Shown piece by piece: positions 1-64,000 of a DNA stretch of 64,000 nt. A program made the position numbers and the translations under genes. This DNA comes from an uncultured Acidobacteriota bacterium (GTDB taxonomy: Bacteria; Acidobacteriota; Thermoanaerobaculia; Gp7-AA8). The DNA is taken from positions 224,001 to 288,000 of the forward strand of contig CAVUKB010000006.1 in assembly GCA_963741955.1 (NCBI GenBank), in the 5' to 3' direction. A model generated the notes under the pieces. It was not told the DNA's origin. It was given only the letters and a program-made list of their open reading frames with translations, and did not search any database. Position 1 is the first letter of the stretch. Every line of letters starts with the position of its first letter.

Positions 1-1807
1 CCGCGAAAAGAAGGCCGTGACGGTCGCCAGTCGTGCGCGCTTCGGCCAGGCGGAGCTGCAGTGATTCGTCCGCCTGGGTGTTGCGCCGTTCGAACGCCCG
101 TCCCGCCGCCCAGGCGATCATTCCGCCGAGGAAGATGGGGACTTCGAGCTCGAGGGGAAGATAGATCCCGACCGCGACCGCGAGCACCGGAGTCCGGAAC
201 GCGCTCCCGCGTCTCTCCAGCCAGAGATCGAGAAGGATGACTGCGACCGCGATCCCCATCCCGATGGTGACCATGTCCCACGGAAGCCCGCCGTGGAAAA
301 CACCTTCCGCAACTGCAGCCATCAGAGTTGCCTGCGGTGCAGTGAGAGGATTCGGATGCGCAGGGGTCGGGCTTCCGATTCCGTACGCCTTCAACAGAAG
401 AGAGAGGACCGGAGCCATCACCACTGCGGCCACCACCACTCCCACCGATTGCATGATCTGCTGCTTGACCGGCGTCGCACCGAGAATGTACCCGGACTTC
501 AGATCCTGCATGTTGTCGCCGGCGATCGCTGCAGCGCAGCAGACGACGGCGCCGATGAAGATCGCCGACGCGGGGCCGGCAGGATTCCCGTGCCCCATCA
601 GGAGAAGAAGGAGCAGCGCCGCGGTGAGAAGCGTCGCGATGGTCACCCCGGAGATCGGGTTGTTCGAGGAGCCGACCAGCCCGGCCATGTATCCGGCCAC
701 CGCGGAGAAGAGGAATCCCGCGATGATCATGATGAAGGCCATGAACGCCGCGATCCCGATGCTGCGGGTGAAGTACCAGAAGATCAGAAAGAGAGGGATG
801 ATCGAGACGGCGGTCGCGACACCGACCCACTGCATGGGGAGGTCGCGTTCGGTCCGGAGGGTTTCCTCTCCGCCTCCGCTTCGCATCCGGCGATAGGCTT
901 CCATCCCCGAGCGGATGCCGCTGACGAGACTCTTCCGGAGACGGATCAGGGCCCACAGACCGCCGACGACCATCGCCCCGACTCCCAGGTAGCGCGTCTG
1001 CGCCGACCAGATCGCGTTCGCCGCATCTGCCGCGGAGACTCCTCCCTGCAGCGGCTGCATCGCGGCGATGATCGGGATGGCGACGAGCCAGTTCACCGCA
1101 CCCCCGAGGAAGATGAGAATCGAGATGTTCAGCCCGACGATGTAACCGACCGCCAGGAGCGCCGGAGAGAGATTGGTTCCGAAGTATCCGATCGAACGAC
1201 CGAAGTAGGTGGCACGCTCGACCGCTCCGTCCCAGAAACGAAAGCCGGTCTCACCGAGCTTGAAGAGCGCGCCGATCAGTCCTGCGATCGAGATGAACTT
1301 CACTCCCGAACCGCCACTCTCCCCGACCTTCAGCACTTCCGCGGTGGCCACGCCTTCCGGGAACTGAAGCGGATGCTCGACGATCAGAGCGCGCCGGAGG
1401 GGGATGGTGAAGAGGACACCGAGAAGTCCTCCGAATCCCGCGATCATCGTCGTCTCCCAGTAGTCGAACTCCTTCCACACACCAAGAAGGACGAGCGCCG
1501 GAATGGTGAAGATCACGCCGGCCGCGAGGCTCTCGCCGGCCGAGGCCGCGGTCTGCACGATGTTGTTCTCCAGAATCGTCGAACCGCGGAACAACCTCAG
1601 GATGCCCATCGACAGGACGGCCGCCGGAATGGAAGCTGAGACCGTCATGCCGGCGAAGAGGCCGAGGTAGGCATTCGCTGCGCCGAGAATCACCGAAAGA
1701 ATCGCGCCGAGAAGCACGGACTTGACCGTGATCTCGGCGATTGATGCCGAGGGGGCAACCCAGGGTTGCGGGGTCGCGGGCTCGACCCGGGGCTGTGGTC
1801 GTGACAT
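1..1807 (-). CDS. OPT family oligopeptide transporter (3' end runs off the window)
   Basis: Not in the ORF track because there is no stop in the window. Manual translation from ATG 1807 (RBS GGGAGGAG) gives MSRPQPRVEP...EITVKSVLLGAILSVILGAANAYLGLFAGMTVSASIPAAV...ENNIVQTAASAGESLAAGVIFTIPAL...FPEGVATAEVL, which are OPT/YSL signatures. Confidence 0.93.
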   Translation of the reverse strand, partial: MSRPQPRVEPATPQPWVAPSASIAEITVKSVLLGAILSVILGAANAYLGLFAGMTVSASIPAAVLSMGILRLFRGSTILENNIVQTAASAGESLAAGVIFTIPALVLLGVWKEFDYWETTMIAGFGGLLGVLFTIPLRRALIVEHPLQFPEGVATAEVLKVGESGGSGVKFISIAGLIGALFKLGETGFRFWDGAVERATYFGRSIGYFGTNLSPALLAVGYIVGLNISILIFLGGAVNWLVAIPIIAAMQPLQGGVSAADAANAIWSAQTRYLGVGAMVVGGLWALIRLRKSLVSGIRSGMEAYRRMRSGGGEETLRTERDLPMQWVGVATAVSIIPLFLIFWYFTRSIGIAAFMAFIMIIAGFLFSAVAGYMAGLVGSSNNPISGVTIATLLTAALLLLLLMGHGNPAGPASAIFIGAVVCCAAAIAGDNMQDLKSGYILGATPVKQQIMQSVGVVVAAVVMAPVLSLLLKAYGIGSPTPAHPNPLTAPQATLMAAVAEGVFHGGLPWDMVTIGMGIAVAVILLDLWLERRGSAFRTPVLAVAVGIYLPLELEVPIFLGGMIAWAAGRAFERRNTQADESLQLRLAEARTTGDRHGLLFA

Positions 1808-1870
1808 GGCTCCTCCCTGCTCGGCCCGGATGTGTGCGAGGGATGTGCCGGAGAAGGAGAGGCATCGGAG

Positions 1871-1977
1871 ATCTGTTATCTGATATCTATTATCAGATGC
1901 TTTATTAAGGATAGTTTAGATATCAACGATTCTCATACTCTAATCAGATAATAGGTAATAGATAATAGATAATAGAT
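1871..1977. repeat. AT-rich island of inverted heptamer tracts (ATCTATT-like x4 / AATAGAT-like x5)
   Basis: ATCTGTT ATCTGAT ATCTATT ATCAGAT at 1871-1898, and ATCAGAT AATAGGT AATAGAT AATAGAT AATAGAT at 1943-1977. Confidence 0.8.
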
Positions 1978-1981
1978 GCTT

Positions 1982-2581
1982 TTAAGCGAACGCGTAGCCG
2001 CGGATGACGAACCGCAGTGGCCAGTGGGCGGCCTCTCCGGCGTAATCCACTCCAATTCGTGGCGTTACGGCGATGTCGTCGTCGCTGAGCTCGATGTCTC
2101 GAGGAGTGATGAAGAGCTCGTGACCATCCAGAGGCGCGCCATTGAGTGCCCGGTCGATGCCGAGCGCCATGCAGAGCTTGCCCGGGCCGTTCATCAGATC
2201 GATCTCCCGGCGTGCCTTCGCCCGGTTCGCCTGAATCCTCTCGAGCCCGTGCAGCGGTTGCGCCGCTCGAAGGAGGACCGCCTCCGCGGTGTCCTCTTCC
2301 TGGGTCACGACGTTCACGCAGTGGTACATCCCATACGTGAAGTAGACGTACGCATGGCCCCCTTCGAGATACATCGCTTCGTTGCGCTTCGAGCGGAGTC
2401 CACGGCGGGCGTGACTCGCCGGGTCATTCGCGCCGAGGTAGGCCTCGGTCTCCACGATCCTCCCCGCCAGAAACTCTCCCTCCTCGAGACGACGCCACAG
2501 AATGCAGCCGAGGAGCGCGCGCGCGACCGCGACCGTGTCGTCGCGATAGAAGCTTCGCGGCAACGGGCGCGGCGGCTTCAT
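1982..2581 (-). CDS. mpg: DNA-3-methyladenine glycosylase (MPG/AAG family)
   Basis: LPRSFY..VARALLG, GRIVETEAY, YVYFTYGMYHCVNVV, AVLLRA, NGPGKLC, PRIGV. ATG at 2581 overlaps the suhB stop. Confidence 0.93.
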   Translation of the reverse strand: MKPPRPLPRSFYRDDTVAVARALLGCILWRRLEEGEFLAGRIVETEAYLGANDPASHARRGLRSKRNEAMYLEGGHAYVYFTYGMYHCVNVVTQEEDTAEAVLLRAAQPLHGLERIQANRAKARREIDLMNGPGKLCMALGIDRALNGAPLDGHELFITPRDIELSDDDIAVTPRIGVDYAGEAAHWPLRFVIRGYAFA

Positions 2582-3390
2582 CGATCGAGCTGTTCCTCGC
2601 GCGTGTAGCGGTTGATCATCGAGAGGAGAGGAGCGTGGACGCCGGCCGGGGCGCCTAGGATGTTGCCGCGCTCCCAGAAGCTCTCCCCTCCGGAGAAGTC
2701 GGTGACGACGCCTCCCGCTTCGCGCACCAGCAGTCCTCCCGCGGCGATGTCCCACGGAGCGAGGTGCAGCTCGAAGAATCCGTCGAAGACGCCGGCCGCG
2801 GTGTAGGCGAGATCGAGCGCTGCCGAGCCCGCGCGGCGCACTCCCTTCACCGTGGAGATCACGTCGCGAAAGATGTCGGTGTAGATGCCGACGAACTTCT
2901 GCGCGCGGAACGGAAAACCGGTGGCGATGAACGCTCCTTCGAGACTTCCCTGATCCGAGACCTGCATCGGCTCACCGTTGCGGAACGCCCCGGCGCCTTT
3001 CTCGGCAGTGAAGAGCTCTCCGCGAAGGGGCTCGTAGATCACGGCCGCGACCATCTCGCGATCCTTCTTCAACCCGATCGAGATGCACCAGAAGGGAAAA
3101 TGTTGAAGGTAGTTCGACGTCCCGTCGAGCGGGTCGATGATCCAGGTCAGTCCCGACCCTGTCTCTTCCGTCGCCGCACGGGCACCCGCTTCCTCGCCGA
3201 GGAATGACGCTTCGGGTGACGCCTCTCTGAGATACCGGACGATCGCCTCTTCACTTTCGCGATCCGCTTTCGAGACCCAGTCGTTGCGTCCCTTGAGGTC
3301 GGCGTCCTCTTTTCCGAGCTGCTGCCAATGCCGGGTCAGAACCTCGGCGCCGATCCGCGCTGCGCCGGTAGCGATTTCGACTGGATTCAA
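2578..3390 (-). CDS. suhB: Inositol monophosphatase family protein
   Basis: LGEE, WIIDPLDGTSNY, RRAGSAALDLAY, PWDIAAG. TTG start at 3390 follows GGAGGAGG (alternative GTG 3408). Confidence 0.92.
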   Translation of the reverse strand: MNPVEIATGAARIGAEVLTRHWQQLGKEDADLKGRNDWVSKADRESEEAIVRYLREASPEASFLGEEAGARAATEETGSGLTWIIDPLDGTSNYLQHFPFWCISIGLKKDREMVAAVIYEPLRGELFTAEKGAGAFRNGEPMQVSDQGSLEGAFIATGFPFRAQKFVGIYTDIFRDVISTVKGVRRAGSAALDLAYTAAGVFDGFFELHLAPWDIAAGGLLVREAGGVVTDFSGGESFWERGNILGAPAGVHAPLLSMINRYTREEQLDR

Positions 3391-3482
3391 AAGGCCTCCT
3401 CCGATCACGTCTCGCGCCGCAGCGATCCGCGCGCGCGAGGAAGATGCATTGTACGACCTGCTTCCGCGGCGTCCAGAGGCTT

Positions 3483-3526
3483 ATTCACGGCTTTCGTCGC
3501 GAGGAGTGCGAGGCGGGCCTCGATGC
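3483..3526 (+). repeat. Left-arm fragment of dispersed hairpin element family B
   Basis: ATTCACGGCTTTCGTCGCGAGGAGTGCGAGGCGGGCCTCGATGC is nearly identical to 47214-47258. Confidence 0.7.
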
Positions 3527-5437
3527 TGCGCCGCCACCGGGACTCTGAGGAGCGCGTTCCCATCCGATGAAGTCGAAACGCAATCCGAGCGCGCGGTGGT
3601 CACTCGAAGGTCCGACGCGTGCCGGAACGATCGTGGTCGAAGTCTCGATCTCCAGCTCGTTCGGCCCGTTGGCCGTTCCGTCGACGACGTATTGGGCCGA
3701 AACGCGCGACGAATGCGGAGTGATGCTCTCGAGCGGGTGTCCGTTGAACCGGAGACGGATCACGGGCGAGTCCTTCATCGCTTCTTCCGGCAGCCAGAAC
3801 TCGAGGTGTATGACGTGTCGCCCCGAGACGTGAGGGAAGAGAACCCGCCCGCGCGAAGACATCCAGACCCACGTTTCGGTCGGGGTCGATTCGACCGGCC
3901 AGAATCCTTCCGCGAACTGCGGAATCTGCGACAGCGGAGCGACCGACGCACTGAAGAAGCGGCGTCGTCGAGTGATGCGATCGAGACGCCTGAACGCCCT
4001 TCGGAAGACGATGGAATCGAGGTTCCGGGGGGACTCTGCATAGAGGTACGCCTTGCGTCTTCCGCTCAGCACCAGAGAAGCATCCGAATCCCGCCGGAGG
4101 CTCACGCGATGAAAGTCGTCGAGCAGGTAGTCGGCGAACGGTCGGATCGAAGGCGACACGAGGACGACCGCATCCGTTTGTCGGGCATGCGAGCGAATCC
4201 ATTCTGCCGCCGCGACGGGAGGTGATGCCGTCGTGCGGACCGTGTGCAGCGGCGGCATCATCTCGGCTCCGGCGGCGGCGGCGAAGACGAGGACTGCCGC
4301 GGCGTAACTCGAGATGCGGAGTCGTTCGTTCACACGCGCGAAGAGAAGCTGAAGCCCTTCGGCGATTGCGAATCCGAACATGGGAATGTATCCGAGGGAG
4401 TAACGGGCGAAGCACCACGGGTCGAGGCAGATAATGGTCAAAAGGATGTTGAGTCCGAAAACGGCGGAGAGGATCCGTAATGGCCCCGGACGCGTCGCGG
4501 CCCGCGTCAACGCGACCAGAACGAGGAGGGTCAGGAGGAGCGAGCCGTTGCGGGGAAGACCGTAAGGAAGGACGAGCGCGTCCGCGACCCGTTTCCCCAC
4601 CGAGATGCCGGCCGAACCCCAGATGGCGTCGGTATTCCGGACGTACTCGCTTTGGATCCGCACGGCTTCGAAGTAGGCCCCGACCGAACGGCTGGCGAGG
4701 GCGGCCCCCGCGTATGCCACAGACGCCGGGATCGCTGCGAGAAGCAGCGCAGCGAGCACCAGGCGCGTGCGCCCCTTCCGGATCAGCGCGAGACCACTCC
4801 AGACGAACGGGACTGCAGCGACCAGAATGTTCTGGGGCCGCACCGCGATCGCGGCACTGGCGACGAGTGCCCCCCAGACGAACCAACTCGGTCGTTCCCT
4901 TCCCGAGATCAGCAGACCGGCGGCGAGCGCGATCAGCACCATCGAGGGCACGTCGCTGAACCCCGTACCACCGAAGAACCACACCGTGGGAAAGAAGGCC
5001 GTGATCACGGCGCCGCCCCAGGCCGTGGAGACGCGCGCGCCGGCGGAGCGGAAGAGAAAGTACAGAGCCGGGAAGAGCGCGATGGCACACAGGAGCACGA
5101 CTGACTGCAGAGCGCGAAAGTCCGATGGCGTCACCAGACGGAAAAGCTTTCCGAGTGCGATGAAAAGCGGGTAGCCCGGGGGATGGGGTTGATGCAGCGT
5201 GACGTCGAAATTACGTACGCCCGACATGAACTGGATCTCGTCCCAGTCCCACGGCGTCGCAGCTGCGGCGGCAAAGCGGGAGATCCCAACGACCGCCGTG
5301 GTTGCGATCAGCAGAAGTGTCAGGGCGCGGGATCCAGGCTCGCCCTTCTCGATCGTGAGATGCACGCCCGGATGGTACGGGCGCTTTCTGAAAACCGTTG
5401 GTGACATCCCGTGACGCTTTACGTGGGGAACAGGCAC
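3485..5437 (-). CDS. GT-C type (ArnT/PMT-like, DUF2723-like) membrane glycosyltransferase with C-terminal extracytoplasmic beta domain
   Basis: WDWDE acidic loop after TM1, HQPHPPGYP, many TM helices, SDVP, C-terminal GFWPVE..WVW..DHRALG. The start may be GTG 5365. Confidence 0.7.
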   Translation of the reverse strand: MPVPHVKRHGMSPTVFRKRPYHPGVHLTIEKGEPGSRALTLLLIATTAVVGISRFAAAAATPWDWDEIQFMSGVRNFDVTLHQPHPPGYPLFIALGKLFRLVTPSDFRALQSVVLLCAIALFPALYFLFRSAGARVSTAWGGAVITAFFPTVWFFGGTGFSDVPSMVLIALAAGLLISGRERPSWFVWGALVASAAIAVRPQNILVAAVPFVWSGLALIRKGRTRLVLAALLLAAIPASVAYAGAALASRSVGAYFEAVRIQSEYVRNTDAIWGSAGISVGKRVADALVLPYGLPRNGSLLLTLLVLVALTRAATRPGPLRILSAVFGLNILLTIICLDPWCFARYSLGYIPMFGFAIAEGLQLLFARVNERLRISSYAAAVLVFAAAAGAEMMPPLHTVRTTASPPVAAAEWIRSHARQTDAVVLVSPSIRPFADYLLDDFHRVSLRRDSDASLVLSGRRKAYLYAESPRNLDSIVFRRAFRRLDRITRRRRFFSASVAPLSQIPQFAEGFWPVESTPTETWVWMSSRGRVLFPHVSGRHVIHLEFWLPEEAMKDSPVIRLRFNGHPLESITPHSSRVSAQYVVDGTANGPNELEIETSTTIVPARVGPSSDHRALGLRFDFIGWERAPQSPGGGAASRPASHSSRRKP

Positions 5438-5464
5438 GCTCCAACAGCGGCGTTGCGCGGTTCA

Positions 5465-6754
5465 TCAATGACCGACGGTGATCTCCACGCGCACGGTTTT
5501 CGAGCCCATTTGTCCGAACCAGCAGACCTGATTGCTCACGGCGTCGAATTCGAGCGTGTAGATGCCGGGCTCCGCGGGCGCCGGGATCGCCAGATCGACG
5601 CTCACGCTCTCTCCCTCCCGGATCGGCGCACCTTCCACGCCTGCACGGAGCTTCATCCACGCATAGTCGAAGTTCACCAGCTCTCCGTTGCCGCGGAACA
5701 GGTGCGCCGCCAGTGAGACGCCCCCGCGCGGTACCTCCGACGGAAGCCACGCCGGCGCACCGGCGTTGGTGACCGTCGCGCGACCTCGAATCGTCTCTCC
5801 CACCCGTACCGTCGTCGAGTCGACGCTGATCTCGATCGTAGCACGCAGACCTTCGGGGCGGCGGCTGTCACCGGGGCCACGCTCCCCCTTCCGGAGGAAG
5901 AAGTCGCGGACGTTCGAGAGAAACTGGCGCGTCAGATCGATGTAGTGGATGCTCGTCTCGCCTCCGTCGACGAGATCGCGGTACCCGTCGAGCGGAACGT
6001 GGAACGGCGCTGCGTTGAAACCGGCCAGACGGAGATCGCTGAATCCAGCCGCCTGCGCCATCCTCCAGATGTCTTCGACCACCACGTCGTTCTCCAGCAC
6101 CTTGAACGTCTTCATTTCGAACTGCGACTGCGGCGCCCGCGAATGACGCGGGCCCGGCTCTGCAAACGCCGCGATCCCGCCGTCGACCAGAACGCGTGAC
6201 ATCTCCCACAGCACCTCCTGAGGATTCGGTACGTGATGGAAGGCGTCGAACGAGAGGATCCGATCGACCGAGGAATCAGGGAGCGGGATGTGCCGGCCAT
6301 CGAAGACGACGAACTCGGGCGGAATCGAGTCACCGATCACCGGCCGCTTCGCGTACAGCTCCTTCCCGATCGCCAGTGCGGTGGGAGAGACGTCGAGCGC
6401 AATCGCCCTGCAGCCGAGCTGAGAGAAAATATGCGAGGCCCAGCAGCTCCCGGCGGCGAAGTCGAGCACCGTCATCCCGGGAACCAGCTCCATCCCCTGA
6501 ATCATCACCGCGAAATTGATCAGCAGCTGAGGGACATCCTCGATCCGGCTGAAGGGTTTGGTGAGGTGGTCCTTCCATTCCGTGAGGCGGGAGAAATACT
6601 CCTCGGCCGTCTGCCGGAGCGCGTCGACCGAGTGCTCCTTCATCAGGTCGGCGGGCGAGAGGTAGTCGTCCGGGATCTCGAGGACCTTCGGATGTCCGCC
6701 GTGGCGAACGGCTTTTGAAGCGACCCAGAGACGCAGCCTTCCGAGCAGTGGCAT
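5465..6754 (-). CDS. Class I SAM-dependent methyltransferase with C-terminal Ig-like domain
   Basis: VLDFAAGSCW, LDVS, IPLPDSSVDRI, AFHHVP, AFAEP. C-terminal VTNAG..W..PGIYTLEFD..WF. Start placed at MPLLGR (6754) because the upstream extension is translated heptamer repeat. Confidence 0.85.
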   Translation of the reverse strand: MPLLGRLRLWVASKAVRHGGHPKVLEIPDDYLSPADLMKEHSVDALRQTAEEYFSRLTEWKDHLTKPFSRIEDVPQLLINFAVMIQGMELVPGMTVLDFAAGSCWASHIFSQLGCRAIALDVSPTALAIGKELYAKRPVIGDSIPPEFVVFDGRHIPLPDSSVDRILSFDAFHHVPNPQEVLWEMSRVLVDGGIAAFAEPGPRHSRAPQSQFEMKTFKVLENDVVVEDIWRMAQAAGFSDLRLAGFNAAPFHVPLDGYRDLVDGGETSIHYIDLTRQFLSNVRDFFLRKGERGPGDSRRPEGLRATIEISVDSTTVRVGETIRGRATVTNAGAPAWLPSEVPRGGVSLAAHLFRGNGELVNFDYAWMKLRAGVEGAPIREGESVSVDLAIPAPAEPGIYTLEFDAVSNQVCWFGQMGSKTVRVEITVGH

Positions 6755-6769
6755 CGGGGAAGTGTAGTC

Positions 6770-6839
6770 GAGGATCGGGGGTCGGGGATCAGGGGTCGGG
6801 GATCGAGGATCGAGGATCGGGGGTCGGGGATCGGGGGTC
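6770..6839. repeat. G-rich heptamer tandem tract (G[AG]GG[AG]TC-like x10)
   Basis: GAGGATC GGGGGTC GGGGATC AGGGGTC GGGGATC GAGGATC GAGGATC GGGGGTC GGGGATC GGGGGTC. Confidence 0.9.
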
Positions 6840-6844
6840 GGGGG

Positions 6845-6933
6845 CAGCCCCGTAGGGGCGTTTGACAATAGCCCAGGACGCAGTCCTGGGATTTCTTGGC
6901 CGGAGCACCACGCCCGACAGCCCCGTAGGGGCG
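6845..6933. repeat. REP-like element: two CAGCCCCGTAGGGGCG copies flanking a CCCAGGAC-GCA-GTCCTGGG hairpin
   Basis: Direct 16-bp repeats at 6845-6860 and 6918-6933, each a GCCCC-GTA-GGGGC hairpin; 8-bp stem at 6872-6890. Confidence 0.75.
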
Positions 6934-6966
6934 ATTGAACAAACCTCCATGCATGGAGCGCCGCAA

Positions 6967-7009
6967 AGAATAATATTCGTTGATCGCCGACGGAGACAGA
7001 ATAATATTC
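6967..7009. promoter_or_regulatory. Two identical palindromic sites AGAATAATATTC 31 bp apart, candidate operator/UAS
   Basis: Copies at 6967-6978 and 6998-7009; the core GAATA-A-TATTC is a perfect inverted repeat; lies in a divergent intergenic region. Confidence 0.45.
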
Positions 7010-7155
7010 TCTTCAGAGGCCATCACACCGAACGATAATCCATCGCGACGCCCAATCCCCGATCGCACTTCCGCGATTGCCGGCCACGGATCCGACACCC
7101 TCCCCGGATCTGCTAGAATCGCCGCACTCTACAGCACGCGAACGAGAGTCGTGGA

Positions 7156-10100
7156 ATGGCCATGCGGCAGCCCTCGGGCCGTAACAAGCGAGCAGCCACC
7201 CGCATCTCGATCCGCGAGTTCGGCTGGAGTCCCTGGACCATCGCGAGCCTCCGTCATCCGACGCTCCCATGGTTCGAGAGCCGGCAATGCGAGATCGAGA
7301 TCGAGGGGACGCCTCTGTCCGAGCTCCGGCGCTTTCCCGCCCGTGATGCACTCTCTCTGCTCGGGCAGTACACCGCACACCAATCCTTCCTCCGTTTCGC
7401 CTCCATCGACGATGGTTCATTCGATCCGGTCGAATGGATGGTGGTACACCGAAGGGGTCAGGACTGCAGATTGGTCCGGATCCGCTCCACTCCTTCGGTC
7501 GGCTCCGCGCCCCCGCGCATCAGTCTGATCGAAGAATTCGCGGGATTCGTCGGAATCGACGACCTCGAAACGGCCCGCCAGTCGTGGGCGCGGCCGGCGC
7601 AGGTGTACCGGGAGCTCTACCAGCGACTCCGGCACGGAGCCGCGTCCGACCTCCGGTGGGTCTACGCCGCGGCGGCCGGAGCGATCCACTCTCCCGGCGC
7701 GACGCTGGTCGAGGCGCTCTTCGGAGACGAACCAATCTCGTTCGCCACGACCGAGCCGAACGCGATCGAGACGCTCCGATTCGCCGGAGATCTCGCCCGC
7801 ACCGAGCTTCCACTGTTCGTGATCGGCGGGGCCGCCTCATCGCCGATCCGGCGCTGCTCGGCGCTCTCGGATCTCGAGCGCGCCATCGGTTCGATGGAAG
7901 GAAGCGACGAGAGCGAGATCGCCGAACGGTTCCTCGAGACGACGGCACGCGGCGCGATCGTGATCCTCGACTCTCCCGAAACTCACGATCGCGCTTCACG
8001 CACGGTGACCCGTCTGCTGGGTCAGGCCCCGTCGCGGTTGCGCTGGATCGTCCCTTCCGGCGAGAGGGAGCTCTTCGCCGGTGCCCGCTTCGAGAACCCA
8101 TCGGAGACCCGCCCTTTCCTCCTCTCGCCTCGGCTGCAACCCTACCGCCGTTTTCTCGAGACTTCGGCCCTCCTCGATCCCGCCGAACGGATCGCATGGG
8201 TGGAGTCGGCGGTACAGTCCGAACAGCTCTCCCGTTATCTCGACGACGGCGTGATCCCCGATCGCTCGGCCGACCGCACCATCGCGTCGATCGGAGAGCC
8301 CATCCGGTCGTATCTCGCGGCCCTCGCGCTCCTCGGTGACTCGACCGAGACCTCCTTCGCCCGGCATTTCCTCGACGATCTCGGGTGCCGGATCCCGGTG
8401 GAAGAACTGATGATTCCCGGAGTCCTCGAGAAGGAAGGGAGCGCTCTTTCGTTCCGCAATCCTGCAGTGCGCGAACGCCTGGTTGCGGGCATCCCGGCGG
8501 ACTCACTGCTGGCACTGGCGAGGCTCGCCGCGGAAACACTCTCCGACGCTCTCCCCCCGCGCGCAGCAGCTTCGCTCTTCGTTCTCGCCGGCGAGCCGGA
8601 CCGCGGTCTTGCAACGCTGGAGAACGAGCCGCGCATCGGACAGTCGCCAGAGTCGCAGCTGGAGGAACTGGCGAGCTTCCCTCCTGCGCTGATCCGCGGA
8701 TCGGCGGTTCTCTCGGAGCGGATCGCCCGTGCTCTGATCGCGTGCGGACGCTATCGGGATGCGCGCGAATGGATCGACGCGCTGCAGGACGAATCGAAGG
8801 CACTCCTCACTGCGCTCGTGTTCCGGCGCCTCGGCGAGTACACGGCCGCGCTCGATGCGTTGTCTGCCGTCGCTGCGGCATCTCTCCCGACCGAGCTTCT
8901 CCGGATCGAGCTCCTCCGGCTCCTGGGGCGGTACGACGATGCGCTCGCCGGAGTTCGGAAGCTCGACGTCGCAAACGCGGACCGTTCGCTCCGGACCCGT
9001 GCCGCGTACGAAGCTGCGGTCCTCGCGATCGACCGCCACGAAGCTCCCGCCGAAGAGTGGCTCGAGGAGAATGACCGCGAGGGCGAGTACTGGCGTCTCC
9101 GCTACCGCTCTTACCGCGCTGCGGGGAATGGGGACCACACCTCGGCCGCCCGTTTTGCGAGCGAAGCACGCGCGTCGTCTCCCGATCTTCCCACCGAGAT
9201 CGATGCGACCATCGACCTCCTCTGGTCGGTGTTCCTCGCTGGCGACTGGGAGAGCGCCCGGCACGACGCGAGGAAGGCGCTCGCTCTGGTGGAAGAGACC
9301 CAGGGTGACCGCGCTGCGGGCGCGGTCCTCTTCTATCTCGCCTGGCTCTGCGCCGACGCGGGACAGCCGGTCGAGGCGGGACAGAAGCTGGAACGACTGC
9401 GTCGGTTCTATCTCGAGACGAAAGACGAGCGGCGCCTTCGTGAGCTCGATCTCATTTCAGCACAGATCGCATTCGTCGCGGGGCGTCACGACGATGCCCG
9501 CCAGCTCGCAGCCGAAGTGTGGAACGAATCGCTTCCGGACGAGATCCGCGAAGCGGCGGCTCTGATCCTCGACGAGATCGACGGCATCGATGGACCCGAC
9601 GGGGAGATCAGGAGCAGCGGAGAATCACTCTGCCTCGAGCTGCGAGACCGCCATGCGATTCTCGTCGCCCGCCGCGGCGGGCGTGGGCGTCCGGTGCTTC
9701 CGTTCAACCGTGCGCTCGCGGATTGGGAAGCATCCTGGATTGCAGGGGGTCGCTTCGACCCTCCCGCGGGAGCCACGGCGACCGAACGTCTGAAACTTCT
9801 CCGTTCCTTCGCTGCCATGAACCGGCGCCGCCCCGACGCGCGTCTCGGCGAGGCGATGTCGGCCCTCCGCACCGACATGCACGTCGCGGTTCTCCCCGCG
9901 GACGCGCCCACGGCATCCGAGTCGGAGCTCCTCCGCATCCTCTCGATGCGGGAGTTTCCGTTCGCTCCCGATGCGCTCGGCCCGATCGAGTGGCGTTACG
10001 CCAGCCGCAACCGGCTCGGCCGGTGGAGCGAGATCGGGTCGCTTCCTCCTCTGGAACAGGACGCCCTCGACGAGCTCCTCCTCGATCTTCCGCCCGGGTG

Positions 10101-11214
10101 GCACGACTGCGGCGACTCGGGACTTCTCTTCATCCGCGGGTCGGAGCTCTGGCGGAGAGAGCATCGAGACGCGGTGGTCGCGCTCTTCACGCTGCGGGCG
10201 GAGCACCACCGGCTGCGCAGGCTCAACGAAACCTCATCGCAGCTGATTCGCGATTCGGTAGCTCCACTCTCCTCGCGAGAAGGGATCGTCGGCGAGTCGC
10301 CGGCGATCCGTGAGCTCCTTTCGCGTACCACCTCGCTCGCCCGGAGCGACATCGCGGTCTGCATCCTGGGGGAGTCGGGAACCGGAAAGGAGCTGGTCGC
10401 ACGTGCGATCCATCGCGGTTCCTCGCGGAGAAACCGTCCCTTCACCCCCGTCAACTGCGGCGCGCTTCCCGAGAACCTCGTCGAGAGTGAGCTGTTCGGC
10501 GCGGCGAAGGGAGCCTTCACCGGCGCGGATCGCGACCGGCAGGGCCTGATCGAGGTCACGGATGGAGGAGCTCTTTTTCTCGATGAGGTGGGCGAGCTCC
10601 CCCTCCCTGCCCAGGCGAAGCTCCTCCGCTTTCTGCAGGAGGGAGAGTACCGGCGCGTCGGCGAGACCGAGGTGCGGCATGCCGACGTCCGGATCATCGC
10701 GGCGACCAACCGGATCCTCGAGCAGCAGGTCGACTCGGGTCAATTCCGCGAAGATCTCTACTACCGGATCCGGGGCGTCGAGCTTCCGGTCCCTCCGCTC
10801 CGCGAGCGCGGAGGAGACATCATGCTTCTGGCGCGGTCGTTCCTCGCTGCGGAATGCGAGAAGCAGCATCGCGGACCGGCGCGGTTTTCCAGCGAGGTCG
10901 AGTCGGTCTTCATCGCGTTCGCCTGGCCGGGAAATGTACGCGAACTTCAAGGTGTGGTTCGCTCGGCACACACTCTCGCGGGCGAGTCGGCCCAGATCGA
11001 GCTCGAACATCTCCCGGAGCGGATGCGGAGCGCGATCGTCACGCAGCGTCCGCGGGGCACGTTCTACGACGAGGTGAACCGCTACCGCCGTCATCTCATC
11101 GAACGGTCGCTCCTCGAGGCGAACGGAAATCAGAGCCGTGCCGCGCGTCTTCTCGGCATGTCGCGCCAGGCCCTCGCTTACCAGATCCGCGAGCTGGGGA
11201 TCATGGTCAAGTAG
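7156..11214 (+). CDS. Large sigma-54-dependent transcriptional activator (bEBP, AAA+ plus Fis-type HTH)
   Basis: GESGTGKE Walker A, ESELFG, GAFTGA, LFLDEVGE, QAKLLRFLQ, FREDLYYR, WPGNVREL, C-terminal GNQSRAARLLG. About 1030-aa helical N-terminus. Confidence 0.93.
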   Translation: MAMRQPSGRNKRAATRISIREFGWSPWTIASLRHPTLPWFESRQCEIEIEGTPLSELRRFPARDALSLLGQYTAHQSFLRFASIDDGSFDPVEWMVVHRRGQDCRLVRIRSTPSVGSAPPRISLIEEFAGFVGIDDLETARQSWARPAQVYRELYQRLRHGAASDLRWVYAAAAGAIHSPGATLVEALFGDEPISFATTEPNAIETLRFAGDLARTELPLFVIGGAASSPIRRCSALSDLERAIGSMEGSDESEIAERFLETTARGAIVILDSPETHDRASRTVTRLLGQAPSRLRWIVPSGERELFAGARFENPSETRPFLLSPRLQPYRRFLETSALLDPAERIAWVESAVQSEQLSRYLDDGVIPDRSADRTIASIGEPIRSYLAALALLGDSTETSFARHFLDDLGCRIPVEELMIPGVLEKEGSALSFRNPAVRERLVAGIPADSLLALARLAAETLSDALPPRAAASLFVLAGEPDRGLATLENEPRIGQSPESQLEELASFPPALIRGSAVLSERIARALIACGRYRDAREWIDALQDESKALLTALVFRRLGEYTAALDALSAVAAASLPTELLRIELLRLLGRYDDALAGVRKLDVANADRSLRTRAAYEAAVLAIDRHEAPAEEWLEENDREGEYWRLRYRSYRAAGNGDHTSAARFASEARASSPDLPTEIDATIDLLWSVFLAGDWESARHDARKALALVEETQGDRAAGAVLFYLAWLCADAGQPVEAGQKLERLRRFYLETKDERRLRELDLISAQIAFVAGRHDDARQLAAEVWNESLPDEIREAAALILDEIDGIDGPDGEIRSSGESLCLELRDRHAILVARRGGRGRPVLPFNRALADWEASWIAGGRFDPPAGATATERLKLLRSFAAMNRRRPDARLGEAMSALRTDMHVAVLPADAPTASESELLRILSMREFPFAPDALGPIEWRYASRNRLGRWSEIGSLPPLEQDALDELLLDLPPGWHDCGDSGLLFIRGSELWRREHRDAVVALFTLRAEHHRLRRLNETSSQLIRDSVAPLSSREGIVGESPAIRELLSRTTSLARSDIAVCILGESGTGKELVARAIHRGSSRRNRPFTPVNCGALPENLVESELFGAAKGAFTGADRDRQGLIEVTDGGALFLDEVGELPLPAQAKLLRFLQEGEYRRVGETEVRHADVRIIAATNRILEQQVDSGQFREDLYYRIRGVELPVPPLRERGGDIMLLARSFLAAECEKQHRGPARFSSEVESVFIAFAWPGNVRELQGVVRSAHTLAGESAQIELEHLPERMRSAIVTQRPRGTFYDEVNRYRRHLIERSLLEANGNQSRAARLLGMSRQALAYQIRELGIMVK

Positions 11215-11268
11215 ACGTCGATGGTCGCGCGTCCGCCCCGGCGGCGAATCCTCGACCGATCGGTTGCT

Positions 11269-11745
11269 TCACACCCTCGCGAACGACCGCGTCAGTTCCA
11301 TCACCTTCGGCTGCACCACACGGCGATAATCATCGAACGCCATCTTGATCAGTTCCGTGTGCGAGCCGGCATTGAACGCGATCTGCTCGTCCTCGGTGAG
11401 CGTCGTGTCGACGAGGACATCCATGTCATACAGATTGCCGAACGGCGGCATCGCTCCCGGCTCGATCTCGGGAAAGAGGCGCTGGAACGCGTCCTCCGAT
11501 GCGAGCGTCACCGAACGGGCGCCGAGTCGCTCTCCGATCTGGTCGAGGTCGAGCCGCTTCGAGGCCGGAACGACCGCCATCACGATCCGGTCGTCGACCT
11601 GGATCATCACCGTCTTCGCGAGATCCTTCCCCTTGATGTGTGCACTCGCGGCGATCTCCTGTGCCGTGAATGCGGGTGAGTGCGAGATCGTCACGTATCG
11701 GATTCCCGCACGGTCGAGGTACTCTCTCACTTTACGCGCCGGCAT
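11269..11745 (-). CDS. YbaK/EbsC family aminoacyl-tRNA deacylase
   Basis: LAKTVMI, VVPASKRLDL, GAMPPFG, FNAGSH. Confidence 0.9.
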   Translation of the reverse strand: MPARKVREYLDRAGIRYVTISHSPAFTAQEIAASAHIKGKDLAKTVMIQVDDRIVMAVVPASKRLDLDQIGERLGARSVTLASEDAFQRLFPEIEPGAMPPFGNLYDMDVLVDTTLTEDEQIAFNAGSHTELIKMAFDDYRRVVQPKVMELTRSFARV

Positions 11746-11865
11746 GGTGCCCTCCGTTCTTCCGTGTTCCGTTCGCGGTTGTTCCTCTCCTCAGTAATTG
11801 GATAAGCTCTTTCTTACTTTCCGGCCATTCGGAGTTCGCATCGGCAGCTGGCATTCGGAGGTTCC

Positions 11866-12876
11866 ATGAATACCCAGATCCTCTTCAAGAGCCGTCCATC
11901 GGGAGAGCCGCACGAGCAGAACTTCCGCATCGTGCATCACGGAATCCCGACTCCGTCGCACGGGGAAGTCGTACGCCGGACGATCTACCTCTCGCTCGAT
12001 CCTTACGTACGAGGACGGATGAGCACCGCGAGCTCCTACGTGGAGCCGATGGAGTTCGGACAGGTGGTGGTGGGAGGAACGGTCAGCGAAGTCATCGATT
12101 CGCAGAATCCCGACTTTCGCGAAGGCGACATCGTTCTCGGTGCCGACGGCTGGCAGACCTACGGCGTCTCGGATGGTTCGGATCTGCGGAAGATCGATCC
12201 TTCGAGCGGACCCATTTCGTGGGCGCTCGGTCTGCTCGGAATGCCCGGGCTCACCGCGTATGTCGCAGTCGACGAGATCGCGCAGGCGAAGGAAGGCGAG
12301 ACGATCGTCGTGACGTCGGCTGCCGGAGCGGTCGGTTCCGTCGCTGTGCAGATCGCGAAGATCCGTGGATGCCGGGTGGTCGGCTTCGCCGGCACCGATG
12401 CCAAGTGTTCATGGGTTCAGAAGGAGCTCGGGGCGAACGACTGCATCAACTACAAGACTGCGGCGCTCGGCTCTGCTCTCGCCGCTGCCACCCCCGACGG
12501 GATCGATGCCGACATCGAGAACGTCGGTGGTGCCGTCTTCGAAGGAATTCTCCAGAGGATCAACCGCGGCGCGCGGATCGCGCTGGTCGGGCTGATCGCC
12601 CACTACAACGACCGGAAGCCGCAGCCTGGTCCGAGTCTCCGTCGCATTCTCAGCCAGCGCGCGACGATTCGCGGCATGATCGTCAGCGATCACTACGATC
12701 GCTTTCCCGAGTTTCTCCGCGACATGAGGAAGTGGATCGAAGAAGGGAAGATGAAGGCGCGCGAGCACGTGGTGGAAGGCCTCGAGAACGCTCCGGGTGC
12801 GTTCCTCGGTCTCTTCCACGGTGAGAACTTCGGAAAGCTCCTGGTGAAGGTCTCCGACGATCCGACGCAAAGGTGA
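11866..12876 (+). CDS. NADP-dependent oxidoreductase (CurA/YncB, PTGR-like)
   Basis: YLSLDPYVRGRM, LGMPGLTAY, AAGAVGS, ENVGG, GLENAPGAF, GENFGKL. Confidence 0.92.
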   Translation: MNTQILFKSRPSGEPHEQNFRIVHHGIPTPSHGEVVRRTIYLSLDPYVRGRMSTASSYVEPMEFGQVVVGGTVSEVIDSQNPDFREGDIVLGADGWQTYGVSDGSDLRKIDPSSGPISWALGLLGMPGLTAYVAVDEIAQAKEGETIVVTSAAGAVGSVAVQIAKIRGCRVVGFAGTDAKCSWVQKELGANDCINYKTAALGSALAAATPDGIDADIENVGGAVFEGILQRINRGARIALVGLIAHYNDRKPQPGPSLRRILSQRATIRGMIVSDHYDRFPEFLRDMRKWIEEGKMKAREHVVEGLENAPGAFLGLFHGENFGKLLVKVSDDPTQR

Positions 12877-15203
12877 GCGGCGAGCGGCGAGCGACGAGCG
12901 ACGAGCGACGAGCGTGGGTTCCGGCCGAGGGGTGCGGATCCTCTGATCCGCCGCGAAGATTACGGCGCATGCGCGACAGCAGCATCACCCGCGTCGGAGG
13001 CAGAAGCGAAGCTGACTGGCGGAATCACCGACGCTCCGCGGAAGCCATAGCCTTCGTCTTCTTCGCGTACAACACGACTCTCGCGGCGGATCGGAGGATC
13101 CGCACCCCTCGGGGACGAGCGACGAGCGACGAGCGACGAGCGACGAGCGTGGGTTCCGGCCGAGGGGTGCGGATCCTCTGATCCGCCGCGCCGATTACGG
13201 CGCATGCGTGACCGCAGCATCACCCGCGGCTTCGGCAGAAGCGAAGCTGACTGACGGAATCACCGACGCTCCGCGGAAGCCATAGCCTTCGTCTTCTTCG
13301 CGTACAACACGACTCTCGCGGCGGATCGGAGGATCCGCACCCCTCGGGGACGAGCGACGAGCGACGAGCGGCGAGCGACGAGCGTGCGTTCCGGCCGAGG
13401 GGTGCGGATCCTCTGATCCGCCGCGCCGATTACGGCGCATGCGCGACAGCAGCATCACCCGCGTCGGAGGCAGAAGCGAATCTGACTGGCGGAATCACCG
13501 ACGCTCCGCGGAAGCCATAGCCTTCGTCTTCTTCGCGTACAACACGACTCTCGCGGCGGATCGGAGGATCCGCACCCCTCGGGGACGAGCGACGAGCGAC
13601 GAGCGGCGAGCGACGAGCGTGCGTTCCGGCCGAGGGGTGCGGATCCTCTGATCCGCCGCGCCGATTACGGCGCATGCGCGACAGCAGCATCACCCGCGTC
13701 GGAGGCAGAAGCGAAGCTGACTGACGGAATCACCGACGCTCCGCGGAAGCCATAGCCTTCGTCTTCTTCGCGTACAACACGACTCTCGCGGCGGATCGGA
13801 GGATCCGCACCCCTCGGGTACGCGAGGGACGAGCGGCGAGCGACGAGCGACGAGCGTGCGTTCCGGCCGAGGGGTGCGGATCCTCTGATCCGCCGCGAAG
13901 ATTACGGCGCATGCGCGACAGCAGCATCACCCGCGTCGGAGGCAGAAGCGAAGCTGACTGACGGAATCACCGACGCTCCGCGGAAGCCATAGCCTTCGTC
14001 TTCTTCGCGTACAACACGACTCTCGCGGCGGATCGGAGGATCCGCCGCGAAGATTACGGCGCATGCGCGACAGCAGCATCACCCGCGTCGGAGGCAGAAG
14101 CGAAGCTGACTGGCGGAATCACCGACGCTCCGCGGAAGCCATAGCCTTCGTCTTCTTCGCGTACAACACGACTCTCGCGGCGGATCGGAGGATCCGCACC
14201 CCTCGGGGACGAGCGACGAGCGACGAGCGGCGAGCGGCGAGAGTGCATTCCGGCCGAGGGGTGCGGATCCTCTGATCCGCCGCGCCGATTACGGCGCATG
14301 CGTGACCGCAGCATCACCCGCGGCTTCGGCAGAAGCGAAGCTGACTGACGGAATCACCGACGCTCCGCGGAAGCCATAGCCTTCGTCTTCTTCGCGTACA
14401 ACACGACTCTCGCGGCGGATCGGAGGATCCGCACCCCTCGGGGACGAGCGACGAGCGACGAGCGGCGAGAGTGCATTCCGGCCGAGGGGTGCGGATCCTC
14501 TGATCCGCCGCGCCGATTACGGCGCATGCGTGACCGCAGCATCACCCGCGGCTTCGACAGAAGCGAAGCTGACTGACGGAATCACCGGCGCTCCGCGGAA
14601 GCCATAGCCTTCGTCTTCTTCGCGTACAACACGACTCTCGCGGCGGATCGGAGGATCCGCCGCGCCGATTACGGCGCATGCGTGACCGCAGCATCACCCG
14701 CGGCTTCGGCAGAAGCGAAGCTGACTGGCGGAATCACCGACGCTCCGCGGAAGCCATAGCCTTCGTCTTCTTCGCGTACAACACGATCTTCGCGGCGGAT
14801 CGGAGGATCCGCACCCCTCGGGGACGAGCGACGAGCGACGAGCGGCGAGCGGCGAGAGTGCGTTCCCGCCGAGGGGTGCGGATCCTCTGATCCGCCGCGC
14901 CGATTACGGCGCATGCGTGACCGCAGCATCACCCGTGTCGGAGGCAGAAGCGAAGCTGACTGACGGAATCACCGACGCTCCGCGGAAGCCATAGCCTTCG
15001 TCTTCTTCGCGTACAACACGACTCTCGCGGCGGATCGGAGGATCCGCACCCCTCGGGGACGCGAGGGACGAGCGACGAGCGGCGAGCGGCGAGCGGCGAG
15101 CGTGCGTTCCGGCCGAGGGGAGCGGATCCTCTGATCCGCCGCGCCGATCACGGCGCATGCGCGACAGCAGCATCACCCGCGTCAGAGGCAGAAGCGAAGC
15201 TGA
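12875..15203. repeat. Tandem array of 10 full and 1 partial units: REP-like hairpin / about 125-bp core / inverted REP / GAGCGAC heptamer linker (BIME/REPIN-like)
   Basis: Core start GAT(T/C)ACGG at 12958, 13193, 13428, 13663, 13900, 14052, 14287, 14515, 14667, 14902 and 15146. Flanks CCGAGGGGTGCGGATCCTCTGATCCGCCGCG and CGCGGCGGATCGGAGGATCCGCACCCCTCGG are 31-bp inverted repeats with 1 mismatch. Confidence 0.95.
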
Positions 15204-15217
15204 GAAGAACGCTGACG

Positions 15218-15583
15218 TCAGCTCTCCGAAACCTTTCCGGTTTCGTCGAGGAAGCTGTCGACCGCCTGATCTTCGTCCTCATGCACTTCGAAGAGAGGAA
15301 GGAGCATGGTCAGTCGGAGTGATTTCCGAACGCGCTCCTGCGGTCGAAGCAGCTTCACCTTCGCGCCTTCCCGCTGCGCGATCTTGTAACTCTGAACCAG
15401 ATCGCCGAGTCCGTTGCTGTCGACGTAATCGACCCCGGCGAGATTGATGAGCAGATTCGTGTGGCCCGCGGCGATCGCCTTCTCCACCATCGACGAGATG
15501 ACCCCTTCCGAAACGCCGACGACGAGACTCCCGCTGTAATCGATGATGGCAACGTCTCCGCGAGTTCTGAGCTTCATTTCCAT
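15218..15583 (-). CDS. STAS domain anti-sigma factor antagonist
   Basis: LLINLAGVDYVDSNGLGDLV (DSxG phospho-site), VKLLRPQERV. Start MEMKLR at 15583. Confidence 0.9.
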   Translation of the reverse strand: MEMKLRTRGDVAIIDYSGSLVVGVSEGVISSMVEKAIAAGHTNLLINLAGVDYVDSNGLGDLVQSYKIAQREGAKVKLLRPQERVRKSLRLTMLLPLFEVHEDEDQAVDSFLDETGKVSES

Positions 15584-15834
15584 GGTCGCGCGATGATACC
15601 GGATTTCTTCGCGGGATCGATGGAGTGAGACCGATCGCACTCGATGAGCGCACCCCGCACGCAAGGTGAGCGAAGTGAGCCGGCAGATCGTTCTCACGGC
15701 TTCTCCTGCGGGCTCCGAATTCAGGCCCGGAGCGGTACCGCCCTCTCTTCGAAACGGAGAGCCGGGCGCGGCCGGAGCGCCGGTGCCGGCGCCCTTCCAG
15801 ACCCGGAATGCGGCCCCCCTCCCCTCTGTTGATC

Positions 15835-15858
15835 AATTCGTACCAAGATGGTACTGTT
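15835..15858. promoter_or_regulatory. Inverted repeat GTACCA-AGA-TGGTAC upstream of rrf2-suf, probable Rrf2 operator
   Basis: Perfect 6-3-6 palindrome at 15840-15854, about 45 bp before the rrf2 ATG. Confidence 0.55.
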
Positions 15859-15897
15859 TCTGCCCCTGCCACGCAGGGCGATGAAAGTGACGGTTCG

Positions 15898-16383
15898 ATG
15901 CTGAAGATCTCGCGCCTTTCCGATTACGGACTCCTGGCGGTCGTCTATCTCGCGCGTCATGCGGGAGACGTCATTTCGGCTCGCGAGATCTCCGCCTTTT
16001 ACGCCCTCCCGCTGCCCGCGATTTCGAAGGTGATGAAAGTGATGCACGAGGCGGGGCTGATCCAGTCGCAGCGGGGACCGAACGGCGGCTACTGGTTCGA
16101 AGGCGATGCCGACGGGATCTCTCTCGGCCAGCTTCTGGAGGTTCTGGAAGGGCCGTGGGAGCTGTTCGACTGCGAGACGAATGATCCTGCGGGACATGCG
16201 ATCTGTGGAATCAGATCGGCATGTCCTTCGAGATCTTTCATGTTCGGAATCAATCGTGCGATCAAGAACGGATTCGAGCGGATCTCTCTCGGAGATCTCG
16301 CGCGCGGCGTCGATCCGGCGGCATGGGACGGCGGCAAAGCAGCGCTCGACGAGACCGCGGGAAACGCAGGGGAGCTTCAGTAG
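15898..16383 (+). CDS. Rrf2 family (IscR-like) regulator of the suf operon
   Basis: MLKISRLSDYG, SQRGPNGGY, LEVLEG and three Cys (CETNDPAGHAICGIRSAC). Confidence 0.9.
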   Translation: MLKISRLSDYGLLAVVYLARHAGDVISAREISAFYALPLPAISKVMKVMHEAGLIQSQRGPNGGYWFEGDADGISLGQLLEVLEGPWELFDCETNDPAGHAICGIRSACPSRSFMFGINRAIKNGFERISLGDLARGVDPAAWDGGKAALDETAGNAGELQ

Positions 16384-16386
16384 ACC

Positions 16387-17823
16387 ATGAGCAATTACGA
16401 GATCGAACAATTCGCAAAGCAGGAATACAAGTACGGCTTCACGACCGAGATCGATTCCGACGTCGTGGCGCCCGGTCTGAGCGAAGACGTGATCCGTCTC
16501 ATTTCGGCGAAGAAGAACGAACCGCAATTCATGCTGGAGTGGCGGCTGAAGGCGTTCCGGCAGTGGCAGACCATGCAGGAGCCGCACTGGGCGAAGGTGA
16601 ACTTTCCGCCGGTCGACTACCAGAAGATCAGCTACTACTCGGCTCCGAAGAAAAAGAAGCAGCTCAACAGCCTCGATGAAGTCGACCAGGAGCTGCTCGA
16701 CACGTTCAACAAACTCGGCATCTCGCTGCAGGAGCAGAAACGTCTCGCGGGAGTCGCGGTCGACGCGGTGTTCGACTCGGTCTCGGTGGCTACCACGTTC
16801 AAGGGAGAGCTGGCGAAGCTCGGAATCATCTTCTGCTCGTTCTCCGAGGCGGTGCAGAACCATCCGGAGCTGGTGCAGAAATATCTCGGGTCCGTGGTGC
16901 CGTACACCGACAACTTCTTCGCCGCACTGAATGCAGCGGTCTTCACCGACGGCTCGTTCTGCTACATCCCGAAGGGAGTCCGCTGTCCGATGGAGCTCTC
17001 GACGTACTTCCGCATCAACGCGGCGAACACGGGACAGTTCGAGCGGACGCTGATCGTCGCGGACGAAGGGGCGTACGTCAGCTACCTGGAGGGCTGCACC
17101 GCGCCGATGCGCGACGAGAATCAGCTCCACGCGGCGGTCGTCGAACTGGTTGCGCTCGATCACGCGCAGATCAAGTACTCCACGGTCCAGAACTGGTATC
17201 CCGGAGACCGTGAGGGAAAAGGTGGCATCTACAACTTCGTGACCAAGCGCGGAAAGGCACTGGCCAACGCGAAAATCTCATGGACCCAGGTCGAGACCGG
17301 CTCGGCGATCACGTGGAAATACCCCAGCTGCATCCTGCAGGGAGACAACTCGGTCGGTGAGTTCTACTCGGTCGCACTGACGAACAACTTCCAGCAGGCG
17401 GATACCGGCACCAAGATGATCCACATCGGGAAGAACACCCGGAGCACCATCGTCTCGAAGGGAATCTCGGCCGGCCGCGGACAGAATACCTACCGCGGAT
17501 CGGTGAAGATTCTGAAGAGTGCCGAAGGTGCACGCAACTATTCGCAGTGCGATTCACTCCTCCTCGGCGACAAGTGCGGAGCGCATACCTTTCCCTACAT
17601 CGAAGTGAGGAACTCCACTGCCCAGATGGAGCACGAGGCCTCTACTTCGAAGATCGGTGAGGACCAGCTCTTCTACTGCCAGCAGCGGGGGATCTCTCCG
17701 GAAGACGCCGTGTCGATGATCGTCAGCGGCTTCTGCAAGCAGGTTTTCCGCGAACTGCCGATGGAGTTCGCCGTCGAGGCCCAGAAGCTGCTCGGTGTGA
17801 GTCTCGAGGGAAGCGTCGGCTGA
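16387..17823 (+). CDS. sufB: Fe-S cluster assembly protein SufB
   Basis: [61 protein letters not shown]. Confidence 0.98.
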
Positions 17824-17939
17824 TTCAGGCCGGCCTCGAATCCCTTCGCCTCTCCGGAATCGGAACGCACCCACGACTCACCGCAGCGAGTCGACACGAA
17901 ACGAGAAACACGAGAAACGTCGGAAGGAAACGCAGTCGA

Positions 17940-18701
<762 letters not shown>

Positions 18702-18702
18702 G

Positions 18703-20067
18703 ATGGTGGAGAGCCGAAGGATGACCGAAACTCTGATCGAAACGGACCGGCGCGTGACTGCATTCGCGGAGCTTCTCGGGAAGCTCGAAACGCGAGATGC
18801 CCCGGCGATCCGCGCTTTCCGCGAACGGGCGATGGAGAACTTCGTCCGGCTCGGCTTCCCCTCCACGAAATCCGAGGAGTGGCGCTATACCAACGTACAG
18901 CCGGTCGCCCGGACCGACTTCCGCCTGCCGGATGGAAGGCGGGAAGCCGTATCGCGGGCAACGATCGCACCCGTCCTTCTCGGGGACGCCGCGTCCGCGG
19001 AGCTGGTCTTCGTCGACGGCCGTTTCGACCCGGAGCTCTCCAGCACGTCTCCGGCGAACGGCGTGGACGTGATGTTTCTCGCCGATCTCTTCGCGTCGCC
19101 GTCGGCTCTGCTCGACGAGTTTCTCGGTCGTGCCGCGGACCCGTCGACCCAGCCGTTCGTGGCTCTCAATGCCGCGCTGATGCGGGACGGTGCCGTGATT
19201 CGCATCCATCCCGGAGCCATCGTCGAGGAGCCACTTCACGTGGTGCACGTCATTACGACCGACGCTCGCGCACTTCCTCCGATGGTCAACAGCCGCGTCC
19301 TGGTGATCGCCGAACCGGGCTCGCAGGCCAGTATCGTGGAATCGTCCTGGAGCGCGGGGGGAGGACGGTCGTTCAGCAACGGCGTGACTGAAGTGTTCGC
19401 GCGCGCCGGTGCAGTCATCGACCATTACCGCGTGCAACGCGAGAGCGCTCAGGCCATCCATTTCAGTGCGCTCTTCATCCATGAGGACCGCGACGCCGCC
19501 GTCACGACTCGGGCGATGGACCTCGGCGGAGCGTTGGTGCGGAACGAAGTCTCCGTCCGTCTCGACGGTGAGGGGAGCAGTTGCTCGCTGGATGGACTCT
19601 CTCTGATCGACGGCTCCCGTCACGTCGACAACCAGACCCGCATCGACCATCTCCAGCCGCACACCACCAGCCAGGAGTACTACAAAGGGATCCTCGACGA
19701 CACTGCCCGCGGCGTTTTCGACGGGAGGGTCGTGGTCCATCCCGGAGCGCAGAAGACGAATGCGCGGCAGACGAACAAGAATCTTCTCCTCTCCCGCGAC
19801 GCGATCGTCGACACCAAGCCGACCCTCGAGATCTACGCCGACGACGTGAAGTGCAACCACGGTTCTACGGTGGGCCAGCTCGACGAAGACTCGATCTTCT
19901 ATCTCCGGTCACGAGGAATCTCGCTCGAGGAGTCCCGAAAGATCCTGACCTGGGCGTTCGCCAGCGAGATCGTGCAGCGGATCCGCCTGAAGACTCTGCG
20001 GGAGCAGCTCCAGAACCTCCTTCTGGAGCGGATGCCTCAGGGAACGAGCGAAGGAGCACTTTCATGA
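18703..20067 (+). CDS. sufD: Fe-S cluster assembly protein SufD
   Basis: EEWRYT, KPTLEIYADDVKCNHGSTVGQLD, FYLRSRGI. Alternative start 18721. Confidence 0.96.
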   Translation: MVESRRMTETLIETDRRVTAFAELLGKLETRDAPAIRAFRERAMENFVRLGFPSTKSEEWRYTNVQPVARTDFRLPDGRREAVSRATIAPVLLGDAASAELVFVDGRFDPELSSTSPANGVDVMFLADLFASPSALLDEFLGRAADPSTQPFVALNAALMRDGAVIRIHPGAIVEEPLHVVHVITTDARALPPMVNSRVLVIAEPGSQASIVESSWSAGGGRSFSNGVTEVFARAGAVIDHYRVQRESAQAIHFSALFIHEDRDAAVTTRAMDLGGALVRNEVSVRLDGEGSSCSLDGLSLIDGSRHVDNQTRIDHLQPHTTSQEYYKGILDDTARGVFDGRVVVHPGAQKTNARQTNKNLLLSRDAIVDTKPTLEIYADDVKCNHGSTVGQLDEDSIFYLRSRGISLEESRKILTWAFASEIVQRIRLKTLREQLQNLLLERMPQGTSEGALS

Positions 20068-21323
20068 GCGCGGTCACCCAACACGACCGTCCGGTCGAGA
20101 GCGGATCTCTCGACGTCGCGAAGATCCGCCGCGACTTCCCGATTCTCGACACCATGGTGAACGGGAAACCGCTCGTCTATCTGGACAACGCGGCGACGAC
20201 CCAGAAACCGCGGCAGGTCATCGAACGAATCGATCGCTTCTACGAGCGGGAAAACTCGAATGTTCATCGCGGCGTCCACTTTCTCAGCGAGACTGCGACT
20301 GCCGCGTACGAAGCCGCTCGCGGCAGCGTCCGCGGGTTCATCAACGCTCGTGCCGACAAGGAGATCGTCTTCACTCGCGGCGCGACCGAGGGGATCAACC
20401 TCGTCGCCTGGAGTTGGGGAAGGAAGAACGTCCGGGAAGGCGACGAGATCGTCATCAGTGAGATCGAGCATCATTCGAACATCGTTCCGTGGCAGATGCT
20501 GTGCGAGTCGACGGGAGCGAAGCTCCGCGTGATTCCGGCAAACGATGCCGGCGAGCTTCGGCTCGACGAGCTCGAGTCGATGCTCAACGAGAAGACGCGT
20601 CTGGTCGGAATCGTGCACATCTCCAACGCCCTCGGGACGGTCAACCCGATCCGCGAAGTGATCGAGATGGCCCACGCCCGCGGAATCAGGGTCCTGGTCG
20701 ACGGGGCACAGGGGATTCCTCATACACCGGTCGACGTCCAGGCACTCGACGCCGATTTCTACGTCTTTTCCGGGCACAAAGTGTTCGGCCCGACCGGCAT
20801 CGGGGTGCTTTACGGGAAGGGCGAGATTCTCGACGCCATGCCTCCGTACCAGGGCGGCGGCGACATGATTCTCTCCGTCACATTCGAGAAGACGCTCTAC
20901 AACATTCCTCCATACCGGTTCGAAGCAGGGACCCCGAACATCGCCGGAGCGGTCGGACTCGCCGCAGCGCTCGACTGGCTCAGCGCGATCGGACTGGAGA
21001 AGGTCGCGCACCACGAGCGGAGATTGCTCGACTACGCGACGCACCGGCTCGAGTCCGTCCCCGCTCTGCGCATCATCGGAACCGCCGCGGATAAGGCGAG
21101 CGTCATCTCGTTCGTCGTCGAGGGCGTCCATCCTCACGATCTCGGAACCATCGTCGATCGCGAGGGGGTCGCCATCCGGACCGGCCACCACTGCGCTCAG
21201 CCGGTCATGCTTCGCTACGGAGTTCCTGCCACTGCACGCGCGTCGTTCTCGCTCTACAACACCATCGAGGAGATCGACGTGCTCGAAGCGGCCGTCCGCA
21301 AGGCCATCGAGGTGTTTCGCTGA
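20064..21323 (+). CDS. sufS: Cysteine desulfurase SufS
   Basis: YLDNAATTQKP, EHHSN, FSGHK (PLP Lys), RTGHHCAQP. ATG 20064 overlaps the sufD stop. Confidence 0.97.
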   Translation: MSAVTQHDRPVESGSLDVAKIRRDFPILDTMVNGKPLVYLDNAATTQKPRQVIERIDRFYERENSNVHRGVHFLSETATAAYEAARGSVRGFINARADKEIVFTRGATEGINLVAWSWGRKNVREGDEIVISEIEHHSNIVPWQMLCESTGAKLRVIPANDAGELRLDELESMLNEKTRLVGIVHISNALGTVNPIREVIEMAHARGIRVLVDGAQGIPHTPVDVQALDADFYVFSGHKVFGPTGIGVLYGKGEILDAMPPYQGGGDMILSVTFEKTLYNIPPYRFEAGTPNIAGAVGLAAALDWLSAIGLEKVAHHERRLLDYATHRLESVPALRIIGTAADKASVISFVVEGVHPHDLGTIVDREGVAIRTGHHCAQPVMLRYGVPATARASFSLYNTIEEIDVLEAAVRKAIEVFR

Positions 21324-21769
21324 TGTCGGATTTGAGAGAGCTCTACCAGGAGATCATCCTGGACCACAACCGCAATCCCCGGAACTTCGGCCGACTCGAT
21401 CCGGCCGACCGGACCATCGAGGGCTTCAATCCTCTCTGCGGCGACCACTACACCGTGACCATGAACATGGAAGGCGATCGGATCACTGCGGTGAGATTCG
21501 AAGGGAGCGGGTGCGCCATCTCCAAGGCCTCTGCCTCGGTGATGACCGCCATGGTGCAGGGGAAACGAACAGACGAGGCCGAGCATCTCTTCGAAGAGTT
21601 CCGCCGCATGGTCACCGGAGAAAAACCGCCGGACGATCTGGAGAAGCTCGGAAAACTCGCGGCGTTCTCAGGTGTCTCCGAGTTTCCATCGCGCGTGAAG
21701 TGCGCCATCCTCGCCTGGCACGCGATGTCGAGCGCTCTCCACGGGGAGCAGAAAGTAACCACGGAGTAA
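21323..21769 (+). CDS. sufU: SUF system NifU-like protein SufU
   Basis: LYQEIILDH, NPLCGD, GCAISKASAS, RVKCA. Confidence 0.96.
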   Translation: MSDLRELYQEIILDHNRNPRNFGRLDPADRTIEGFNPLCGDHYTVTMNMEGDRITAVRFEGSGCAISKASASVMTAMVQGKRTDEAEHLFEEFRRMVTGEKPPDDLEKLGKLAAFSGVSEFPSRVKCAILAWHAMSSALHGEQKVTTE

Positions 21770-21788
21770 CTCATCTTGGGGGAAACGT

Positions 21789-22334
21789 ATGCCTGAACAG
21801 GTCACTTTCAGCCGCTCCGCGGCTGCCATCACCATTCCGAGCGGTGAGCCGGTCTCGATACCGGAGGGAACTCACGCGACGATCACTCAATCGCTCGGAG
21901 GGGCTTACACCGTGATCACCGATCACGGAATGATGGTGCGTCTTTCGGGAGCCGAGGTCGAGGCGATCGGAAAAGAGCCGAGCGAGGAGATCAAGGTCGA
22001 AGGTGAAGTGACGAAGGAAAAGCTCGAGGAGATGGTGTGGGAGCAGCTCCGAACCTGCTACGACCCGGAGATCCCGGTGAACATCGTCGATCTCGGTCTG
22101 GTCTACATGAACGAGGTCACTCCGGAGGAGGGCGGCGGGTTCAAGGTCGAGATCAAGATGACTCTGACCGCGCCGGGCTGCGGCATGGGGCCGGTCCTCG
22201 CGGCCGACGTCGAGGGGAAACTGCGCACTCTCCCGGCGGTGAAGGACGTCAGCGTCGCAGTGGTGTTCGATCCGGTCTGGGACCGGAGCATGATGTCGGA
22301 AGCAGCGAAGCTTCAGCTCGGCATGTACTGGTGA
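21789..22334 (+). CDS. sufT: Fe-S assembly protein SufT (DUF59)
   Basis: ITQSLGGAYT, CYDPEIPVNIVDLGLVY, TLTAPGCGMG, MMSEAAKLQLG. Confidence 0.95.
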   Translation: MPEQVTFSRSAAAITIPSGEPVSIPEGTHATITQSLGGAYTVITDHGMMVRLSGAEVEAIGKEPSEEIKVEGEVTKEKLEEMVWEQLRTCYDPEIPVNIVDLGLVYMNEVTPEEGGGFKVEIKMTLTAPGCGMGPVLAADVEGKLRTLPAVKDVSVAVVFDPVWDRSMMSEAAKLQLGMYW

Positions 22335-22343
22335 GAATGGTGT

Positions 22344-22418
22344 AGCCCGCATTTCTCACACCGTCTCGACGCGAGGAGGCGGAGAGCGGCCTGGATACAA
22401 GGCGCGCGCAGTTTCGGC
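22344..22418 (+). mobile_element. Truncated (left-arm) copy of dispersed hairpin element family A
   Basis: AGCCCGCATTTCTCACACCGTCTCGACGCGAGGAGGCGGAGAGCGGCCTGGATACAAGGCGCGCGCAGTTTCGGC matches the 5' part of 34128-34308. Confidence 0.8.
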
Positions 22419-22466
22419 TTTCGCAGTAGGACAGTTTCTGCCGCGCAGACTCCCAGGGTCAAACTG

Positions 22467-22497
22467 AAAAAGGCGCCCGCGAGCGGGCGCCTTTCTT
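22467..22497. terminator. Bidirectional intrinsic terminator
   Basis: AAAAAGGCGCCCG-CGAG-CGGGCGCCTTTCTT between convergent genes. Confidence 0.8.
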
Positions 22498-22519
22498 GCG
22501 GAATCGCGTCGCCGCGTTC

Positions 22520-22885
22520 CTACCGGTGGTCCTTGAAGAACGTCCAGTGTGCGACGGGGAAGCCCGCCTGAAGCTGCTGAGCCTGCATCATCCCGTCGAT
22601 CGCGGCGAAGATCGCCACCGCACCCGAGGCGAGCCCACAGGTCAGAGGCATCCCGGCGATCCAGATCACCAGAGCCGCAGCCCCTTTCTGCCACTGTCCC
22701 ATGATCAGGTACCCGACGCCGCCCAGAAAGAGATTGAGCAGCAACACGATGGTCGGGTCCTTCGGGGGCGTGGAGGGGTAGACCAGCTCGCCCTGTGGAG
22801 CTCCACCCCCCGTCCCTCCTCCGCTGGGCGGAGTCGGCGGTGGTGGTGGCGGCGTGTAGCTTCCTCCCGGAGTGTTCGTATCCAT
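22520..22885 (-). CDS. Small membrane protein (TM2-like) with Pro-rich N-terminus
   Basis: KDPTIVLLLNLFLGGVGYLIMGQWQKG followed by two hydrophobic segments. Confidence 0.75.
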   Translation of the reverse strand: MDTNTPGGSYTPPPPPPTPPSGGGTGGGAPQGELVYPSTPPKDPTIVLLLNLFLGGVGYLIMGQWQKGAAALVIWIAGMPLTCGLASGAVAIFAAIDGMMQAQQLQAGFPVAHWTFFKDHR

Positions 22886-22895
22886 GTGAATCTCC

Positions 22896-23333
22896 TTACA
22901 TTTTGTCCGCGAAATCGCTGACGACGGGGAGCCGGAACCGTTCTCCCTTCGTGGCCTTCACGATTCCCATGATGATCACGACGAGGTATCCGATTCCGAC
23001 GATGCAATTGATGAACCCGAGTGCTGCGCCGATGACGCAGCCGGAACGGAACACCCACTCGAGGATCCAGAGAACGATCATCACCACGAAGTACGCGATG
23101 AACATCGCGAGACCGTTCTTCGCGTGCCATTGAACTTCGCGGTCGTCTTTCCGGACCAGGAGTGGAATCAGCGCCAGAATCCCGAGGTACGAGAGAACCA
23201 GCATCAGTGTCCGGTCGGATGACCCCGAGCTTCCCGGGGGCGGAGGCGGCGGTGGAGGTGGCGGTGCATACGAACCTCCGGATGGTGGTGGCGGAGTGCC
23301 GGGCGGCACATTCGGCGGAGGCATCTCGCTCAT
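22896..23333 (-). CDS. DUF4870-like membrane protein with Pro-rich N-terminus
   Basis: LSYLGILALIPLL..VQWHAKNGL..GIVKATKGERFRLPVV; RBS AAGGAG. Confidence 0.8.
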   Translation of the reverse strand: MSEMPPPNVPPGTPPPPSGGSYAPPPPPPPPPPGSSGSSDRTLMLVLSYLGILALIPLLVRKDDREVQWHAKNGLAMFIAYFVVMIVLWILEWVFRSGCVIGAALGFINCIVGIGYLVVIIMGIVKATKGERFRLPVVSDFADKM

Positions 23334-23382
23334 CGAATTCTCCTTCTGTTGTTTGATTGCTCGAGAAAGACTAACACGTTTG

Positions 23383-25047
23383 TCATGCGCGTCGAAGTGC
23401 GGCGAGCCGCCGCTCCGCGATACGCAAAGGTAAGACCGTCAGAACGGCCGAGGTAGTGACCCCGATCACGATCGGAGCGATTCCGACGATCCAGCGGGTC
23501 TGGCCGTCCCCACCGAATATCATGTGGATCAGAAACCGCTGCACCGGGCGCGCGAAGAGAAACATCATCAGCCCGACATACAGCATCGACACGGCCATGT
23601 AGGCCAGCCCTCCCAGCGAGAGCGCGACCTCGAGGGGATTCTCGGTCCTGAAATCGGGCGACCATCCTCCCATCCCGACCCCCAGCGCAACCAGCGCCAG
23701 AGTGATCAGCGTCCCCCCCGCGAGGGTCAGGATCCAGACCTCCCTCGAGGCTCCGAGCATCGCATTCGTCAGGACCGTCAGGATCAGCATCACCAGCAGA
23801 AGAGGAGTGGTGTAGACGATGGTTTTCGCGAGCAGGATCCGCCGGAAATGCAGTGGGGCGCTGGCGAGAATCCAGAACTGCTTCCCTTCCGCCGACATCG
23901 AGGGATACGCGAAGCGGAGACAGATCGCAGAAACGACGAATCCGGACATTCCAACGTTCAGGTACGCGAGAAGGACCGCGCGCGCATCGCCCGCCACCGG
24001 GATCATCCGGATGTTGTAGAGATAGAGGAAGAGGAGCGCGACCATCATGAACAGCTGCGACCACTGCGCCGCGTCGCGGGTGACGACCCGCGCCTCCTTT
24101 CCGATCATCGCGCGCAGGGGAGGAGAGAGCGGACCGACCACCCGGTCGAGCAGCCGCACCATCGCACCGGAACCGATCGCCACCGGTGCCGAGCTCTCTC
24201 TGGCTCGTACGAATGCGGTGAAATAGATCGATCTCCCGACACCGAAGTAGAGCGCGAAAGCGACTCCCGCCAGCAGGACGATTCCCAGCATCTCCTGCCA
24301 GCGGAACACCCCGTCCGCGCCACCCACCATCGCACCTGCGATCCAGCTGCTCGGAATGTATTGCGACGACGGCAGACGGATCGCACGCAGGATGGCGATC
24401 ATGTCGTCGGTCTGGATGTCCGCGAACAGCCGCTCCGGACGGGCGAGCCGGATCCCGACGATCACCAGGGTGACGAAAAGGATCCCGAGCGTCGCCGCGA
24501 TCTGGTGCACCCTCCGCACCGGAAAGAGCCGCACCAGCAGCACGACCACCAGCGCTCCGATCGAGACCGGAACCGTGAGGAGGAGAAGGAAGGCCACGAT
24601 CGAGACCGCCAGGAATCGTGCCGCGATGTGGTACTGAAGAGCGAAGGCGATGAACATCGGCAGGAGGAACGCGACCACCACCCATGCACTCTGCACGAAG
24701 GTCTTGACCCATCTCGCCAAGAGGATCCGCGTCCGCGGTCGTGGCGACGAATGGTACAGCTCGAGGTCGAGGTCCGAGAACAGCGCTCCGATGGCACTCG
24801 TCGCGGAGGATGAAAAAAGCACCATCAGGGCGACCAGAAACACCATCCCCAGGAAGTTCTCCAGCAGCCCGAGGGCGAAGAACGGGGTCAGGCGCTCGAT
24901 ATTCGCCGCCGCACGGAAGAGGCGCCGGAAGACGACGAAGTCGCCGTAGAGGAACGCTCCGAAGAGCAGCGACACGATCACGAAGCGTCCGAGAAGCGCC
25001 GCGTTGACCGGGCGAGCTCGCGCGAGCGCGATCCGAAGAGCCCACAT
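23383..25047 (-). CDS. Putative ABC-2 type transporter permease
   Basis: About 14 TM segments, DLDLELYHSSP, KEARVVTRD, SAEGKQFWILASAP. Confidence 0.8.
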   Translation of the reverse strand: MWALRIALARARPVNAALLGRFVIVSLLFGAFLYGDFVVFRRLFRAAANIERLTPFFALGLLENFLGMVFLVALMVLFSSSATSAIGALFSDLDLELYHSSPRPRTRILLARWVKTFVQSAWVVVAFLLPMFIAFALQYHIAARFLAVSIVAFLLLLTVPVSIGALVVVLLVRLFPVRRVHQIAATLGILFVTLVIVGIRLARPERLFADIQTDDMIAILRAIRLPSSQYIPSSWIAGAMVGGADGVFRWQEMLGIVLLAGVAFALYFGVGRSIYFTAFVRARESSAPVAIGSGAMVRLLDRVVGPLSPPLRAMIGKEARVVTRDAAQWSQLFMMVALLFLYLYNIRMIPVAGDARAVLLAYLNVGMSGFVVSAICLRFAYPSMSAEGKQFWILASAPLHFRRILLAKTIVYTTPLLLVMLILTVLTNAMLGASREVWILTLAGGTLITLALVALGVGMGGWSPDFRTENPLEVALSLGGLAYMAVSMLYVGLMMFLFARPVQRFLIHMIFGGDGQTRWIVGIAPIVIGVTTSAVLTVLPLRIAERRLAALRRA

Positions 25048-25363
25048 GGATGAAGATAGTGTAGCGCGGAGGGATGACTGCTGGTGCGAAGATTCGTTCG
25101 GGGGTTCCGAGCTTCATGAGGCCGCTCTCGTGGCCGAACTTTCAAGGACCACCATCCGTCATGCGGACCATCGATCCATCGACCCTCGCAGGTCGATCCG
25201 CGAATCCGGGCTCCAGAAGTTTGGTAAACCACCACTCACTACCAGACTCTTGCGCCCGCGCTGCGAAAACGATCTTCCCATCGGCAGACGAAGATCTCGC
25301 ACCTCGACCCCGCATCCTCGAGAGTTCTGCCTCGAGGCTCGAATCACCTGAACGGTGTTCGTC

Positions 25364-25834
25364 CTATTTCAGTTCCGCATAACCGCCCCGGAAGTAGATC
25401 AGCGGATCTCCCTCTTCGATCTCGGCGTGCACCACTTCGCCCACCACGATGCTGTGGTCGCCGCCATCGAATCGGTCGTGAACGCGGCATTCGATCCGGG
25501 CGAGAGCGCCGTCGAGCAGCGGCGCACCGAGCGTCCCCGGATGGGTGGCGATCCCTTCGAACTTCTCGTCCCCACGCGACGCGAAACGCCGTGAATGGAG
25601 ATCCTGATCCGCGCTCAGAACATTGACCGCGAAGTTCGCCGCCGACGTGATCACCGGATGCAGGCTTGCGTCTTTGTCGATGCAGATCAGCACCAGGGGC
25701 GGCTCCAGAGAGAGAGAACAGAATGCGCTGACCGTCATCCCGTGCCGGACACCCTCCGCCTCGGTCGTCACCACCGTCACTCCGCTCGCGAAATGTCCAA
25801 GTGCCTGTCGGAACCGTGCCGGATCCATCACCAT
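25364..25834 (-). CDS. Flavin reductase family protein
   Basis: FRQALGHFASGVTVVT, SLSLEPPLV, FAVNVL, GDHSIVVGEV, PLIYFRG. Confidence 0.93.
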   Translation of the reverse strand: MVMDPARFRQALGHFASGVTVVTTEAEGVRHGMTVSAFCSLSLEPPLVLICIDKDASLHPVITSAANFAVNVLSADQDLHSRRFASRGDEKFEGIATHPGTLGAPLLDGALARIECRVHDRFDGGDHSIVVGEVVHAEIEEGDPLIYFRGGYAELK

Positions 25835-25934
25835 GCAGTCGGCCTCCCTGGTCTTCGACCCTCCCCGGATCATATCAGCAGCATTTCAAACCTTCCGCGC
25901 CGTCCGACGTATGTCCGGAGGAGGAGGATCACGC

Positions 25935-26903
25935 ATGCGGAATCTGAAGATCAGCACTCTGGCAGCCGCGGCGATTCTGGCCGCCGGACTGGTACATGCC
26001 TCGACGAGCGAGACCGTTCGACGCTCGTTCAACGTCGGCGACGGGGGAACCCTCACCATCCGGACCGATCTCGGAAGCATCGAAGTCAATCCCGTGGCCG
26101 GCCATCAGCTCTCGATCGAGGTGAGGAAGGAATCCAGACGGAGTGACGCTAAGGAGGATCTGGCGAATTTCCAGCTCGAATTCTCACAACACGGAAATGA
26201 CGTGATGGTGAAGGGAGACCGTCACGATTCGCACCTTTTCGACTGGGGCAACGGCCTTCGGGTCCACTACGTCGTCACCGTTCCGGCGCGATACAACGTC
26301 GATCTCGACACATCCGGCGGCAGCATCGAAGTCGGAGATCTCACCGGCTCGGTCAAACTCGACACGTCGGGTGGCAGCCTCCGGATCGGACGGATCGATG
26401 GGCCCGTCGACGGACACACTTCGGGCGGCAGCATCGAAGTCACCACCGCGCTCCGCGACGTCCGGATCACGACCTCCGGAGGGCACATCCGGATCGGCAA
26501 CGCCGGAGGCGTCGTCGTGGCGAAGACGTCCGGAGGATCCATCTCCGTCGGTCAGGTTTCCGGCGACGTCACGCTTCGGACTTCGGGTGGTGGAATCGAG
26601 ATCGAGTCGGTGAGCGGTAAGGTTCACGCGAATACCTCGGGAGGAAGCGTCCGCGCGTCGATCCGCTCGCTCAGCGGCGACTCCGAGCTGTCGACCTCCG
26701 GCGGGAGCGTCACCGTGCGCGTCGCTCAGAGCCTGGCTGCCGACGTGGAGGCGTCGACCAGCGCCGGCCGCGTCAACTCCGATCTGCCGATCACCGTGCA
26801 GGGCGAGATCAGTAAATCCCATCTCACCGGGACCATCAATGGAGGCGGGCCGAAACTGATCCTCCACTCCTCTGCGGGAAGCGTCAACATCGAGAAGATG
26901 TAG
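25935..26903 (+). CDS. DUF4097 family beta-strand repeat protein, secreted
   Basis: Signal peptide and many TSGGSI repeats; RBS GGAGGAGG. Confidence 0.88.
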   Translation: MRNLKISTLAAAAILAAGLVHASTSETVRRSFNVGDGGTLTIRTDLGSIEVNPVAGHQLSIEVRKESRRSDAKEDLANFQLEFSQHGNDVMVKGDRHDSHLFDWGNGLRVHYVVTVPARYNVDLDTSGGSIEVGDLTGSVKLDTSGGSLRIGRIDGPVDGHTSGGSIEVTTALRDVRITTSGGHIRIGNAGGVVVAKTSGGSISVGQVSGDVTLRTSGGGIEIESVSGKVHANTSGGSVRASIRSLSGDSELSTSGGSVTVRVAQSLAADVEASTSAGRVNSDLPITVQGEISKSHLTGTINGGGPKLILHSSAGSVNIEKM

Positions 26904-26919
26904 AGAGGCATCTGAGATC

Positions 26920-27024
26920 GAGGATCGTGGATCGTGGATCGAGAATCGAGAATCGAGGACCCGGAATCGAGAACCGTGGACCCGGAATCGAGAACCGAGA
27001 ACCGAGGACCCGGAACCGGGAATC
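26920..27024. repeat. Heptamer tandem tract (GAGAATC/GAGGATC/GAGAACC-like x15)
   Basis: Strict 7-bp period over 105 bp downstream of the DUF4097 stop codon. Confidence 0.9.
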
Positions 27025-27146
27025 GCGGTTCTGATCGCGAGATCCTCGGCCGTCGCTCGTTGCGGCATACGCGAAATGCGCGTGAGTGAGGAAGGTGCGA
27101 GGTCACGCTCCTCCGGAGCAGCAGTCGCGGAGCGGCGCGATCGGGG

Positions 27147-27169
27147 GCGGGTCAGACGATCCGCACCCC
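27147..27169. repeat. Degenerate solo copy of the array REP
   Basis: GCGGGTCAGACGATCCGCACCCC versus GCGGATCAGAGGATCCGCACCCC. Confidence 0.6.
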
Positions 27170-27205
27170 GGCCGCCGACCCGCTCGGTTCTTCGCGCGAG
27201 CCGCC

Positions 27206-27796
27206 TCAGCCCCGCAACTCGGGACGCGCCTCGGCGCCCGGCTGTTTCCGCTCGCGCAGTTCGCCGAACAGCCGCACCATCTCCCGGTTGAACGCCGGAA
27301 TGTCGTCCGGTTTCCGGCTGCTGACCCAGTTCCGATCCCGGATCACCTCGCGGTCCTGCCACGTCGCACCGGCATTGCGAAGATCGTCCTGCAGCGTCGG
27401 CCAGCTCGTCAGTGTCCGTCCCTTCACCACTCCGGCCGAGACGAGCAGCCAGGAACCGTGGCAGATCACCGCGATGGGGCGGTTGTTGCGGTCCATGAAC
27501 CGGACGATCTCCTGAGCCCGATCTTCCATCCGGAGGTTGTCCGCGTTGAAGACCCCGCCCGGAAGGAGGACCGCGTCGAAGTCCTCCGGGCGGGCATCGA
27601 CGAGACGGATGTCCACATCGAACTCATCGCCTTTCTCGTCGTGATGAAATCCGCGGACCTTCCCTTCCTTCGGCGAGACGACGAACGTCTTCGCGCCGGC
27701 GTCGTCGAGCGCCTTTCGGGGCCTGGTCATCTCCACTTGTTCGAACCCTTCCGTCACCAGAATGGCGACCCGGATTCCCTTCAGATCATCAGCCAT
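27206..27796 (-). CDS. PfpI/DJ-1 family (YhbO-like) protease/deglycase
   Basis: VAILVTEGFEQVE, LPGG, ICHG nucleophile, SSRKPDDIPAF. Confidence 0.93.
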   Translation of the reverse strand: MADDLKGIRVAILVTEGFEQVEMTRPRKALDDAGAKTFVVSPKEGKVRGFHHDEKGDEFDVDIRLVDARPEDFDAVLLPGGVFNADNLRMEDRAQEIVRFMDRNNRPIAVICHGSWLLVSAGVVKGRTLTSWPTLQDDLRNAGATWQDREVIRDRNWVSSRKPDDIPAFNREMVRLFGELRERKQPGAEARPELRG

Positions 27797-27940
27797 CTCA
27801 TTACCTCCTCGACTGGAATTCAAATGTGATGCGTTGCAATCTCCGCGCAGAAACCGCGTGCCCGAGGCCGCCGAAAAGAGCCTCCGCCGGCCGATGGGGA
27901 TAGAATCTCCGCCGCGAATCAATTCGATCGAGGAGGTTCC

Positions 27941-30900
27941 ATGCGACGTCTCATCACTCTCCTTTCCGCCGTTCTCGCACTCACGGCGATCTCCGCCGGA
28001 GCTCAGGTCGATTCGGAGCTTCTCGCCGGGATGAAAGCCCGCGCGATCGGTCCCGCAACCATGAGTGGACGGATCGCAGCGATCGAGGGGGTCGATTCGG
28101 ACTCTCACATCGTCTATGTGGGAGCCGCCACCGGCGGCGTGTGGAAGTCGGTCGACGGCGGTCTCACCTGGAATCCGATCTTCGACGATCAGCCGGTGCA
28201 TGCGATCGGCGCGATCGCGGTCTATCAGAAGAGCCCGGACATCGTGTGGGTCGGAACGGGGGAATCGAACGTCCGCAACAGCGTCTCGGTCGGCAACGGA
28301 ATGTACCGATCGATCGACGGAGGGAAGCACTGGACGCACGTGGGGCTGGACAAGACCGAGCACATCGGCCGCATCGCCCTCGATCCGGACGATCCCAACG
28401 TCGCGTGGGCCGCAGCACTCGGGCAGGAGTGGGGCTACAACTCCGAGCGCGGGGTTTACAAGACCACCGACGGAGGAAAGACGTGGCGGAAGGTTCTCTA
28501 CGTCGACCAGAAGACCGGCGCGTTCGACCTCGCCATCGATCCGTCGAACCCGAACCACCTCGTGGCGAGCATGTGGGAGTTCCGCCGCTGGCCATGGTTC
28601 TTCCAGTCCGGAGGTCCGGGGTCAGGTCTTTACGTCAGCTGGGACGGCGGTGAGTCGTGGAAACGGATGACCGTCGAAGACGGGATGCCGAAGGGAATCC
28701 TCGGGAAGATCGGCGTCGACTTCTCCCGGTCGAATCCCAACATCGTCTACGCGCTGGTCGAAGCGGAGAAGAGCGTCCTCCTTCGTTCCGATGACGGCGG
28801 AAAGAGCTGGAAGACGGCGAACGCGAAGTGGGATATCGACCCGCGGCCATTCTACTTCGGCGACATCGCAGTGGATCCGAAGGATCCGAACCGGCTGTAC
28901 AACCTCTGGACCATGGTTTCGTACTCCGAAGACGGAGGAAAGAACTTCGAAGTCCTGATCCCCTATCGGAAGATCCATCCGGATCACCATGCAATGTGGA
29001 TCGACCCGAACGACCCGACCCACATCTGGGACGGCAATGACGGCGGCGTGGCCGAGAGCCGCGACCATGGGAAGACGTGGCGTTACGTCTCCAACCTTCC
29101 GCTCGGACAGTACTACCACATCAGTTACGACATGGACCGCCCCTACCACATCTACGGAGGAATGCAGGACAACGGCTCGTGGAAGGGACCGGAGGCGGTC
29201 TGGCACAGCGGCGGTATCCGCAACTGGGACTGGCAGGAAGTCGGCTTCGGCGATGGGTTCGGAACCCTCGGCCTCTCCAGCGACTCCAGCATCGGTTACG
29301 CGATGAGCCAGGAAGGCTACATCCTCCGCTGGAACCTGAAGACCGGCGAACGGAAGGACATCCGTCCCGCCGGACCTCCCGGTGTCGATCTCCGCTTCAA
29401 CTGGAACGCCGGAATCGCCGCCGACCCGTTCGACCCGAACGGCTTCTACTTCGGGAGCCAGTTTCTGCACCACACCTCGGATCGAGGTGAGACATGGCAG
29501 ATCATCAGTCCCGATCTGACCACCAACAATCACGACTGGCAGCATCAGGACAGAAGTGGAGGCCTGACCCCTGACGCGTCCGGAGCGGAGAACTACACCA
29601 CCATCATCTCCATCGCACCGAGCCCGGTTCAGAAGGGAGTGGTGTGGGTGGGGACCGACGACGGGCGGCTCCAGATCACTCGAGACGGCGGTGCCACCTG
29701 GGCCAGCGTCGAGGCGAACGTCAAAGGAGTTCCGAAGAACACCTGGATTCCTCACATCCAGGCATCGAACAGCGATGCAGGAACGGCCTGGGTCGTGTTC
29801 GACAACCATCGCCGCTCCGACTGGACGCCGTACGTCTACCAGACCACCGACTTCGGCCGGAGCTGGAAGAGCCTGGTCACACCGGACATTCGCGGATACG
29901 CGCTGACCCTGGTGCAGGATCCCGGCGACCCGAACCTTCTCTTCCTCGGCACCGAGTTCGGGCTCTGGTTCTCCAATGATGGGGGGAAGGCTTGGGTACC
30001 TTTCAAGGCGGGTCTCCCCACCGCCTCGGTGATGGCGCTCGCGGTTCATCCGCGCGACGAAGACCTGATCGTCGCGACGCATGGCCGCTCTGCGTACATC
30101 GTGGACGACATCCGGCCGCTTCGCGAGGTTTCCAGGACGCTGCTCTCCGAACCGCTTCACATCTTCAGCGTCCCCGAAGCGCAGCAGTACCGCGTGGCAC
30201 AACCGCGCGGCGAACGCTTTGCCGGAGACGGCGAATTCCGCGGCGAGAACAAACCGTACGGCGCGATGATCACCTACTCCCTCGCCGATTCGACTCTTCC
30301 GTATCCGAAGGAAGAGATCGAGCGCGAGAGGAAGGAGAAGGAGCGCCAGGCGAAACTGAAGGAGCCGGTGAACGAGAACGGCATCCCACAGCAGATCCTC
30401 GACCTCCCGAAGGAGCCGAAGGCTTCACAGGCCGTGGCCGAGGAGACGAAAGCCACTGAGCCGACGAAACAGGAGCCGGGCGAAGCGAAAAAGGAAGAGA
30501 AACCGAAGGTCGAAGTCACGGTGACCGACGCGAACGGGAACGTGATCCGCCATTTCAAGGCTCCCGCAGTCCAGGGGATCAACCGCGCGACATGGGACCT
30601 GCACCGCGACGCTTTCCGCCAGCCTCCCCGTGAGGAGAACTCCGAAGAGGACTTCCGCCCACGGACCGGCCCGGAGATCATCCCCGGCACGTATACGGTC
30701 ACATTGAAGTACAAGGACCATACGGCATCGCAGAAGGTCGTCGTCGCGGCCGATCCGCGGTTCGACATCGCTCCCGACGTCCGGCAGGCAAAATACGATG
30801 CGATCATGCGCGCCGGCGCACTCCAGGAGACAGCGACCGATGCGATCGCTGCACTCAATCGAGCGGAAACGGATGTCGATTCCGTCCTCGGGGTCCTGAA

Positions 30901-31279
30901 TGCGCGGAAGGAGGCGCTCGCTCCGGGAGTCGAAGAATCGGACGACGTGAAAGCCCTTCGGAAGGCCGCAGCAGCACTCACCACCAGGCTCGGCAAGGTC
31001 GAGCATGAAGTCTGGATCCCGCCGAAGACGAAGGGGATTCTCGCTGAGAAGGACGCGATGTCGAAGATCAGCGGCGCGATGTGGGCGATGTCGTCCTCGT
31101 GGGATCGTCCGACACCGGCGCAGCTCGACTACCTCGCGCGTGCGAGACAGATCCTCGAGAAGGCTCTGAAGGACGTCAACGAGGTGCTGACCAAGGACGT
31201 TCCGCAGTTCCGCGACGAGGTCGGAAAGGCAGGCATCGCGCTTTTCCAGCCGCAGCAACCGATCACCATGCCGCAGTAG
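27941..31279 (+). CDS. Secreted VPS10/BNR(Asp-box) beta-propeller glycosyl hydrolase-like protein
   Basis: Signal peptide, RAIGPATMSGRI, many S/T-x-D-G-G-x-x-W Asp boxes, HPDHHA, GGMQDNGSW, ATHGRS. Confidence 0.88.
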   Translation: MRRLITLLSAVLALTAISAGAQVDSELLAGMKARAIGPATMSGRIAAIEGVDSDSHIVYVGAATGGVWKSVDGGLTWNPIFDDQPVHAIGAIAVYQKSPDIVWVGTGESNVRNSVSVGNGMYRSIDGGKHWTHVGLDKTEHIGRIALDPDDPNVAWAAALGQEWGYNSERGVYKTTDGGKTWRKVLYVDQKTGAFDLAIDPSNPNHLVASMWEFRRWPWFFQSGGPGSGLYVSWDGGESWKRMTVEDGMPKGILGKIGVDFSRSNPNIVYALVEAEKSVLLRSDDGGKSWKTANAKWDIDPRPFYFGDIAVDPKDPNRLYNLWTMVSYSEDGGKNFEVLIPYRKIHPDHHAMWIDPNDPTHIWDGNDGGVAESRDHGKTWRYVSNLPLGQYYHISYDMDRPYHIYGGMQDNGSWKGPEAVWHSGGIRNWDWQEVGFGDGFGTLGLSSDSSIGYAMSQEGYILRWNLKTGERKDIRPAGPPGVDLRFNWNAGIAADPFDPNGFYFGSQFLHHTSDRGETWQIISPDLTTNNHDWQHQDRSGGLTPDASGAENYTTIISIAPSPVQKGVVWVGTDDGRLQITRDGGATWASVEANVKGVPKNTWIPHIQASNSDAGTAWVVFDNHRRSDWTPYVYQTTDFGRSWKSLVTPDIRGYALTLVQDPGDPNLLFLGTEFGLWFSNDGGKAWVPFKAGLPTASVMALAVHPRDEDLIVATHGRSAYIVDDIRPLREVSRTLLSEPLHIFSVPEAQQYRVAQPRGERFAGDGEFRGENKPYGAMITYSLADSTLPYPKEEIERERKEKERQAKLKEPVNENGIPQQILDLPKEPKASQAVAEETKATEPTKQEPGEAKKEEKPKVEVTVTDANGNVIRHFKAPAVQGINRATWDLHRDAFRQPPREENSEEDFRPRTGPEIIPGTYTVTLKYKDHTASQKVVVAADPRFDIAPDVRQAKYDAIMRAGALQETATDAIAALNRAETDVDSVLGVLNARKEALAPGVEESDDVKALRKAAAALTTRLGKVEHEVWIPPKTKGILAEKDAMSKISGAMWAMSSSWDRPTPAQLDYLARARQILEKALKDVNEVLTKDVPQFRDEVGKAGIALFQPQQPITMPQ

Positions 31280-31287
31280 CGGTCACT

Positions 31288-31317
31288 GACGGGCCGGTTC
31301 GCACGGACCGGCCCGTC
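31288..31317 (+). terminator. Strong hairpin after the VPS10 gene (terminator-like, no U tract)
   Basis: GACGGGCCGGT...ACCGGCCCGTC 11-bp stem. Confidence 0.55.
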
Positions 31318-31381
31318 GGGGAGCCGCCTCCAGCTCTCCTTTCGCAACTTCTCCCCGCCGCGGACGTACGATGGTCAATGG

Positions 31382-32494
31382 ATGGCTGGTCTGAGCTCAT
31401 GGAGACGCCTCGCTGAAGAGACCGTGCGGTCGCTGGAGACCCGCTCGGTTACCCGGCTCTATACCGACGAGTGGCCGGAGGCGCGACGTCAGCTCGTCGA
31501 ACGCTACAGCGATGAAATTGCGCGAGAGCCTCGAAGGGTGCGCCGCTCGTTACGAGGCGCGAGTGCAATCCTCCTCGGGCTGGCCGAGCGCCTCGTACCC
31601 CAGCGCCGGATTCTCTTTCTGCTCGCACTCCTGCTCGGGCTCCTCGGCTTTCTCGGCCTGCTGAGCAACATCGACGTGAACCGCCGCACCGTGGTCGTCG
31701 TCTTCGCGATCTTCTTCTGCACCGCGACGATGGTCTTTCTGCTCGGCCTCGAGCTGATCGACAAACTGAGGTATCGCGACGAACTGGAGCTGGCCCGCGA
31801 CCTTCAGGCGAGCCTTCTGCCGAAGGAGCTTCCACGCGTTCCCGGTTACGACCTCGATGCCTACAACCGGATCGCGAATACCGTCGGAGGTGATCTCTAC
31901 GCCTTTGCACATCTGCCGGACGGACGGCTCGCCGTGCTTTTCGGAGACGCCGCCGGGCACGGAATGGCCGCCGGCCTGGTGATGGCCGTGGCACACGCGG
32001 CCTTTCAGACACATCTGGAGATCGATCCGACCGCACAGGGGATGGTCGAAGCGCTGAATCGAATCCTCTGCAGAACCGGCGGATCGCGATCGTTCTTCGC
32101 CGGCGCCTATCTTTTGATCGAGCCGGATGGCCGTTTCGAGGCCGTCGTGGCGGGCAATCCGCCGATTCTTCTGATCACTCCGAGCGGCGAGGTCCGAACG
32201 CGGATCGGCGCGGGGGCGTATCCGCTCGGAATCAAGACGAACGCCCATTGGCGCACCGAGGCGGCGAGGCTCGGCGAGCGCGAGACTCTCCTTCTTTACT
32301 CGGACGGTCTCGCCGAGGCCCGCGATGCAGACGGCCGTGAGCTCGGTTACGGCCGGGTCGACGAAGTGGCGGGGAAGTGCGGCGGCCGTCCAGCGCGCGA
32401 GCTCGTCGCGTCTCTCATCGCCGAATGGCGAAATCACTCCGGAGACCGGATCCCCGAGGACGACATTTCCATCGCCGCCATTCATCGCCTCTAA
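31382..32494 (+). CDS. Membrane PP2C/SpoIIE (RsbU-like) Ser/Thr phosphatase
   Basis: Two TM helices, ELELARDLQASLLP, VGGDLY, GDAAGHG, YSDGLAEA, EDDIS. Confidence 0.92.
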   Translation: MAGLSSWRRLAEETVRSLETRSVTRLYTDEWPEARRQLVERYSDEIAREPRRVRRSLRGASAILLGLAERLVPQRRILFLLALLLGLLGFLGLLSNIDVNRRTVVVVFAIFFCTATMVFLLGLELIDKLRYRDELELARDLQASLLPKELPRVPGYDLDAYNRIANTVGGDLYAFAHLPDGRLAVLFGDAAGHGMAAGLVMAVAHAAFQTHLEIDPTAQGMVEALNRILCRTGGSRSFFAGAYLLIEPDGRFEAVVAGNPPILLITPSGEVRTRIGAGAYPLGIKTNAHWRTEAARLGERETLLLYSDGLAEARDADGRELGYGRVDEVAGKCGGRPARELVASLIAEWRNHSGDRIPEDDISIAAIHRL

Positions 32495-32737
32495 TGAATT
32501 CTTCAGCACTGCAGTGGTCAACCAGCACCGGAAGACCTATACATTTTTCATAGTCCCGGAGTGAAGCAAGACCTCGTAGTGGCCCGATCCCGGAGGTGGA
32601 GACGTGTACCGCATGGCCGGGAAGAGGGGTCTCGCCGAGCCCGGTCCCGCTTTCTGCCGTCCGCCCGCGGCCCCGGACCCGCGTCTCGGGAGCGGTCCGA
32701 TCGAGAGCGTCTCTCGACGCTGCGGAGGTGTGTCCCG

Positions 32738-33376
32738 ATGAAAGTGAGTTTCGGCGAATTTACGTTCGACCGTACGCGGCAGGAACTTCGTCACGGGTCC
32801 GAGCTCGTCCATCTCACTCCGAAAGCAATGGTTCTTCTGGAGATTCTCCTTCAATGGCGGGGCCGGGTGATACGGCAGCAGGAGCTCGTCGATCTCCTCT
32901 GGCCCGACGTCGTGGTCTGCGAAGGGAGCCTGAAGAACCTCGTTTCGATGCTACGCGTCGCGCTCGGCGATCACGATCGGGAGGGACGGTTCATTCGGAA
33001 CATTCACGGCCGCGGGTACTGCTTCAACGAGGCAGAATTGGTGGTGGAGAATCACGGTCGAGCGACGCTTCGCTGCCTCGACCGTATCTTCGTACTCGGC
33101 GACGGCTCGAATCTGGTCGGCCGGGGCTCCGAATGCACGGTGGCGCTGGGCGACGTGAGTGTCTCGAGACGGCATGCGATCATCGAAGTGAATGGCGACT
33201 CCGCCGTTCTGGAAGATCTCGGCAGCACCAACGGCACACTCCTCGACGGCGTCCGGGTGGAGGAGCGCAAGCTGCTGGCCATGACGCACGTGATTCGCTT
33301 CGGCTCCGTCGTGGCCGCATTCCGGCTCGGCGTGGCGGCCGAGGACGAGATCATGGTCACCCCGCGCTCACCGTGA
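32738..33376 (+). CDS. OmpR/PhoB-type winged-helix plus FHA domain regulator
   Basis: FGEFTFD..LTPKAMVLL..LWPD..LRVALGD..IRNIHGRGY; FHA motifs VGR, SVSRRHA, DLGSTNGT. RBS GGAGGT. Confidence 0.9.
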   Translation: MKVSFGEFTFDRTRQELRHGSELVHLTPKAMVLLEILLQWRGRVIRQQELVDLLWPDVVVCEGSLKNLVSMLRVALGDHDREGRFIRNIHGRGYCFNEAELVVENHGRATLRCLDRIFVLGDGSNLVGRGSECTVALGDVSVSRRHAIIEVNGDSAVLEDLGSTNGTLLDGVRVEERKLLAMTHVIRFGSVVAAFRLGVAAEDEIMVTPRSP

Positions 33377-33398
33377 TCACTCCTCCCTTCGGCCTCTC

Positions 33399-33986
33399 TC
33401 AGTCGTCGCGACTGGTCGAAGCCTCCCATACCTTCCGCCGCGCCTCCTGCGACCGGACGCCAGGCAACGGCTGGGCAATTCTCGAACAGTGATGTTTCTG
33501 GTTCGACACCTCCCGCAGTGTATTCATCATGTCCATGGTGAACGCGGGAGTGGAGATCACGTCCGCCAGATGGGCGCACGTCTGCTCGCGGTCGAATCTC
33601 ATCTCGAGGAATGGTTGCAGAGCCTCCGGAAGCGAGCTTCGGATGTCCTCGAGATGCTGCCTCTCGTGCAGCAGGAACCGCACGTGGACGAGATGGATCA
33701 CCACGCGCAGTTCCGCATGGATGGACAGTTTCCATTGCGAGCCGTCGCGCCGGCAGCGGCAATGGAACCGTTGCAGCACAAAGTCGCTGCAGGCGTACAC
33801 CGCATGCCTGGTGTGGCATGGCGCGGTTGCGACGGGAAGATCGTGGAATCGAATCGTTTCGCTCGACTCGATCTGCAAGGGCTGAATGCCGGCCGCTGCA
33901 CCAGCCGAGCGATCGGCTGCCATGACTCCGGCAGCCAGGACGAACACCTGCGCGATCCACAGAAGCGCCGACCTGAACACGAGCAT
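33399..33986 (-). CDS. Secreted Cys-rich hypothetical protein with HExxH (DUF922-like predicted zinc protease)
   Basis: Hydrophobic N-terminus, LLHERQHLED, 6 Cys. Confidence 0.5.
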   Translation of the reverse strand: MLVFRSALLWIAQVFVLAAGVMAADRSAGAAAGIQPLQIESSETIRFHDLPVATAPCHTRHAVYACSDFVLQRFHCRCRRDGSQWKLSIHAELRVVIHLVHVRFLLHERQHLEDIRSSLPEALQPFLEMRFDREQTCAHLADVISTPAFTMDMMNTLREVSNQKHHCSRIAQPLPGVRSQEARRKVWEASTSRDD

Positions 33987-34127
33987 GAGCTGCCTCCCGT
34001 GTCACGGTCGGGGGGGATCCCCTGTCCAATCGGCCCGTCCGTCTTCCTGGTCTGTATCTCAGACCTGGACGCGAATATCGGTCGCCGGAGCGAGCGAAGG
34101 TTCATGGAAAAGCAAAGGAATAGCACT

Positions 34128-34308
34128 AGCCCGCATTTCTCACACCGTCTCGTCGCGAGGAGGCGGAGAGTAGCCTGGATGCAAGGCGCGCGCAGCTTCG
34201 GCGACGAAGGCATAGTGGTGACTATGTTGAGGAGCCGAAGCTGTGCGCAACGTAGCAGACAGGCCGCTATCCGTCTCCGCAGCAGAGACGATGTGAGAAA
34301 TGCGGGCT
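34128..34308 (+). mobile_element. 181-bp long-hairpin dispersed element, family A (MITE/ERIC-like), full copy
   Basis: 17-bp terminal inverted repeats AGCCCGCATTTCTCACA / TGTGAGAAATGCGGGCT; near-identical copy at 39041-39221. Confidence 0.85.
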
Positions 34309-34333
34309 GGATTGGTCACGCGGACCCGGCATG

Positions 34334-34455
34334 GAATCCCTTGCATCCGGCCGGATCACTCACGGGATTTCTGCTGCGGGGCGCGATGCGGAGGCATTGT
34401 TGACGACGAGCGACGCCGGGATCGCGCCGCGCCCGCAACCGGATGCAAGGGATTC
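34334..34455. repeat. 17-bp perfect inverted repeat enclosing a reversed family B right arm
   Basis: GAATCCCTTGCATCCGG (34334-34350) / CCGGATGCAAGGGATTC (34439-34455); the interior from about 34353 matches the reverse complement of 56914-56963. Confidence 0.7.
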
Positions 34456-34506
34456 ATGAAACACTGCATTAGAATGGCGAGCATTCGAGTCCGAGGTTCT
34501 GAACCC

Positions 34507-36435
34507 ATGAGAATGTCTTTTCGTCTCCGTCTCGCGTGTCTCGTCTTTCTCACGCTTGGTCTCGCATCAGCGGCTGCTGCTCGCGAGATGCACTGGAAGT
34601 CGCTCGACGTCGATACCTATCTCGATCGCGACGGCCGTCTCCGCACCACCGAGCGACAGACCATCGTCTTCACCGGCGACTGGAACGGCGGTGAGAGGAT
34701 CTTCAACATCCGCGCCGGGCAGAAGCTCCGCTTCGTCGGAATGAATCGCATCGACCCGGTGACGCACGAAGTGCACCGGATGACCGAAGGCGATCTCGGA
34801 ACGGTGGATCACTACCAGTTCGTGAAGTCGAACACGTTGCGCTGGCGCTCACGCAACCCTTCGGATCCTCCCTTCGACGGAACGGTGATCGAGTACCAGC
34901 TGATGTACGAGCTGTCGAACGTGCTGCAGAACCGGGTACGTGATGCGCTCTCGGGGAAGAACGATCGGTACACTCTCGATCTCGATTTCGTCTTTCCCGA
35001 CCGGAACGGTGTCATCGAGAGCTTTTCCCTCGTCTTCAACGCGGATCCGGTCTGGAGAACCGAGCACCAGCTCCCGTTGCGCGTTCATACCGGTGCAATC
35101 GCACCGGGTGGCGATTACGTCGTCACCATCCCGTTCATCTACGTCGGGAGGGGGACTCCCGTCGGCGTGTTCCACCAGAATGTCGAGGGGAGGTTCGCGC
35201 TGGTCGCGGCGCTTCTGGTTGGCGTGGTGGTTCTCCTGCTGGTCTTTCTCGCATCCGAGCGCCGGATCGGACGGCTCCGGCCGCTCGAGCCGGGAGCTGC
35301 GATGAGCGAACAGTGGCTCGAGCAGAACGTGTTCCGCTATCCGCCGGAGGTGGTCGGTGCGGTGTGGGACGAGAGCATTGGAGCGCCGGAGGTGGCGGCG
35401 GTCCTCGCACGGATGGTTTCCGAGGAAAAGATCTCCACACGCGTCGACCCGGCATCGGGAGTCTTCTCCTCTCCCGAGCTGCACATGACGCTTCTCGTGC
35501 CGCGAGCGTCTCTCAGCGGCTACGAGCTCGAGCTGGTCGACGGATTGTTCGTGGCCGGCGACGAGACCAGTACGTCCACGATCAAGGAGCACTACAAGTC
35601 GACCGGGTTCGATCCGTCGAAGAAGATCTCGCCCCGTCTGACGGATCGCATGAGGGAGGTCCTCGGACCGGAGGCAAAGATCCGCTTCCGTACGCTCCTG
35701 GGCATCGTTCTCTTTCTCGTGGGCGTTCTCCTACTCGCATTTTCGGCGCACTCGGATCCCGGTGCGCGACCGTTCCTGATCATGATTCCCCTCATCGCAC
35801 TGATTGTCGGCCACGGGGTCCTCGCTGCACATTGGCGCTCCCGGATCGACCTCGGGCTCGGTTCTCTCTGGCTGCACCTGATCCCGCAGGGACTTCTGCT
35901 CGCAGCCGCGATCTGGCTGATCCTGTCGCCGCCGTATCCGTTCACACTGGTCGCGCAGGGAGGCTTCGCCTGTCTGGCTCTGATGTTGGTCAACTGGGCG
36001 CTCGTCTCGGCGAGTACTCACGATGCCACCGGAGCCCTGGCGCTCAGAAAACGGCTCGCCGCGGCGCGCAGATTTTTCGAACGGGAGCTGAATAGTGCGA
36101 CGCCGCGACTGAAAGACGCCTGGTTTCCTTACGTCGTCGCGTTCGGTCTGGCGAAGGAAGTCGACCGATGGACCCGAGCGTTCGGCGCGGCGGCCGGGAC
36201 GGCGATGATGCCGATCCTCGGTGGATCCGCCTCATCGTTCTCGTCTTCTTCGTCCTCGTCCTCGTCCGGCGGACCTTCGGTCTGGACTGGAGGCGGAAGC
36301 TCGTTCGGCGGAGCGGGAGCGAGCGCCAGCTGGGCGGCCGCTGCGGGAGGGATCACCGCAGGTGTCTCTTCGCCTTCGAGCTCGAGTGGTGGCGGTGGCG
36401 GGAGCTCAGGCGGAGGAGGTGGCGGCGGCTGGTGA
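34507..36435 (+). CDS. DUF2207 family membrane protein
   Basis: Signal peptide, DGRLRTTE, several TM helices, PYVVAFGL..W, Gly/Ser tail ending GGGGGGW. Confidence 0.85.
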   Translation: MRMSFRLRLACLVFLTLGLASAAAAREMHWKSLDVDTYLDRDGRLRTTERQTIVFTGDWNGGERIFNIRAGQKLRFVGMNRIDPVTHEVHRMTEGDLGTVDHYQFVKSNTLRWRSRNPSDPPFDGTVIEYQLMYELSNVLQNRVRDALSGKNDRYTLDLDFVFPDRNGVIESFSLVFNADPVWRTEHQLPLRVHTGAIAPGGDYVVTIPFIYVGRGTPVGVFHQNVEGRFALVAALLVGVVVLLLVFLASERRIGRLRPLEPGAAMSEQWLEQNVFRYPPEVVGAVWDESIGAPEVAAVLARMVSEEKISTRVDPASGVFSSPELHMTLLVPRASLSGYELELVDGLFVAGDETSTSTIKEHYKSTGFDPSKKISPRLTDRMREVLGPEAKIRFRTLLGIVLFLVGVLLLAFSAHSDPGARPFLIMIPLIALIVGHGVLAAHWRSRIDLGLGSLWLHLIPQGLLLAAAIWLILSPPYPFTLVAQGGFACLALMLVNWALVSASTHDATGALALRKRLAAARRFFERELNSATPRLKDAWFPYVVAFGLAKEVDRWTRAFGAAAGTAMMPILGGSASSFSSSSSSSSSGGPSVWTGGGSSFGGAGASASWAAAAGGITAGVSSPSSSSGGGGGSSGGGGGGGW

Positions 36436-36482
36436 GACGTCGCGGAGATCGAGGAGATGAAGTGCGTCGGATTCGACGCCGA

Positions 36483-36878
36483 TCATGAATTCTCTCCCCG
36501 ACGAAGAGGTTCGCGAATTCCGGAGAGGCACGCCGCGACCACGAGGGCGTACGTGACGTTCAGAATGACGCCCGATAATCTGGGCGCGCCGTAAAGCACC
36601 CAACCATTCACGAGACCGTCGGCGACGAACAAGACGAGGGCTGCCAGGCCGAGCAGACGTGCGCGCCGCCAGGCGAGGAGGAGTGCGATTCCGGACATGG
36701 CGAGGACGAGCGAGACCAGCAACAACCCCCCTGAAACGAGACGCAGCGCGGCGGGAGATGCGGTGAATTCGGAGACGGCACCGGATGTCATTCGAAGGAG
36801 AACGATCCCGCCGATTCCGCGCGCGATCGCGAGGAGAAAGAGGAGGATGCCCGCGGTCATCTTCGCCGGACTCCGCAT
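36483..36878 (-). CDS. Hypothetical 4-TM membrane protein
   Basis: Four hydrophobic segments; RBS GAGGAGGAG. Confidence 0.65.
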   Translation of the reverse strand: MRSPAKMTAGILLFLLAIARGIGGIVLLRMTSGAVSEFTASPAALRLVSGGLLLVSLVLAMSGIALLLAWRRARLLGLAALVLFVADGLVNGWVLYGAPRLSGVILNVTYALVVAACLSGIREPLRRGENS

Positions 36879-36929
36879 GATCGAAATCTCCTCCTCGACC
36901 CTCGCGATCCCGTTGAATTCATCGCTTTT

Positions 36930-37616
36930 TCATATTGCCGGTGACGCATCCATCGCGTCGCGACGAGTCCCCGCAAGCTCGCGGTGCGCGTCGATCCAGT
37001 AGCCCCAGGCGACGATCAGCCACTGCGCCTCTCCCAAAATGGCGATCGCCTTCACGCTCGGAGGTGGTGGTCCGACGAGGTTCGAGGCGTATATCGCGAC
37101 GAGCAGGACGATCAGAGACCAGAGGGCGATCGATCCCGTTCTATCCTTCGCGCGGGTGCGATGAAGGTAGAGAGCCACACCTGCAGCGAAGATGGCTCCT
37201 TCGACGATGACCGTTCCGGAAACCGAATTCCACAGGCCGAGCCCGACTTTCGGTCCTGAGGGATAGATCGGAAGGTCGGGGCGGTGGGTCAGGAAATCGA
37301 GTACCCAGTGGCTCAGCACGGCCAGCCCGGCGACGATCGCTCCGGGCTGGTAGTTCCGGAGGAGTCGATACACGATCGCGAAGAGCACCCCCCATCCGAT
37401 TGCCGCTGCGAGGCTGTGAGAGATGGGATACGAGGTGAAGTCGAGCGGAGTGACCGCGGTGTCGCCCGGAGCGATTCGGACGCTCTCCACACCGAGGAGA
37501 AGTAACGTCGGCCAGAGGAGGTCGAGAAACTGTGCAGCGAGAAAAAGTGTCCCTAAGGACGTCCTGGGGGCGGCTTCCTTGGAGGCGAAGCCAACTCCGA
37601 AATGCCCGATGAACAC
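36930..37616 (-). CDS. Membrane-bound metal-dependent hydrolase (YdjM-like)
   Basis: (M)FIGH, LDLLWP, YPISHSL, SHWVLDFLTHRPDLP, GLGLWNS. GTG start after GGAGGAGG. Confidence 0.85.
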   Translation of the reverse strand: MFIGHFGVGFASKEAAPRTSLGTLFLAAQFLDLLWPTLLLLGVESVRIAPGDTAVTPLDFTSYPISHSLAAAIGWGVLFAIVYRLLRNYQPGAIVAGLAVLSHWVLDFLTHRPDLPIYPSGPKVGLGLWNSVSGTVIVEGAIFAAGVALYLHRTRAKDRTGSIALWSLIVLLVAIYASNLVGPPPPSVKAIAILGEAQWLIVAWGYWIDAHRELAGTRRDAMDASPAI

Positions 37617-37875
37617 ACGACCCTCCTCCCCACGATTGTAACTCCCGGGGTGAGGAGCGTGCGCGGCAAGCGTTTCCGTCGCAGCCTTCGAAAGGGCATT
37701 TGCATGTCGCGCAAGACGGTACGCCGATTGCACTCTGATCCGCCGGGCGGCCACAGCCGCGACACTGCAGATCGGGACCACCCACCCCCCTGCCCTGCCG
37801 CGTGGCTGCCGTGCAGTGAAGCCTCGAGCCGGACCCGCGATGGGTGGCGGTCAGGCTGGGCAATCACTGATCGGT

Positions 37876-38496
37876 TCAACTTCTCCGGGGGACGGCCCTT
37901 CTGTTTCTCCGTTTCTTCGGCCGCGACCGCACTGGCGCTTCGGTGCGTGCTTCGGGACCCGGGTCTCGAAGTGCCCACCAGAGTGCGAAGGCGATCGCGA
38001 ACATGCCGACCAGACGATAGAACTGTCGAGCCGCCCCCCAGACCAGTTGTCCACTCGCCCCGTAGTGCACCGCACTCCACGGGCCGAGCTGCGTCGCGTA
38101 CAGCGCCTCCACCTCGATCACCGTCGCCGCGACGTGAGTGACGAACAGAATCGCCGACGAGAGCAGAAATCCGCCGACATTCCGGCTGCTCAGCGGCCGC
38201 GGCCCGATGGCGAACAGCATGAGCAGGAGAATGAAATTGAACGTCAGGTCGCGGACCGCGATCGCAGGACGCGCCGACCGCGGAGGAAAGTCGCTTCTCT
38301 CGATGGTGATTCGATCGTCTTCCGCCTGGTGAAGCCGCGTCACCGACGGGCTCTCGATCAGCCGGAGCACCGGCTCCGCGGATGCCGCGACGATCCGGTC
38401 CCAGGTCGGACTCAGCGCCACCCAGATCGCGAGTCCAGCCACGAACCCGGCGAGGAGCCTAAGGGCGAGCTTCGCGCGGTCCGGCAAACCTGACAC
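37876..38496 (-). CDS. Exosortase H-associated membrane protein
   Basis: Multi-TM protein overlapping the end of the exosortase gene, with a basic C-terminal tail. Confidence 0.6.
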   Translation of the reverse strand: MSGLPDRAKLALRLLAGFVAGLAIWVALSPTWDRIVAASAEPVLRLIESPSVTRLHQAEDDRITIERSDFPPRSARPAIAVRDLTFNFILLLMLFAIGPRPLSSRNVGGFLLSSAILFVTHVAATVIEVEALYATQLGPWSAVHYGASGQLVWGAARQFYRLVGMFAIAFALWWALRDPGPEARTEAPVRSRPKKRRNRRAVPRRS

Positions 38497-38959
38497 TCCA
38501 GAAGAGGAAAATTGCGATGCTCACCGCGATGATCAGAACCTGCCACACACCGGTGTGAAACATCTGGAAATGCTGCGGGTCGTAACGTCCCAGAAGGTAG
38601 AGCGACACGATCCGGACGATGTTGATCGCCTGAAGAGCGACCGCCCCGATCAGGACCCCGAGTACCCGCGCACGGATCGAAGCAGCGGGAAACGCTCCGA
38701 TCGCCGCGATGAGGATCAGCATCGCTTCGACCCCGTTGCAGCCGTTGTGAATGTCCACCGCGAACCGGGTCGATCCGATCACCGTGCCGGTGATGGTGAC
38801 ATCCTGTCCGATCCAGCGCAGCGCATGCCCGGAAACTTCTGCGACGCCGTGCGTGAATGGAACGATCACTCGATCGTTCACCGGACGGAGCGTAATGATC
38901 ACGTAACCGATCACGAGCACTCCGAAAAACGTGAGGAGAAACCGGGTATTCTTCTTCAT
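38459..38959 (-). CDS. xrtH: Exosortase H
   Basis: Single-domain exosortase with catalytic Cys (NGCNGVEA), Arg (NIVRI) and His (FHTGVWQ). Confidence 0.85.
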   Translation of the reverse strand: MKKNTRFLLTFFGVLVIGYVIITLRPVNDRVIVPFTHGVAEVSGHALRWIGQDVTITGTVIGSTRFAVDIHNGCNGVEAMLILIAAIGAFPAASIRARVLGVLIGAVALQAINIVRIVSLYLLGRYDPQHFQMFHTGVWQVLIIAVSIAIFLFWSVRFAGPREARP

Positions 38960-39040
38960 CCGTCCGCCGTCGATCCTGTCACCGGAAGACTATGGTAAGC
39001 GATTACGTTCCGGAAACCTTCCCGCGACGGAATGCGAGCT

Positions 39041-39221
39041 TGCCCGCAATTCTCACACCGTCTCGACGCGAGGAGGCGGAGAGCGGCTTGGATGCAAGGC
39101 GCGCGCAGCTTCGGCGACGAAGGCATAGTGGCGACTATGTTGAGGAGCCGAAGATGTGCGCAACGTAGTAGACAGGCCGCTATCCGTCTCCGCAGCAGAG
39201 ACGATGTGAGAAGTGCGGGCT
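39041..39221 (+). mobile_element. Family A long-hairpin element, second full copy
   Basis: Same 181-bp length and near-identical sequence to 34128-34308. Confidence 0.85.
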
Positions 39222-39248
39222 TGTTCGATCTGGCGTAGACTTTCACCC

Positions 39249-39512
39249 GTGCTCGATGCGCTCCTACTGATGCTTCAATCCGCTCCCGCGCCGCAGGACT
39301 TCGATCGGATGATGCTGACCGTGGCGATCGTCGGAGTGGTCTCGTTCGCCATTTCCGGAGGGATTCTGGTTCTTTTCTGGAGGAGCCTGCAGAAGAATCC
39401 CGATGAGACGAGAAGCTCGACCCGAGGAGTTTCGATCGTTCTGCTGGTCGCGCTCATCGTGGTGCTCGCTGCGATCGGCATCTACTTCATGCACCTCGGC
39501 CTTCAGCCGTGA
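39249..39512 (+). CDS. Small 2-TM hypothetical protein
   Basis: Two clear hydrophobic helices separated by a polar loop; start uncertain. Confidence 0.55.
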   Translation: MLDALLLMLQSAPAPQDFDRMMLTVAIVGVVSFAISGGILVLFWRSLQKNPDETRSSTRGVSIVLLVALIVVLAAIGIYFMHLGLQP

Positions 39513-39538
39513 GGCGGCGCGAAAAGAGAGGCAGGCGC

Positions 39539-39985
39539 TCAGTCCGCGGGAGGTTCGTGCCATCCGGGCGTGAGCGGTTCGACGGCCACGAGCAGCCGGC
39601 GGGGTGCGCAGCGGAAGCGTTCCGCCAACTCGGGAGCGAGCCACCCGCGCACGGAATCTCCTTCCACTTCGTAGAGATTCCAGGAAGCACTCTCGTCGTT
39701 GCCGATCCACGCGAGTCGCGCCGAAGCACGCTTTTCCTTCCCATCGCAGCAGGTGGAGAAGGTGAGCCGGAGCGGACCCCCGCTACAGCCGGCCTCTCGA
39801 GCGAGCGCGTCGATCAGGTGATCGAGTCCTGTCGGAAGGGGCACTTCTCCGTTGTCCCGGAACAGCCATCGATCCCCGTCGCGGTACGGGTAGAGGACGA
39901 GCGTGTCCGCATCGATCATCGAGGCTGTTGCCACGGGCCGGTCCTGCCGCAACTCGGATTCGGAATGGTCACTCTCGAGATTCAT
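39539..39985 (-). CDS. DUF6717-like protein (divergent)
   Basis: LYPYR..WLF.D, G.D..ID, LTFS, W..Y, GWLAPEL..F..AP, recalled as resembling DUF6717; RBS AAGGGGGAG. Confidence 0.55.
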   Translation of the reverse strand: MNLESDHSESELRQDRPVATASMIDADTLVLYPYRDGDRWLFRDNGEVPLPTGLDHLIDALAREAGCSGGPLRLTFSTCCDGKEKRASARLAWIGNDESASWNLYEVEGDSVRGWLAPELAERFRCAPRRLLVAVEPLTPGWHEPPAD

Positions 39986-40011
39986 CGACTCCCCCTTCGC
40001 ATCATCAGACG

Positions 40012-40026
40012 GCAAGAGGAGTGCCA
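40012..40026 (-). promoter_or_regulatory. Sigma-54 promoter (-24/-12)
   Basis: Minus strand TGGCAC-TCCTC-TTGC, an exact consensus, 27 bp before ATG 39985. Confidence 0.75.
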
Positions 40027-40042
40027 GTGATTCTCGAGGGCA

Positions 40043-40498
40043 TCAACGGATCTCGGGCGGCGTGCGCGGTTCCTCACTGCGGATCACCGTATCGGAGTCG
40101 TGAAGCCGCGCATTGATCCGGCCCAGCAGAATGCGTGCGACGCGCAGATCGTGCCCCGCATCGATTACCAGAACCACGAAATCGCCTCCGGCCCACATCA
40201 GCCCCGCCACCACGATCAAACGTGTCGCCTCTGCGAGGAGCGTCACGATTGCTCCGGATCCCTCCGTCATCAGTCCGGTGATCACTTCGCCGATCAGAAC
40301 CACCACGATCAGGACTGCGAGGATCTTGAAAAGCCCTGCGATGTAACGGAGCGTGACGTACGGCTCCAGGTCGGAGCTGCGAACGCCCGCCAACCCGTTC
40401 GATCGCTGCTCTTCGAATGGAGGCGCCCCGCACGTCTCGCAGACTTTCGTGGTATCGATGCGCTCCGCTCCGCAGTCGGGACACTCAATCGTCGTCAT
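40043..40498 (-). CDS. Zinc-ribbon plus 2-TM hypothetical protein
   Basis: CPDCG..CETCG, then DLEPYVTLRYIAGLFKILAV and a second TM; RBS AGGAGGT. Confidence 0.75.
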   Translation of the reverse strand: MTTIECPDCGAERIDTTKVCETCGAPPFEEQRSNGLAGVRSSDLEPYVTLRYIAGLFKILAVLIVVVLIGEVITGLMTEGSGAIVTLLAEATRLIVVAGLMWAGGDFVVLVIDAGHDLRVARILLGRINARLHDSDTVIRSEEPRTPPEIR

Positions 40499-40590
40499 TT
40501 CTTTACCTCCTGTGTTGCGCTCGGCAGCCACGAGTGCGGCTTTGCGTCGAACGCGGCCGTTCCCGGATGCTTCGTTCCGCGACGGGTATT

Positions 40591-40605
40591 GCAACAAAAC
40601 GACCA
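40591..40605 (-). promoter_or_regulatory. Possible sigma-54 promoter
   Basis: Minus strand TGGTCG-TTTTG-TTGC(A) with correct GG-N10-GC spacing. Confidence 0.45.
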
Positions 40606-40624
40606 CGGCCTTTCTCTGCCGTGC

Positions 40625-41740
40625 TCAACCGAGCCATCGAGCCCGATAGCCGCGCACGTCGATGTGAACAAATGGACCATGTCCGCAACATGCGTCGTAC
40701 GTCCCGACGCCTCCGATCAGAGCGGGGTATTTCTTTTCCACGCGATCCGCCGCCGCGGCCAGAACCTTCGCATCACGTTCATCGATTTTTCCATCGCCGT
40801 TGAGGTCGTCCATCCAGCCGTTGCGGTCGTTGTCGATGAACACGTCTGACGCATCGCCGTACATGTGACGGCTGAGATTCGCCCGGCCCTGAGTGTTTCC
40901 TCCCGCTTCGTTGTACTGCGGCGTGCGGAATCCGCTCATGATCTCCATGTGCGTCACCGGGTGCCCCTCCGACTGGAGCTCTTCGATCACGAGTTCGAGC
41001 TTGTCGAGAAGCCGCGGCTGGAGAACGAGGTACTTCGGCCAGACGTCGGACTGCCCCTTGGTCAGAAAGTCGCGGAGACGGAAGTGCTCCGAGACGCGGG
41101 TACTCTGATTCTGCGGAGTGACTTCGATGAACCCGGACGGGTTCTCGTAACGCGGCGTCTTCGGGGTGCCGCCGTTCTCGAAGGGCCAGGTTCCGAGAAA
41201 GTACGAGCCGATGTGCCCTTTCGTCTTCGAGGTGAATGGAACCAGGGAGACCACATTCAGGTCCGGGATCGCACGCTGGGCCTCGCCGAGGCCGACCGCG
41301 AGACGGTACAGGCCGGGGTGCTCCGGTATTCTGAAATTCGGGGACGCGAGGCTGATGCCGTTCGGACCGATATAGCGGGCCTCGAGGTTTCCGTGCTCTC
41401 CGACCGGAAGACGCTTCCCGGGCTCACCGATCACTTCATTCACCTTCCCGCTATACCCGCGGAGGGGACTGAGAAAACGGACTGCGGCGTCGTTGAGATA
41501 CGAGACCGACGAGGCTCCGGGATCGAGAAGCGACGAGGCGACTCGCGAGGTCGGCCCGGGAGGTGCTTCGGAGGGGGAGAAGGTGGCCGCATGCTGCGAC
41601 AGATACGTCGCGTGGATCGACCAGCCCCAGGCCGCGGAGAAGACGACCACCAGGATGCTTGCTCCGATCCAGAGGCCTCGGGTCTGCCGGGGAGTGAATC
41701 CCCTGCTGCGCCAGCTCCGCGGTCGGGACCGTGGGAACAT
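40625..41740 (-). CDS. Peptidase M15 family (D-Ala-D-Ala carboxypeptidase/YcbK-like), membrane anchored
   Basis: SEHFRLRDF, SGFRTPQYN, SRHMYGDASD (H-x6-D), FVHIDVRG; N-terminal TM. Confidence 0.85.
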   Translation of the reverse strand: MFPRSRPRSWRSRGFTPRQTRGLWIGASILVVVFSAAWGWSIHATYLSQHAATFSPSEAPPGPTSRVASSLLDPGASSVSYLNDAAVRFLSPLRGYSGKVNEVIGEPGKRLPVGEHGNLEARYIGPNGISLASPNFRIPEHPGLYRLAVGLGEAQRAIPDLNVVSLVPFTSKTKGHIGSYFLGTWPFENGGTPKTPRYENPSGFIEVTPQNQSTRVSEHFRLRDFLTKGQSDVWPKYLVLQPRLLDKLELVIEELQSEGHPVTHMEIMSGFRTPQYNEAGGNTQGRANLSRHMYGDASDVFIDNDRNGWMDDLNGDGKIDERDAKVLAAAADRVEKKYPALIGGVGTYDACCGHGPFVHIDVRGYRARWLG

Positions 41741-41929
41741 GGTGTGTTCTCGCGAGCTCATCTCCGCGCGTATCAATGCCAGACCGGGGCCAGCGCGAGT
41801 GGTGACGGGCGGCGGTGTCGTTGGCCGAGGCGAAGTCGCGGCGAAGCCGTGCTCGCGAGGATCGTGCATGGCCACCGACGCTTCGCGCAGCGCCACAGTC
41901 TCCGTCTTCCTCGGCTTCGACCAGATCCA

Positions 41930-42003
41930 CGCGGCGGATCAGAGGATCCGCACCCCTCGGGAGAGCTGCAGGTTGTGGGGTGCAGATCCTCCGATCTGCC
42001 GCG
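41930..42003. repeat. Isolated inverted doublet of the array REP
   Basis: CGCGGCGGATCAGAGGATCCGCACCCCTCGG, 16-bp linker, GGGGTGCAGATCCTCCGATCTGCCGCG. Confidence 0.85.
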
Positions 42004-42060
42004 CGAATCGAGCTCGGCATCCGTGGAAGGCCGCGGCTTCTCGATGAGGGAGGGATCCGT

Positions 42061-43464
42061 TTACGGAAAATAGCCTCTCGGGTACCGCAGCTGAACTCCC
42101 GGCAGACGGCAGTCGAGTCGTACCGGGTGCCACTGGTCCTTCCCGTTGTCTTCCGTGTAGAACGAGACGAGGTACTGCTGACTCAGCTCTGCCGCGATCC
42201 GGGCATAGACGCCCCCGAGCTCGCTCGGACTCCGAATGATGAAGTACGTGGCGCCGGTGTCGCGGGCCAGATTCGCGAACTGCTTCGCTTTCATCGTGAA
42301 GCCGAGCCCGAACCGCATCAGCCGCGAGAGCATCCGGTTCTTTACGATCGGGTAGATCGGGATGCCGCACGAGCGCGCGTAGTAGACCATGTGATCGAGG
42401 TTGAACTCGCCGCCCTGGTTCATGCCGTCGGTCAGGACCACCAGGGCCTTGCGCCCGGGCATCTTCTGAAGCTGGAACAGCATCTCGATCACCGCGTCGT
42501 AAAGATGCGTCTCCCCCATCGGCCGGAGCTTCTCGACCGCACGATCGACCGCCGCCGGATCCGACGTGAACGGCGTCAACCAGATGGTTCGCTCCCGGAA
42601 CGCGACGATCGCGATCCGGTCCTGCGGCCGGATCAACTGCCGCGCGAAACGCTTTGCGGCCTCTTTCACCACCGGAAGCTCCTCCAGCATGCTCTCGGAG
42701 CTGTCCATCAGCACGATCACATTCAGCGGCTGATCGCTGGCGGAGATCACTTCTTCGATCTTCCGGGGTGTTCCGTTGTCGATGAGGGTCAGGTCTGAAC
42801 CACTCAGTCGATGCGGGCTCTCCCCCATCACCGAGACCGGGAGGTGGTGGATGTTCACCTCGACGTTCTCGGACGGATGCCCACCCATGAATGCAACGTC
42901 GTTGGCCTCCAGCCCCCCGGCTCCGCGCGCAACTGCCCTGACGTAGGAAGCTCTCGGGAAGTGGCCGACGTCGAAGGCGACGTTGTACGGTGGAGTCGCA
43001 TCACTGCCGATCAACGTCTCGCCGAGGTAGAAGTCGACGGCCTGGACGGGAACGTTCGGAGGCGCGGTGACGGATGCGGAGATCTCGGCCATTCCTTCCG
43101 CCGGCTCCTCGGCCGGTGCGACCAGGCGAATCCGGAACGGCGGCTGCGGATCATTGAGGACGATCTCGTCTTCGCCGGCTTCCTTCCCCTCGGCATCGAA
43201 TCCGACCGCTCGGATGCGAAGACGCCTGATGTACTCGCCAACCTCGATCGGGAACACCATCGACCGGCCGCTCTTCTCGGCGTAGCGGACTCCGTTGATC
43301 GAGACGACGACCCTCGCCACCTGCGGCTGCGTGGAGACCGGAAGGACGAAATGGCCGTGGACGAGTCCCTGGGGAGCGAGTGTGATCTCCACCGGATTCT
43401 CCACGCTGAAAAGGGAGCAGGGGACGAGAAGGAGAAGGAGGGAGAGCGAGAGTCGGCGGAGCAT
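42061..43464 (-). CDS. Secreted Ig-like plus VWA domain protein
   Basis: Signal peptide, VDFYLG..PPY Ig-like motif, MIDAS DSSES, THLYDA, LTDG, TGA.YF, ELSQQY. Confidence 0.88.
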   Translation of the reverse strand: MLRRLSLSLLLLLVPCSLFSVENPVEITLAPQGLVHGHFVLPVSTQPQVARVVVSINGVRYAEKSGRSMVFPIEVGEYIRRLRIRAVGFDAEGKEAGEDEIVLNDPQPPFRIRLVAPAEEPAEGMAEISASVTAPPNVPVQAVDFYLGETLIGSDATPPYNVAFDVGHFPRASYVRAVARGAGGLEANDVAFMGGHPSENVEVNIHHLPVSVMGESPHRLSGSDLTLIDNGTPRKIEEVISASDQPLNVIVLMDSSESMLEELPVVKEAAKRFARQLIRPQDRIAIVAFRERTIWLTPFTSDPAAVDRAVEKLRPMGETHLYDAVIEMLFQLQKMPGRKALVVLTDGMNQGGEFNLDHMVYYARSCGIPIYPIVKNRMLSRLMRFGLGFTMKAKQFANLARDTGATYFIIRSPSELGGVYARIAAELSQQYLVSFYTEDNGKDQWHPVRLDCRLPGVQLRYPRGYFP

Positions 43465-43547
43465 CAATGAGGAGAACCAGACGGCAGACGGCGCGATTTC
43501 GTCCAGGGTTCGCCTTGACTGCATCGATCCACCGGATCGATGATTCA

Positions 43548-44924
43548 ATGATGAGATCCCTCGTTCCGGCTCTCCTTCTGCTCTTTGCAACGACCGCGGC
43601 GGGACAGCAGTCCATTCAGCCCTCTCTTTCGATCTGGCCTGCTGCTCCCAGCACCAGGGACGCAGTGGCGGTCGATCTACGGGTCGCGCTGAGCGAGTGT
43701 GTCCCTCCAACACGTGACGTATCGATGGAGGGGACGGAGATCACGATCACCCTGCACAGTCGGGGCGGTCTCTGTCCGCCGCCGGCGGGAGGGCTGATCT
43801 ACGCAACCCATATCGCAGTCGGCCCGCTGAAGGCCGGGCATTATGGAGTTCGCGCGGTGATGGCTGGATCGGAACTGATCGTTCGCGAGTTCAACGTGGC
43901 GCCGGCGGCGGTGATCACCTCGATCGAACCGAGGAATGCAACGGTTGCGGGTGGAGCTCCAGTGACGATCAGGGGCATGAACCTTTATCAGGATCCCATC
44001 TGTGGGCCCTTTCCCGGGCCCTGCGCGACGACCACGGTCGCGTTCGGATCCACGGATGTGCCGGTGGTATCGCACTCGAGTGATGCGATCGTGGTCCAGG
44101 CGCCTCCGCACGCAGCGGGAGTGGTGGACCTGACCGTGTACCGCACCGACGGCCGGACCGCAACGGAGGAGCGCGGGTTTCTGTTCGGAGATCGTGCGCT
44201 CGAAAAATGGCTGATCCCCGTGAGCGTGCCGGACGTGGTCGACGGCGCACTCGGCTCTCGATGGGTGACTGAGCTCGAGCTCTCGAACCGAGCGTCGGTG
44301 CCCGCTCTATTCTTCGTCCCTTCGAGCTTTGACCTCGAACCATCTGGGCTCGGCCAGTACACGAATCTCTCCCCCGGCGAGATTTTCGCCACCCCGCCGA
44401 TGCCGAGGTTTCCCGGTGGCGGTGCGTTCGTGTACGTCGATCCGATTGCCGCGCGGTCGCTGGCGAGATCTCTGAGAGTGAGGGATCTCTCGGTCGATGC
44501 CCGTGCCTTCGCGGCGCCCGTGCCGATCGTGTCTGAGCGCGAGGGATTTATCGGCTCTCTGTTGTTTCTCGGCGTACCGACGGACCCGCAGTACCGGATC
44601 AACGTCCGCCTCTACGACTTCGCGGGCGAATTGGGTCACGACTTCTATGTCGAGACGAGGAGTGTATCCGGCCAGCGGCTGGGAATCTTTCACGGATTGA
44701 CCTCTCGAAACGACGCGGAGACCGATCCGCCGCGATGGCCCGGATACGGCGAAGTGGATGATCTCGCGTCCAGGCTTCCCGCCATCCGAAAAGAGAATCG
44801 AGTCGACGTTGTAGTCGGCTCGAGCCACATGCGGAGATGGTGGGCGATGTTGACGATCACGGACAATCGGACCCAGCAGGTGACGATCGTGACGCCGTCC
44901 GGAACCGACTTAGGGGCGAACTGA
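43548..44924 (+). CDS. Secreted IPT/TIG domain protein
   Basis: Signal peptide, ITSIEP..GGAPVTIRG.N, APPHAAGVVD, GALGSRWVTEL, DNRTQQVT. Confidence 0.8.
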   Translation: MMRSLVPALLLLFATTAAGQQSIQPSLSIWPAAPSTRDAVAVDLRVALSECVPPTRDVSMEGTEITITLHSRGGLCPPPAGGLIYATHIAVGPLKAGHYGVRAVMAGSELIVREFNVAPAAVITSIEPRNATVAGGAPVTIRGMNLYQDPICGPFPGPCATTTVAFGSTDVPVVSHSSDAIVVQAPPHAAGVVDLTVYRTDGRTATEERGFLFGDRALEKWLIPVSVPDVVDGALGSRWVTELELSNRASVPALFFVPSSFDLEPSGLGQYTNLSPGEIFATPPMPRFPGGGAFVYVDPIAARSLARSLRVRDLSVDARAFAAPVPIVSEREGFIGSLLFLGVPTDPQYRINVRLYDFAGELGHDFYVETRSVSGQRLGIFHGLTSRNDAETDPPRWPGYGEVDDLASRLPAIRKENRVDVVVGSSHMRRWWAMLTITDNRTQQVTIVTPSGTDLGAN

Positions 44925-44947
44925 GGACCAGCGCGAACGAAAGCGTC

Positions 44948-45997
44948 TCACCGCACCTGCTCGAACGTGCAGCTCTTCGGCTTCTTGTCGGTTCTCCAGC
45001 GAAGGAATTTCGTGCCGTGCCGGAAGCGATCGCCGCTGAAGTAGTCGTACTGCACTTCGCAGACGAGCTTCGGCGCGACCGGTATGTATTGATTGTCGTC
45101 CCGCGACCAGCGGCTGCGTCCGGGCGCTTTTCCGTCGAATCCTCCCTTCCCCGAGATCGGTTCGAGAAGTGACTTCAGCTTCTTCTTCTCCGCGGCGTTG
45201 AAGCTCGAGCAGTGGCCGACGTGATGCAGCCGCCCCTCGGCGTCGTAAAGCCCGAGGATGATCGCGCCGACCTGCTTCCCGTCCGACGACAGCCGATACC
45301 CTCCGACCACGCAATCCGCTTCGCGGAGGTGCTTGACCTTCACCATCCCGCGGCGCTCTCCGGAGAGATACGGGAGATCGAGCTCCTTCGCCATCACTCC
45401 TTCGAGTCGGTAGCGGTCGCAGTTGTCGAACCAGTCGACTGCGACCTTCCGGTCCGTGGTGGCCGGTGACAGCTTGACCGGCGAGTCGTCGGCGATCCCG
45501 ACGAAAAAGCTTTCGAGCCGTTCTCTCCGATCACGAAGAGGAAGCTCATGCATCGAGTCGGCACTCTTCTTTTTCTTCCCGGGGGCGACGAGAAGGTCGA
45601 ACACGAAATACTGAGCGGGGGTCTCCTCGGCGAGCTTCCGGATACGCGACTCCGCCGGATGAAGCCGAAGCTGGAGCGAGTCGAACGAGAGGCGGTCGCC
45701 GACCGGAAGGACGATCTCACCGTCGAGGACGAACGGATCGGGCGCAAGCGCCCGAAACGCGTCGACGAGCTCGGGGAAATAGCGTCCGAGAGGCTGTCCG
45801 GACTTCGACTGGATCACGACCTCGTCGCCGCTGCGGAAGACGATTGCCCGGAACCCATCCCACTTCGGCTCGTATTGCCACTGATCGCCGGCGGGAACCT
45901 CCGTCGCCCGGGTCGCCTCCATGGGGGGAAAGGGAATCGGGAGAGGGAGCGAGAGTTTCGGGAACTCGCTCCCTCTTCTTTTCTGCACCGCTCTCAT
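44948..45997 (-). CDS. ATP-dependent DNA ligase (LigC-like)
   Basis: EPKWDGFR (KxDG), LDGEI, FDLL, EGVMAK, KVK, DCVVGG, FRHG..RWR.DK. Start approximate. Confidence 0.92.
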   Translation of the reverse strand: MRAVQKRRGSEFPKLSLPLPIPFPPMEATRATEVPAGDQWQYEPKWDGFRAIVFRSGDEVVIQSKSGQPLGRYFPELVDAFRALAPDPFVLDGEIVLPVGDRLSFDSLQLRLHPAESRIRKLAEETPAQYFVFDLLVAPGKKKKSADSMHELPLRDRRERLESFFVGIADDSPVKLSPATTDRKVAVDWFDNCDRYRLEGVMAKELDLPYLSGERRGMVKVKHLREADCVVGGYRLSSDGKQVGAIILGLYDAEGRLHHVGHCSSFNAAEKKKLKSLLEPISGKGGFDGKAPGRSRWSRDDNQYIPVAPKLVCEVQYDYFSGDRFRHGTKFLRWRTDKKPKSCTFEQVR

Positions 45998-46229
45998 GCC
46001 CCAGGCACACTGCGAGGGGAATGCCGGAGCGTGGTGAAGTGATGGGACCTCACTCGTGCGACCCGATGTCGCGAGCTTCAGAGAGCGCGACTCGTTCGCT
46101 GACCGCGTCGCGTTCGAAAGATCGTCGCGATGCGTCCTGGGCTTTGAGCATTTCGAAGCGGACTGGACCTCGAGAGTAGAATGACGAGCCCAGAGGAAAC
46201 CGGAGTCTGGTTTCGGAGCAGGAGGGACC

Positions 46230-47186
46230 ATGCACGTCGTCATCCCGGACGATTATCAGGACGCGGTGAGGAGCCTCGCGTGTTTTGCGAAGCTCGCACC
46301 CCACCGGGTCACGATATTCAACGACTCGGTCAGCGCCGCGGCGGACCTCGCCGGCCGTTTCGCCGAAGCCGATGCGCTGATCCTCATCCGTGAGAGGACC
46401 TGCGTCACTGCAGATCTCCTTTCGAGACTGCCCCGGCTGAGACTGATCAGTCAGACGGGTCGAGGGACCTCACACATCGACGTGGAGGAATGCACGCGAC
46501 GCGGCATCACGGTGTGTGCCGGCACGGGTTCTCCGTGGGCTCCGGCCGAGCTCACCTGGGCTCTGGTTCTCGCAGCCTCGCGTGGAGTGGCGCGCGAAGC
46601 GGACGCGCTGCACCAGGGACAATGGCAGACATCGCTCGGACGGACCGTCCGGGGACGGACGCTAGGAATCTGGGGATACGGAAAGATCGGAAGTCTCGTC
46701 GCGAGTTTCGGTCGTGCCTTCGGAATGGACGTTCTCGCCTGGGGACGCGAAGGATCGAGAACGCGGAGTCTGGCCGACGGCTGCCGCTTCGCCGCGTCGC
46801 GCGAGGAGCTTTTCGACTCGTCGGACGTCCTGTCGCTTCACGCGCGGCTCACACCCGAGACGCGCGGCATCGTGACCTCCGACGATCTCTCGCGGATGAA
46901 AGCCGACGCGCTTCTGGTGAACACGGCTCGGGCGGAACTGATCGAGCCGGGAGCGCTGGTCCGTGCTCTCCGCGCGGGACGTCCGGGATTCGCCGCGCTC
47001 GACGTGTACGACGAAGAGCCTCTGCCCGACCGCAATCCTCTCCTGAAAATGAAGAACGTCCTCTGCACGCCGCATCTCGGCTACGTCGAGCGTGACAGCT
47101 ACGAGCTCTACTTCGGGCAGGCGTTCGACCAGGTACTCGCATTCGCGGCAGGAGAACCGATCAACGTGGTGAATCCTGCCAGATGA
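46230..47186 (+). CDS. D-2-hydroxyacid dehydrogenase family protein
   Basis: IRERT, GYGKIG, VNTARA, DVYDEEP, TPHLGY. Confidence 0.93.
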   Translation: MHVVIPDDYQDAVRSLACFAKLAPHRVTIFNDSVSAAADLAGRFAEADALILIRERTCVTADLLSRLPRLRLISQTGRGTSHIDVEECTRRGITVCAGTGSPWAPAELTWALVLAASRGVAREADALHQGQWQTSLGRTVRGRTLGIWGYGKIGSLVASFGRAFGMDVLAWGREGSRTRSLADGCRFAASREELFDSSDVLSLHARLTPETRGIVTSDDLSRMKADALLVNTARAELIEPGALVRALRAGRPGFAALDVYDEEPLPDRNPLLKMKNVLCTPHLGYVERDSYELYFGQAFDQVLAFAAGEPINVVNPAR

Positions 47187-47202
47187 ACCGGGAGTCTGCG
47201 TG

Positions 47203-47260
47203 GTAGCCCGGATCATTCACGGGATTTCGTCGCGAGGAGTGCAAGGCGGGCCTGGATGCA
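47203..47260 (+). repeat. Left arm of hairpin element family B
   Basis: TAGCCCGGATCATTCACGGGATTTCGTCGCGAGGAGTGCAAGGCGGGCCTGGATGCA. Confidence 0.7.
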
Positions 47261-47427
47261 CGCGAGACTCGGGATGGATCTGAACCGCTGATCCACCTTC
47301 GCTGGAGGACTGCTTCTACCACGCAGGCCCTGAGGGTCAGATCTTCAGTTACGAGAAGCGGCGCGCCGGGCCGATTCGGGTCGACTCGATTCTGCCCGCC
47401 GGACCTCGATTCGAAACAGCCCGGAGA

Positions 47428-47922
47428 TCACGGCGTGCCGGAGTCGTCCGCCTTCGGCTTCAATGTCCGGATATACTGCACGAGCTCACCGATCTCACGC
47501 TGGCTCAACGTCGGACTCCATGGAGGCATCTCGGCGGAGAGTCCCGCCGCGCCTCCTCCCGTCGAGATCACCGCGACGAGATCATCGTCGGTATGGGAGC
47601 TCTGAAAGGAAGGATCCCCAAGGTCCTGAGGTTTCGGATCGAGGTTGTAAGAATTGAATCCATCTCCATGACCTTCGGTTCCATGGCAGACCTCGCAGTA
47701 ATGCCCGAAGAGCACGTGCCCTTCACGGGTGCGGTACGGAAGGTCCGGCTGCGGCAGCGGGGACCGGGCCGCCATGCCGGCGCTCGGCTCGACCGCGCTC
47801 GTGGTCTCTCTGGAACATCCCATGACTGCAAGAAGACCGAGCGCGATCGTGATGACGACGGTGATGACGATCCCGCGATCTCCACGCGGGAAGGACGAAG
47901 CGAGTCCCATGCAGTGTTTCAC
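47428..47922 (-). CDS. Monoheme class I cytochrome c, membrane/lipid anchored
   Basis: CEVCH, G.G.GDG, distal MPPW; hydrophobic N-terminus ending VMGC; GTG start overlaps the upstream stop. Confidence 0.88.
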   Translation of the reverse strand: MKHCMGLASSFPRGDRGIVITVVITIALGLLAVMGCSRETTSAVEPSAGMAARSPLPQPDLPYRTREGHVLFGHYCEVCHGTEGHGDGFNSYNLDPKPQDLGDPSFQSSHTDDDLVAVISTGGGAAGLSAEMPPWSPTLSQREIGELVQYIRTLKPKADDSGTP

Positions 47923-49943
47923 GGCTGACCTCCCGTGGCGGTTCCTGCCGCAGGGGGCTTCGCGGAGAGCAGGTAGGCGGCGAGGTCCGTGGCATCGGCA
48001 TCGCTCAGCTTGAAGTTCGGACATCTCACGTCAGCCCTCCACCGCTGCGGTCCGCCGAGCCACCACGCAATCCATCCGGATTTCAGTTTCTGTGGTGCGT
48101 CATCGAGTGGCGGCCCCACGTATCCACCCCGCCCTTCCACCTGGTGACAGCTCTGGCAGGCGTAACGTTCGAAGAAGAGCTTCCGTCCGCGAGCTGCTTC
48201 GTCCGCCGGTACGCCACCCGGAAAGATCTCGCCCGGGATGTCATTGCGGACGAAGACGTTCTCGATGAAACTGGCGATGAACTGCGCTTCCTCGGGCGGC
48301 ATCTTCAACGGAATCATCCGATCGGTGAGAATCGGGCGGATCGTGGTCGGCAGCAGAAGATATTGCTCGAGCCATTTCCGCTGGACCTTGCTCCCTTCCC
48401 AGGTCAATGGTGCCGTCGAAATGTCCCCTCCGACTCCCTCGATCTGGTGACACGACATACAGCGATAGCGGTCGAGGAGTTGCCCGAACCTTCCTGGAGG
48501 TACGTAATGGCTCTTCGTCGCTTCGACGCGGAGCGGTTCGGGGATCGAGCTGCCGGAGTAGGAGAGGAGCGCCGTCACCAGCGTCTCAACCTGATGCCCA
48601 TCGAACCCGAACTCGGGCATCTTCAGCCCGTGGCGGAACGAGCGCGGCTTCGACACCTTCGCCGCGAGCCACTCCGGAAGACCACGGGGGATATCGGTCC
48701 GATCGCCGAAATCGAGCCGGTCGGTCGGCTTGGCGCCGATGCCGGTCAGGTCGGGTCCGATCTTTCCGTTCTCGTATTTCCCCCCGATCGCGTGGCATCC
48801 GCCACATCCGTACTTGCGGAACAGCGACTCTCCATCATTCACGAGACTCAGAGGCGGCCGGAACGAGGCCGCGCTTCGAGTCGGAACAGTCGTGTCCGTG
48901 AGGTCGTCCATCATGTATTGAGTCAGGTCGATCAGATCCTGGCGGCTGAAATCGTACTGAGGCATGGCGGTCGCAGGCTGAAACGCGTGCGGGTCTGCGA
49001 TGAACGCTGCGAGCCAGGAGCGGTCGACCTTCGAGCCGATGGCTCCGAGTTCCGGCGCACTTCCGTTTCCGCGGCCTCCAATCGTGTGGCAGGAGATGCA
49101 GCGCGACTCACGGAAGAGTGCCTTGCCGTGATCGAAGTCGCCTGGGGGGAGGTTCCGGTACTCGTCGGGAATGGCTTCCTTCGCCGGACGGGTCCAGAGA
49201 TACGCCACCAGAGATTCGATCTCGTTCTTCTGCAGGTGAAAGTTCGGCATCAGCGTCTGCGGCCGCAGCGCTCTCGGATTTGCGAGCCACGCACTCAGCC
49301 ACTCCGGAAAGGTCTGATCCGCCAGACCGTCGAGGTCGGGAGCGGCGCTCTTCCACACGTCATGTCCCTTCAGGTCGTGACATGCGAAACAGCCAGCCCG
49401 CCGCATCAGCGCGCGTCCCTCGGAGAGCATGGATGCCTGGGGAACGCGGTCACCTTCGTGGCAGGTCCCACAGGAAGCTTCCGTATAGCGGATCGGAAGG
49501 ATCGGAGACGACCAGTCCGAAACGCTGCCGTGCGCTTCCGCGACGGTCGTCGCCCGCCCCTGTCCGCGGTGGCATGCGACGCAACCAAAACGCGACTGAT
49601 CGTCCGGCATGTGTGGAACCGCGGGATGGCTCCGGAACGGCTGAGGAGCGCCGGCCATAGAAGCTTCGTCAACCCCCAGATGACAGCTGGTGCAGCGGTC
49701 GACCCGATTCCCGAAATCCGGAATCCAGATCTGCCGGACGTGAACGGTCTCGCTCCTCGCCTTCTTCAACTCCTTCTGCGAGCCTGCCGATGCGAGGAGC
49801 CGCTGCTGATAAGCCTTCTGATAATGCCGGTACTCACTGAAAGCGTCTTTGATCGGCGAGATCGCGAGTACGAGCAGAAACGCGACGCTCGAGATCGCGA
49901 ACCAGATCCAGAGTCGATCGGATGAATGGTCGGTTCGAGGCAT
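47919..49943 (-). CDS. Multiheme cytochrome c (8 CxxCH), N-terminal TM anchor
   Basis: CTSCH, CVACH, CGTCH, CFACH, CISCH, CGGCH, CMSCH, CQSCH; ATG 49943 overlaps the subunit IV stop (TGATG). Confidence 0.92.
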   Translation of the reverse strand: MPRTDHSSDRLWIWFAISSVAFLLVLAISPIKDAFSEYRHYQKAYQQRLLASAGSQKELKKARSETVHVRQIWIPDFGNRVDRCTSCHLGVDEASMAGAPQPFRSHPAVPHMPDDQSRFGCVACHRGQGRATTVAEAHGSVSDWSSPILPIRYTEASCGTCHEGDRVPQASMLSEGRALMRRAGCFACHDLKGHDVWKSAAPDLDGLADQTFPEWLSAWLANPRALRPQTLMPNFHLQKNEIESLVAYLWTRPAKEAIPDEYRNLPPGDFDHGKALFRESRCISCHTIGGRGNGSAPELGAIGSKVDRSWLAAFIADPHAFQPATAMPQYDFSRQDLIDLTQYMMDDLTDTTVPTRSAASFRPPLSLVNDGESLFRKYGCGGCHAIGGKYENGKIGPDLTGIGAKPTDRLDFGDRTDIPRGLPEWLAAKVSKPRSFRHGLKMPEFGFDGHQVETLVTALLSYSGSSIPEPLRVEATKSHYVPPGRFGQLLDRYRCMSCHQIEGVGGDISTAPLTWEGSKVQRKWLEQYLLLPTTIRPILTDRMIPLKMPPEEAQFIASFIENVFVRNDIPGEIFPGGVPADEAARGRKLFFERYACQSCHQVEGRGGYVGPPLDDAPQKLKSGWIAWWLGGPQRWRADVRCPNFKLSDADATDLAAYLLSAKPPAAGTATGGQP

Positions 49944-50638
49944 CAATAGACTCCTTGCCACGGCCACACCCAGCTCCAGCCCGGGCCACGGAAAAGGACA
50001 CCAATCAGTGTCAGGACCACCGCGACCACTACGAACCAGGTCATGATCCAGTCCGCCAGAGGAATGTGGCCGAGAACGCTCCGTACTCTCGAGGGGAGCG
50101 TGGGAATCGCGGGGAGCAGCATGAGGAGATATATCGCGACGGTGGGAACCACCACCGGCCATACCTGTTTGAGCGCGAGAACCGCGACGAGGGCGGCCGT
50201 CACGATCGAAATCAGCACCAGAGGCATTTTCCATGGGCGCTCGTAGAGCCCGATCAGATCCACGTTCACCCGGAAGAACGGGATGATGACGAGAGCGAAC
50301 ACCACGCAGGTCGGAATGAGAATTCCAGCGACGATCGGCGGGAAGTAGTGGAGCAGCTCCTGCAGTCCGAGAAAGTACCACGCCGCCTTGGCGGGGTTGG
50401 GGGTGTGGTACGGATCGGCGATCCCTTCGAGCGGAGCGTTCACCAGAAGAGAGATGATCGCCAGTGCGATGACGATGACCTCGATGAGAATGATCTCGCG
50501 CAGCAGCAGATGCGGGGCCGTCGTCACCACTTCGTCGCGGTCCTCGAGAAGCCTCGCGGGAACTTCGCGCCGCACCAGGGCAACCCTCTTCGGCGTCCTG
50601 GCGGCGTTGCTCGACGATTCGATCTCGAGCTTGCTCAT
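49943..50638 (-). CDS. Cytochrome b6 subunit IV-like (cytochrome b C-terminal part)
   Basis: [29 protein letters not shown] followed by multiple TM helices. Confidence 0.85.
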
Positions 50639-51384
50639 TGTGCCTCCTCCGCGATCCGATGCTTTCTTCCGCTGGACCCGGCCACCCCACCATCCTTGCG
50701 AACTCTCCAGAGATGAACCGCCAGTGCTCCGAACAGCGCGATCGGAAGGAGTACACAATGGAGTACGTAGAAACGGAGCAGCGCATTCGGTCCTACGATG
50801 TTTCCACCGAGAAGCACGAAACGGAGTTTCGGCCCGAGCAGCGGCATCGCGTTCGCCATGTTCGTTCCCACCGAGACGCCCCAGAACGCGAGCTGATCCC
50901 AGGGGAGAAGATAGCCGGTGTAGCTCAGCAGGAGAGTGAGGAGAAACAGAATCACCCCGACCATCCAGTTCAGCTCACGAGGTGGACGGAACGCGCGGTG
51001 ATAGAACGTCCGCAGAAGATGGAGAAAGACGACCAGCACCAGCCCGTGGGCCGCCCACCGATGCATGTTGCGGAGAAAAACGCCGTTCCCGACGACGAAC
51101 CGGAGCTCCTTCATGTCGTCATACGCCTGCGGGACGGAGGGATGGTAGTAGAGCATCAGCAGGATCCCGGTGCCGACCAGGACACCGAGAAGGACCAGCG
51201 CCGTCCCTCCGAGATAGTAGGTGCTCGAGAACTCGAGATTACGACGCCGTGTTTTCGCCGAATGGAGATGCAGGAAGACGTTCTCCATCACCAGCTGCAC
51301 GCGGTTCCGGTTCGTCGGCTCGACGCCGTGCCGCACGGCCGCGCGCCACAAACGGCTGCGTATGATCGAATCGAGAATACTCAT
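50635..51384 (-). CDS. Cytochrome b6-like (cytochrome b N-terminal part)
   Basis: [43 protein letters not shown]-x14-H. Confidence 0.93.
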
Positions 51385-51393
51385 CGTCTCTCC

Positions 51394-51918
51394 TCAAAGC
51401 TTGACGACCGTCCCTTCGGGAACTTCGACGCCGGTATCGACCTCGATGTCTCCTTTGGAATCGAGATCGATCTGAAACCACGGCAGGGGTCGTGGTGCGG
51501 GCCCTCCGATCACGTCCCCGTCGAGCGAATAGCGACTGCCGTGACAGGGGCAGGCGATGACGTTTTCGTCGACCTTGTATCGGGTGATGCAGCCGAGATG
51601 AGTGCAGACGGAGGAAAGGGCGTGAAAACCTTCCTTCTGCCGGATCACGTAGGCCCGGTACACTTCGTTCGTCACCACTGCGCCGACATCGATTGCGTCG
51701 GGTGGACCGAGGGTGAACTCCGTCGGCGGCTCGAAGAGGACGCGGGGTTTGAGGAAGTCGACGGAGAGTGCCGCCGCACCTCCTGCAGCAGCCGCACACG
51801 CAGCAACGCCGGTCACCTGAAAGAATCGCCGTCTCGACAGATGGATCTTCCTGATTCGCGCTTCATCCCGTTCTTCCGGATCATGTTCGCCTGGGCGCTT
51901 GCTGGTCGGGTCAGGCAC
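51394..51918 (-). CDS. Rieske [2Fe-2S] protein with Tat signal
   Basis: SRRRFF, CTHLGC, CPCHGSRY, GPAPRPL. Confidence 0.95.
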   Translation of the reverse strand: MPDPTSKRPGEHDPEERDEARIRKIHLSRRRFFQVTGVAACAAAAGGAAALSVDFLKPRVLFEPPTEFTLGPPDAIDVGAVVTNEVYRAYVIRQKEGFHALSSVCTHLGCITRYKVDENVIACPCHGSRYSLDGDVIGGPAPRPLPWFQIDLDSKGDIEVDTGVEVPEGTVVKL

Positions 51919-53782
51919 TCGAAGCCTCCTTCAACAGAAACTGCTGCATAGTGATGGTTCCGGTCGGGCATCGCTCGGCGCAGAGTCCGCAACGGATACA
52001 GATCGTTTCGTCCTTGATCAGCACCGTCCCGATCGGCTTCGAATCGAAGAAGATCGATGCGGAGTCGCCAAGCTCTGCGATCACCTCGTCGCGCATTGAC
52101 GGATCGACCGCGATCTCCGCCGCCGGAACGAGCTCGATGCACTGCTCGGGACAAACGTCGGCACAACCTCCGCACAGAACGCATTCGGTCCCGAGCTCGT
52201 GATCTTCCTCGAAGACCGTGTTGATCCAGCAACGAAGACATCGGCTCCCCTCCCGTCTCGCTGAGAGCTCCGGCATGCATCTCTCCACTTCGGCGATGCC
52301 AACGCGGCGATCGATGGGAAGGGTTGGAGGCTTCTGCCGAGGGATACCCTCGTAGTCGAACTCCCTGCGGAATCCACGCAACGGCTCGATCAGAACTTCG
52401 ATCTCCTGGTCCGGAGTCGCGCCCCCTCGCAGCCACTCGTGAATCGATCTCGCCGCGCGCCGTCCGTCCGCGATCGCGGTGATCGCGATGCGCGGTCCGA
52501 ATGCCACGTCGCCGCCGGCGTAGATTCCCGGCGCGGTTGTCGCGAGGGTTTCCGGATCGACCTGAATCGTTCCCCGTCGCGTCACTTCGATCCCGTCCTC
52601 CGGCGAGAGGAACGTCAGATCGCTCGCCTGTCCGATGGCGAGAATGACGGTGTCGGCGGCCAGAGAGAGCTCCGTTTCCTCGATCACCTTCGGATTGAAA
52701 CGTCCATCCGAATCGAATACCGACGCGCACTCCAGAGTCTCGATTCCGGTCACTCTCCCCGCACTACCGAGAACTCGCTTGAGCGACCGGCGGGGGTGAA
52801 ACGTCACGCCTTCTTTCCGGGCCTGCTCGATCTCTTCCCGGTCTGCGGGCATCTCGTCCATCGATTCGAGCGAGACGACGTGGATCTCCTTCGCGCCGAA
52901 GCGAACCGCCGAGCGTGCGACGTCGAGCGCAGTGACGATGTTGATGTCGGGTGAGGGGATCGTGTCCGGCGACGCGGTCCTGACCGCCGAGCGTGCCACG
53001 TCGAGCGCGACATTGCCTCCGCCCAGCACCACCACGCGGCGGCCGATGTCGACCCGGTATCCCATGTTCACATTGAGGAGGAAGTCGACCCCCTTCAGGA
53101 CCCCGTCGAGATCGGTGCCGGGGACTTCCAGCGAGCGGCCCTTGTGTGCACCGATGGCGAGGAAGACCGAACGGAATCCCTCCTCGCGAAGGCCCGCCAG
53201 CGAGTAGTCGCGGCCAAGCCGCTGGTTGATGCGGAGCTCGACCCCGAGGCTGAGGATCGCGTTGATCTCGAGCTTGATCAGCTCACGCGGAAGGCGGTAC
53301 TCGGGGATTCCGAGGCGGAGCATTCCGCCCGCGACCGCCTGGGCCTCGAAGATGGTGACCGGATAGCCCAGGAGCGCGAGATCATGGGCTGCGGCGAGAC
53401 CGGCAGGACCGGCGCCGATGATGGCGATCCGATCAAGCGGGTAGCGCATCTCGCGTTTGCCGTAGATCTCCTTGAGCATGTCGAGATCGATCATGCTTTC
53501 CACACCGAATCGCTCGGTGACGAAGCGTTTGAGCGCGCGGATTGCAACCGGCTCGTCGAGCTCTCCACGCCTGCAGGCCGCCTCGCATGGCGCCGCACAG
53601 ATCCGGCCGCAAATGGAGGCGAGCGGATTCGGCTTGCGGGCGACCGCGTACGCCTCGCGATAGCGTCCTTCCGCGATGAGCGAAACGTAGCGACCCGCTT
53701 CCGTGCCCACCGGGCAGGCCGAGTGACAGGGAAAGTTGCTCTCCAGCCACTCGCGATTGACCCTGGTCCGGTTCATGTCCAT
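51911..53782 (-). CDS. FAD-dependent NAD(P) oxidoreductase (GltD/NfnB-like) with C-terminal 2x[4Fe-4S] ferredoxin domain
   Basis: CHSACP, CGRICAAPCEAAC, GAGPAG, GIPEYRLP, GGGNVA, AGGD, CLRC, CVLCGGCADVCP, CIRCGLCAERCP. Confidence 0.92.
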   Translation of the reverse strand: MDMNRTRVNREWLESNFPCHSACPVGTEAGRYVSLIAEGRYREAYAVARKPNPLASICGRICAAPCEAACRRGELDEPVAIRALKRFVTERFGVESMIDLDMLKEIYGKREMRYPLDRIAIIGAGPAGLAAAHDLALLGYPVTIFEAQAVAGGMLRLGIPEYRLPRELIKLEINAILSLGVELRINQRLGRDYSLAGLREEGFRSVFLAIGAHKGRSLEVPGTDLDGVLKGVDFLLNVNMGYRVDIGRRVVVLGGGNVALDVARSAVRTASPDTIPSPDINIVTALDVARSAVRFGAKEIHVVSLESMDEMPADREEIEQARKEGVTFHPRRSLKRVLGSAGRVTGIETLECASVFDSDGRFNPKVIEETELSLAADTVILAIGQASDLTFLSPEDGIEVTRRGTIQVDPETLATTAPGIYAGGDVAFGPRIAITAIADGRRAARSIHEWLRGGATPDQEIEVLIEPLRGFRREFDYEGIPRQKPPTLPIDRRVGIAEVERCMPELSARREGSRCLRCWINTVFEEDHELGTECVLCGGCADVCPEQCIELVPAAEIAVDPSMRDEVIAELGDSASIFFDSKPIGTVLIKDETICIRCGLCAERCPTGTITMQQFLLKEASSA

Positions 53783-53801
53783 CTCTTCCCCGGCTCGCCG
53801 T

Positions 53802-54383
53802 CTACTTGGAGAGCTCGAAATCGAGCTCTGTCTTACCCGAGACTTTCACCGGTCTGGATGTTTGTTTCAGCTTCGGATGCCAGACTTCGACGGTGTATTG
53901 ACCATCGGGAAGGTCCTTGATGGTGTAGCTGCCATCGCTGGCGGTGACCGCGTAATAGGACGTGGGGAGCGCCAGGATATAGGCTTCCATCTCGGGATGC
54001 ACCGCGCACAGCAGCGTCGCCATGCATTGCCGTTTGAACGTGTAACTGCGGGTCTGACCCTTCGGCCAGCTCCCGAGATTGAAACGATCGGCACACTTGT
54101 CGGGAGAGAAGACGTTGTGGAGAAACGGATCGTCGTTGAGGAAGTCGACCGTCGTGCCGACGACGACCGGGAGAACGTGCGGAACGAAGGACATGTCCTT
54201 CTGATTCATGACCGGATGATTCGCAGGCGGCGTGAAGGTCTTTCCTGGAATGGCGTCGATGTAGACCACTGCGTCGGCTGAGTTCCGCAGCCCCTTCGCC
54301 ACCACTTTTCCGTGCAGATCGCCTGCAACCAGTGGCGCAGCCACCATGGCTGCTACAGCAATCAAGAGCGTGAATCTTTTCAT
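53802..54383 (-). CDS. Exported cupredoxin-like protein with carboxypeptidase-regulatory-like beta segments
   Basis: Signal peptide, FVPHVL, F.N.D..HNVFS, CAVHPEM (type-1 Cu ligands H..C-x2-H-x2-M), G.YTV.VWHP. Confidence 0.8.
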   Translation of the reverse strand: MKRFTLLIAVAAMVAAPLVAGDLHGKVVAKGLRNSADAVVYIDAIPGKTFTPPANHPVMNQKDMSFVPHVLPVVVGTTVDFLNDDPFLHNVFSPDKCADRFNLGSWPKGQTRSYTFKRQCMATLLCAVHPEMEAYILALPTSYYAVTASDGSYTIKDLPDGQYTVEVWHPKLKQTSRPVKVSGKTELDFELSK

Positions 54384-54411
54384 GATCTGACTCCCTTCAT
54401 GTGAACGGCTT

Positions 54412-55830
54412 TCAGAATGCGTAACGGAGGACGGTCGACAGCTGATAGTTCTTCGATTCGTTCAGGTCGCGGCGGTATTCGAGCATCCCTTTCACGTTCG
54501 CATAGGCGAAGTAGCTGAAGCTCGCGTTGAGGAAGCGGAGCGAATCGACGGAGCGGTCGCCCGGCTTGAGGCTTTCGTACCGGAGCGAGGTCTGAAACAC
54601 CGGAGTGATCACGTAATCGGCTTGCACGAACCATGTGTCGTATGTCGGCTCGTTCCGTGAGAGAAGGCTGCCGTCGTCCGCGAACGCGTCGATCGTGTCA
54701 CGACCATTCATCGCGACTCCGAACACGTTCAGGTCGTCGAACCACCATGACGCATAGAGACCAGCACGTGAAAACGTCCGGTCCTGAAGATTGGCCGGCA
54801 TCTCGTCGGCCATCATTCCCATGCCGCTATCGACGGGAAAGTCGATTCCCTTGCCGTTTCCCTGGTATCCGAGGATGCCGACCCGAAGCGAGCGCTCACG
54901 CCAGTTCTGGGGCGGGAGATTGACGCCGGTCGTGTCGCCGTCCAGTCCCATCCCTCCGAACTTGTAGTCGGCACGAGCGTAGAAATCCTTCGAGGCATTT
55001 CCGTCGGCGGTTCCGTCGCCCGGCCCGAGGCCATTCGTGATTCCCGCGGTGTAGAAGAATCGATGGTGTGCGACTCCGTACATCTCGATGCCTTCCACCA
55101 TCATCGGCAGGCTGATTCCGCCCATGTCTTCGGACAGACCAGTGCCGCCCGCGACCCCGATCGGGTTGTAGGAGAAGAGCGTGTCGATCGCGTTGTCCGT
55201 GGAGATCCACATCTCCTGAAAACCGTCTGCGAGATCCGGCGCGAACTTCCCGATCTTGAAGTTCACCATGTGCTCCGGACCGAACGGTGAATTGAAGTGG
55301 AGCTCGGCGTGCTCGATCTCGGTTCCCGTCTCGCCTGCATCCTGCGCCCAGGTCATCTCACCGAAGAAGCTCATGTGGTCGCCCATGGTTCCGGCGGAGA
55401 ATAGATTGACTTCCTGGGGGAACTGAAAGTCGTTCTTGACCACGGTCCGTCCGGTATCGTCGACGGAAGAGAGATAGATGCTGGCCATCTTGATGTTCAT
55501 CGCCAGCGGAACATTGCCGGGGATGTCGCTCGGATAGATCATCTTCGGCCACATCCGCTTGTAGGCGTCGGATCCGAGGCTCGTTTGCGGAACCTTCACC
55601 TGAGCTTCCGTCTCGTTCGGAAAGCGGTATCCGTTCAGCCGGAATGCTTCGCCGAACGCGTTGAGCTTCGGGAATCCGACGTGGCAGGTCTGGCACGATG
55701 TCTTGTACTTCCTCGCGAAGACCGGGACGGCGAAGGCCGGCAGGGAGCCGGCCAGCATGGCCGCCAGAGCGAGAAGTACCGCCCCGAAACCAATCGGATG
55801 TCGCGGTCTTTTCCCGGGTACTTCGTTCAT
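54412..55830 (-). CDS. Cyc2-like fused monoheme cytochrome c / outer-membrane beta-barrel
   Basis: Signal peptide then AVPVFARKYKTSCQTCHVGFPKLNAFGEAFRLNGY; amphipathic beta strands and terminal Phe (LRYAF); RBS AAGGAG. Confidence 0.8.
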   Translation of the reverse strand: MNEVPGKRPRHPIGFGAVLLALAAMLAGSLPAFAVPVFARKYKTSCQTCHVGFPKLNAFGEAFRLNGYRFPNETEAQVKVPQTSLGSDAYKRMWPKMIYPSDIPGNVPLAMNIKMASIYLSSVDDTGRTVVKNDFQFPQEVNLFSAGTMGDHMSFFGEMTWAQDAGETGTEIEHAELHFNSPFGPEHMVNFKIGKFAPDLADGFQEMWISTDNAIDTLFSYNPIGVAGGTGLSEDMGGISLPMMVEGIEMYGVAHHRFFYTAGITNGLGPGDGTADGNASKDFYARADYKFGGMGLDGDTTGVNLPPQNWRERSLRVGILGYQGNGKGIDFPVDSGMGMMADEMPANLQDRTFSRAGLYASWWFDDLNVFGVAMNGRDTIDAFADDGSLLSRNEPTYDTWFVQADYVITPVFQTSLRYESLKPGDRSVDSLRFLNASFSYFAYANVKGMLEYRRDLNESKNYQLSTVLRYAF

Positions 55831-56001
55831 CGCGGATCTCCTTCCTCGAATGTTTCTCTTTCCATGCATCGAGGTTAGGAGTCGCGGTGACCGTTTGGAA
55901 TCGGCCGCATACCTCATTCGAGTGATGCAAATGCATTATTTCGATGTGGATCTGGAAGTCTGCGCGGTAGAAACGTCTGTAGCGAGAAAGCGGAGCAAGG
56001 G

Positions 56002-56646
56002 TCAGATGAGGCGGTGGCGGAGTGCGATCGACACGGCTTCGAGTTTGCTGTGGACGTCGAGCTTGTGAAGGACGTTCTGCACGTGGTTGCGTACGGTCGC
56101 GACGCTGATGAAGAGCGTGTCCGCGATGGCCTGGCTGCTTGCGCCGTCCGCCACGAGACGGAGTACCTCGAGCTCCCGGGTGCTCAGGTTGTAGGTCTTC
56201 TCCTCGGGCGGATGCTCTGACGTCGAGGCGCGCGTGATCTCGAGAAGCGTCTCGATGGTATGCCGGTCGATCCGATCTTCCGCCTCGAGGCGCTGCAGCA
56301 GATGGATCATGGTGAACTGCGAGCTTCGGGGCCCCGGAATCACGATGATCGAGATGCCAACCCGAACCGGTTCGCCCGGTGATCCGCGGACATCCATCTC
56401 GAACCGGCGGATTGCCTCGTGACGCCGCGCCATCTGAGTCAGAATGCAGTGTTCGTCGCAGAAGCGGTTGCCGAAGAGGTCCTTTCCGCAGAGGATCTCG
56501 TGGCATGGCCGGCCGAGGACATCTGCCGCCTCGTAGCCGAGGAGGCGTTCGGCGGCACGGTTCCAGATGACGATGCGTCCCTCCTCGTCGGTGCCGAACG
56601 CGGCGTCCGCGGTGCTGCTGACGACTTCGAGCGGATCGATCGTCAC
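56002..56646 (-). CDS. PAS plus LuxR-type HTH regulator
   Basis: D.EGRIVIWNRAAERLLGY (PAS), LSTRELEVLRLVADG..IA..LFIS..TVRNHV..KL (LuxR HTH). Confidence 0.92.
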   Translation of the reverse strand: MTIDPLEVVSSTADAAFGTDEEGRIVIWNRAAERLLGYEAADVLGRPCHEILCGKDLFGNRFCDEHCILTQMARRHEAIRRFEMDVRGSPGEPVRVGISIIVIPGPRSSQFTMIHLLQRLEAEDRIDRHTIETLLEITRASTSEHPPEEKTYNLSTRELEVLRLVADGASSQAIADTLFISVATVRNHVQNVLHKLDVHSKLEAVSIALRHRLI

Positions 56647-56913
56647 TTCCCTGCCATGGTCGCGAGCTCACCCCGCGACTCCACCGACGAGCCGCCGCGA
56701 TGAGCTCGGATTTTCCCGGTACTTCTACCGTAGACCTCCCGAGCGAGCCCGTCCACTTACAAAACCGTCAGGCGCGGAAGGAGTGCCTGAGTCCGCCACA
56801 CAGACCGAATCAGCCCGGACCGTGAATGGTCCGCGTTAGTGGGTGTGAAGACGGCGTTCACCCGAATAGGCGAAGTCGACAGTACCTCGAGGAGCGAAAG
56901 TGCGGTCTGACGC

Positions 56914-56963
56914 CGCAGACACGCCCGGATCGCGCTCCGCAGTAGAAGTCCCGTGAATGATCC
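56914..56963 (+). repeat. Right arm of hairpin element family B
   Basis: GCAGACACGCCCGGATCGCGCTCCGCAGTAGAAGTCCCGTGAATGATCC is complementary to the left arm at 47209-47258. Confidence 0.7.
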
Positions 56964-57029
56964 CCGGTCCGGGTCGATGACGGTCCCGTCAGTTCGACAT
57001 GGGTCAGGTCTGAAGTTTCCCTCTTTCGA

Positions 57030-57058
57030 TTGAAGCAGAGGGTCACGAAGCGTATAAC
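57030..57058 (+). promoter_or_regulatory. Sigma-70-type promoter
   Basis: TTGAAG-N17-TATAAC, 35 bp upstream of GTG 57094. Confidence 0.6.
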
Positions 57059-57093
57059 TGAATGCTCATCGCGCCAAGATTGGAGGCCTACCC

Positions 57094-59895
57094 GTGCACA
57101 AACGCTCCTGCATCATTCTGTTACTGTTCGTATTTTCCGTCGGCTCCCTTTATGCCCAGACGCTCCAGGAAGGGAAGTGGATGCAGCTTCCCGGGATGAA
57201 GCTGAAGGGGATGGTGACGCGCGACGCGAACGGAATCGCGCACGTCACAGCCCTCGACACCTGGGATCTCTTCTATCTCCAGGGATACGTCGAGGCGACC
57301 GATCGCTTCTTCCAGATGGATTTCAACCGGAAGGTGGCGAGTGGCCGTCTGGCCGAGATCCTCGGCAGTGCTGCGCTGTCCAACGACGTACAGCTGCGGA
57401 CGCTCGGCCTGCGCCGCGCCGCCGAAGCTTCGCTCGATGTCGCGTCGCCGGAAGCGAAAGACGTCCTGGAAGCCTTCTCCGCCGGAGTGAATCAGTGGCT
57501 CTCGACCCACGCTCTTCCTTCGGAATACGGCCTGCTGCACATCACGAAGTCGGAGCCGTGGTCGCCGGCGGACACGCTGGCCATCGCCAAGCTCCTGGCG
57601 TTCAATCTCGCATTCGATCTCGGAGACATCGACCGGACGGTGGCGCTTCTGACGTACGAAGGCGCGGGTAAGGTCGTCGGGTTCAACGGCGATGCTCTCT
57701 TCTTCGAGGACCTGTTCCGCACTGCGCCGTTCAGCGACGCGGCAACGATGCCCGACGCCGGAGTGCAGCCGCCGTGGGTTCAGGCTCCCGCAACGAACGC
57801 AACACACCGGCTGCGTGCTTCGAAGCGAACCCACGGAGTCACGACCGCTTTCCGCGATTCCGACTCGACCCTGAATCTCGCGCGCGAATACGCGGCGAAG
57901 GTGCGGAACCTTCCTTCGTTCCGCGCGGCATTCGAGAGAGAGAAGCACCCCGGATCCAACGAGTGGGGCATCGCCGGATCGCTGAGTTCGAGCGGCAACG
58001 CACTCCTCGCGAACGATCCTCACCTCTCGCTCGGAACTCCCTCGACGTTCTATCCGATCTACCTTCAGGGAGGCGGGTACGACGTCGCGGGTGAGACCTT
58101 CGCCGGAGCTCCTGCGATCATCCTCGGTCACAATCAGCAGATCGAGTGGGGCGAAACGACGAACTTCTCCGACGTGACCGACGTCTATCAGGAACAGCTC
58201 GTTCCGGATCCTTCGTCGCCGTCGGGTTACAGCTCCATCTACCAGGGAAAGAAGGAACCGGTCGTCCCCATCCCCGAGACGTTCAAGATGAATGCGATGT
58301 CGGGGAGCTCGGACGACATCGTGACGGTCCCGTCGAGTGGCGACGTTCCTCCGGTGACACTCGTCGTTCCGCGGCATGGCCCGATCGTGCAGCTCGATAC
58401 CTCGACCGGCGAGGCGCTCTCGGTCCAGTTCACCGGCCTCTATCCGACGCACGAGATCGAAGCGTTCATCGGAATCGACAAGGCGACGAATCTCGACGAG
58501 TTCCAGAAGGGACTCCAGTATTTCGACTTCGGCTCGCAGAATTTCGCATACGCGGACCGCGCGGGGCACCTCGGGTACTTCACCGCGGGTGAAGTGCCCA
58601 TCCGTGAAGATCTTCAGGCGATGAGCGTCAACGGCGCGCCTCCGATGTTCATCCGTGACGGCATGGGCGGCAACGAATGGATGCCGGTACAGAACCAGCA
58701 GCCGGGACAGGCGATCCCCTACGAGATTCTTCCCGCCAGCGAGATGCCGCACCTCATCGACCCGCCGAACGGATTCTTCGTCAACGCCAACAACGACCCC
58801 ACCGGGGCGACGCTCGACAACAACTCCCTCAATCAGATTCGAGCGGGCGGAGGACTCTACTACTTCGGCCCCGGCTTCGACGGGTTCCGTGCCGGACGCA
58901 TCACACAGCTGATCCAGCAGAAGATCGATGCCGGAGAGAAGTTCGACCTCGACACGCTGAAGAGAATGCAGGCGGACACGGTGCTTCTCGATGCGGAGTA
59001 CTTCGTTCCGAAGATCCTCCAGGCGTGGCAAAAAGCGTCGGCTTCCACCGATCCGGCACTGGCGCAGTTCGCGGCGAACCCGGTGATCTCCGCCGCGATC
59101 CAGCGGCTGCAGGGATGGAATTACGCGACTCCGACCGGCATCCCGCAGGGATATGACGGCACGCCTCTTCCCCCGGACTACAAGACGCGGGACGCGAGCG
59201 TCGCCGCGACGCTCTACACCGCATGGAGAAGCCGTCTGATCGCGAACACCATCGACGCCGTCCTCGACGCCGGAGGCCTGCCGCGTCCCGACAGCGGACT
59301 CACACTCACCGCGCTCGAGCACATCTTCGACGTCTTCGATCAACAGGGAGGTGTCGGTGCGTCGGGCATCAACTTCTTCAACGTGGACGGCGTTTCCAGC
59401 GCTGCGGACCGCCGCGACATCATCGTTCTCGCCAGCCTCGGCGAAGCGATGCAGACGCTCTCCAGCGCGGAATTCGCTCCCGCGTTCGGCGAATCGACCA
59501 ACCTCGACGACTACGAATGGGGAAAGCTCCACCGCCTCTCCCTCGCTCACGTCATGGGATGGCCATTCTCCATTCCAATGGAGTTCGGCTCGTTCCCACC
59601 GCCACTCCCGGGACTCCCGGGCATTCCGGTCGACGGCGGTTTCGAGACCGTCGACGCGTCCTCTTTCAACGTGCGAAATCTTTCGCTCAATGGCTACATG
59701 TACGGAAGCGGTCCGGCGCGTCGCTTCGTCGGCGAAGCCGCCGCGTCAGGAATCAATGCGCAATCGAGTCTCCCGGGAGGAGTGAGCGGAATTCATGGCA
59801 ATCCTCTCTCGACGAATCTCCTCGTGCAGTGGCTGAAGAACGAGACCTACGACCAGTCGCTTCCGCCGGCGTTCTCGCTGCCGTGGATGCCGTAA
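57094..59895 (+). CDS. Penicillin acylase family (Ntn-hydrolase, S45), secreted
   Basis: RDANGIAHV, QGYV.A.DRFFQMD, catalytic PG|SNEW, LANDPHL, NANND, SLPGGVSG. Confidence 0.93.
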   Translation: MHKRSCIILLLFVFSVGSLYAQTLQEGKWMQLPGMKLKGMVTRDANGIAHVTALDTWDLFYLQGYVEATDRFFQMDFNRKVASGRLAEILGSAALSNDVQLRTLGLRRAAEASLDVASPEAKDVLEAFSAGVNQWLSTHALPSEYGLLHITKSEPWSPADTLAIAKLLAFNLAFDLGDIDRTVALLTYEGAGKVVGFNGDALFFEDLFRTAPFSDAATMPDAGVQPPWVQAPATNATHRLRASKRTHGVTTAFRDSDSTLNLAREYAAKVRNLPSFRAAFEREKHPGSNEWGIAGSLSSSGNALLANDPHLSLGTPSTFYPIYLQGGGYDVAGETFAGAPAIILGHNQQIEWGETTNFSDVTDVYQEQLVPDPSSPSGYSSIYQGKKEPVVPIPETFKMNAMSGSSDDIVTVPSSGDVPPVTLVVPRHGPIVQLDTSTGEALSVQFTGLYPTHEIEAFIGIDKATNLDEFQKGLQYFDFGSQNFAYADRAGHLGYFTAGEVPIREDLQAMSVNGAPPMFIRDGMGGNEWMPVQNQQPGQAIPYEILPASEMPHLIDPPNGFFVNANNDPTGATLDNNSLNQIRAGGGLYYFGPGFDGFRAGRITQLIQQKIDAGEKFDLDTLKRMQADTVLLDAEYFVPKILQAWQKASASTDPALAQFAANPVISAAIQRLQGWNYATPTGIPQGYDGTPLPPDYKTRDASVAATLYTAWRSRLIANTIDAVLDAGGLPRPDSGLTLTALEHIFDVFDQQGGVGASGINFFNVDGVSSAADRRDIIVLASLGEAMQTLSSAEFAPAFGESTNLDDYEWGKLHRLSLAHVMGWPFSIPMEFGSFPPPLPGLPGIPVDGGFETVDASSFNVRNLSLNGYMYGSGPARRFVGEAAASGINAQSSLPGGVSGIHGNPLSTNLLVQWLKNETYDQSLPPAFSLPWMP

Positions 59896-59917
59896 CCGGA
59901 AAGGTGGAGGTGAAGAC

Positions 59918-60538
59918 ATGAAGATGATGAAGGTTCAGATACTCGCAGCGGTTCTCGCCATCGCCTCACTCCCCCTTCTGGCGCAGGAAAACCAGGTCAC
60001 GCTGTACGGGTCGAAGGCGATGCTCGGCAGTGGCAGCTCGTCCGGCGCGACGAAGATCGACGTCGGGGACGGCAGCGGATGGGGCATCGCATATTCGCAT
60101 CGATTCGCAGGGCACTTCGGATTCGAGGTTGCGGCGTTCTCCCTCTCCTCGGATGCGAAGGTGGCGGCCGGCGGGCAGACCATCCTCGATCTCGGCTCGC
60201 TCGACTACCGGCCCATCACCGCGGCGGTCCGCTACCACTTCCTCCCACAGGGAGCGTTCGACGCGTATGTCGCTGCGGGCGGCGCGCACGTCAGTGCGGA
60301 CGATCTCTCCAGTTCTGATCTCGATACTGCGGGACTGGGGAAAATCAACGTCGGCAACGACACGACCTGGATGGCCGGAGGCGGCCTGGCGTGGCGCCCC
60401 GGCGCGCATCTGTCGATCGGTGCCGACGCCAGGTACATCCCGTGGAAGCCCGACACGCATTCATCGGTGACCGGCGGGAAGGAGACGCTCGATCTGAATC
60501 CGTGGATCGTGTCGGCCGGAATCGGCTGGCGTTTCTGA
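59918..60538 (+). CDS. OmpW family outer-membrane beta-barrel
   Basis: Signal peptide, P.T...RYHF, YVAAG, LNPWIVSAGIGWRF. Confidence 0.8.
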   Translation: MKMMKVQILAAVLAIASLPLLAQENQVTLYGSKAMLGSGSSSGATKIDVGDGSGWGIAYSHRFAGHFGFEVAAFSLSSDAKVAAGGQTILDLGSLDYRPITAAVRYHFLPQGAFDAYVAAGGAHVSADDLSSSDLDTAGLGKINVGNDTTWMAGGGLAWRPGAHLSIGADARYIPWKPDTHSSVTGGKETLDLNPWIVSAGIGWRF

Positions 60539-60645
60539 CCCCGGCGATCTCACCGGCGCTTTTTCCGAGGGGCGCGGGCTCGCAGGAGCCTGCGTCCTTC
60601 GGGCGCCGCTTCGACGATTGCAATTTCAAACCGAGACTCGAAGAA

Positions 60646-62985
60646 TCACTGCGCCGGAGTCTCCAGCGATTCGAGCAGACGGCATACGACTTTCTCGCGA
60701 CTCCAACCACCGCGGATCGCACCGAGGTAATACGTCGTCCCGACCCGGTCCGGACTGCGACCGAAGATGCGAAGGTAGACCCGATCGAGAAAGTCGCCAT
60801 CACTCAGGCACTCGGCGGGAGGGAGCGAAGAGAGAACCGCCCTCGCCAGTTCATCGCGGCTTCTGATCGCCGACGCCGTGGCTGGATCTTCGCCGAGCCG
60901 CATCAGGAAGAGCTCCCGTTGCGAAACGGTCATTCGATCCGGCTCGGGACAGGCGGACGGATCTCGATCACGCCCAGGCGGTGAAATGTGATCGGGGACG
61001 AAGACCATCGGCACTTCGCGCTCCGATTCCGATGAAGAGTCGGATGAAGAGTCGGAGCCGGAGACCTGGATCCAGTCGAACGCCGCCGCCAGCTCCCGCT
61101 CGTCGTCGGAGCGGTTGCGGTTCGCAGGAGAGGCGGCGTACGCGAGCTCGAAAGAGAACCTGCCGAATCGATCGCTCACCTGTGCGGCGAACGGAAATGC
61201 GATCACAGTCCGCTCCTGCCCGAGTGTGCGCTCGCCGAGCGGCTTCCCGTCGAGAAGGACGCGCATTCGCTGCTCCCGTCCCTGGAGTGGAAACGCGGAA
61301 GCCCGGACGCGAAGCTCGCGCGAGCCCGCAGGAATGGGCATCGTCACGGTCGCTTGCCTGCCAGACCATCGGAAGTGAGATCCTCCCGCGCTCTCAGCGC
61401 CGAACCACCCGCTCGGAAGAAAGGGATCGCAGCTCGAATCGAGATCGAGGCGTCCGTGGTGAGCGATCCTGAAGCTCTGGAAGAAACGCGCACGCTCGGA
61501 AGGCGTGGCACGGTCGCCCAGGAATCGCAGGAGGTCCGGCGCGTAGAAGAGTCTCACTTCCTCGGTTTCATCCCGGTCGATCGGAAGCATCCCACACCCC
61601 CAGCGCCGGGTCCTTTCCGATTCGTCGAATCCCCCCACCACCACCCACGCCCGAGGACGGCGCTCGACTGCGTACCGTGCGAGCGGAACCGAGTCACGAA
61701 CGCTGCGGACGTCCAGCCCACGCCCTTGCTGGCGGAGATAGAACGACAGCGAGACCGAAGCCCAGTCACCGCCGGCAATCACCAGATCGTCCGGGCGAGC
61801 GTGCATTGCGAGCGTCGACGCGATTCCCCGCCAGTCCGCACGCTGAAACGGCTCGACCCGTGCCGCTTCGATCCCGGTGAAAATCAGAGGCGACACGGCC
61901 ACCGTCGCGACGAGAGCGAAGAAAGCTTCCGACCATCTCTGCCTCTTCGACCGCAGTTCGCTCGCGAACCGCGCGATTCCGCCGCATCCAGACGCGGCCA
62001 GGACCAGCACCGGAGGGAGCGCGGTGATGACGTAGCGAAGGGAGAACCAGTGTCCGAGGAGAGCAAGAGAGAGAAGGGTTGCGGCGACCGGAAAGATCGC
62101 GAGCGTCAGGAGGACGGCTTTCGCCGCCTTCGACCGAAGAGCGACGAATCCGGCGAGCACGAGGATCGCTCCCATCAGAGCGATCGGCGAAGGCGCGATC
62201 ATCTCGTGTGCGGTGACGAAGAACCCGTTCACGATTTTTCCGCCGACAGACAGCAGGGTCTCGGAGAAGGGCGCATGAATTCGCCCCCGCGGATATCGTG
62301 CGTAGAAGAGCGCGAGGAATGCGGCGGCCATCATGAGCAGGCCGGACGCCTGCAGCAGCGTCCGCCTTCGGGACGCCGATGGACCGGCGAAGGCCACCAC
62401 TCCCATGGCTGCAACGACCCCGAGGACGAAAGGTGCTGCGCTCGCGGCGGTCGCGACGGCGATGAAGATGGACCCCGCAAGAAGGGCGATCGTGCGCCTT
62501 CCGCGAGAGCCGAAACCGAGCAGCGCCACCACTGAGGCGAGGACGAGAATCGAATACGTGCGGCCCTCCCTCGAATACGCGACGTGAAAGGGGGAGACGG
62601 CGAGGAATAGAGTCGCGAGCAGCGCAGTGAATCTCCGCTCGGTGAGCCGGACTGCGGCGACGAACATGAGCGGCAGCGTCAGGATACCGACGACCACGTC
62701 GGGGAGCCGCCACGCAGCTTCGACGCCGAGTGGCAGGAAGAGTGACGGGAGGTGCACGAGATAGTAGAGCGGACCGTTCTCATGCTCGAAGCCGATCAGC
62801 CACTGAAGGAAGGATGAATGGATCGCTCGACGCGCAATCTCGACGTTGAGAATCTCGTCCAGCCAGAGTGGCGGGACACCGAGGCACCGCAGGCGCAGCC
62901 ACGCACCAAGGACGATGACGACGAGAAGCGCCGCAAGGAGCGCGCGGTCGTCGAACTTCGAAGCTTTCGGGATCGGTGACGGCAT
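60646..62985 (-). CDS. GT39/ArnT-like membrane glycosyltransferase with C-terminal beta domain and DUF4214-like tail
   Basis: LWLDE, GPLYY, SPFHVAYSREGRTYS, DWR; GWFGAE..FRWS..DERELA; FLDRVYLRIFGRSPD..G..YY. Start may be 63027. Confidence 0.8.
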   Translation of the reverse strand: MPSPIPKASKFDDRALLAALLVVIVLGAWLRLRCLGVPPLWLDEILNVEIARRAIHSSFLQWLIGFEHENGPLYYLVHLPSLFLPLGVEAAWRLPDVVVGILTLPLMFVAAVRLTERRFTALLATLFLAVSPFHVAYSREGRTYSILVLASVVALLGFGSRGRRTIALLAGSIFIAVATAASAAPFVLGVVAAMGVVAFAGPSASRRRTLLQASGLLMMAAAFLALFYARYPRGRIHAPFSETLLSVGGKIVNGFFVTAHEMIAPSPIALMGAILVLAGFVALRSKAAKAVLLTLAIFPVAATLLSLALLGHWFSLRYVITALPPVLVLAASGCGGIARFASELRSKRQRWSEAFFALVATVAVSPLIFTGIEAARVEPFQRADWRGIASTLAMHARPDDLVIAGGDWASVSLSFYLRQQGRGLDVRSVRDSVPLARYAVERRPRAWVVVGGFDESERTRRWGCGMLPIDRDETEEVRLFYAPDLLRFLGDRATPSERARFFQSFRIAHHGRLDLDSSCDPFLPSGWFGAESAGGSHFRWSGRQATVTMPIPAGSRELRVRASAFPLQGREQRMRVLLDGKPLGERTLGQERTVIAFPFAAQVSDRFGRFSFELAYAASPANRNRSDDERELAAAFDWIQVSGSDSSSDSSSESEREVPMVFVPDHISPPGRDRDPSACPEPDRMTVSQRELFLMRLGEDPATASAIRSRDELARAVLSSLPPAECLSDGDFLDRVYLRIFGRSPDRVGTTYYLGAIRGGWSREKVVCRLLESLETPAQ

Positions 62986-63078
62986 CTCGGACGGCTCTCC
63001 GGATCGGGAGATGCCGAATGATCGCACGGACCGGAGAGGCCCAGGGGAAACAACAGCCGCACGCGCGGCGCGGGGTCG

Positions 63079-63885
63079 TCAGGGCTTTCTCGCCAGGATG
63101 AAATCCTGAAAGCTCATGAACTCGCTTCGGAATGACCACCCTCCGTAGCGGATCTCGGCGACGGGAACCCCGTACCTCGCGAGAGCCTCCCGTACCGCTC
63201 GTTCGTCGAGGCCGATCGCCCGCTCCGGATCGTCCTCGTCCTGGACCGCGTACTGAGAATCCACCGCGGTCAGCTGCGGAGTGGTGTGACCCATCATCGG
63301 ACGGCTCTGGTCATTGAGGAGAAAGAACGAACCGACGAATCGTCCTCCCGGTTTCAGCACTCGTGCGATCTCGGAGAGATAGTGGTCGCCCGCTCCGGGA
63401 GTCAGGTGCGTGAAGAGAGATGCGGCGAAGACGAGATCGACCGAGCCCGTGGCGTACGGAAAGCGGAGATCTTCGGCTGCGATTGCGCCGCGCGGGTTGT
63501 AGTGACGGTTGCGAACGTCGATCCGGCTGAAGTGAAAGTTCGCGTGTGCGGATTCGATGTGCTTCCGGCACCAGGCGATTCCCCGGCGATCGATGTCGAA
63601 GCCGGCGTACTCGCCGTCTTTCAGGAAATCGAGAAGAGGGACTGCGAGGCGCCCGATGCCGCATCCCGCATCGACGATGCGCTCGTGGGGCTTCAGTTCT
63701 CCGAGCTCGATGGCGATCGACGCGAGCTGGCGTCCGATCTCGAGGAAATCGAATCCGCCGATCCTGTGCACCTCGCGGCGAGGCGGGACCATTGGCGGCC
63801 GGCGCCTCAGAATGGTGTCGGTCAGGTCGAGAACGGCGAGCCGGGTCACGCGCAGGCTCTCGCGTGCACGGGAGAGGGTACTCAT
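63079..63885 (-). CDS. Class I SAM-dependent methyltransferase
   Basis: IVDAGCGIGR, GFDID, FPY..GSVDLVFAASLFTH, RVLKPGG. Confidence 0.92.
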   Translation of the reverse strand: MSTLSRARESLRVTRLAVLDLTDTILRRRPPMVPPRREVHRIGGFDFLEIGRQLASIAIELGELKPHERIVDAGCGIGRLAVPLLDFLKDGEYAGFDIDRRGIAWCRKHIESAHANFHFSRIDVRNRHYNPRGAIAAEDLRFPYATGSVDLVFAASLFTHLTPGAGDHYLSEIARVLKPGGRFVGSFFLLNDQSRPMMGHTTPQLTAVDSQYAVQDEDDPERAIGLDERAVREALARYGVPVAEIRYGGWSFRSEFMSFQDFILARKP

Positions 63886-64000
63886 GGCGCGAAGCATAGA
63901 ACGAATCGTCCGTCTGCACGTCAGGGCTTACGAAGGCCGGCGCGCGCGAGGCGCCGCGTGTAGTCTCGGATGTCTTCCGGCCATGACCGGGTCAGGCGCG

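Follow-up and report, generated by a model that had tools for sequence, protein, structure and literature searches.

The operon region at positions 47428-56646 on the minus strand of the window (the whole 64,000-nt stretch of DNA that was analysed, to which all coordinates refer) appears to encode an electron conduit, a reading supported by sequence signatures and structural models. The eight genes would specify a single envelope-spanning electron-transfer chain, run as quinol oxidation with outward flow of electrons, and this reading is given a probability of roughly 0.45. If correct, the operon represents a candidate path by which electrons could pass between iron outside the cell and the quinone and NAD(P) pools of a soil acidobacterium.

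Architecture and conservation of the locus

The properties observed were the gene content, the family signatures and predicted folds of the products, the conservation of ligands, and synteny. Gene models were drawn from the open reading frame list and start-codon analysis, and are as follows.

56002-56646, minus strand: PAS-LuxR regulator, 214 aa
55831-56001, minus strand: intergenic region 5' of the porin gene, 171 nt
54412-55830, minus strand: predicted Cyc2-family haem-porin, 472 aa
53802-54383, minus strand: cupredoxin-like protein, 193 aa, signal peptide
51911-53782, minus strand: GltD-like FAD/Fe-S protein, 623 aa, without signal peptide
51394-51918, minus strand: Rieske subunit, 174 aa
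50635-51384, minus strand: cytochrome b6, 249 aa
49943-50638, minus strand: subunit IV, 231 aa
47919-49943, minus strand: multihaem c, 674 aa
47428-47922, minus strand: monohaem c, 164 aa from GTG at 47922

This is an exact match to the preliminary description of eight packed or overlapping minus-strand genes preceded by a PAS-LuxR gene. The luxR and porin genes are separated by 171 nt, and gaps of 28 nt and 19 nt lie between the porin and cupredoxin genes and between the cupredoxin and GltD-like genes, respectively. The GltD-like and Rieske genes overlap by 8 nt, and 9 nt separate the latter from the cytochrome b6 gene. The remaining junctions are overlaps of 4 nt (the subunit IV start over the b6 stop), 1 nt (subunit IV and multihaem c) and 4 nt (multihaem c and monohaem c). 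Given this last overlap and a GGGAGG sequence upstream, the monohaem c start was placed at GTG 47922. An alternative start, ATG, is present at 47910. CXXCH motifs number one in the porin, eight in the multihaem c and one in the monohaem c.

In 35 of 49 related loci of sufficient length, the full set of eight genes occurs in the same order, and hence the arrangement is not due to chance. Loci with the full operon span the Acidobacteriota, including the cultured species Geothrix terrae and G. oryzisoli (loci L036 and L046), plus a small number of other lineages. No flanking gene is common to more than 4 of the 35, and the pairwise distances of the operon subunits correlate (r 0.55-0.92). The co-conservation on which the preliminary description depended was therefore found, and as judged by these sequence comparisons the operon is a unit of selection. 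In loci L094, L007, L008 and L013, a Cyc2 gene of different lineage occupies the porin slot (31-32% identity in the tblastn table), while the cupredoxin, and the GltD-like protein where the locus reaches that far, are 59-75% identical and the cytochrome b6 of L094 is 69% identical. A further 12 of the 49 long loci include the porin and cupredoxin genes without the other genes of the operon, and this outer pair is thus not dependent on the Rieske/b complex. In the two such loci whose next gene was scanned (L037 and L071), that gene encodes a monohaem c.

The PAS-LuxR protein consists of an N-terminal PAS domain (PAS_9, 45 bits) and a C-terminal LuxR/GerE helix-turn-helix (GerE, 67 bits). Cys48, Cys63, Cys67 and His115 show no variation between the window's protein and 31 others from loci where a copy lies directly upstream. 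Of 74 loci whose upstream DNA extends far enough, 31 have a LuxR match adjoining the porin gene; among loci with the full operon, the figure is 19 of 33. This one-component regulator, with its conserved Cys3-His site, would probably switch the operon in response to redox or metal signals. The 171-nt region at 55831-56001 is presumed to hold the promoter and operator. It includes an inverted repeat, ATGCA-TT-TGCAT, at 55925-55936, which was found in none of 79 related upstream regions. A consensus scan of the 171-nt region found no sigma-70-like site, and the consensus promoter and terminator scan gave nothing above shuffles.

Assignment of the encoded proteins

The domain families named in the preliminary description were recovered by Pfam as GerE and PAS, Pyr_redox_2 with Fer4_20 and Fer4_7, Rieske, Cytochrome_B, Cytochrom_B_C and Cytochrom_C. 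The labels given to the porin and cupredoxin needed more than Pfam, since the porin matched no Pfam or NCBIfam family and the cupredoxin fell below the Copper-bind cut-off (20.5 bits against 21.2). Both labels are backed by motif, predicted fold and ligand conservation.

The N-terminus of the porin includes a signal peptide followed by A34-V-P-V-F-A-R-K-Y42, C46QTCH50 and P54KL. It therefore shares with published Cyc2 the AXPXFAR[K]Y motif, called unique to Cyc2 in the sections cited from Keffer et al. 2021 (PMC8406198), as well as the single CXXCH and PXL. Among 51 diverse members of the family, Cys46, Cys49 and His50 never vary, and in all 77 related loci showing a CXXCH-bearing N-terminus a motif of the Cyc2 type adjoins the haem site, in the strict form with PXL in 50 and in a looser form in 27. 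The family is large, with 2407 clusters (50% identity) matching the porin at E<=0.001. The AlphaFold2 model is a 16-strand barrel (pLDDT 87.1, pTM 0.84), and its best Foldseek matches are 16-strand porins, e.g. BpsOmp38, OprP and OprO. Thus, the porin is Cyc2-like and has a predicted barrel as had been claimed, and its assignment as a Cyc2-family fused monohaem cytochrome-porin is supported by motif and model.

The cupredoxin gene adjoins the porin gene in 70 of 72 loci. In the AlphaFold2 model of its product (pLDDT 93.2), Foldseek found amicyanin, plastocyanin and pseudoazurin at TM(target) ~0.73, and 97-99% of 73 sequences retain His89, Cys126, His129 and Met132. The claim of a cupredoxin is borne out by this fold and its His-Cys-His-Met ligands, and the 193-aa protein is predicted to combine a periplasmic type 1 blue-copper domain with a C-terminal beta-sandwich resembling CarboxypepD_reg (35.8 bits).

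The GltD-like protein matches Pyr_redox_2 (114 bits), Fer4_20 (64 bits), Fer4_7 (34 bits) and, below the cut-off of 516, NCBIfam PRK12771 (460 bits), and its solved relatives include NfnA (9n5u), NfnI and GltD. It is predicted to be a cytoplasmic flavoprotein of the GltD/NfnB type that binds NAD(P) and carries a 2x[4Fe-4S] domain at either end, the C-terminal one being a ferredoxin domain. An insertion of ~20 residues, in which the motif A-x-DVAR-x-A-x-R is repeated, is kept in all 13 orthologues listed. The Rieske [2Fe-2S] subunit (Pfam Rieske, 48.8 bits) carries a twin-arginine leader and the boxes CTHLGC and CPCHGSRY, whose Cys and His residues are invariant in 44 orthologues; Ser128 is found in 43 of the 44 and Tyr130 is also kept.

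The four-helix cytochrome b6-type subunit (Cytochrome_B, 144.6 bits) aligns with cytochrome b6 of b6f complexes and matches NCBIfam ExtP at 248 bits, under the cut-off of 290. His108, His122, His209 and His224 are invariant, as are His39, His41 and Cys210, and Tyr57 lies at the position of the haem-cN cysteine, which is present in none of 43 orthologues. The subunit IV-like membrane protein matches Cytochrom_B_C (27.3 bits) and, under the cut-off of 150, ExtQ (49 bits). The octahaem c, in which four closely spaced N-terminal haems precede four class-I domains, gave Cytochrom_C matches in four stretches (138.8 bits), Cytochrome_C7 and NrfB-like matches, and an ExtS match over the cut-off (112 bits against 100); it is membrane-anchored, with an N-terminal hydrophobic helix as read from the sequence. 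The monohaem class-I cytochrome c (Cytochrome_CBB3, 42.4 bits) is probably a lipoprotein, its hydrophobic leader, likewise read from the sequence, ending in VMGC.

Proposed electron route and its probable direction

For the proposed route, we infer protein contacts, cofactor loading, substrates and the direction of flow. At the outer membrane, the Cyc2-family haem-porin would swap single electrons with a redox partner outside the cell (iron, or perhaps oxides of manganese or quinones of humic matter), and the blue-copper protein and monohaem c would serve as electron shuttles in the periplasm. The Rieske/cytochrome b6/subunit IV core and the anchored octahaem c in the inner membrane would be linked to menaquinol at the P-side quinol site, and on the cytoplasmic face the GltD/NfnB-like protein would link the b haems to NAD(P)(H). 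The first menaquinol electron would pass from the Rieske subunit via the octahaem c and the monohaem c or cupredoxin to the Cyc2 haem, and from there to an oxidant outside the cell whose potential is fairly high. The second would reach FAD through the b haems and Fe-S clusters and serve to reduce NAD(P)+, and the NAD(P)H so formed could re-enter the chain.

Forward quinol oxidation with outward flow is the most likely direction, as a leaning. To our knowledge, all characterised Rieske/b complexes oxidise quinol, and b6f complexes reduce plastocyanin-type cupredoxins, the canonical partners of b6-type complexes. The genome, with three haem-copper oxidases and no match to RuBisCO, looks heterotrophic and would hardly depend on NAD(P)H made uphill. 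The lean further draws on the presence of the operon in Geothrix, termed an electrogen in the part of PMC12285243 cited here. However, several observations count against it. A Rieske centre at ~+300 mV and type 1 copper suit a high-potential chain and are a poor fit to Fe(III)-oxide reduction at neutral pH. With menaquinone at about -74 mV and NAD+ at -320 mV, bifurcation requires, by our arithmetic, an acceptor above roughly +170 mV, and it is not evident why a heterotroph would have to draw NAD(P)H from quinol. The absence of the haem-cN cysteine, the loci with porin and cupredoxin only, and a lake survey also argue against an outward single chain. In the cited part of that FeGenie-based survey, zero oxidative-EET genes are given for Geothrix MAGs (PMC12285243); either the surveyed MAGs do not include the operon or the Cyc2 models miss the clade of this porin.

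The main rival is the same conduit run inwards, which is possible but less probable. Fe(II) or another outside reductant would be oxidised at the Cyc2 haem, and the electron would reach the Rieske centre by way of the cupredoxin and the haems of the c cytochromes. A low-potential electron from NAD(P)H would join it via FAD, Fe-S clusters and b haems at the P-side quinone site to reduce menaquinone, a confurcation that reverses the Kuenenia proposal. Electrons from iron would then enter the quinol pool, e.g. for quinol-dependent nitrate reduction. All Cyc2 homologues tested biochemically, with haem potentials of -130 to +560 mV, are Fe(II) oxidases in the sections cited (PMC13692758, PMC8406198), which points to inward flow. 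Transfer from Fe(II) at neutral pH to the cupredoxin and a Rieske centre of about +300 mV would be downhill, the Ser and Tyr of the Rieske subunit being kept and the measured potentials being those of PMC12954380, and reduction of menaquinone by NAD(P)H plus Fe(II) is mildly exergonic by our arithmetic. Set against this are the presence of the operon in Geothrix, the genus termed an electrogen, and a heterotrophic-looking genome without a RuBisCO match in which the three oxidases could accept iron electrons directly. Moreover, NAD(P)H spent on quinone forfeits proton pumping by complex I, and we know of no confurcating Rieske/b complex that has been demonstrated.

Two further explanations break the chain itself. 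It is unlikely that the operon encodes two modules with no shared wire, a self-contained Cyc2-like porin, cupredoxin and monohaem c serving any inner-membrane partner (terminal oxidases, other bc complexes), and a GltD-Rieske/b-octahaem complex acting as a general respiratory enzyme with another periplasmic acceptor. The loci with the outer pair alone, two followed by monohaem c, fit such a division, as do the independent swapping of the porin, the NAD(P)-linked complex of Kuenenia that occurs without any Cyc2 in the gene list (PMC12954380), and the presence in this genome of four cytochrome b loci and three oxidases that could act as alternative partners. However, most long loci keep the eight genes in order with no other flank gene shared, and a Cyc2-type gene holds the first slot even where the porin lineage differs. 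In the same genome, a second Cyc2-like gene directly adjoins a Rieske/fused cytochrome bc gene, and another adjoins a monohaem c gene. The canonical pairing of b6-type complexes with such cupredoxins likewise favours one chain. Very improbable is a haem-porin that is no redox conduit but acts as a channel for solutes or in metal handling, e.g. supplying iron or copper to the cofactor-rich complex; the operon would then encode an ordinary periplasm-facing respiratory complex. Its barrel does resemble the diffusion porins OprP, OprO and OmpF, it matches no Pfam or NCBIfam family, and the cited sections of Keffer et al. regard Cluster 3 Cyc2 homologues as the most uncertain in function (PMC8406198). 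Against this, the Cyc2-type motif and haem-site residues are conserved throughout, and in the sections cited (PMC8406198, PMC13692758), homologues that share this architecture are Fe(II) oxidases in vitro.

Comparison with known systems

The operon is built from known parts, and literature searches aimed at the combination of Cyc2 with a Rieske/b complex, including Geothrix with Cyc2, found no paper describing it; the preliminary description likewise knew of no account of the two modules as one operon. In the cited part of PMC10654088, the rusticyanin of Acidithiobacillus feeds a bc1 complex run in reverse, which speaks for the inward reading.

The parallel drawn with Kuenenia proved specific rather than generic, as the best solved relative of the Rieske subunit is Kuste4569 (9rk4; 97.5 bits over 104 residues) and the next-best from outside Kuenenia reaches 63 bits. 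Kuste4569 is part of the Kuenenia Rieske/b complex that carries an NAD(P) oxidoreductase. The GltD/NfnB-like subunit encoded in the operon and the split b6 and subunit IV with 8 + 1 c haems are further evidence for a Rieske/b core of this kind. Ser128 and Tyr130 correspond to the residues linked to the +303 mV measured for the Kuenenia Rieske protein (PMC12954380). Unlike the Kuenenia models, the cytochrome b6 encoded here does not include the haem-cN cysteine (PMC12954380), and thus electrons may reach the flavoprotein from haem bN by another path than in Kuenenia.

Gene content and predicted products of the operon

The preliminary description had placed nine minus-strand genes between positions 47428 and 56646 of the window, and the ORF list and start-codon analysis located all nine at exactly these positions. 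Eight of them form the operon, and the gene upstream encodes a PAS-LuxR regulator.

Genes of the operon and the upstream regulator gene, as located by ORF list and start-codon analysis; additional evidence is given in brackets.
56002-56646, minus strand, PAS-LuxR regulator (Pfam/NCBIfam)
54412-55830, minus strand, haem-porin, Cyc2-like (1 CXXCH)
53802-54383, minus strand, cupredoxin-like protein
51911-53782, minus strand, GltD-like flavoprotein (Pyr_redox_2, Fer4_20, Fer4_7)
51394-51918, minus strand, Rieske protein (Pfam/NCBIfam)
50635-51384, minus strand, cytochrome b6 (Pfam Cytochrome_B)
49943-50638, minus strand, subunit IV (Pfam Cytochrom_B_C)
47919-49943, minus strand, multihaem cytochrome c (8 CXXCH, membrane-anchored)
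47428-47922, minus strand, monohaem cytochrome c (1 CXXCH)

The regulator gene is separated from the porin gene by 171 nt, and the later gaps are 28, 19 and 9 nt long. Genes overlap at the remaining four junctions by 8, 4, 1 and 4 nt, the 8 nt overlap being that between the GltD/NfnB-like gene and the Rieske gene. The genes on either side, for a DNA ligase and a 2-hydroxyacid dehydrogenase at one end and for a penicillin amidase and an OmpW-like protein at the other, are all unrelated.

A scan of positions 46800-57200 returned no promoter-like site and five terminator-like sites, as compared with 5.7 expected from shuffles. A perfect inverted repeat, ATGCA-TT-TGCAT, lies at 55925-55936 in an AT-richer stretch ~95 nt upstream of the porin start codon, and was found in none of 79 related upstream regions. 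No conserved control site was found among these 79 regions, and their commonest 8-mers resemble coding sequence of the neighbouring gene. In the PAS domain of the LuxR-type regulator, Cys48, Cys63, Cys67 and His115 are invariant in all 32 sequences compared (the window and 31 related loci). These residues have the look of a cofactor site, perhaps one holding a metal or an Fe-S cluster, which suggests redox or metal sensing by the regulator.

The porin matched no Pfam or NCBIfam family, and its 'Cyc2-like' label was therefore examined by other routes. The leader is hydrophobic and ends in AFA at residues 32-34, and a single CXXCH is found at residues 46-50, with Cys46, Cys49 and His50 invariant in a family alignment of 51 sequences. 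According to text passages of Keffer et al. 2021 (PMC8406198), AXPXFAR[Q/K][T/Y] just upstream of a single CXXCH is unique to Cyc2, and PXL follows four residues after the CXXCH. After its signal peptide, the window porin reads A34-V-P-V-F-A-R-K-Y42, followed by three residues and CQTCH, and so carries the Cyc2 motif; the spacing between motif and CXXCH is 3 residues here (Tyr42 to Cys46) versus 5 as worded in that source. PXL is likewise present, in His50-V-G-F-P54-K-L56, with Pro54 and Leu56 nearly invariant in the porin alignment A1. Among 77 related N-termini, 50 have the strict motif together with PXL and 27 a looser form. The mature N-terminus of Leptospirillum Cyt572, given as YPGFARKYNF in PMC13741234, resembles VPVFARKYKT of the window porin. 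In the similarity network of PMC10654088, acidobacterial homologues are placed beside Cyt572, and the Cyc2 of an Acidobacteriota MAG is assigned to Cluster 3 in PMC9671151.

An AlphaFold2 model of the porin built from 51 sequences (pLDDT 87.1, pTM 0.84) predicts 16 long strands over residues 109-471. When this model was compared with PDB using Foldseek, 296 matches were obtained at E<=0.001, the best being 16-strand porins including OprO, with OprP at a TM(query) of 0.54; OprO is also the template named for A. ferrooxidans Cyc2 in passages of a recent review. The family extends to 2407 clusters at 50% identity that match at E<=0.001. Ten cluster representatives among the distant relatives are named 'hypothetical protein' alone, and the names in the protein atlas are 'hypothetical protein' and 'Cytochrome C family protein', with the Porin_O_P family on 20% of one cluster. 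The Cyc2 motif, the single CXXCH, the PXL and the predicted 16-strand barrel argue for the Cyc2-like identity originally proposed.

The second gene had been described as encoding a cupredoxin. Its score for Copper-bind (PF00127) in Pfam is 20.5 bits, under the gathering cut-off of 21.2, though PF00127 is annotated on many close homologues, for many of which the JGI name is plastocyanin; the protein collection contains at least 3005 proteins of this family. The AlphaFold2 model (pLDDT 93.2) matched amicyanin, plastocyanin and pseudoazurin in Foldseek at E values of 1e-5 to 1e-3 and a TM(target) of ~0.7. Putative copper ligands were assigned from motif position (His ... Cys-x2-His-x2-Met); in 73 sequences His89 is kept in 97%, and Cys126, His129 and Met132 in 99%, the latter three being invariant in the cupredoxin alignment A2. 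Despite the sub-threshold Pfam score, the predicted fold and the conservation of the His/Cys/His/Met set thus support a plastocyanin/amicyanin-type blue-copper protein. A CarboxypepD_reg-like beta-sandwich lies C-terminal to the cupredoxin domain (Pfam).

Pfam and NCBIfam also bear out the remaining assignments, namely the Rieske protein, cytochrome b6, subunit IV, the flavoprotein and the c-type cytochromes. Against solved structures, the window Rieske protein scored 97.5 bits over 104 residues with 9rk4 and 64.5 with 9rk3, the best other Rieske protein reaching 63.4. These two entries are Kuste4569 and Kustd1480, respectively, the Rieske subunits of two Kuenenia complexes with an NAD(P) oxidoreductase, with potentials of +303 and +335 mV (PMC12954380). 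Of 44 orthologues, 43 retain the Ser beside the cluster; the potential-raising Tyr occurs in the window and 5 of the 44, with Phe in 39.

Cytochrome b6 aligns with b6 of b6f complexes and its four haem histidines are invariant. At the haem-cN position, Tyr57 of the window protein stands opposite the Cys of FYCLGG, and among 43 orthologues this column holds Trp in 27, Gly in 8, Ala in 5 and gaps in 2, with one residue unlisted and no Cys reported. Besides the haem histidines, three further residues are invariant in 41-42 orthologues, namely His39 and His41, which precede helix A in the N-terminal stretch, and Cys210. They might have to do with the additional b haem of the Kuenenia models.

The GltD-like protein resembles NfnA/NfnB, GltD and their relatives (NCBIfam and solved structures) and, having no signal peptide, is predicted to be cytoplasmic. 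Its NAD(P)-binding domain contains an insertion of ~20 residues flanked by repeated A-x-DVAR-x-A-x-R (window 52915-53000, residues ~262-290). Since this insertion is present in all 13 orthologues shown, it marks the subfamily and is not a local duplication. In NCBIfam, cytochrome b6 scored 248 for ExtP (cut-off 290), subunit IV 49 for ExtQ (cut-off 150) and the octahaem cytochrome c 112 for ExtS (cut-off 100). As judged by these scores, of which that for ExtS alone passes its cut-off, the window Rieske/b module is related to the Geobacter Ext module, yet is not its equivalog.

Distribution of the operon and exchange of the porin

A pattern scan of one genome per species detected at least 594 stretches that code for porin relatives, and the best 80 were retained. 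Since only the most similar loci were kept, the counts hold for close relatives. At 49 loci the sequence extends at least 8.4 kb downstream from the porin start; 35 of these carry all eight genes in colinear order, 12 the porin and cupredoxin genes only and two other subsets. The parts of the operon, with their family signatures, are thus co-inherited. The cupredoxin gene adjoins the porin gene in 70 of 72 loci, and at two short-form loci (L037 and L071) the next gene encodes a monohaem cytochrome c. The regulator gene lies next to the porin gene at 31 of 74 loci; for full loci alone the figure is 19 of 33. Beyond the operon, no flanking gene is common to more than four of the 35 full loci; hence, the conserved unit ends at the operon.

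The full loci among the best 80 of at least 594 come from Thermoanaerobaculia, Holophagaceae and Vicinamibacteria, and include the cultured Holophagaceae Geothrix terrae SG184 and G. oryzisoli SG189 (loci L036 and L046). The full operon was also found in single MAGs labelled Betaproteobacteria (L072) and Eisenbacteria (L094). Within a set of 40 relatives of the window's genome, a porin match was present in 5 of 24 same-family genomes. Cytochrome b6 matches were found at 64-65% identity in two relatives (G018 and G034), and as broken pieces at 66-76% in a third (G024). The operon is accessory.

The locus nearest to the window for GltD, cytochrome b6 and the octahaem cytochrome c is L094 (region 10001-18300), at 72, 69 and 60% identity, respectively, but its porin is just 32% identical; the window porin is nearest to those of three other loci (L019, L020 and L025), at 66-67%. 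The same pattern is seen at L007, L008 and L013, where the porin is 31-32% identical (tblastn) and those Rieske/b, GltD and cupredoxin genes reached by the locus 59-75%. The porins of these three loci still have Cyc2-type motifs. At all four loci, one Cyc2 gene has thus given way to a different one in the same operon slot, which argues that this first slot is functional. The Candidatus Eisenbacteria label of L094 could reflect gene transfer or a binning error; mis-binning or contamination might likewise account for the Betaproteobacteria label of L072.

The window's genome (5.4 Mb, 99% complete) encodes three Cyc2-like genes, four cytochrome b loci and three haem-copper oxidases, and no RuBisCO match was found in it. 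A second Cyc2-like gene lies at locus L099 (7531-13156; ~13.5-19.2 kb of contig C7), in a one-strand row of genes for a PRC-barrel protein, the haem-porin (AVPSFTRQT, CHVCH, PEL), a Rieske protein and a cytochrome b fusion. The fusion, of ~1000 aa, comprises cytochrome b, subunit IV and a c-type part with three cytochrome c stretches by Pfam count, and this cluster has neither a cupredoxin nor a GltD-like gene. The third Cyc2-like gene, at L100 (7722-9647; ~1.2397-1.2416 Mb of the same contig), encodes a 397 aa protein (ALPAFARRE, CQMCH, PEL) and is followed by a monohaem cytochrome c gene. A haem-copper oxidase gene (C7:1223408-1224736) is located ~15 kb from it.

Elsewhere in the window, positions 15808-22334 hold a SUF-type iron-sulfur assembly operon (Rrf2-family regulator, SufB/D, SufC-like ABC ATPase, cysteine desulfurase, NifU-like scaffold and FeS_assembly_P). 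A 1352-aa sigma-54-dependent activator is encoded at 7156-11214, and for its first ~1000 residues there is no Pfam match at E<=1e-8. A fragment-sized exosortase (EpsH-like) ORF at 38459-38959 and a gene for a VWA/Big_7 protein at 42061-43713 are surrounded by ORFs with no Pfam family, and the gene models there are rough.

Direction of electron flow

To the extent that sequence, fold and synteny allow, the analysis supports the initial reading of the operon as an electron conduit, and we infer that its products make up a single chain linking the cell surface with NAD(P)(H). With respect to direction, we lean towards forward quinol oxidation, with electrons passing to an outside oxidant. To our knowledge, every characterised Rieske/b complex oxidises quinol, and b6-type complexes reduce plastocyanin-type proteins, which is one reason for this preference. 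It is also preferred because the organism looks heterotrophic, and because the operon occurs in species of Geothrix, referred to as an electrogen genus in PMC12285243.

The main rival is inward flow, in which outside electrons would be confurcated, with the assistance of NAD(P)H, into menaquinone, and it draws on the fact that the tested Cyc2 proteins are Fe(II) oxidases (PMC8406198, PMC13692758). Counting against outward flow as well, the chain looks high-potential, and bifurcation to NAD(P)+ would require an outside acceptor above about +170 mV by an arithmetical estimate; candidates for such an acceptor are manganese oxides, chelated Fe(III), and, under acid conditions, Fe(III) oxides. Less likely is a second rival, in which the outer pair of porin and cupredoxin and the Rieske/b complex are merely co-located in one operon. 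In its favour, the short-form loci hold that pair without the rest; against it count the colinear full loci and the presence of a Cyc2-type gene in the first slot even where the porin lineage differs. Forward quinol oxidation through a single chain is still considered the likelier reading.

A bolder proposal, which we regard as unlikely at roughly one chance in five, is that the complex acts as a reversible three-way redox hub connecting the menaquinone pool with iron outside the cell and with NAD(P)(H), by quinone-based bifurcation one way and confurcation the other. In the outward direction, the presence of a high-potential outside acceptor would send a low-potential electron to NAD(P)+, from where it could re-enter complex I, giving an extended Q loop and a higher proton yield. 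In the inward direction, NAD(P)H would lift Fe(II) electrons into menaquinol. The inward mode, if real, would explain how nitrate-linked Fe(II) oxidation that depends on an organic co-substrate can proceed enzymatically, a process for which we know of no mechanism so far. Were the hub to exist, operon-bearing cultured Geothrix would make both directions testable, and would provide the first genetically approachable host for the anammox NAD(P)-reducing Rieske/b mechanism.

That NAD(P)-oxidoreductase Rieske/b complexes bifurcate electrons from quinol to NAD(P)+ is a proposal which anammox bacteria make difficult to test, and the occurrence of the same core in the cultured, non-anammox G. terrae SG184 and G. 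oryzisoli SG189 brings it within experimental reach. Outside the classical iron oxidisers the Cyc2 family is large and poorly understood, and the operon names the cupredoxin, the monohaem cytochrome c and the octahaem cytochrome c as candidate partners. The module is widespread in Acidobacteriota of soil, peat and sediment, and its porin family comprises at least 594 stretches in species genomes and 2407 clusters at 50% identity. Electron exchange between the module and iron or manganese minerals, should it take place, would bear on soil iron cycling by organisms that are seldom counted as iron bacteria.

Comparison with known systems

The preliminary description knew of no account of both modules in one operon. 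Consistent with this, a literature search covering text passages turned up no account that unites Cyc2, a cupredoxin and an NAD(P)-linked Rieske/b complex in a single system. A separate search returned no papers linking Geothrix terrae, G. oryzisoli or G. fermentans with Fe(II) oxidation. PMC13647500, considered as a possible earlier description, deals with Thermodesulfovibrionia Cyc2, and the terms 'gene cluster', 'bc1' and 'cupredoxin' are absent from its text passages.

The parallel with Kuenenia stuttgartiensis drawn at the outset holds, in that the window Rieske protein is closest to Kuste4569 among solved structures and the operon combines split b6 and subunit IV genes with an 8-CXXCH cytochrome c and a GltD/NfnB-like gene. 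In the Kuenenia complexes (Kuste4569-4574 and Kustd1480-1485; PMC12954380), as in the window, a Rieske protein, a four-helix b6-type cytochrome b and subunit IV are encoded together, a multihaem cytochrome c replaces cytochrome f/c1, and a GltD/NfnB-like FAD/Fe-S NAD(P) oxidoreductase is part of the operon; the sequences compared were the two solved Kuenenia Rieske domains. The Ser beside the Rieske cluster is kept, as is the Tyr in the window. The operon differs from Kuenenia in having no HAO-like octahaem protein, and in the addition of the Cyc2-type haem-porin, the cupredoxin and the monohaem cytochrome c. Haem cN is placed on cytochrome b6 in the published Kuenenia AlphaFold3 models (PMC12954380), whereas no Cys is reported at that position in the window protein and its 43 orthologues. 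Unlike Kuenenia, the host is a soil acidobacterium with no anammoxosome. For Kuenenia itself, the same source puts forward bifurcation to NAD(P)+ as a proposal.

The rus and pet operons of A. ferrooxidans encode Cyc2, rusticyanin, Cyc1 and aa3 oxidase, and CycA, SdrA and bc1, respectively, with sdrA given as the gene for an NADH-complex accessory subunit (PMC10654088). Both systems thus bring together a Cyc2 in the outer membrane, a blue-copper protein in the periplasm, c-type cytochromes and a Rieske/b complex, the components of an iron electron chain in A. ferrooxidans, but these are distributed over two operons there and gathered in one here. Unlike that of the window, the A. ferrooxidans complex is, in the passages of that source, a classical bc1 complex that has a Qi site, is driven in reverse by the pmf and has no FAD/Fe-S NAD(P) module. 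The copper protein is rusticyanin in A. ferrooxidans and, in the window, one with an amicyanin/plastocyanin-like predicted fold and an extra beta-sandwich domain.

With respect to the porin, the window protein shares with the Cyc2 family (A. ferrooxidans Cyc2, Mariprofundus Cyc2 PV-1, Leptospirillum Cyt572 and Ghiorsea Cyc2; PMC8406198, PMC13741234, PMC13692758) a signal peptide, AXPXFAR[Q/K][T/Y], one CXXCH, PXL and a 16-strand barrel, predicted in the case of the window. The Leptospirillum genes are described as unclustered (PMC10654088), whereas the window cyc2-like gene stands first in an operon alongside its presumed partners. The conserved extHIJKLMNOPQS cluster of Geobacter sulfurreducens (PMC5877670) sets a precedent, in that it already joins a porin of the outer membrane and c-type cytochromes to a Rieske/cytochrome b core (ExtO, ExtP, ExtQ, ExtS). 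As described in text passages of that paper, the Geobacter porin ExtI has no fused haem and is partnered by multihaem cytochromes and a rhodanese-like protein; the cluster includes neither a cupredoxin nor an NAD(P) flavoprotein, both of which are present in the window operon. The system is put together from parts of known kinds.
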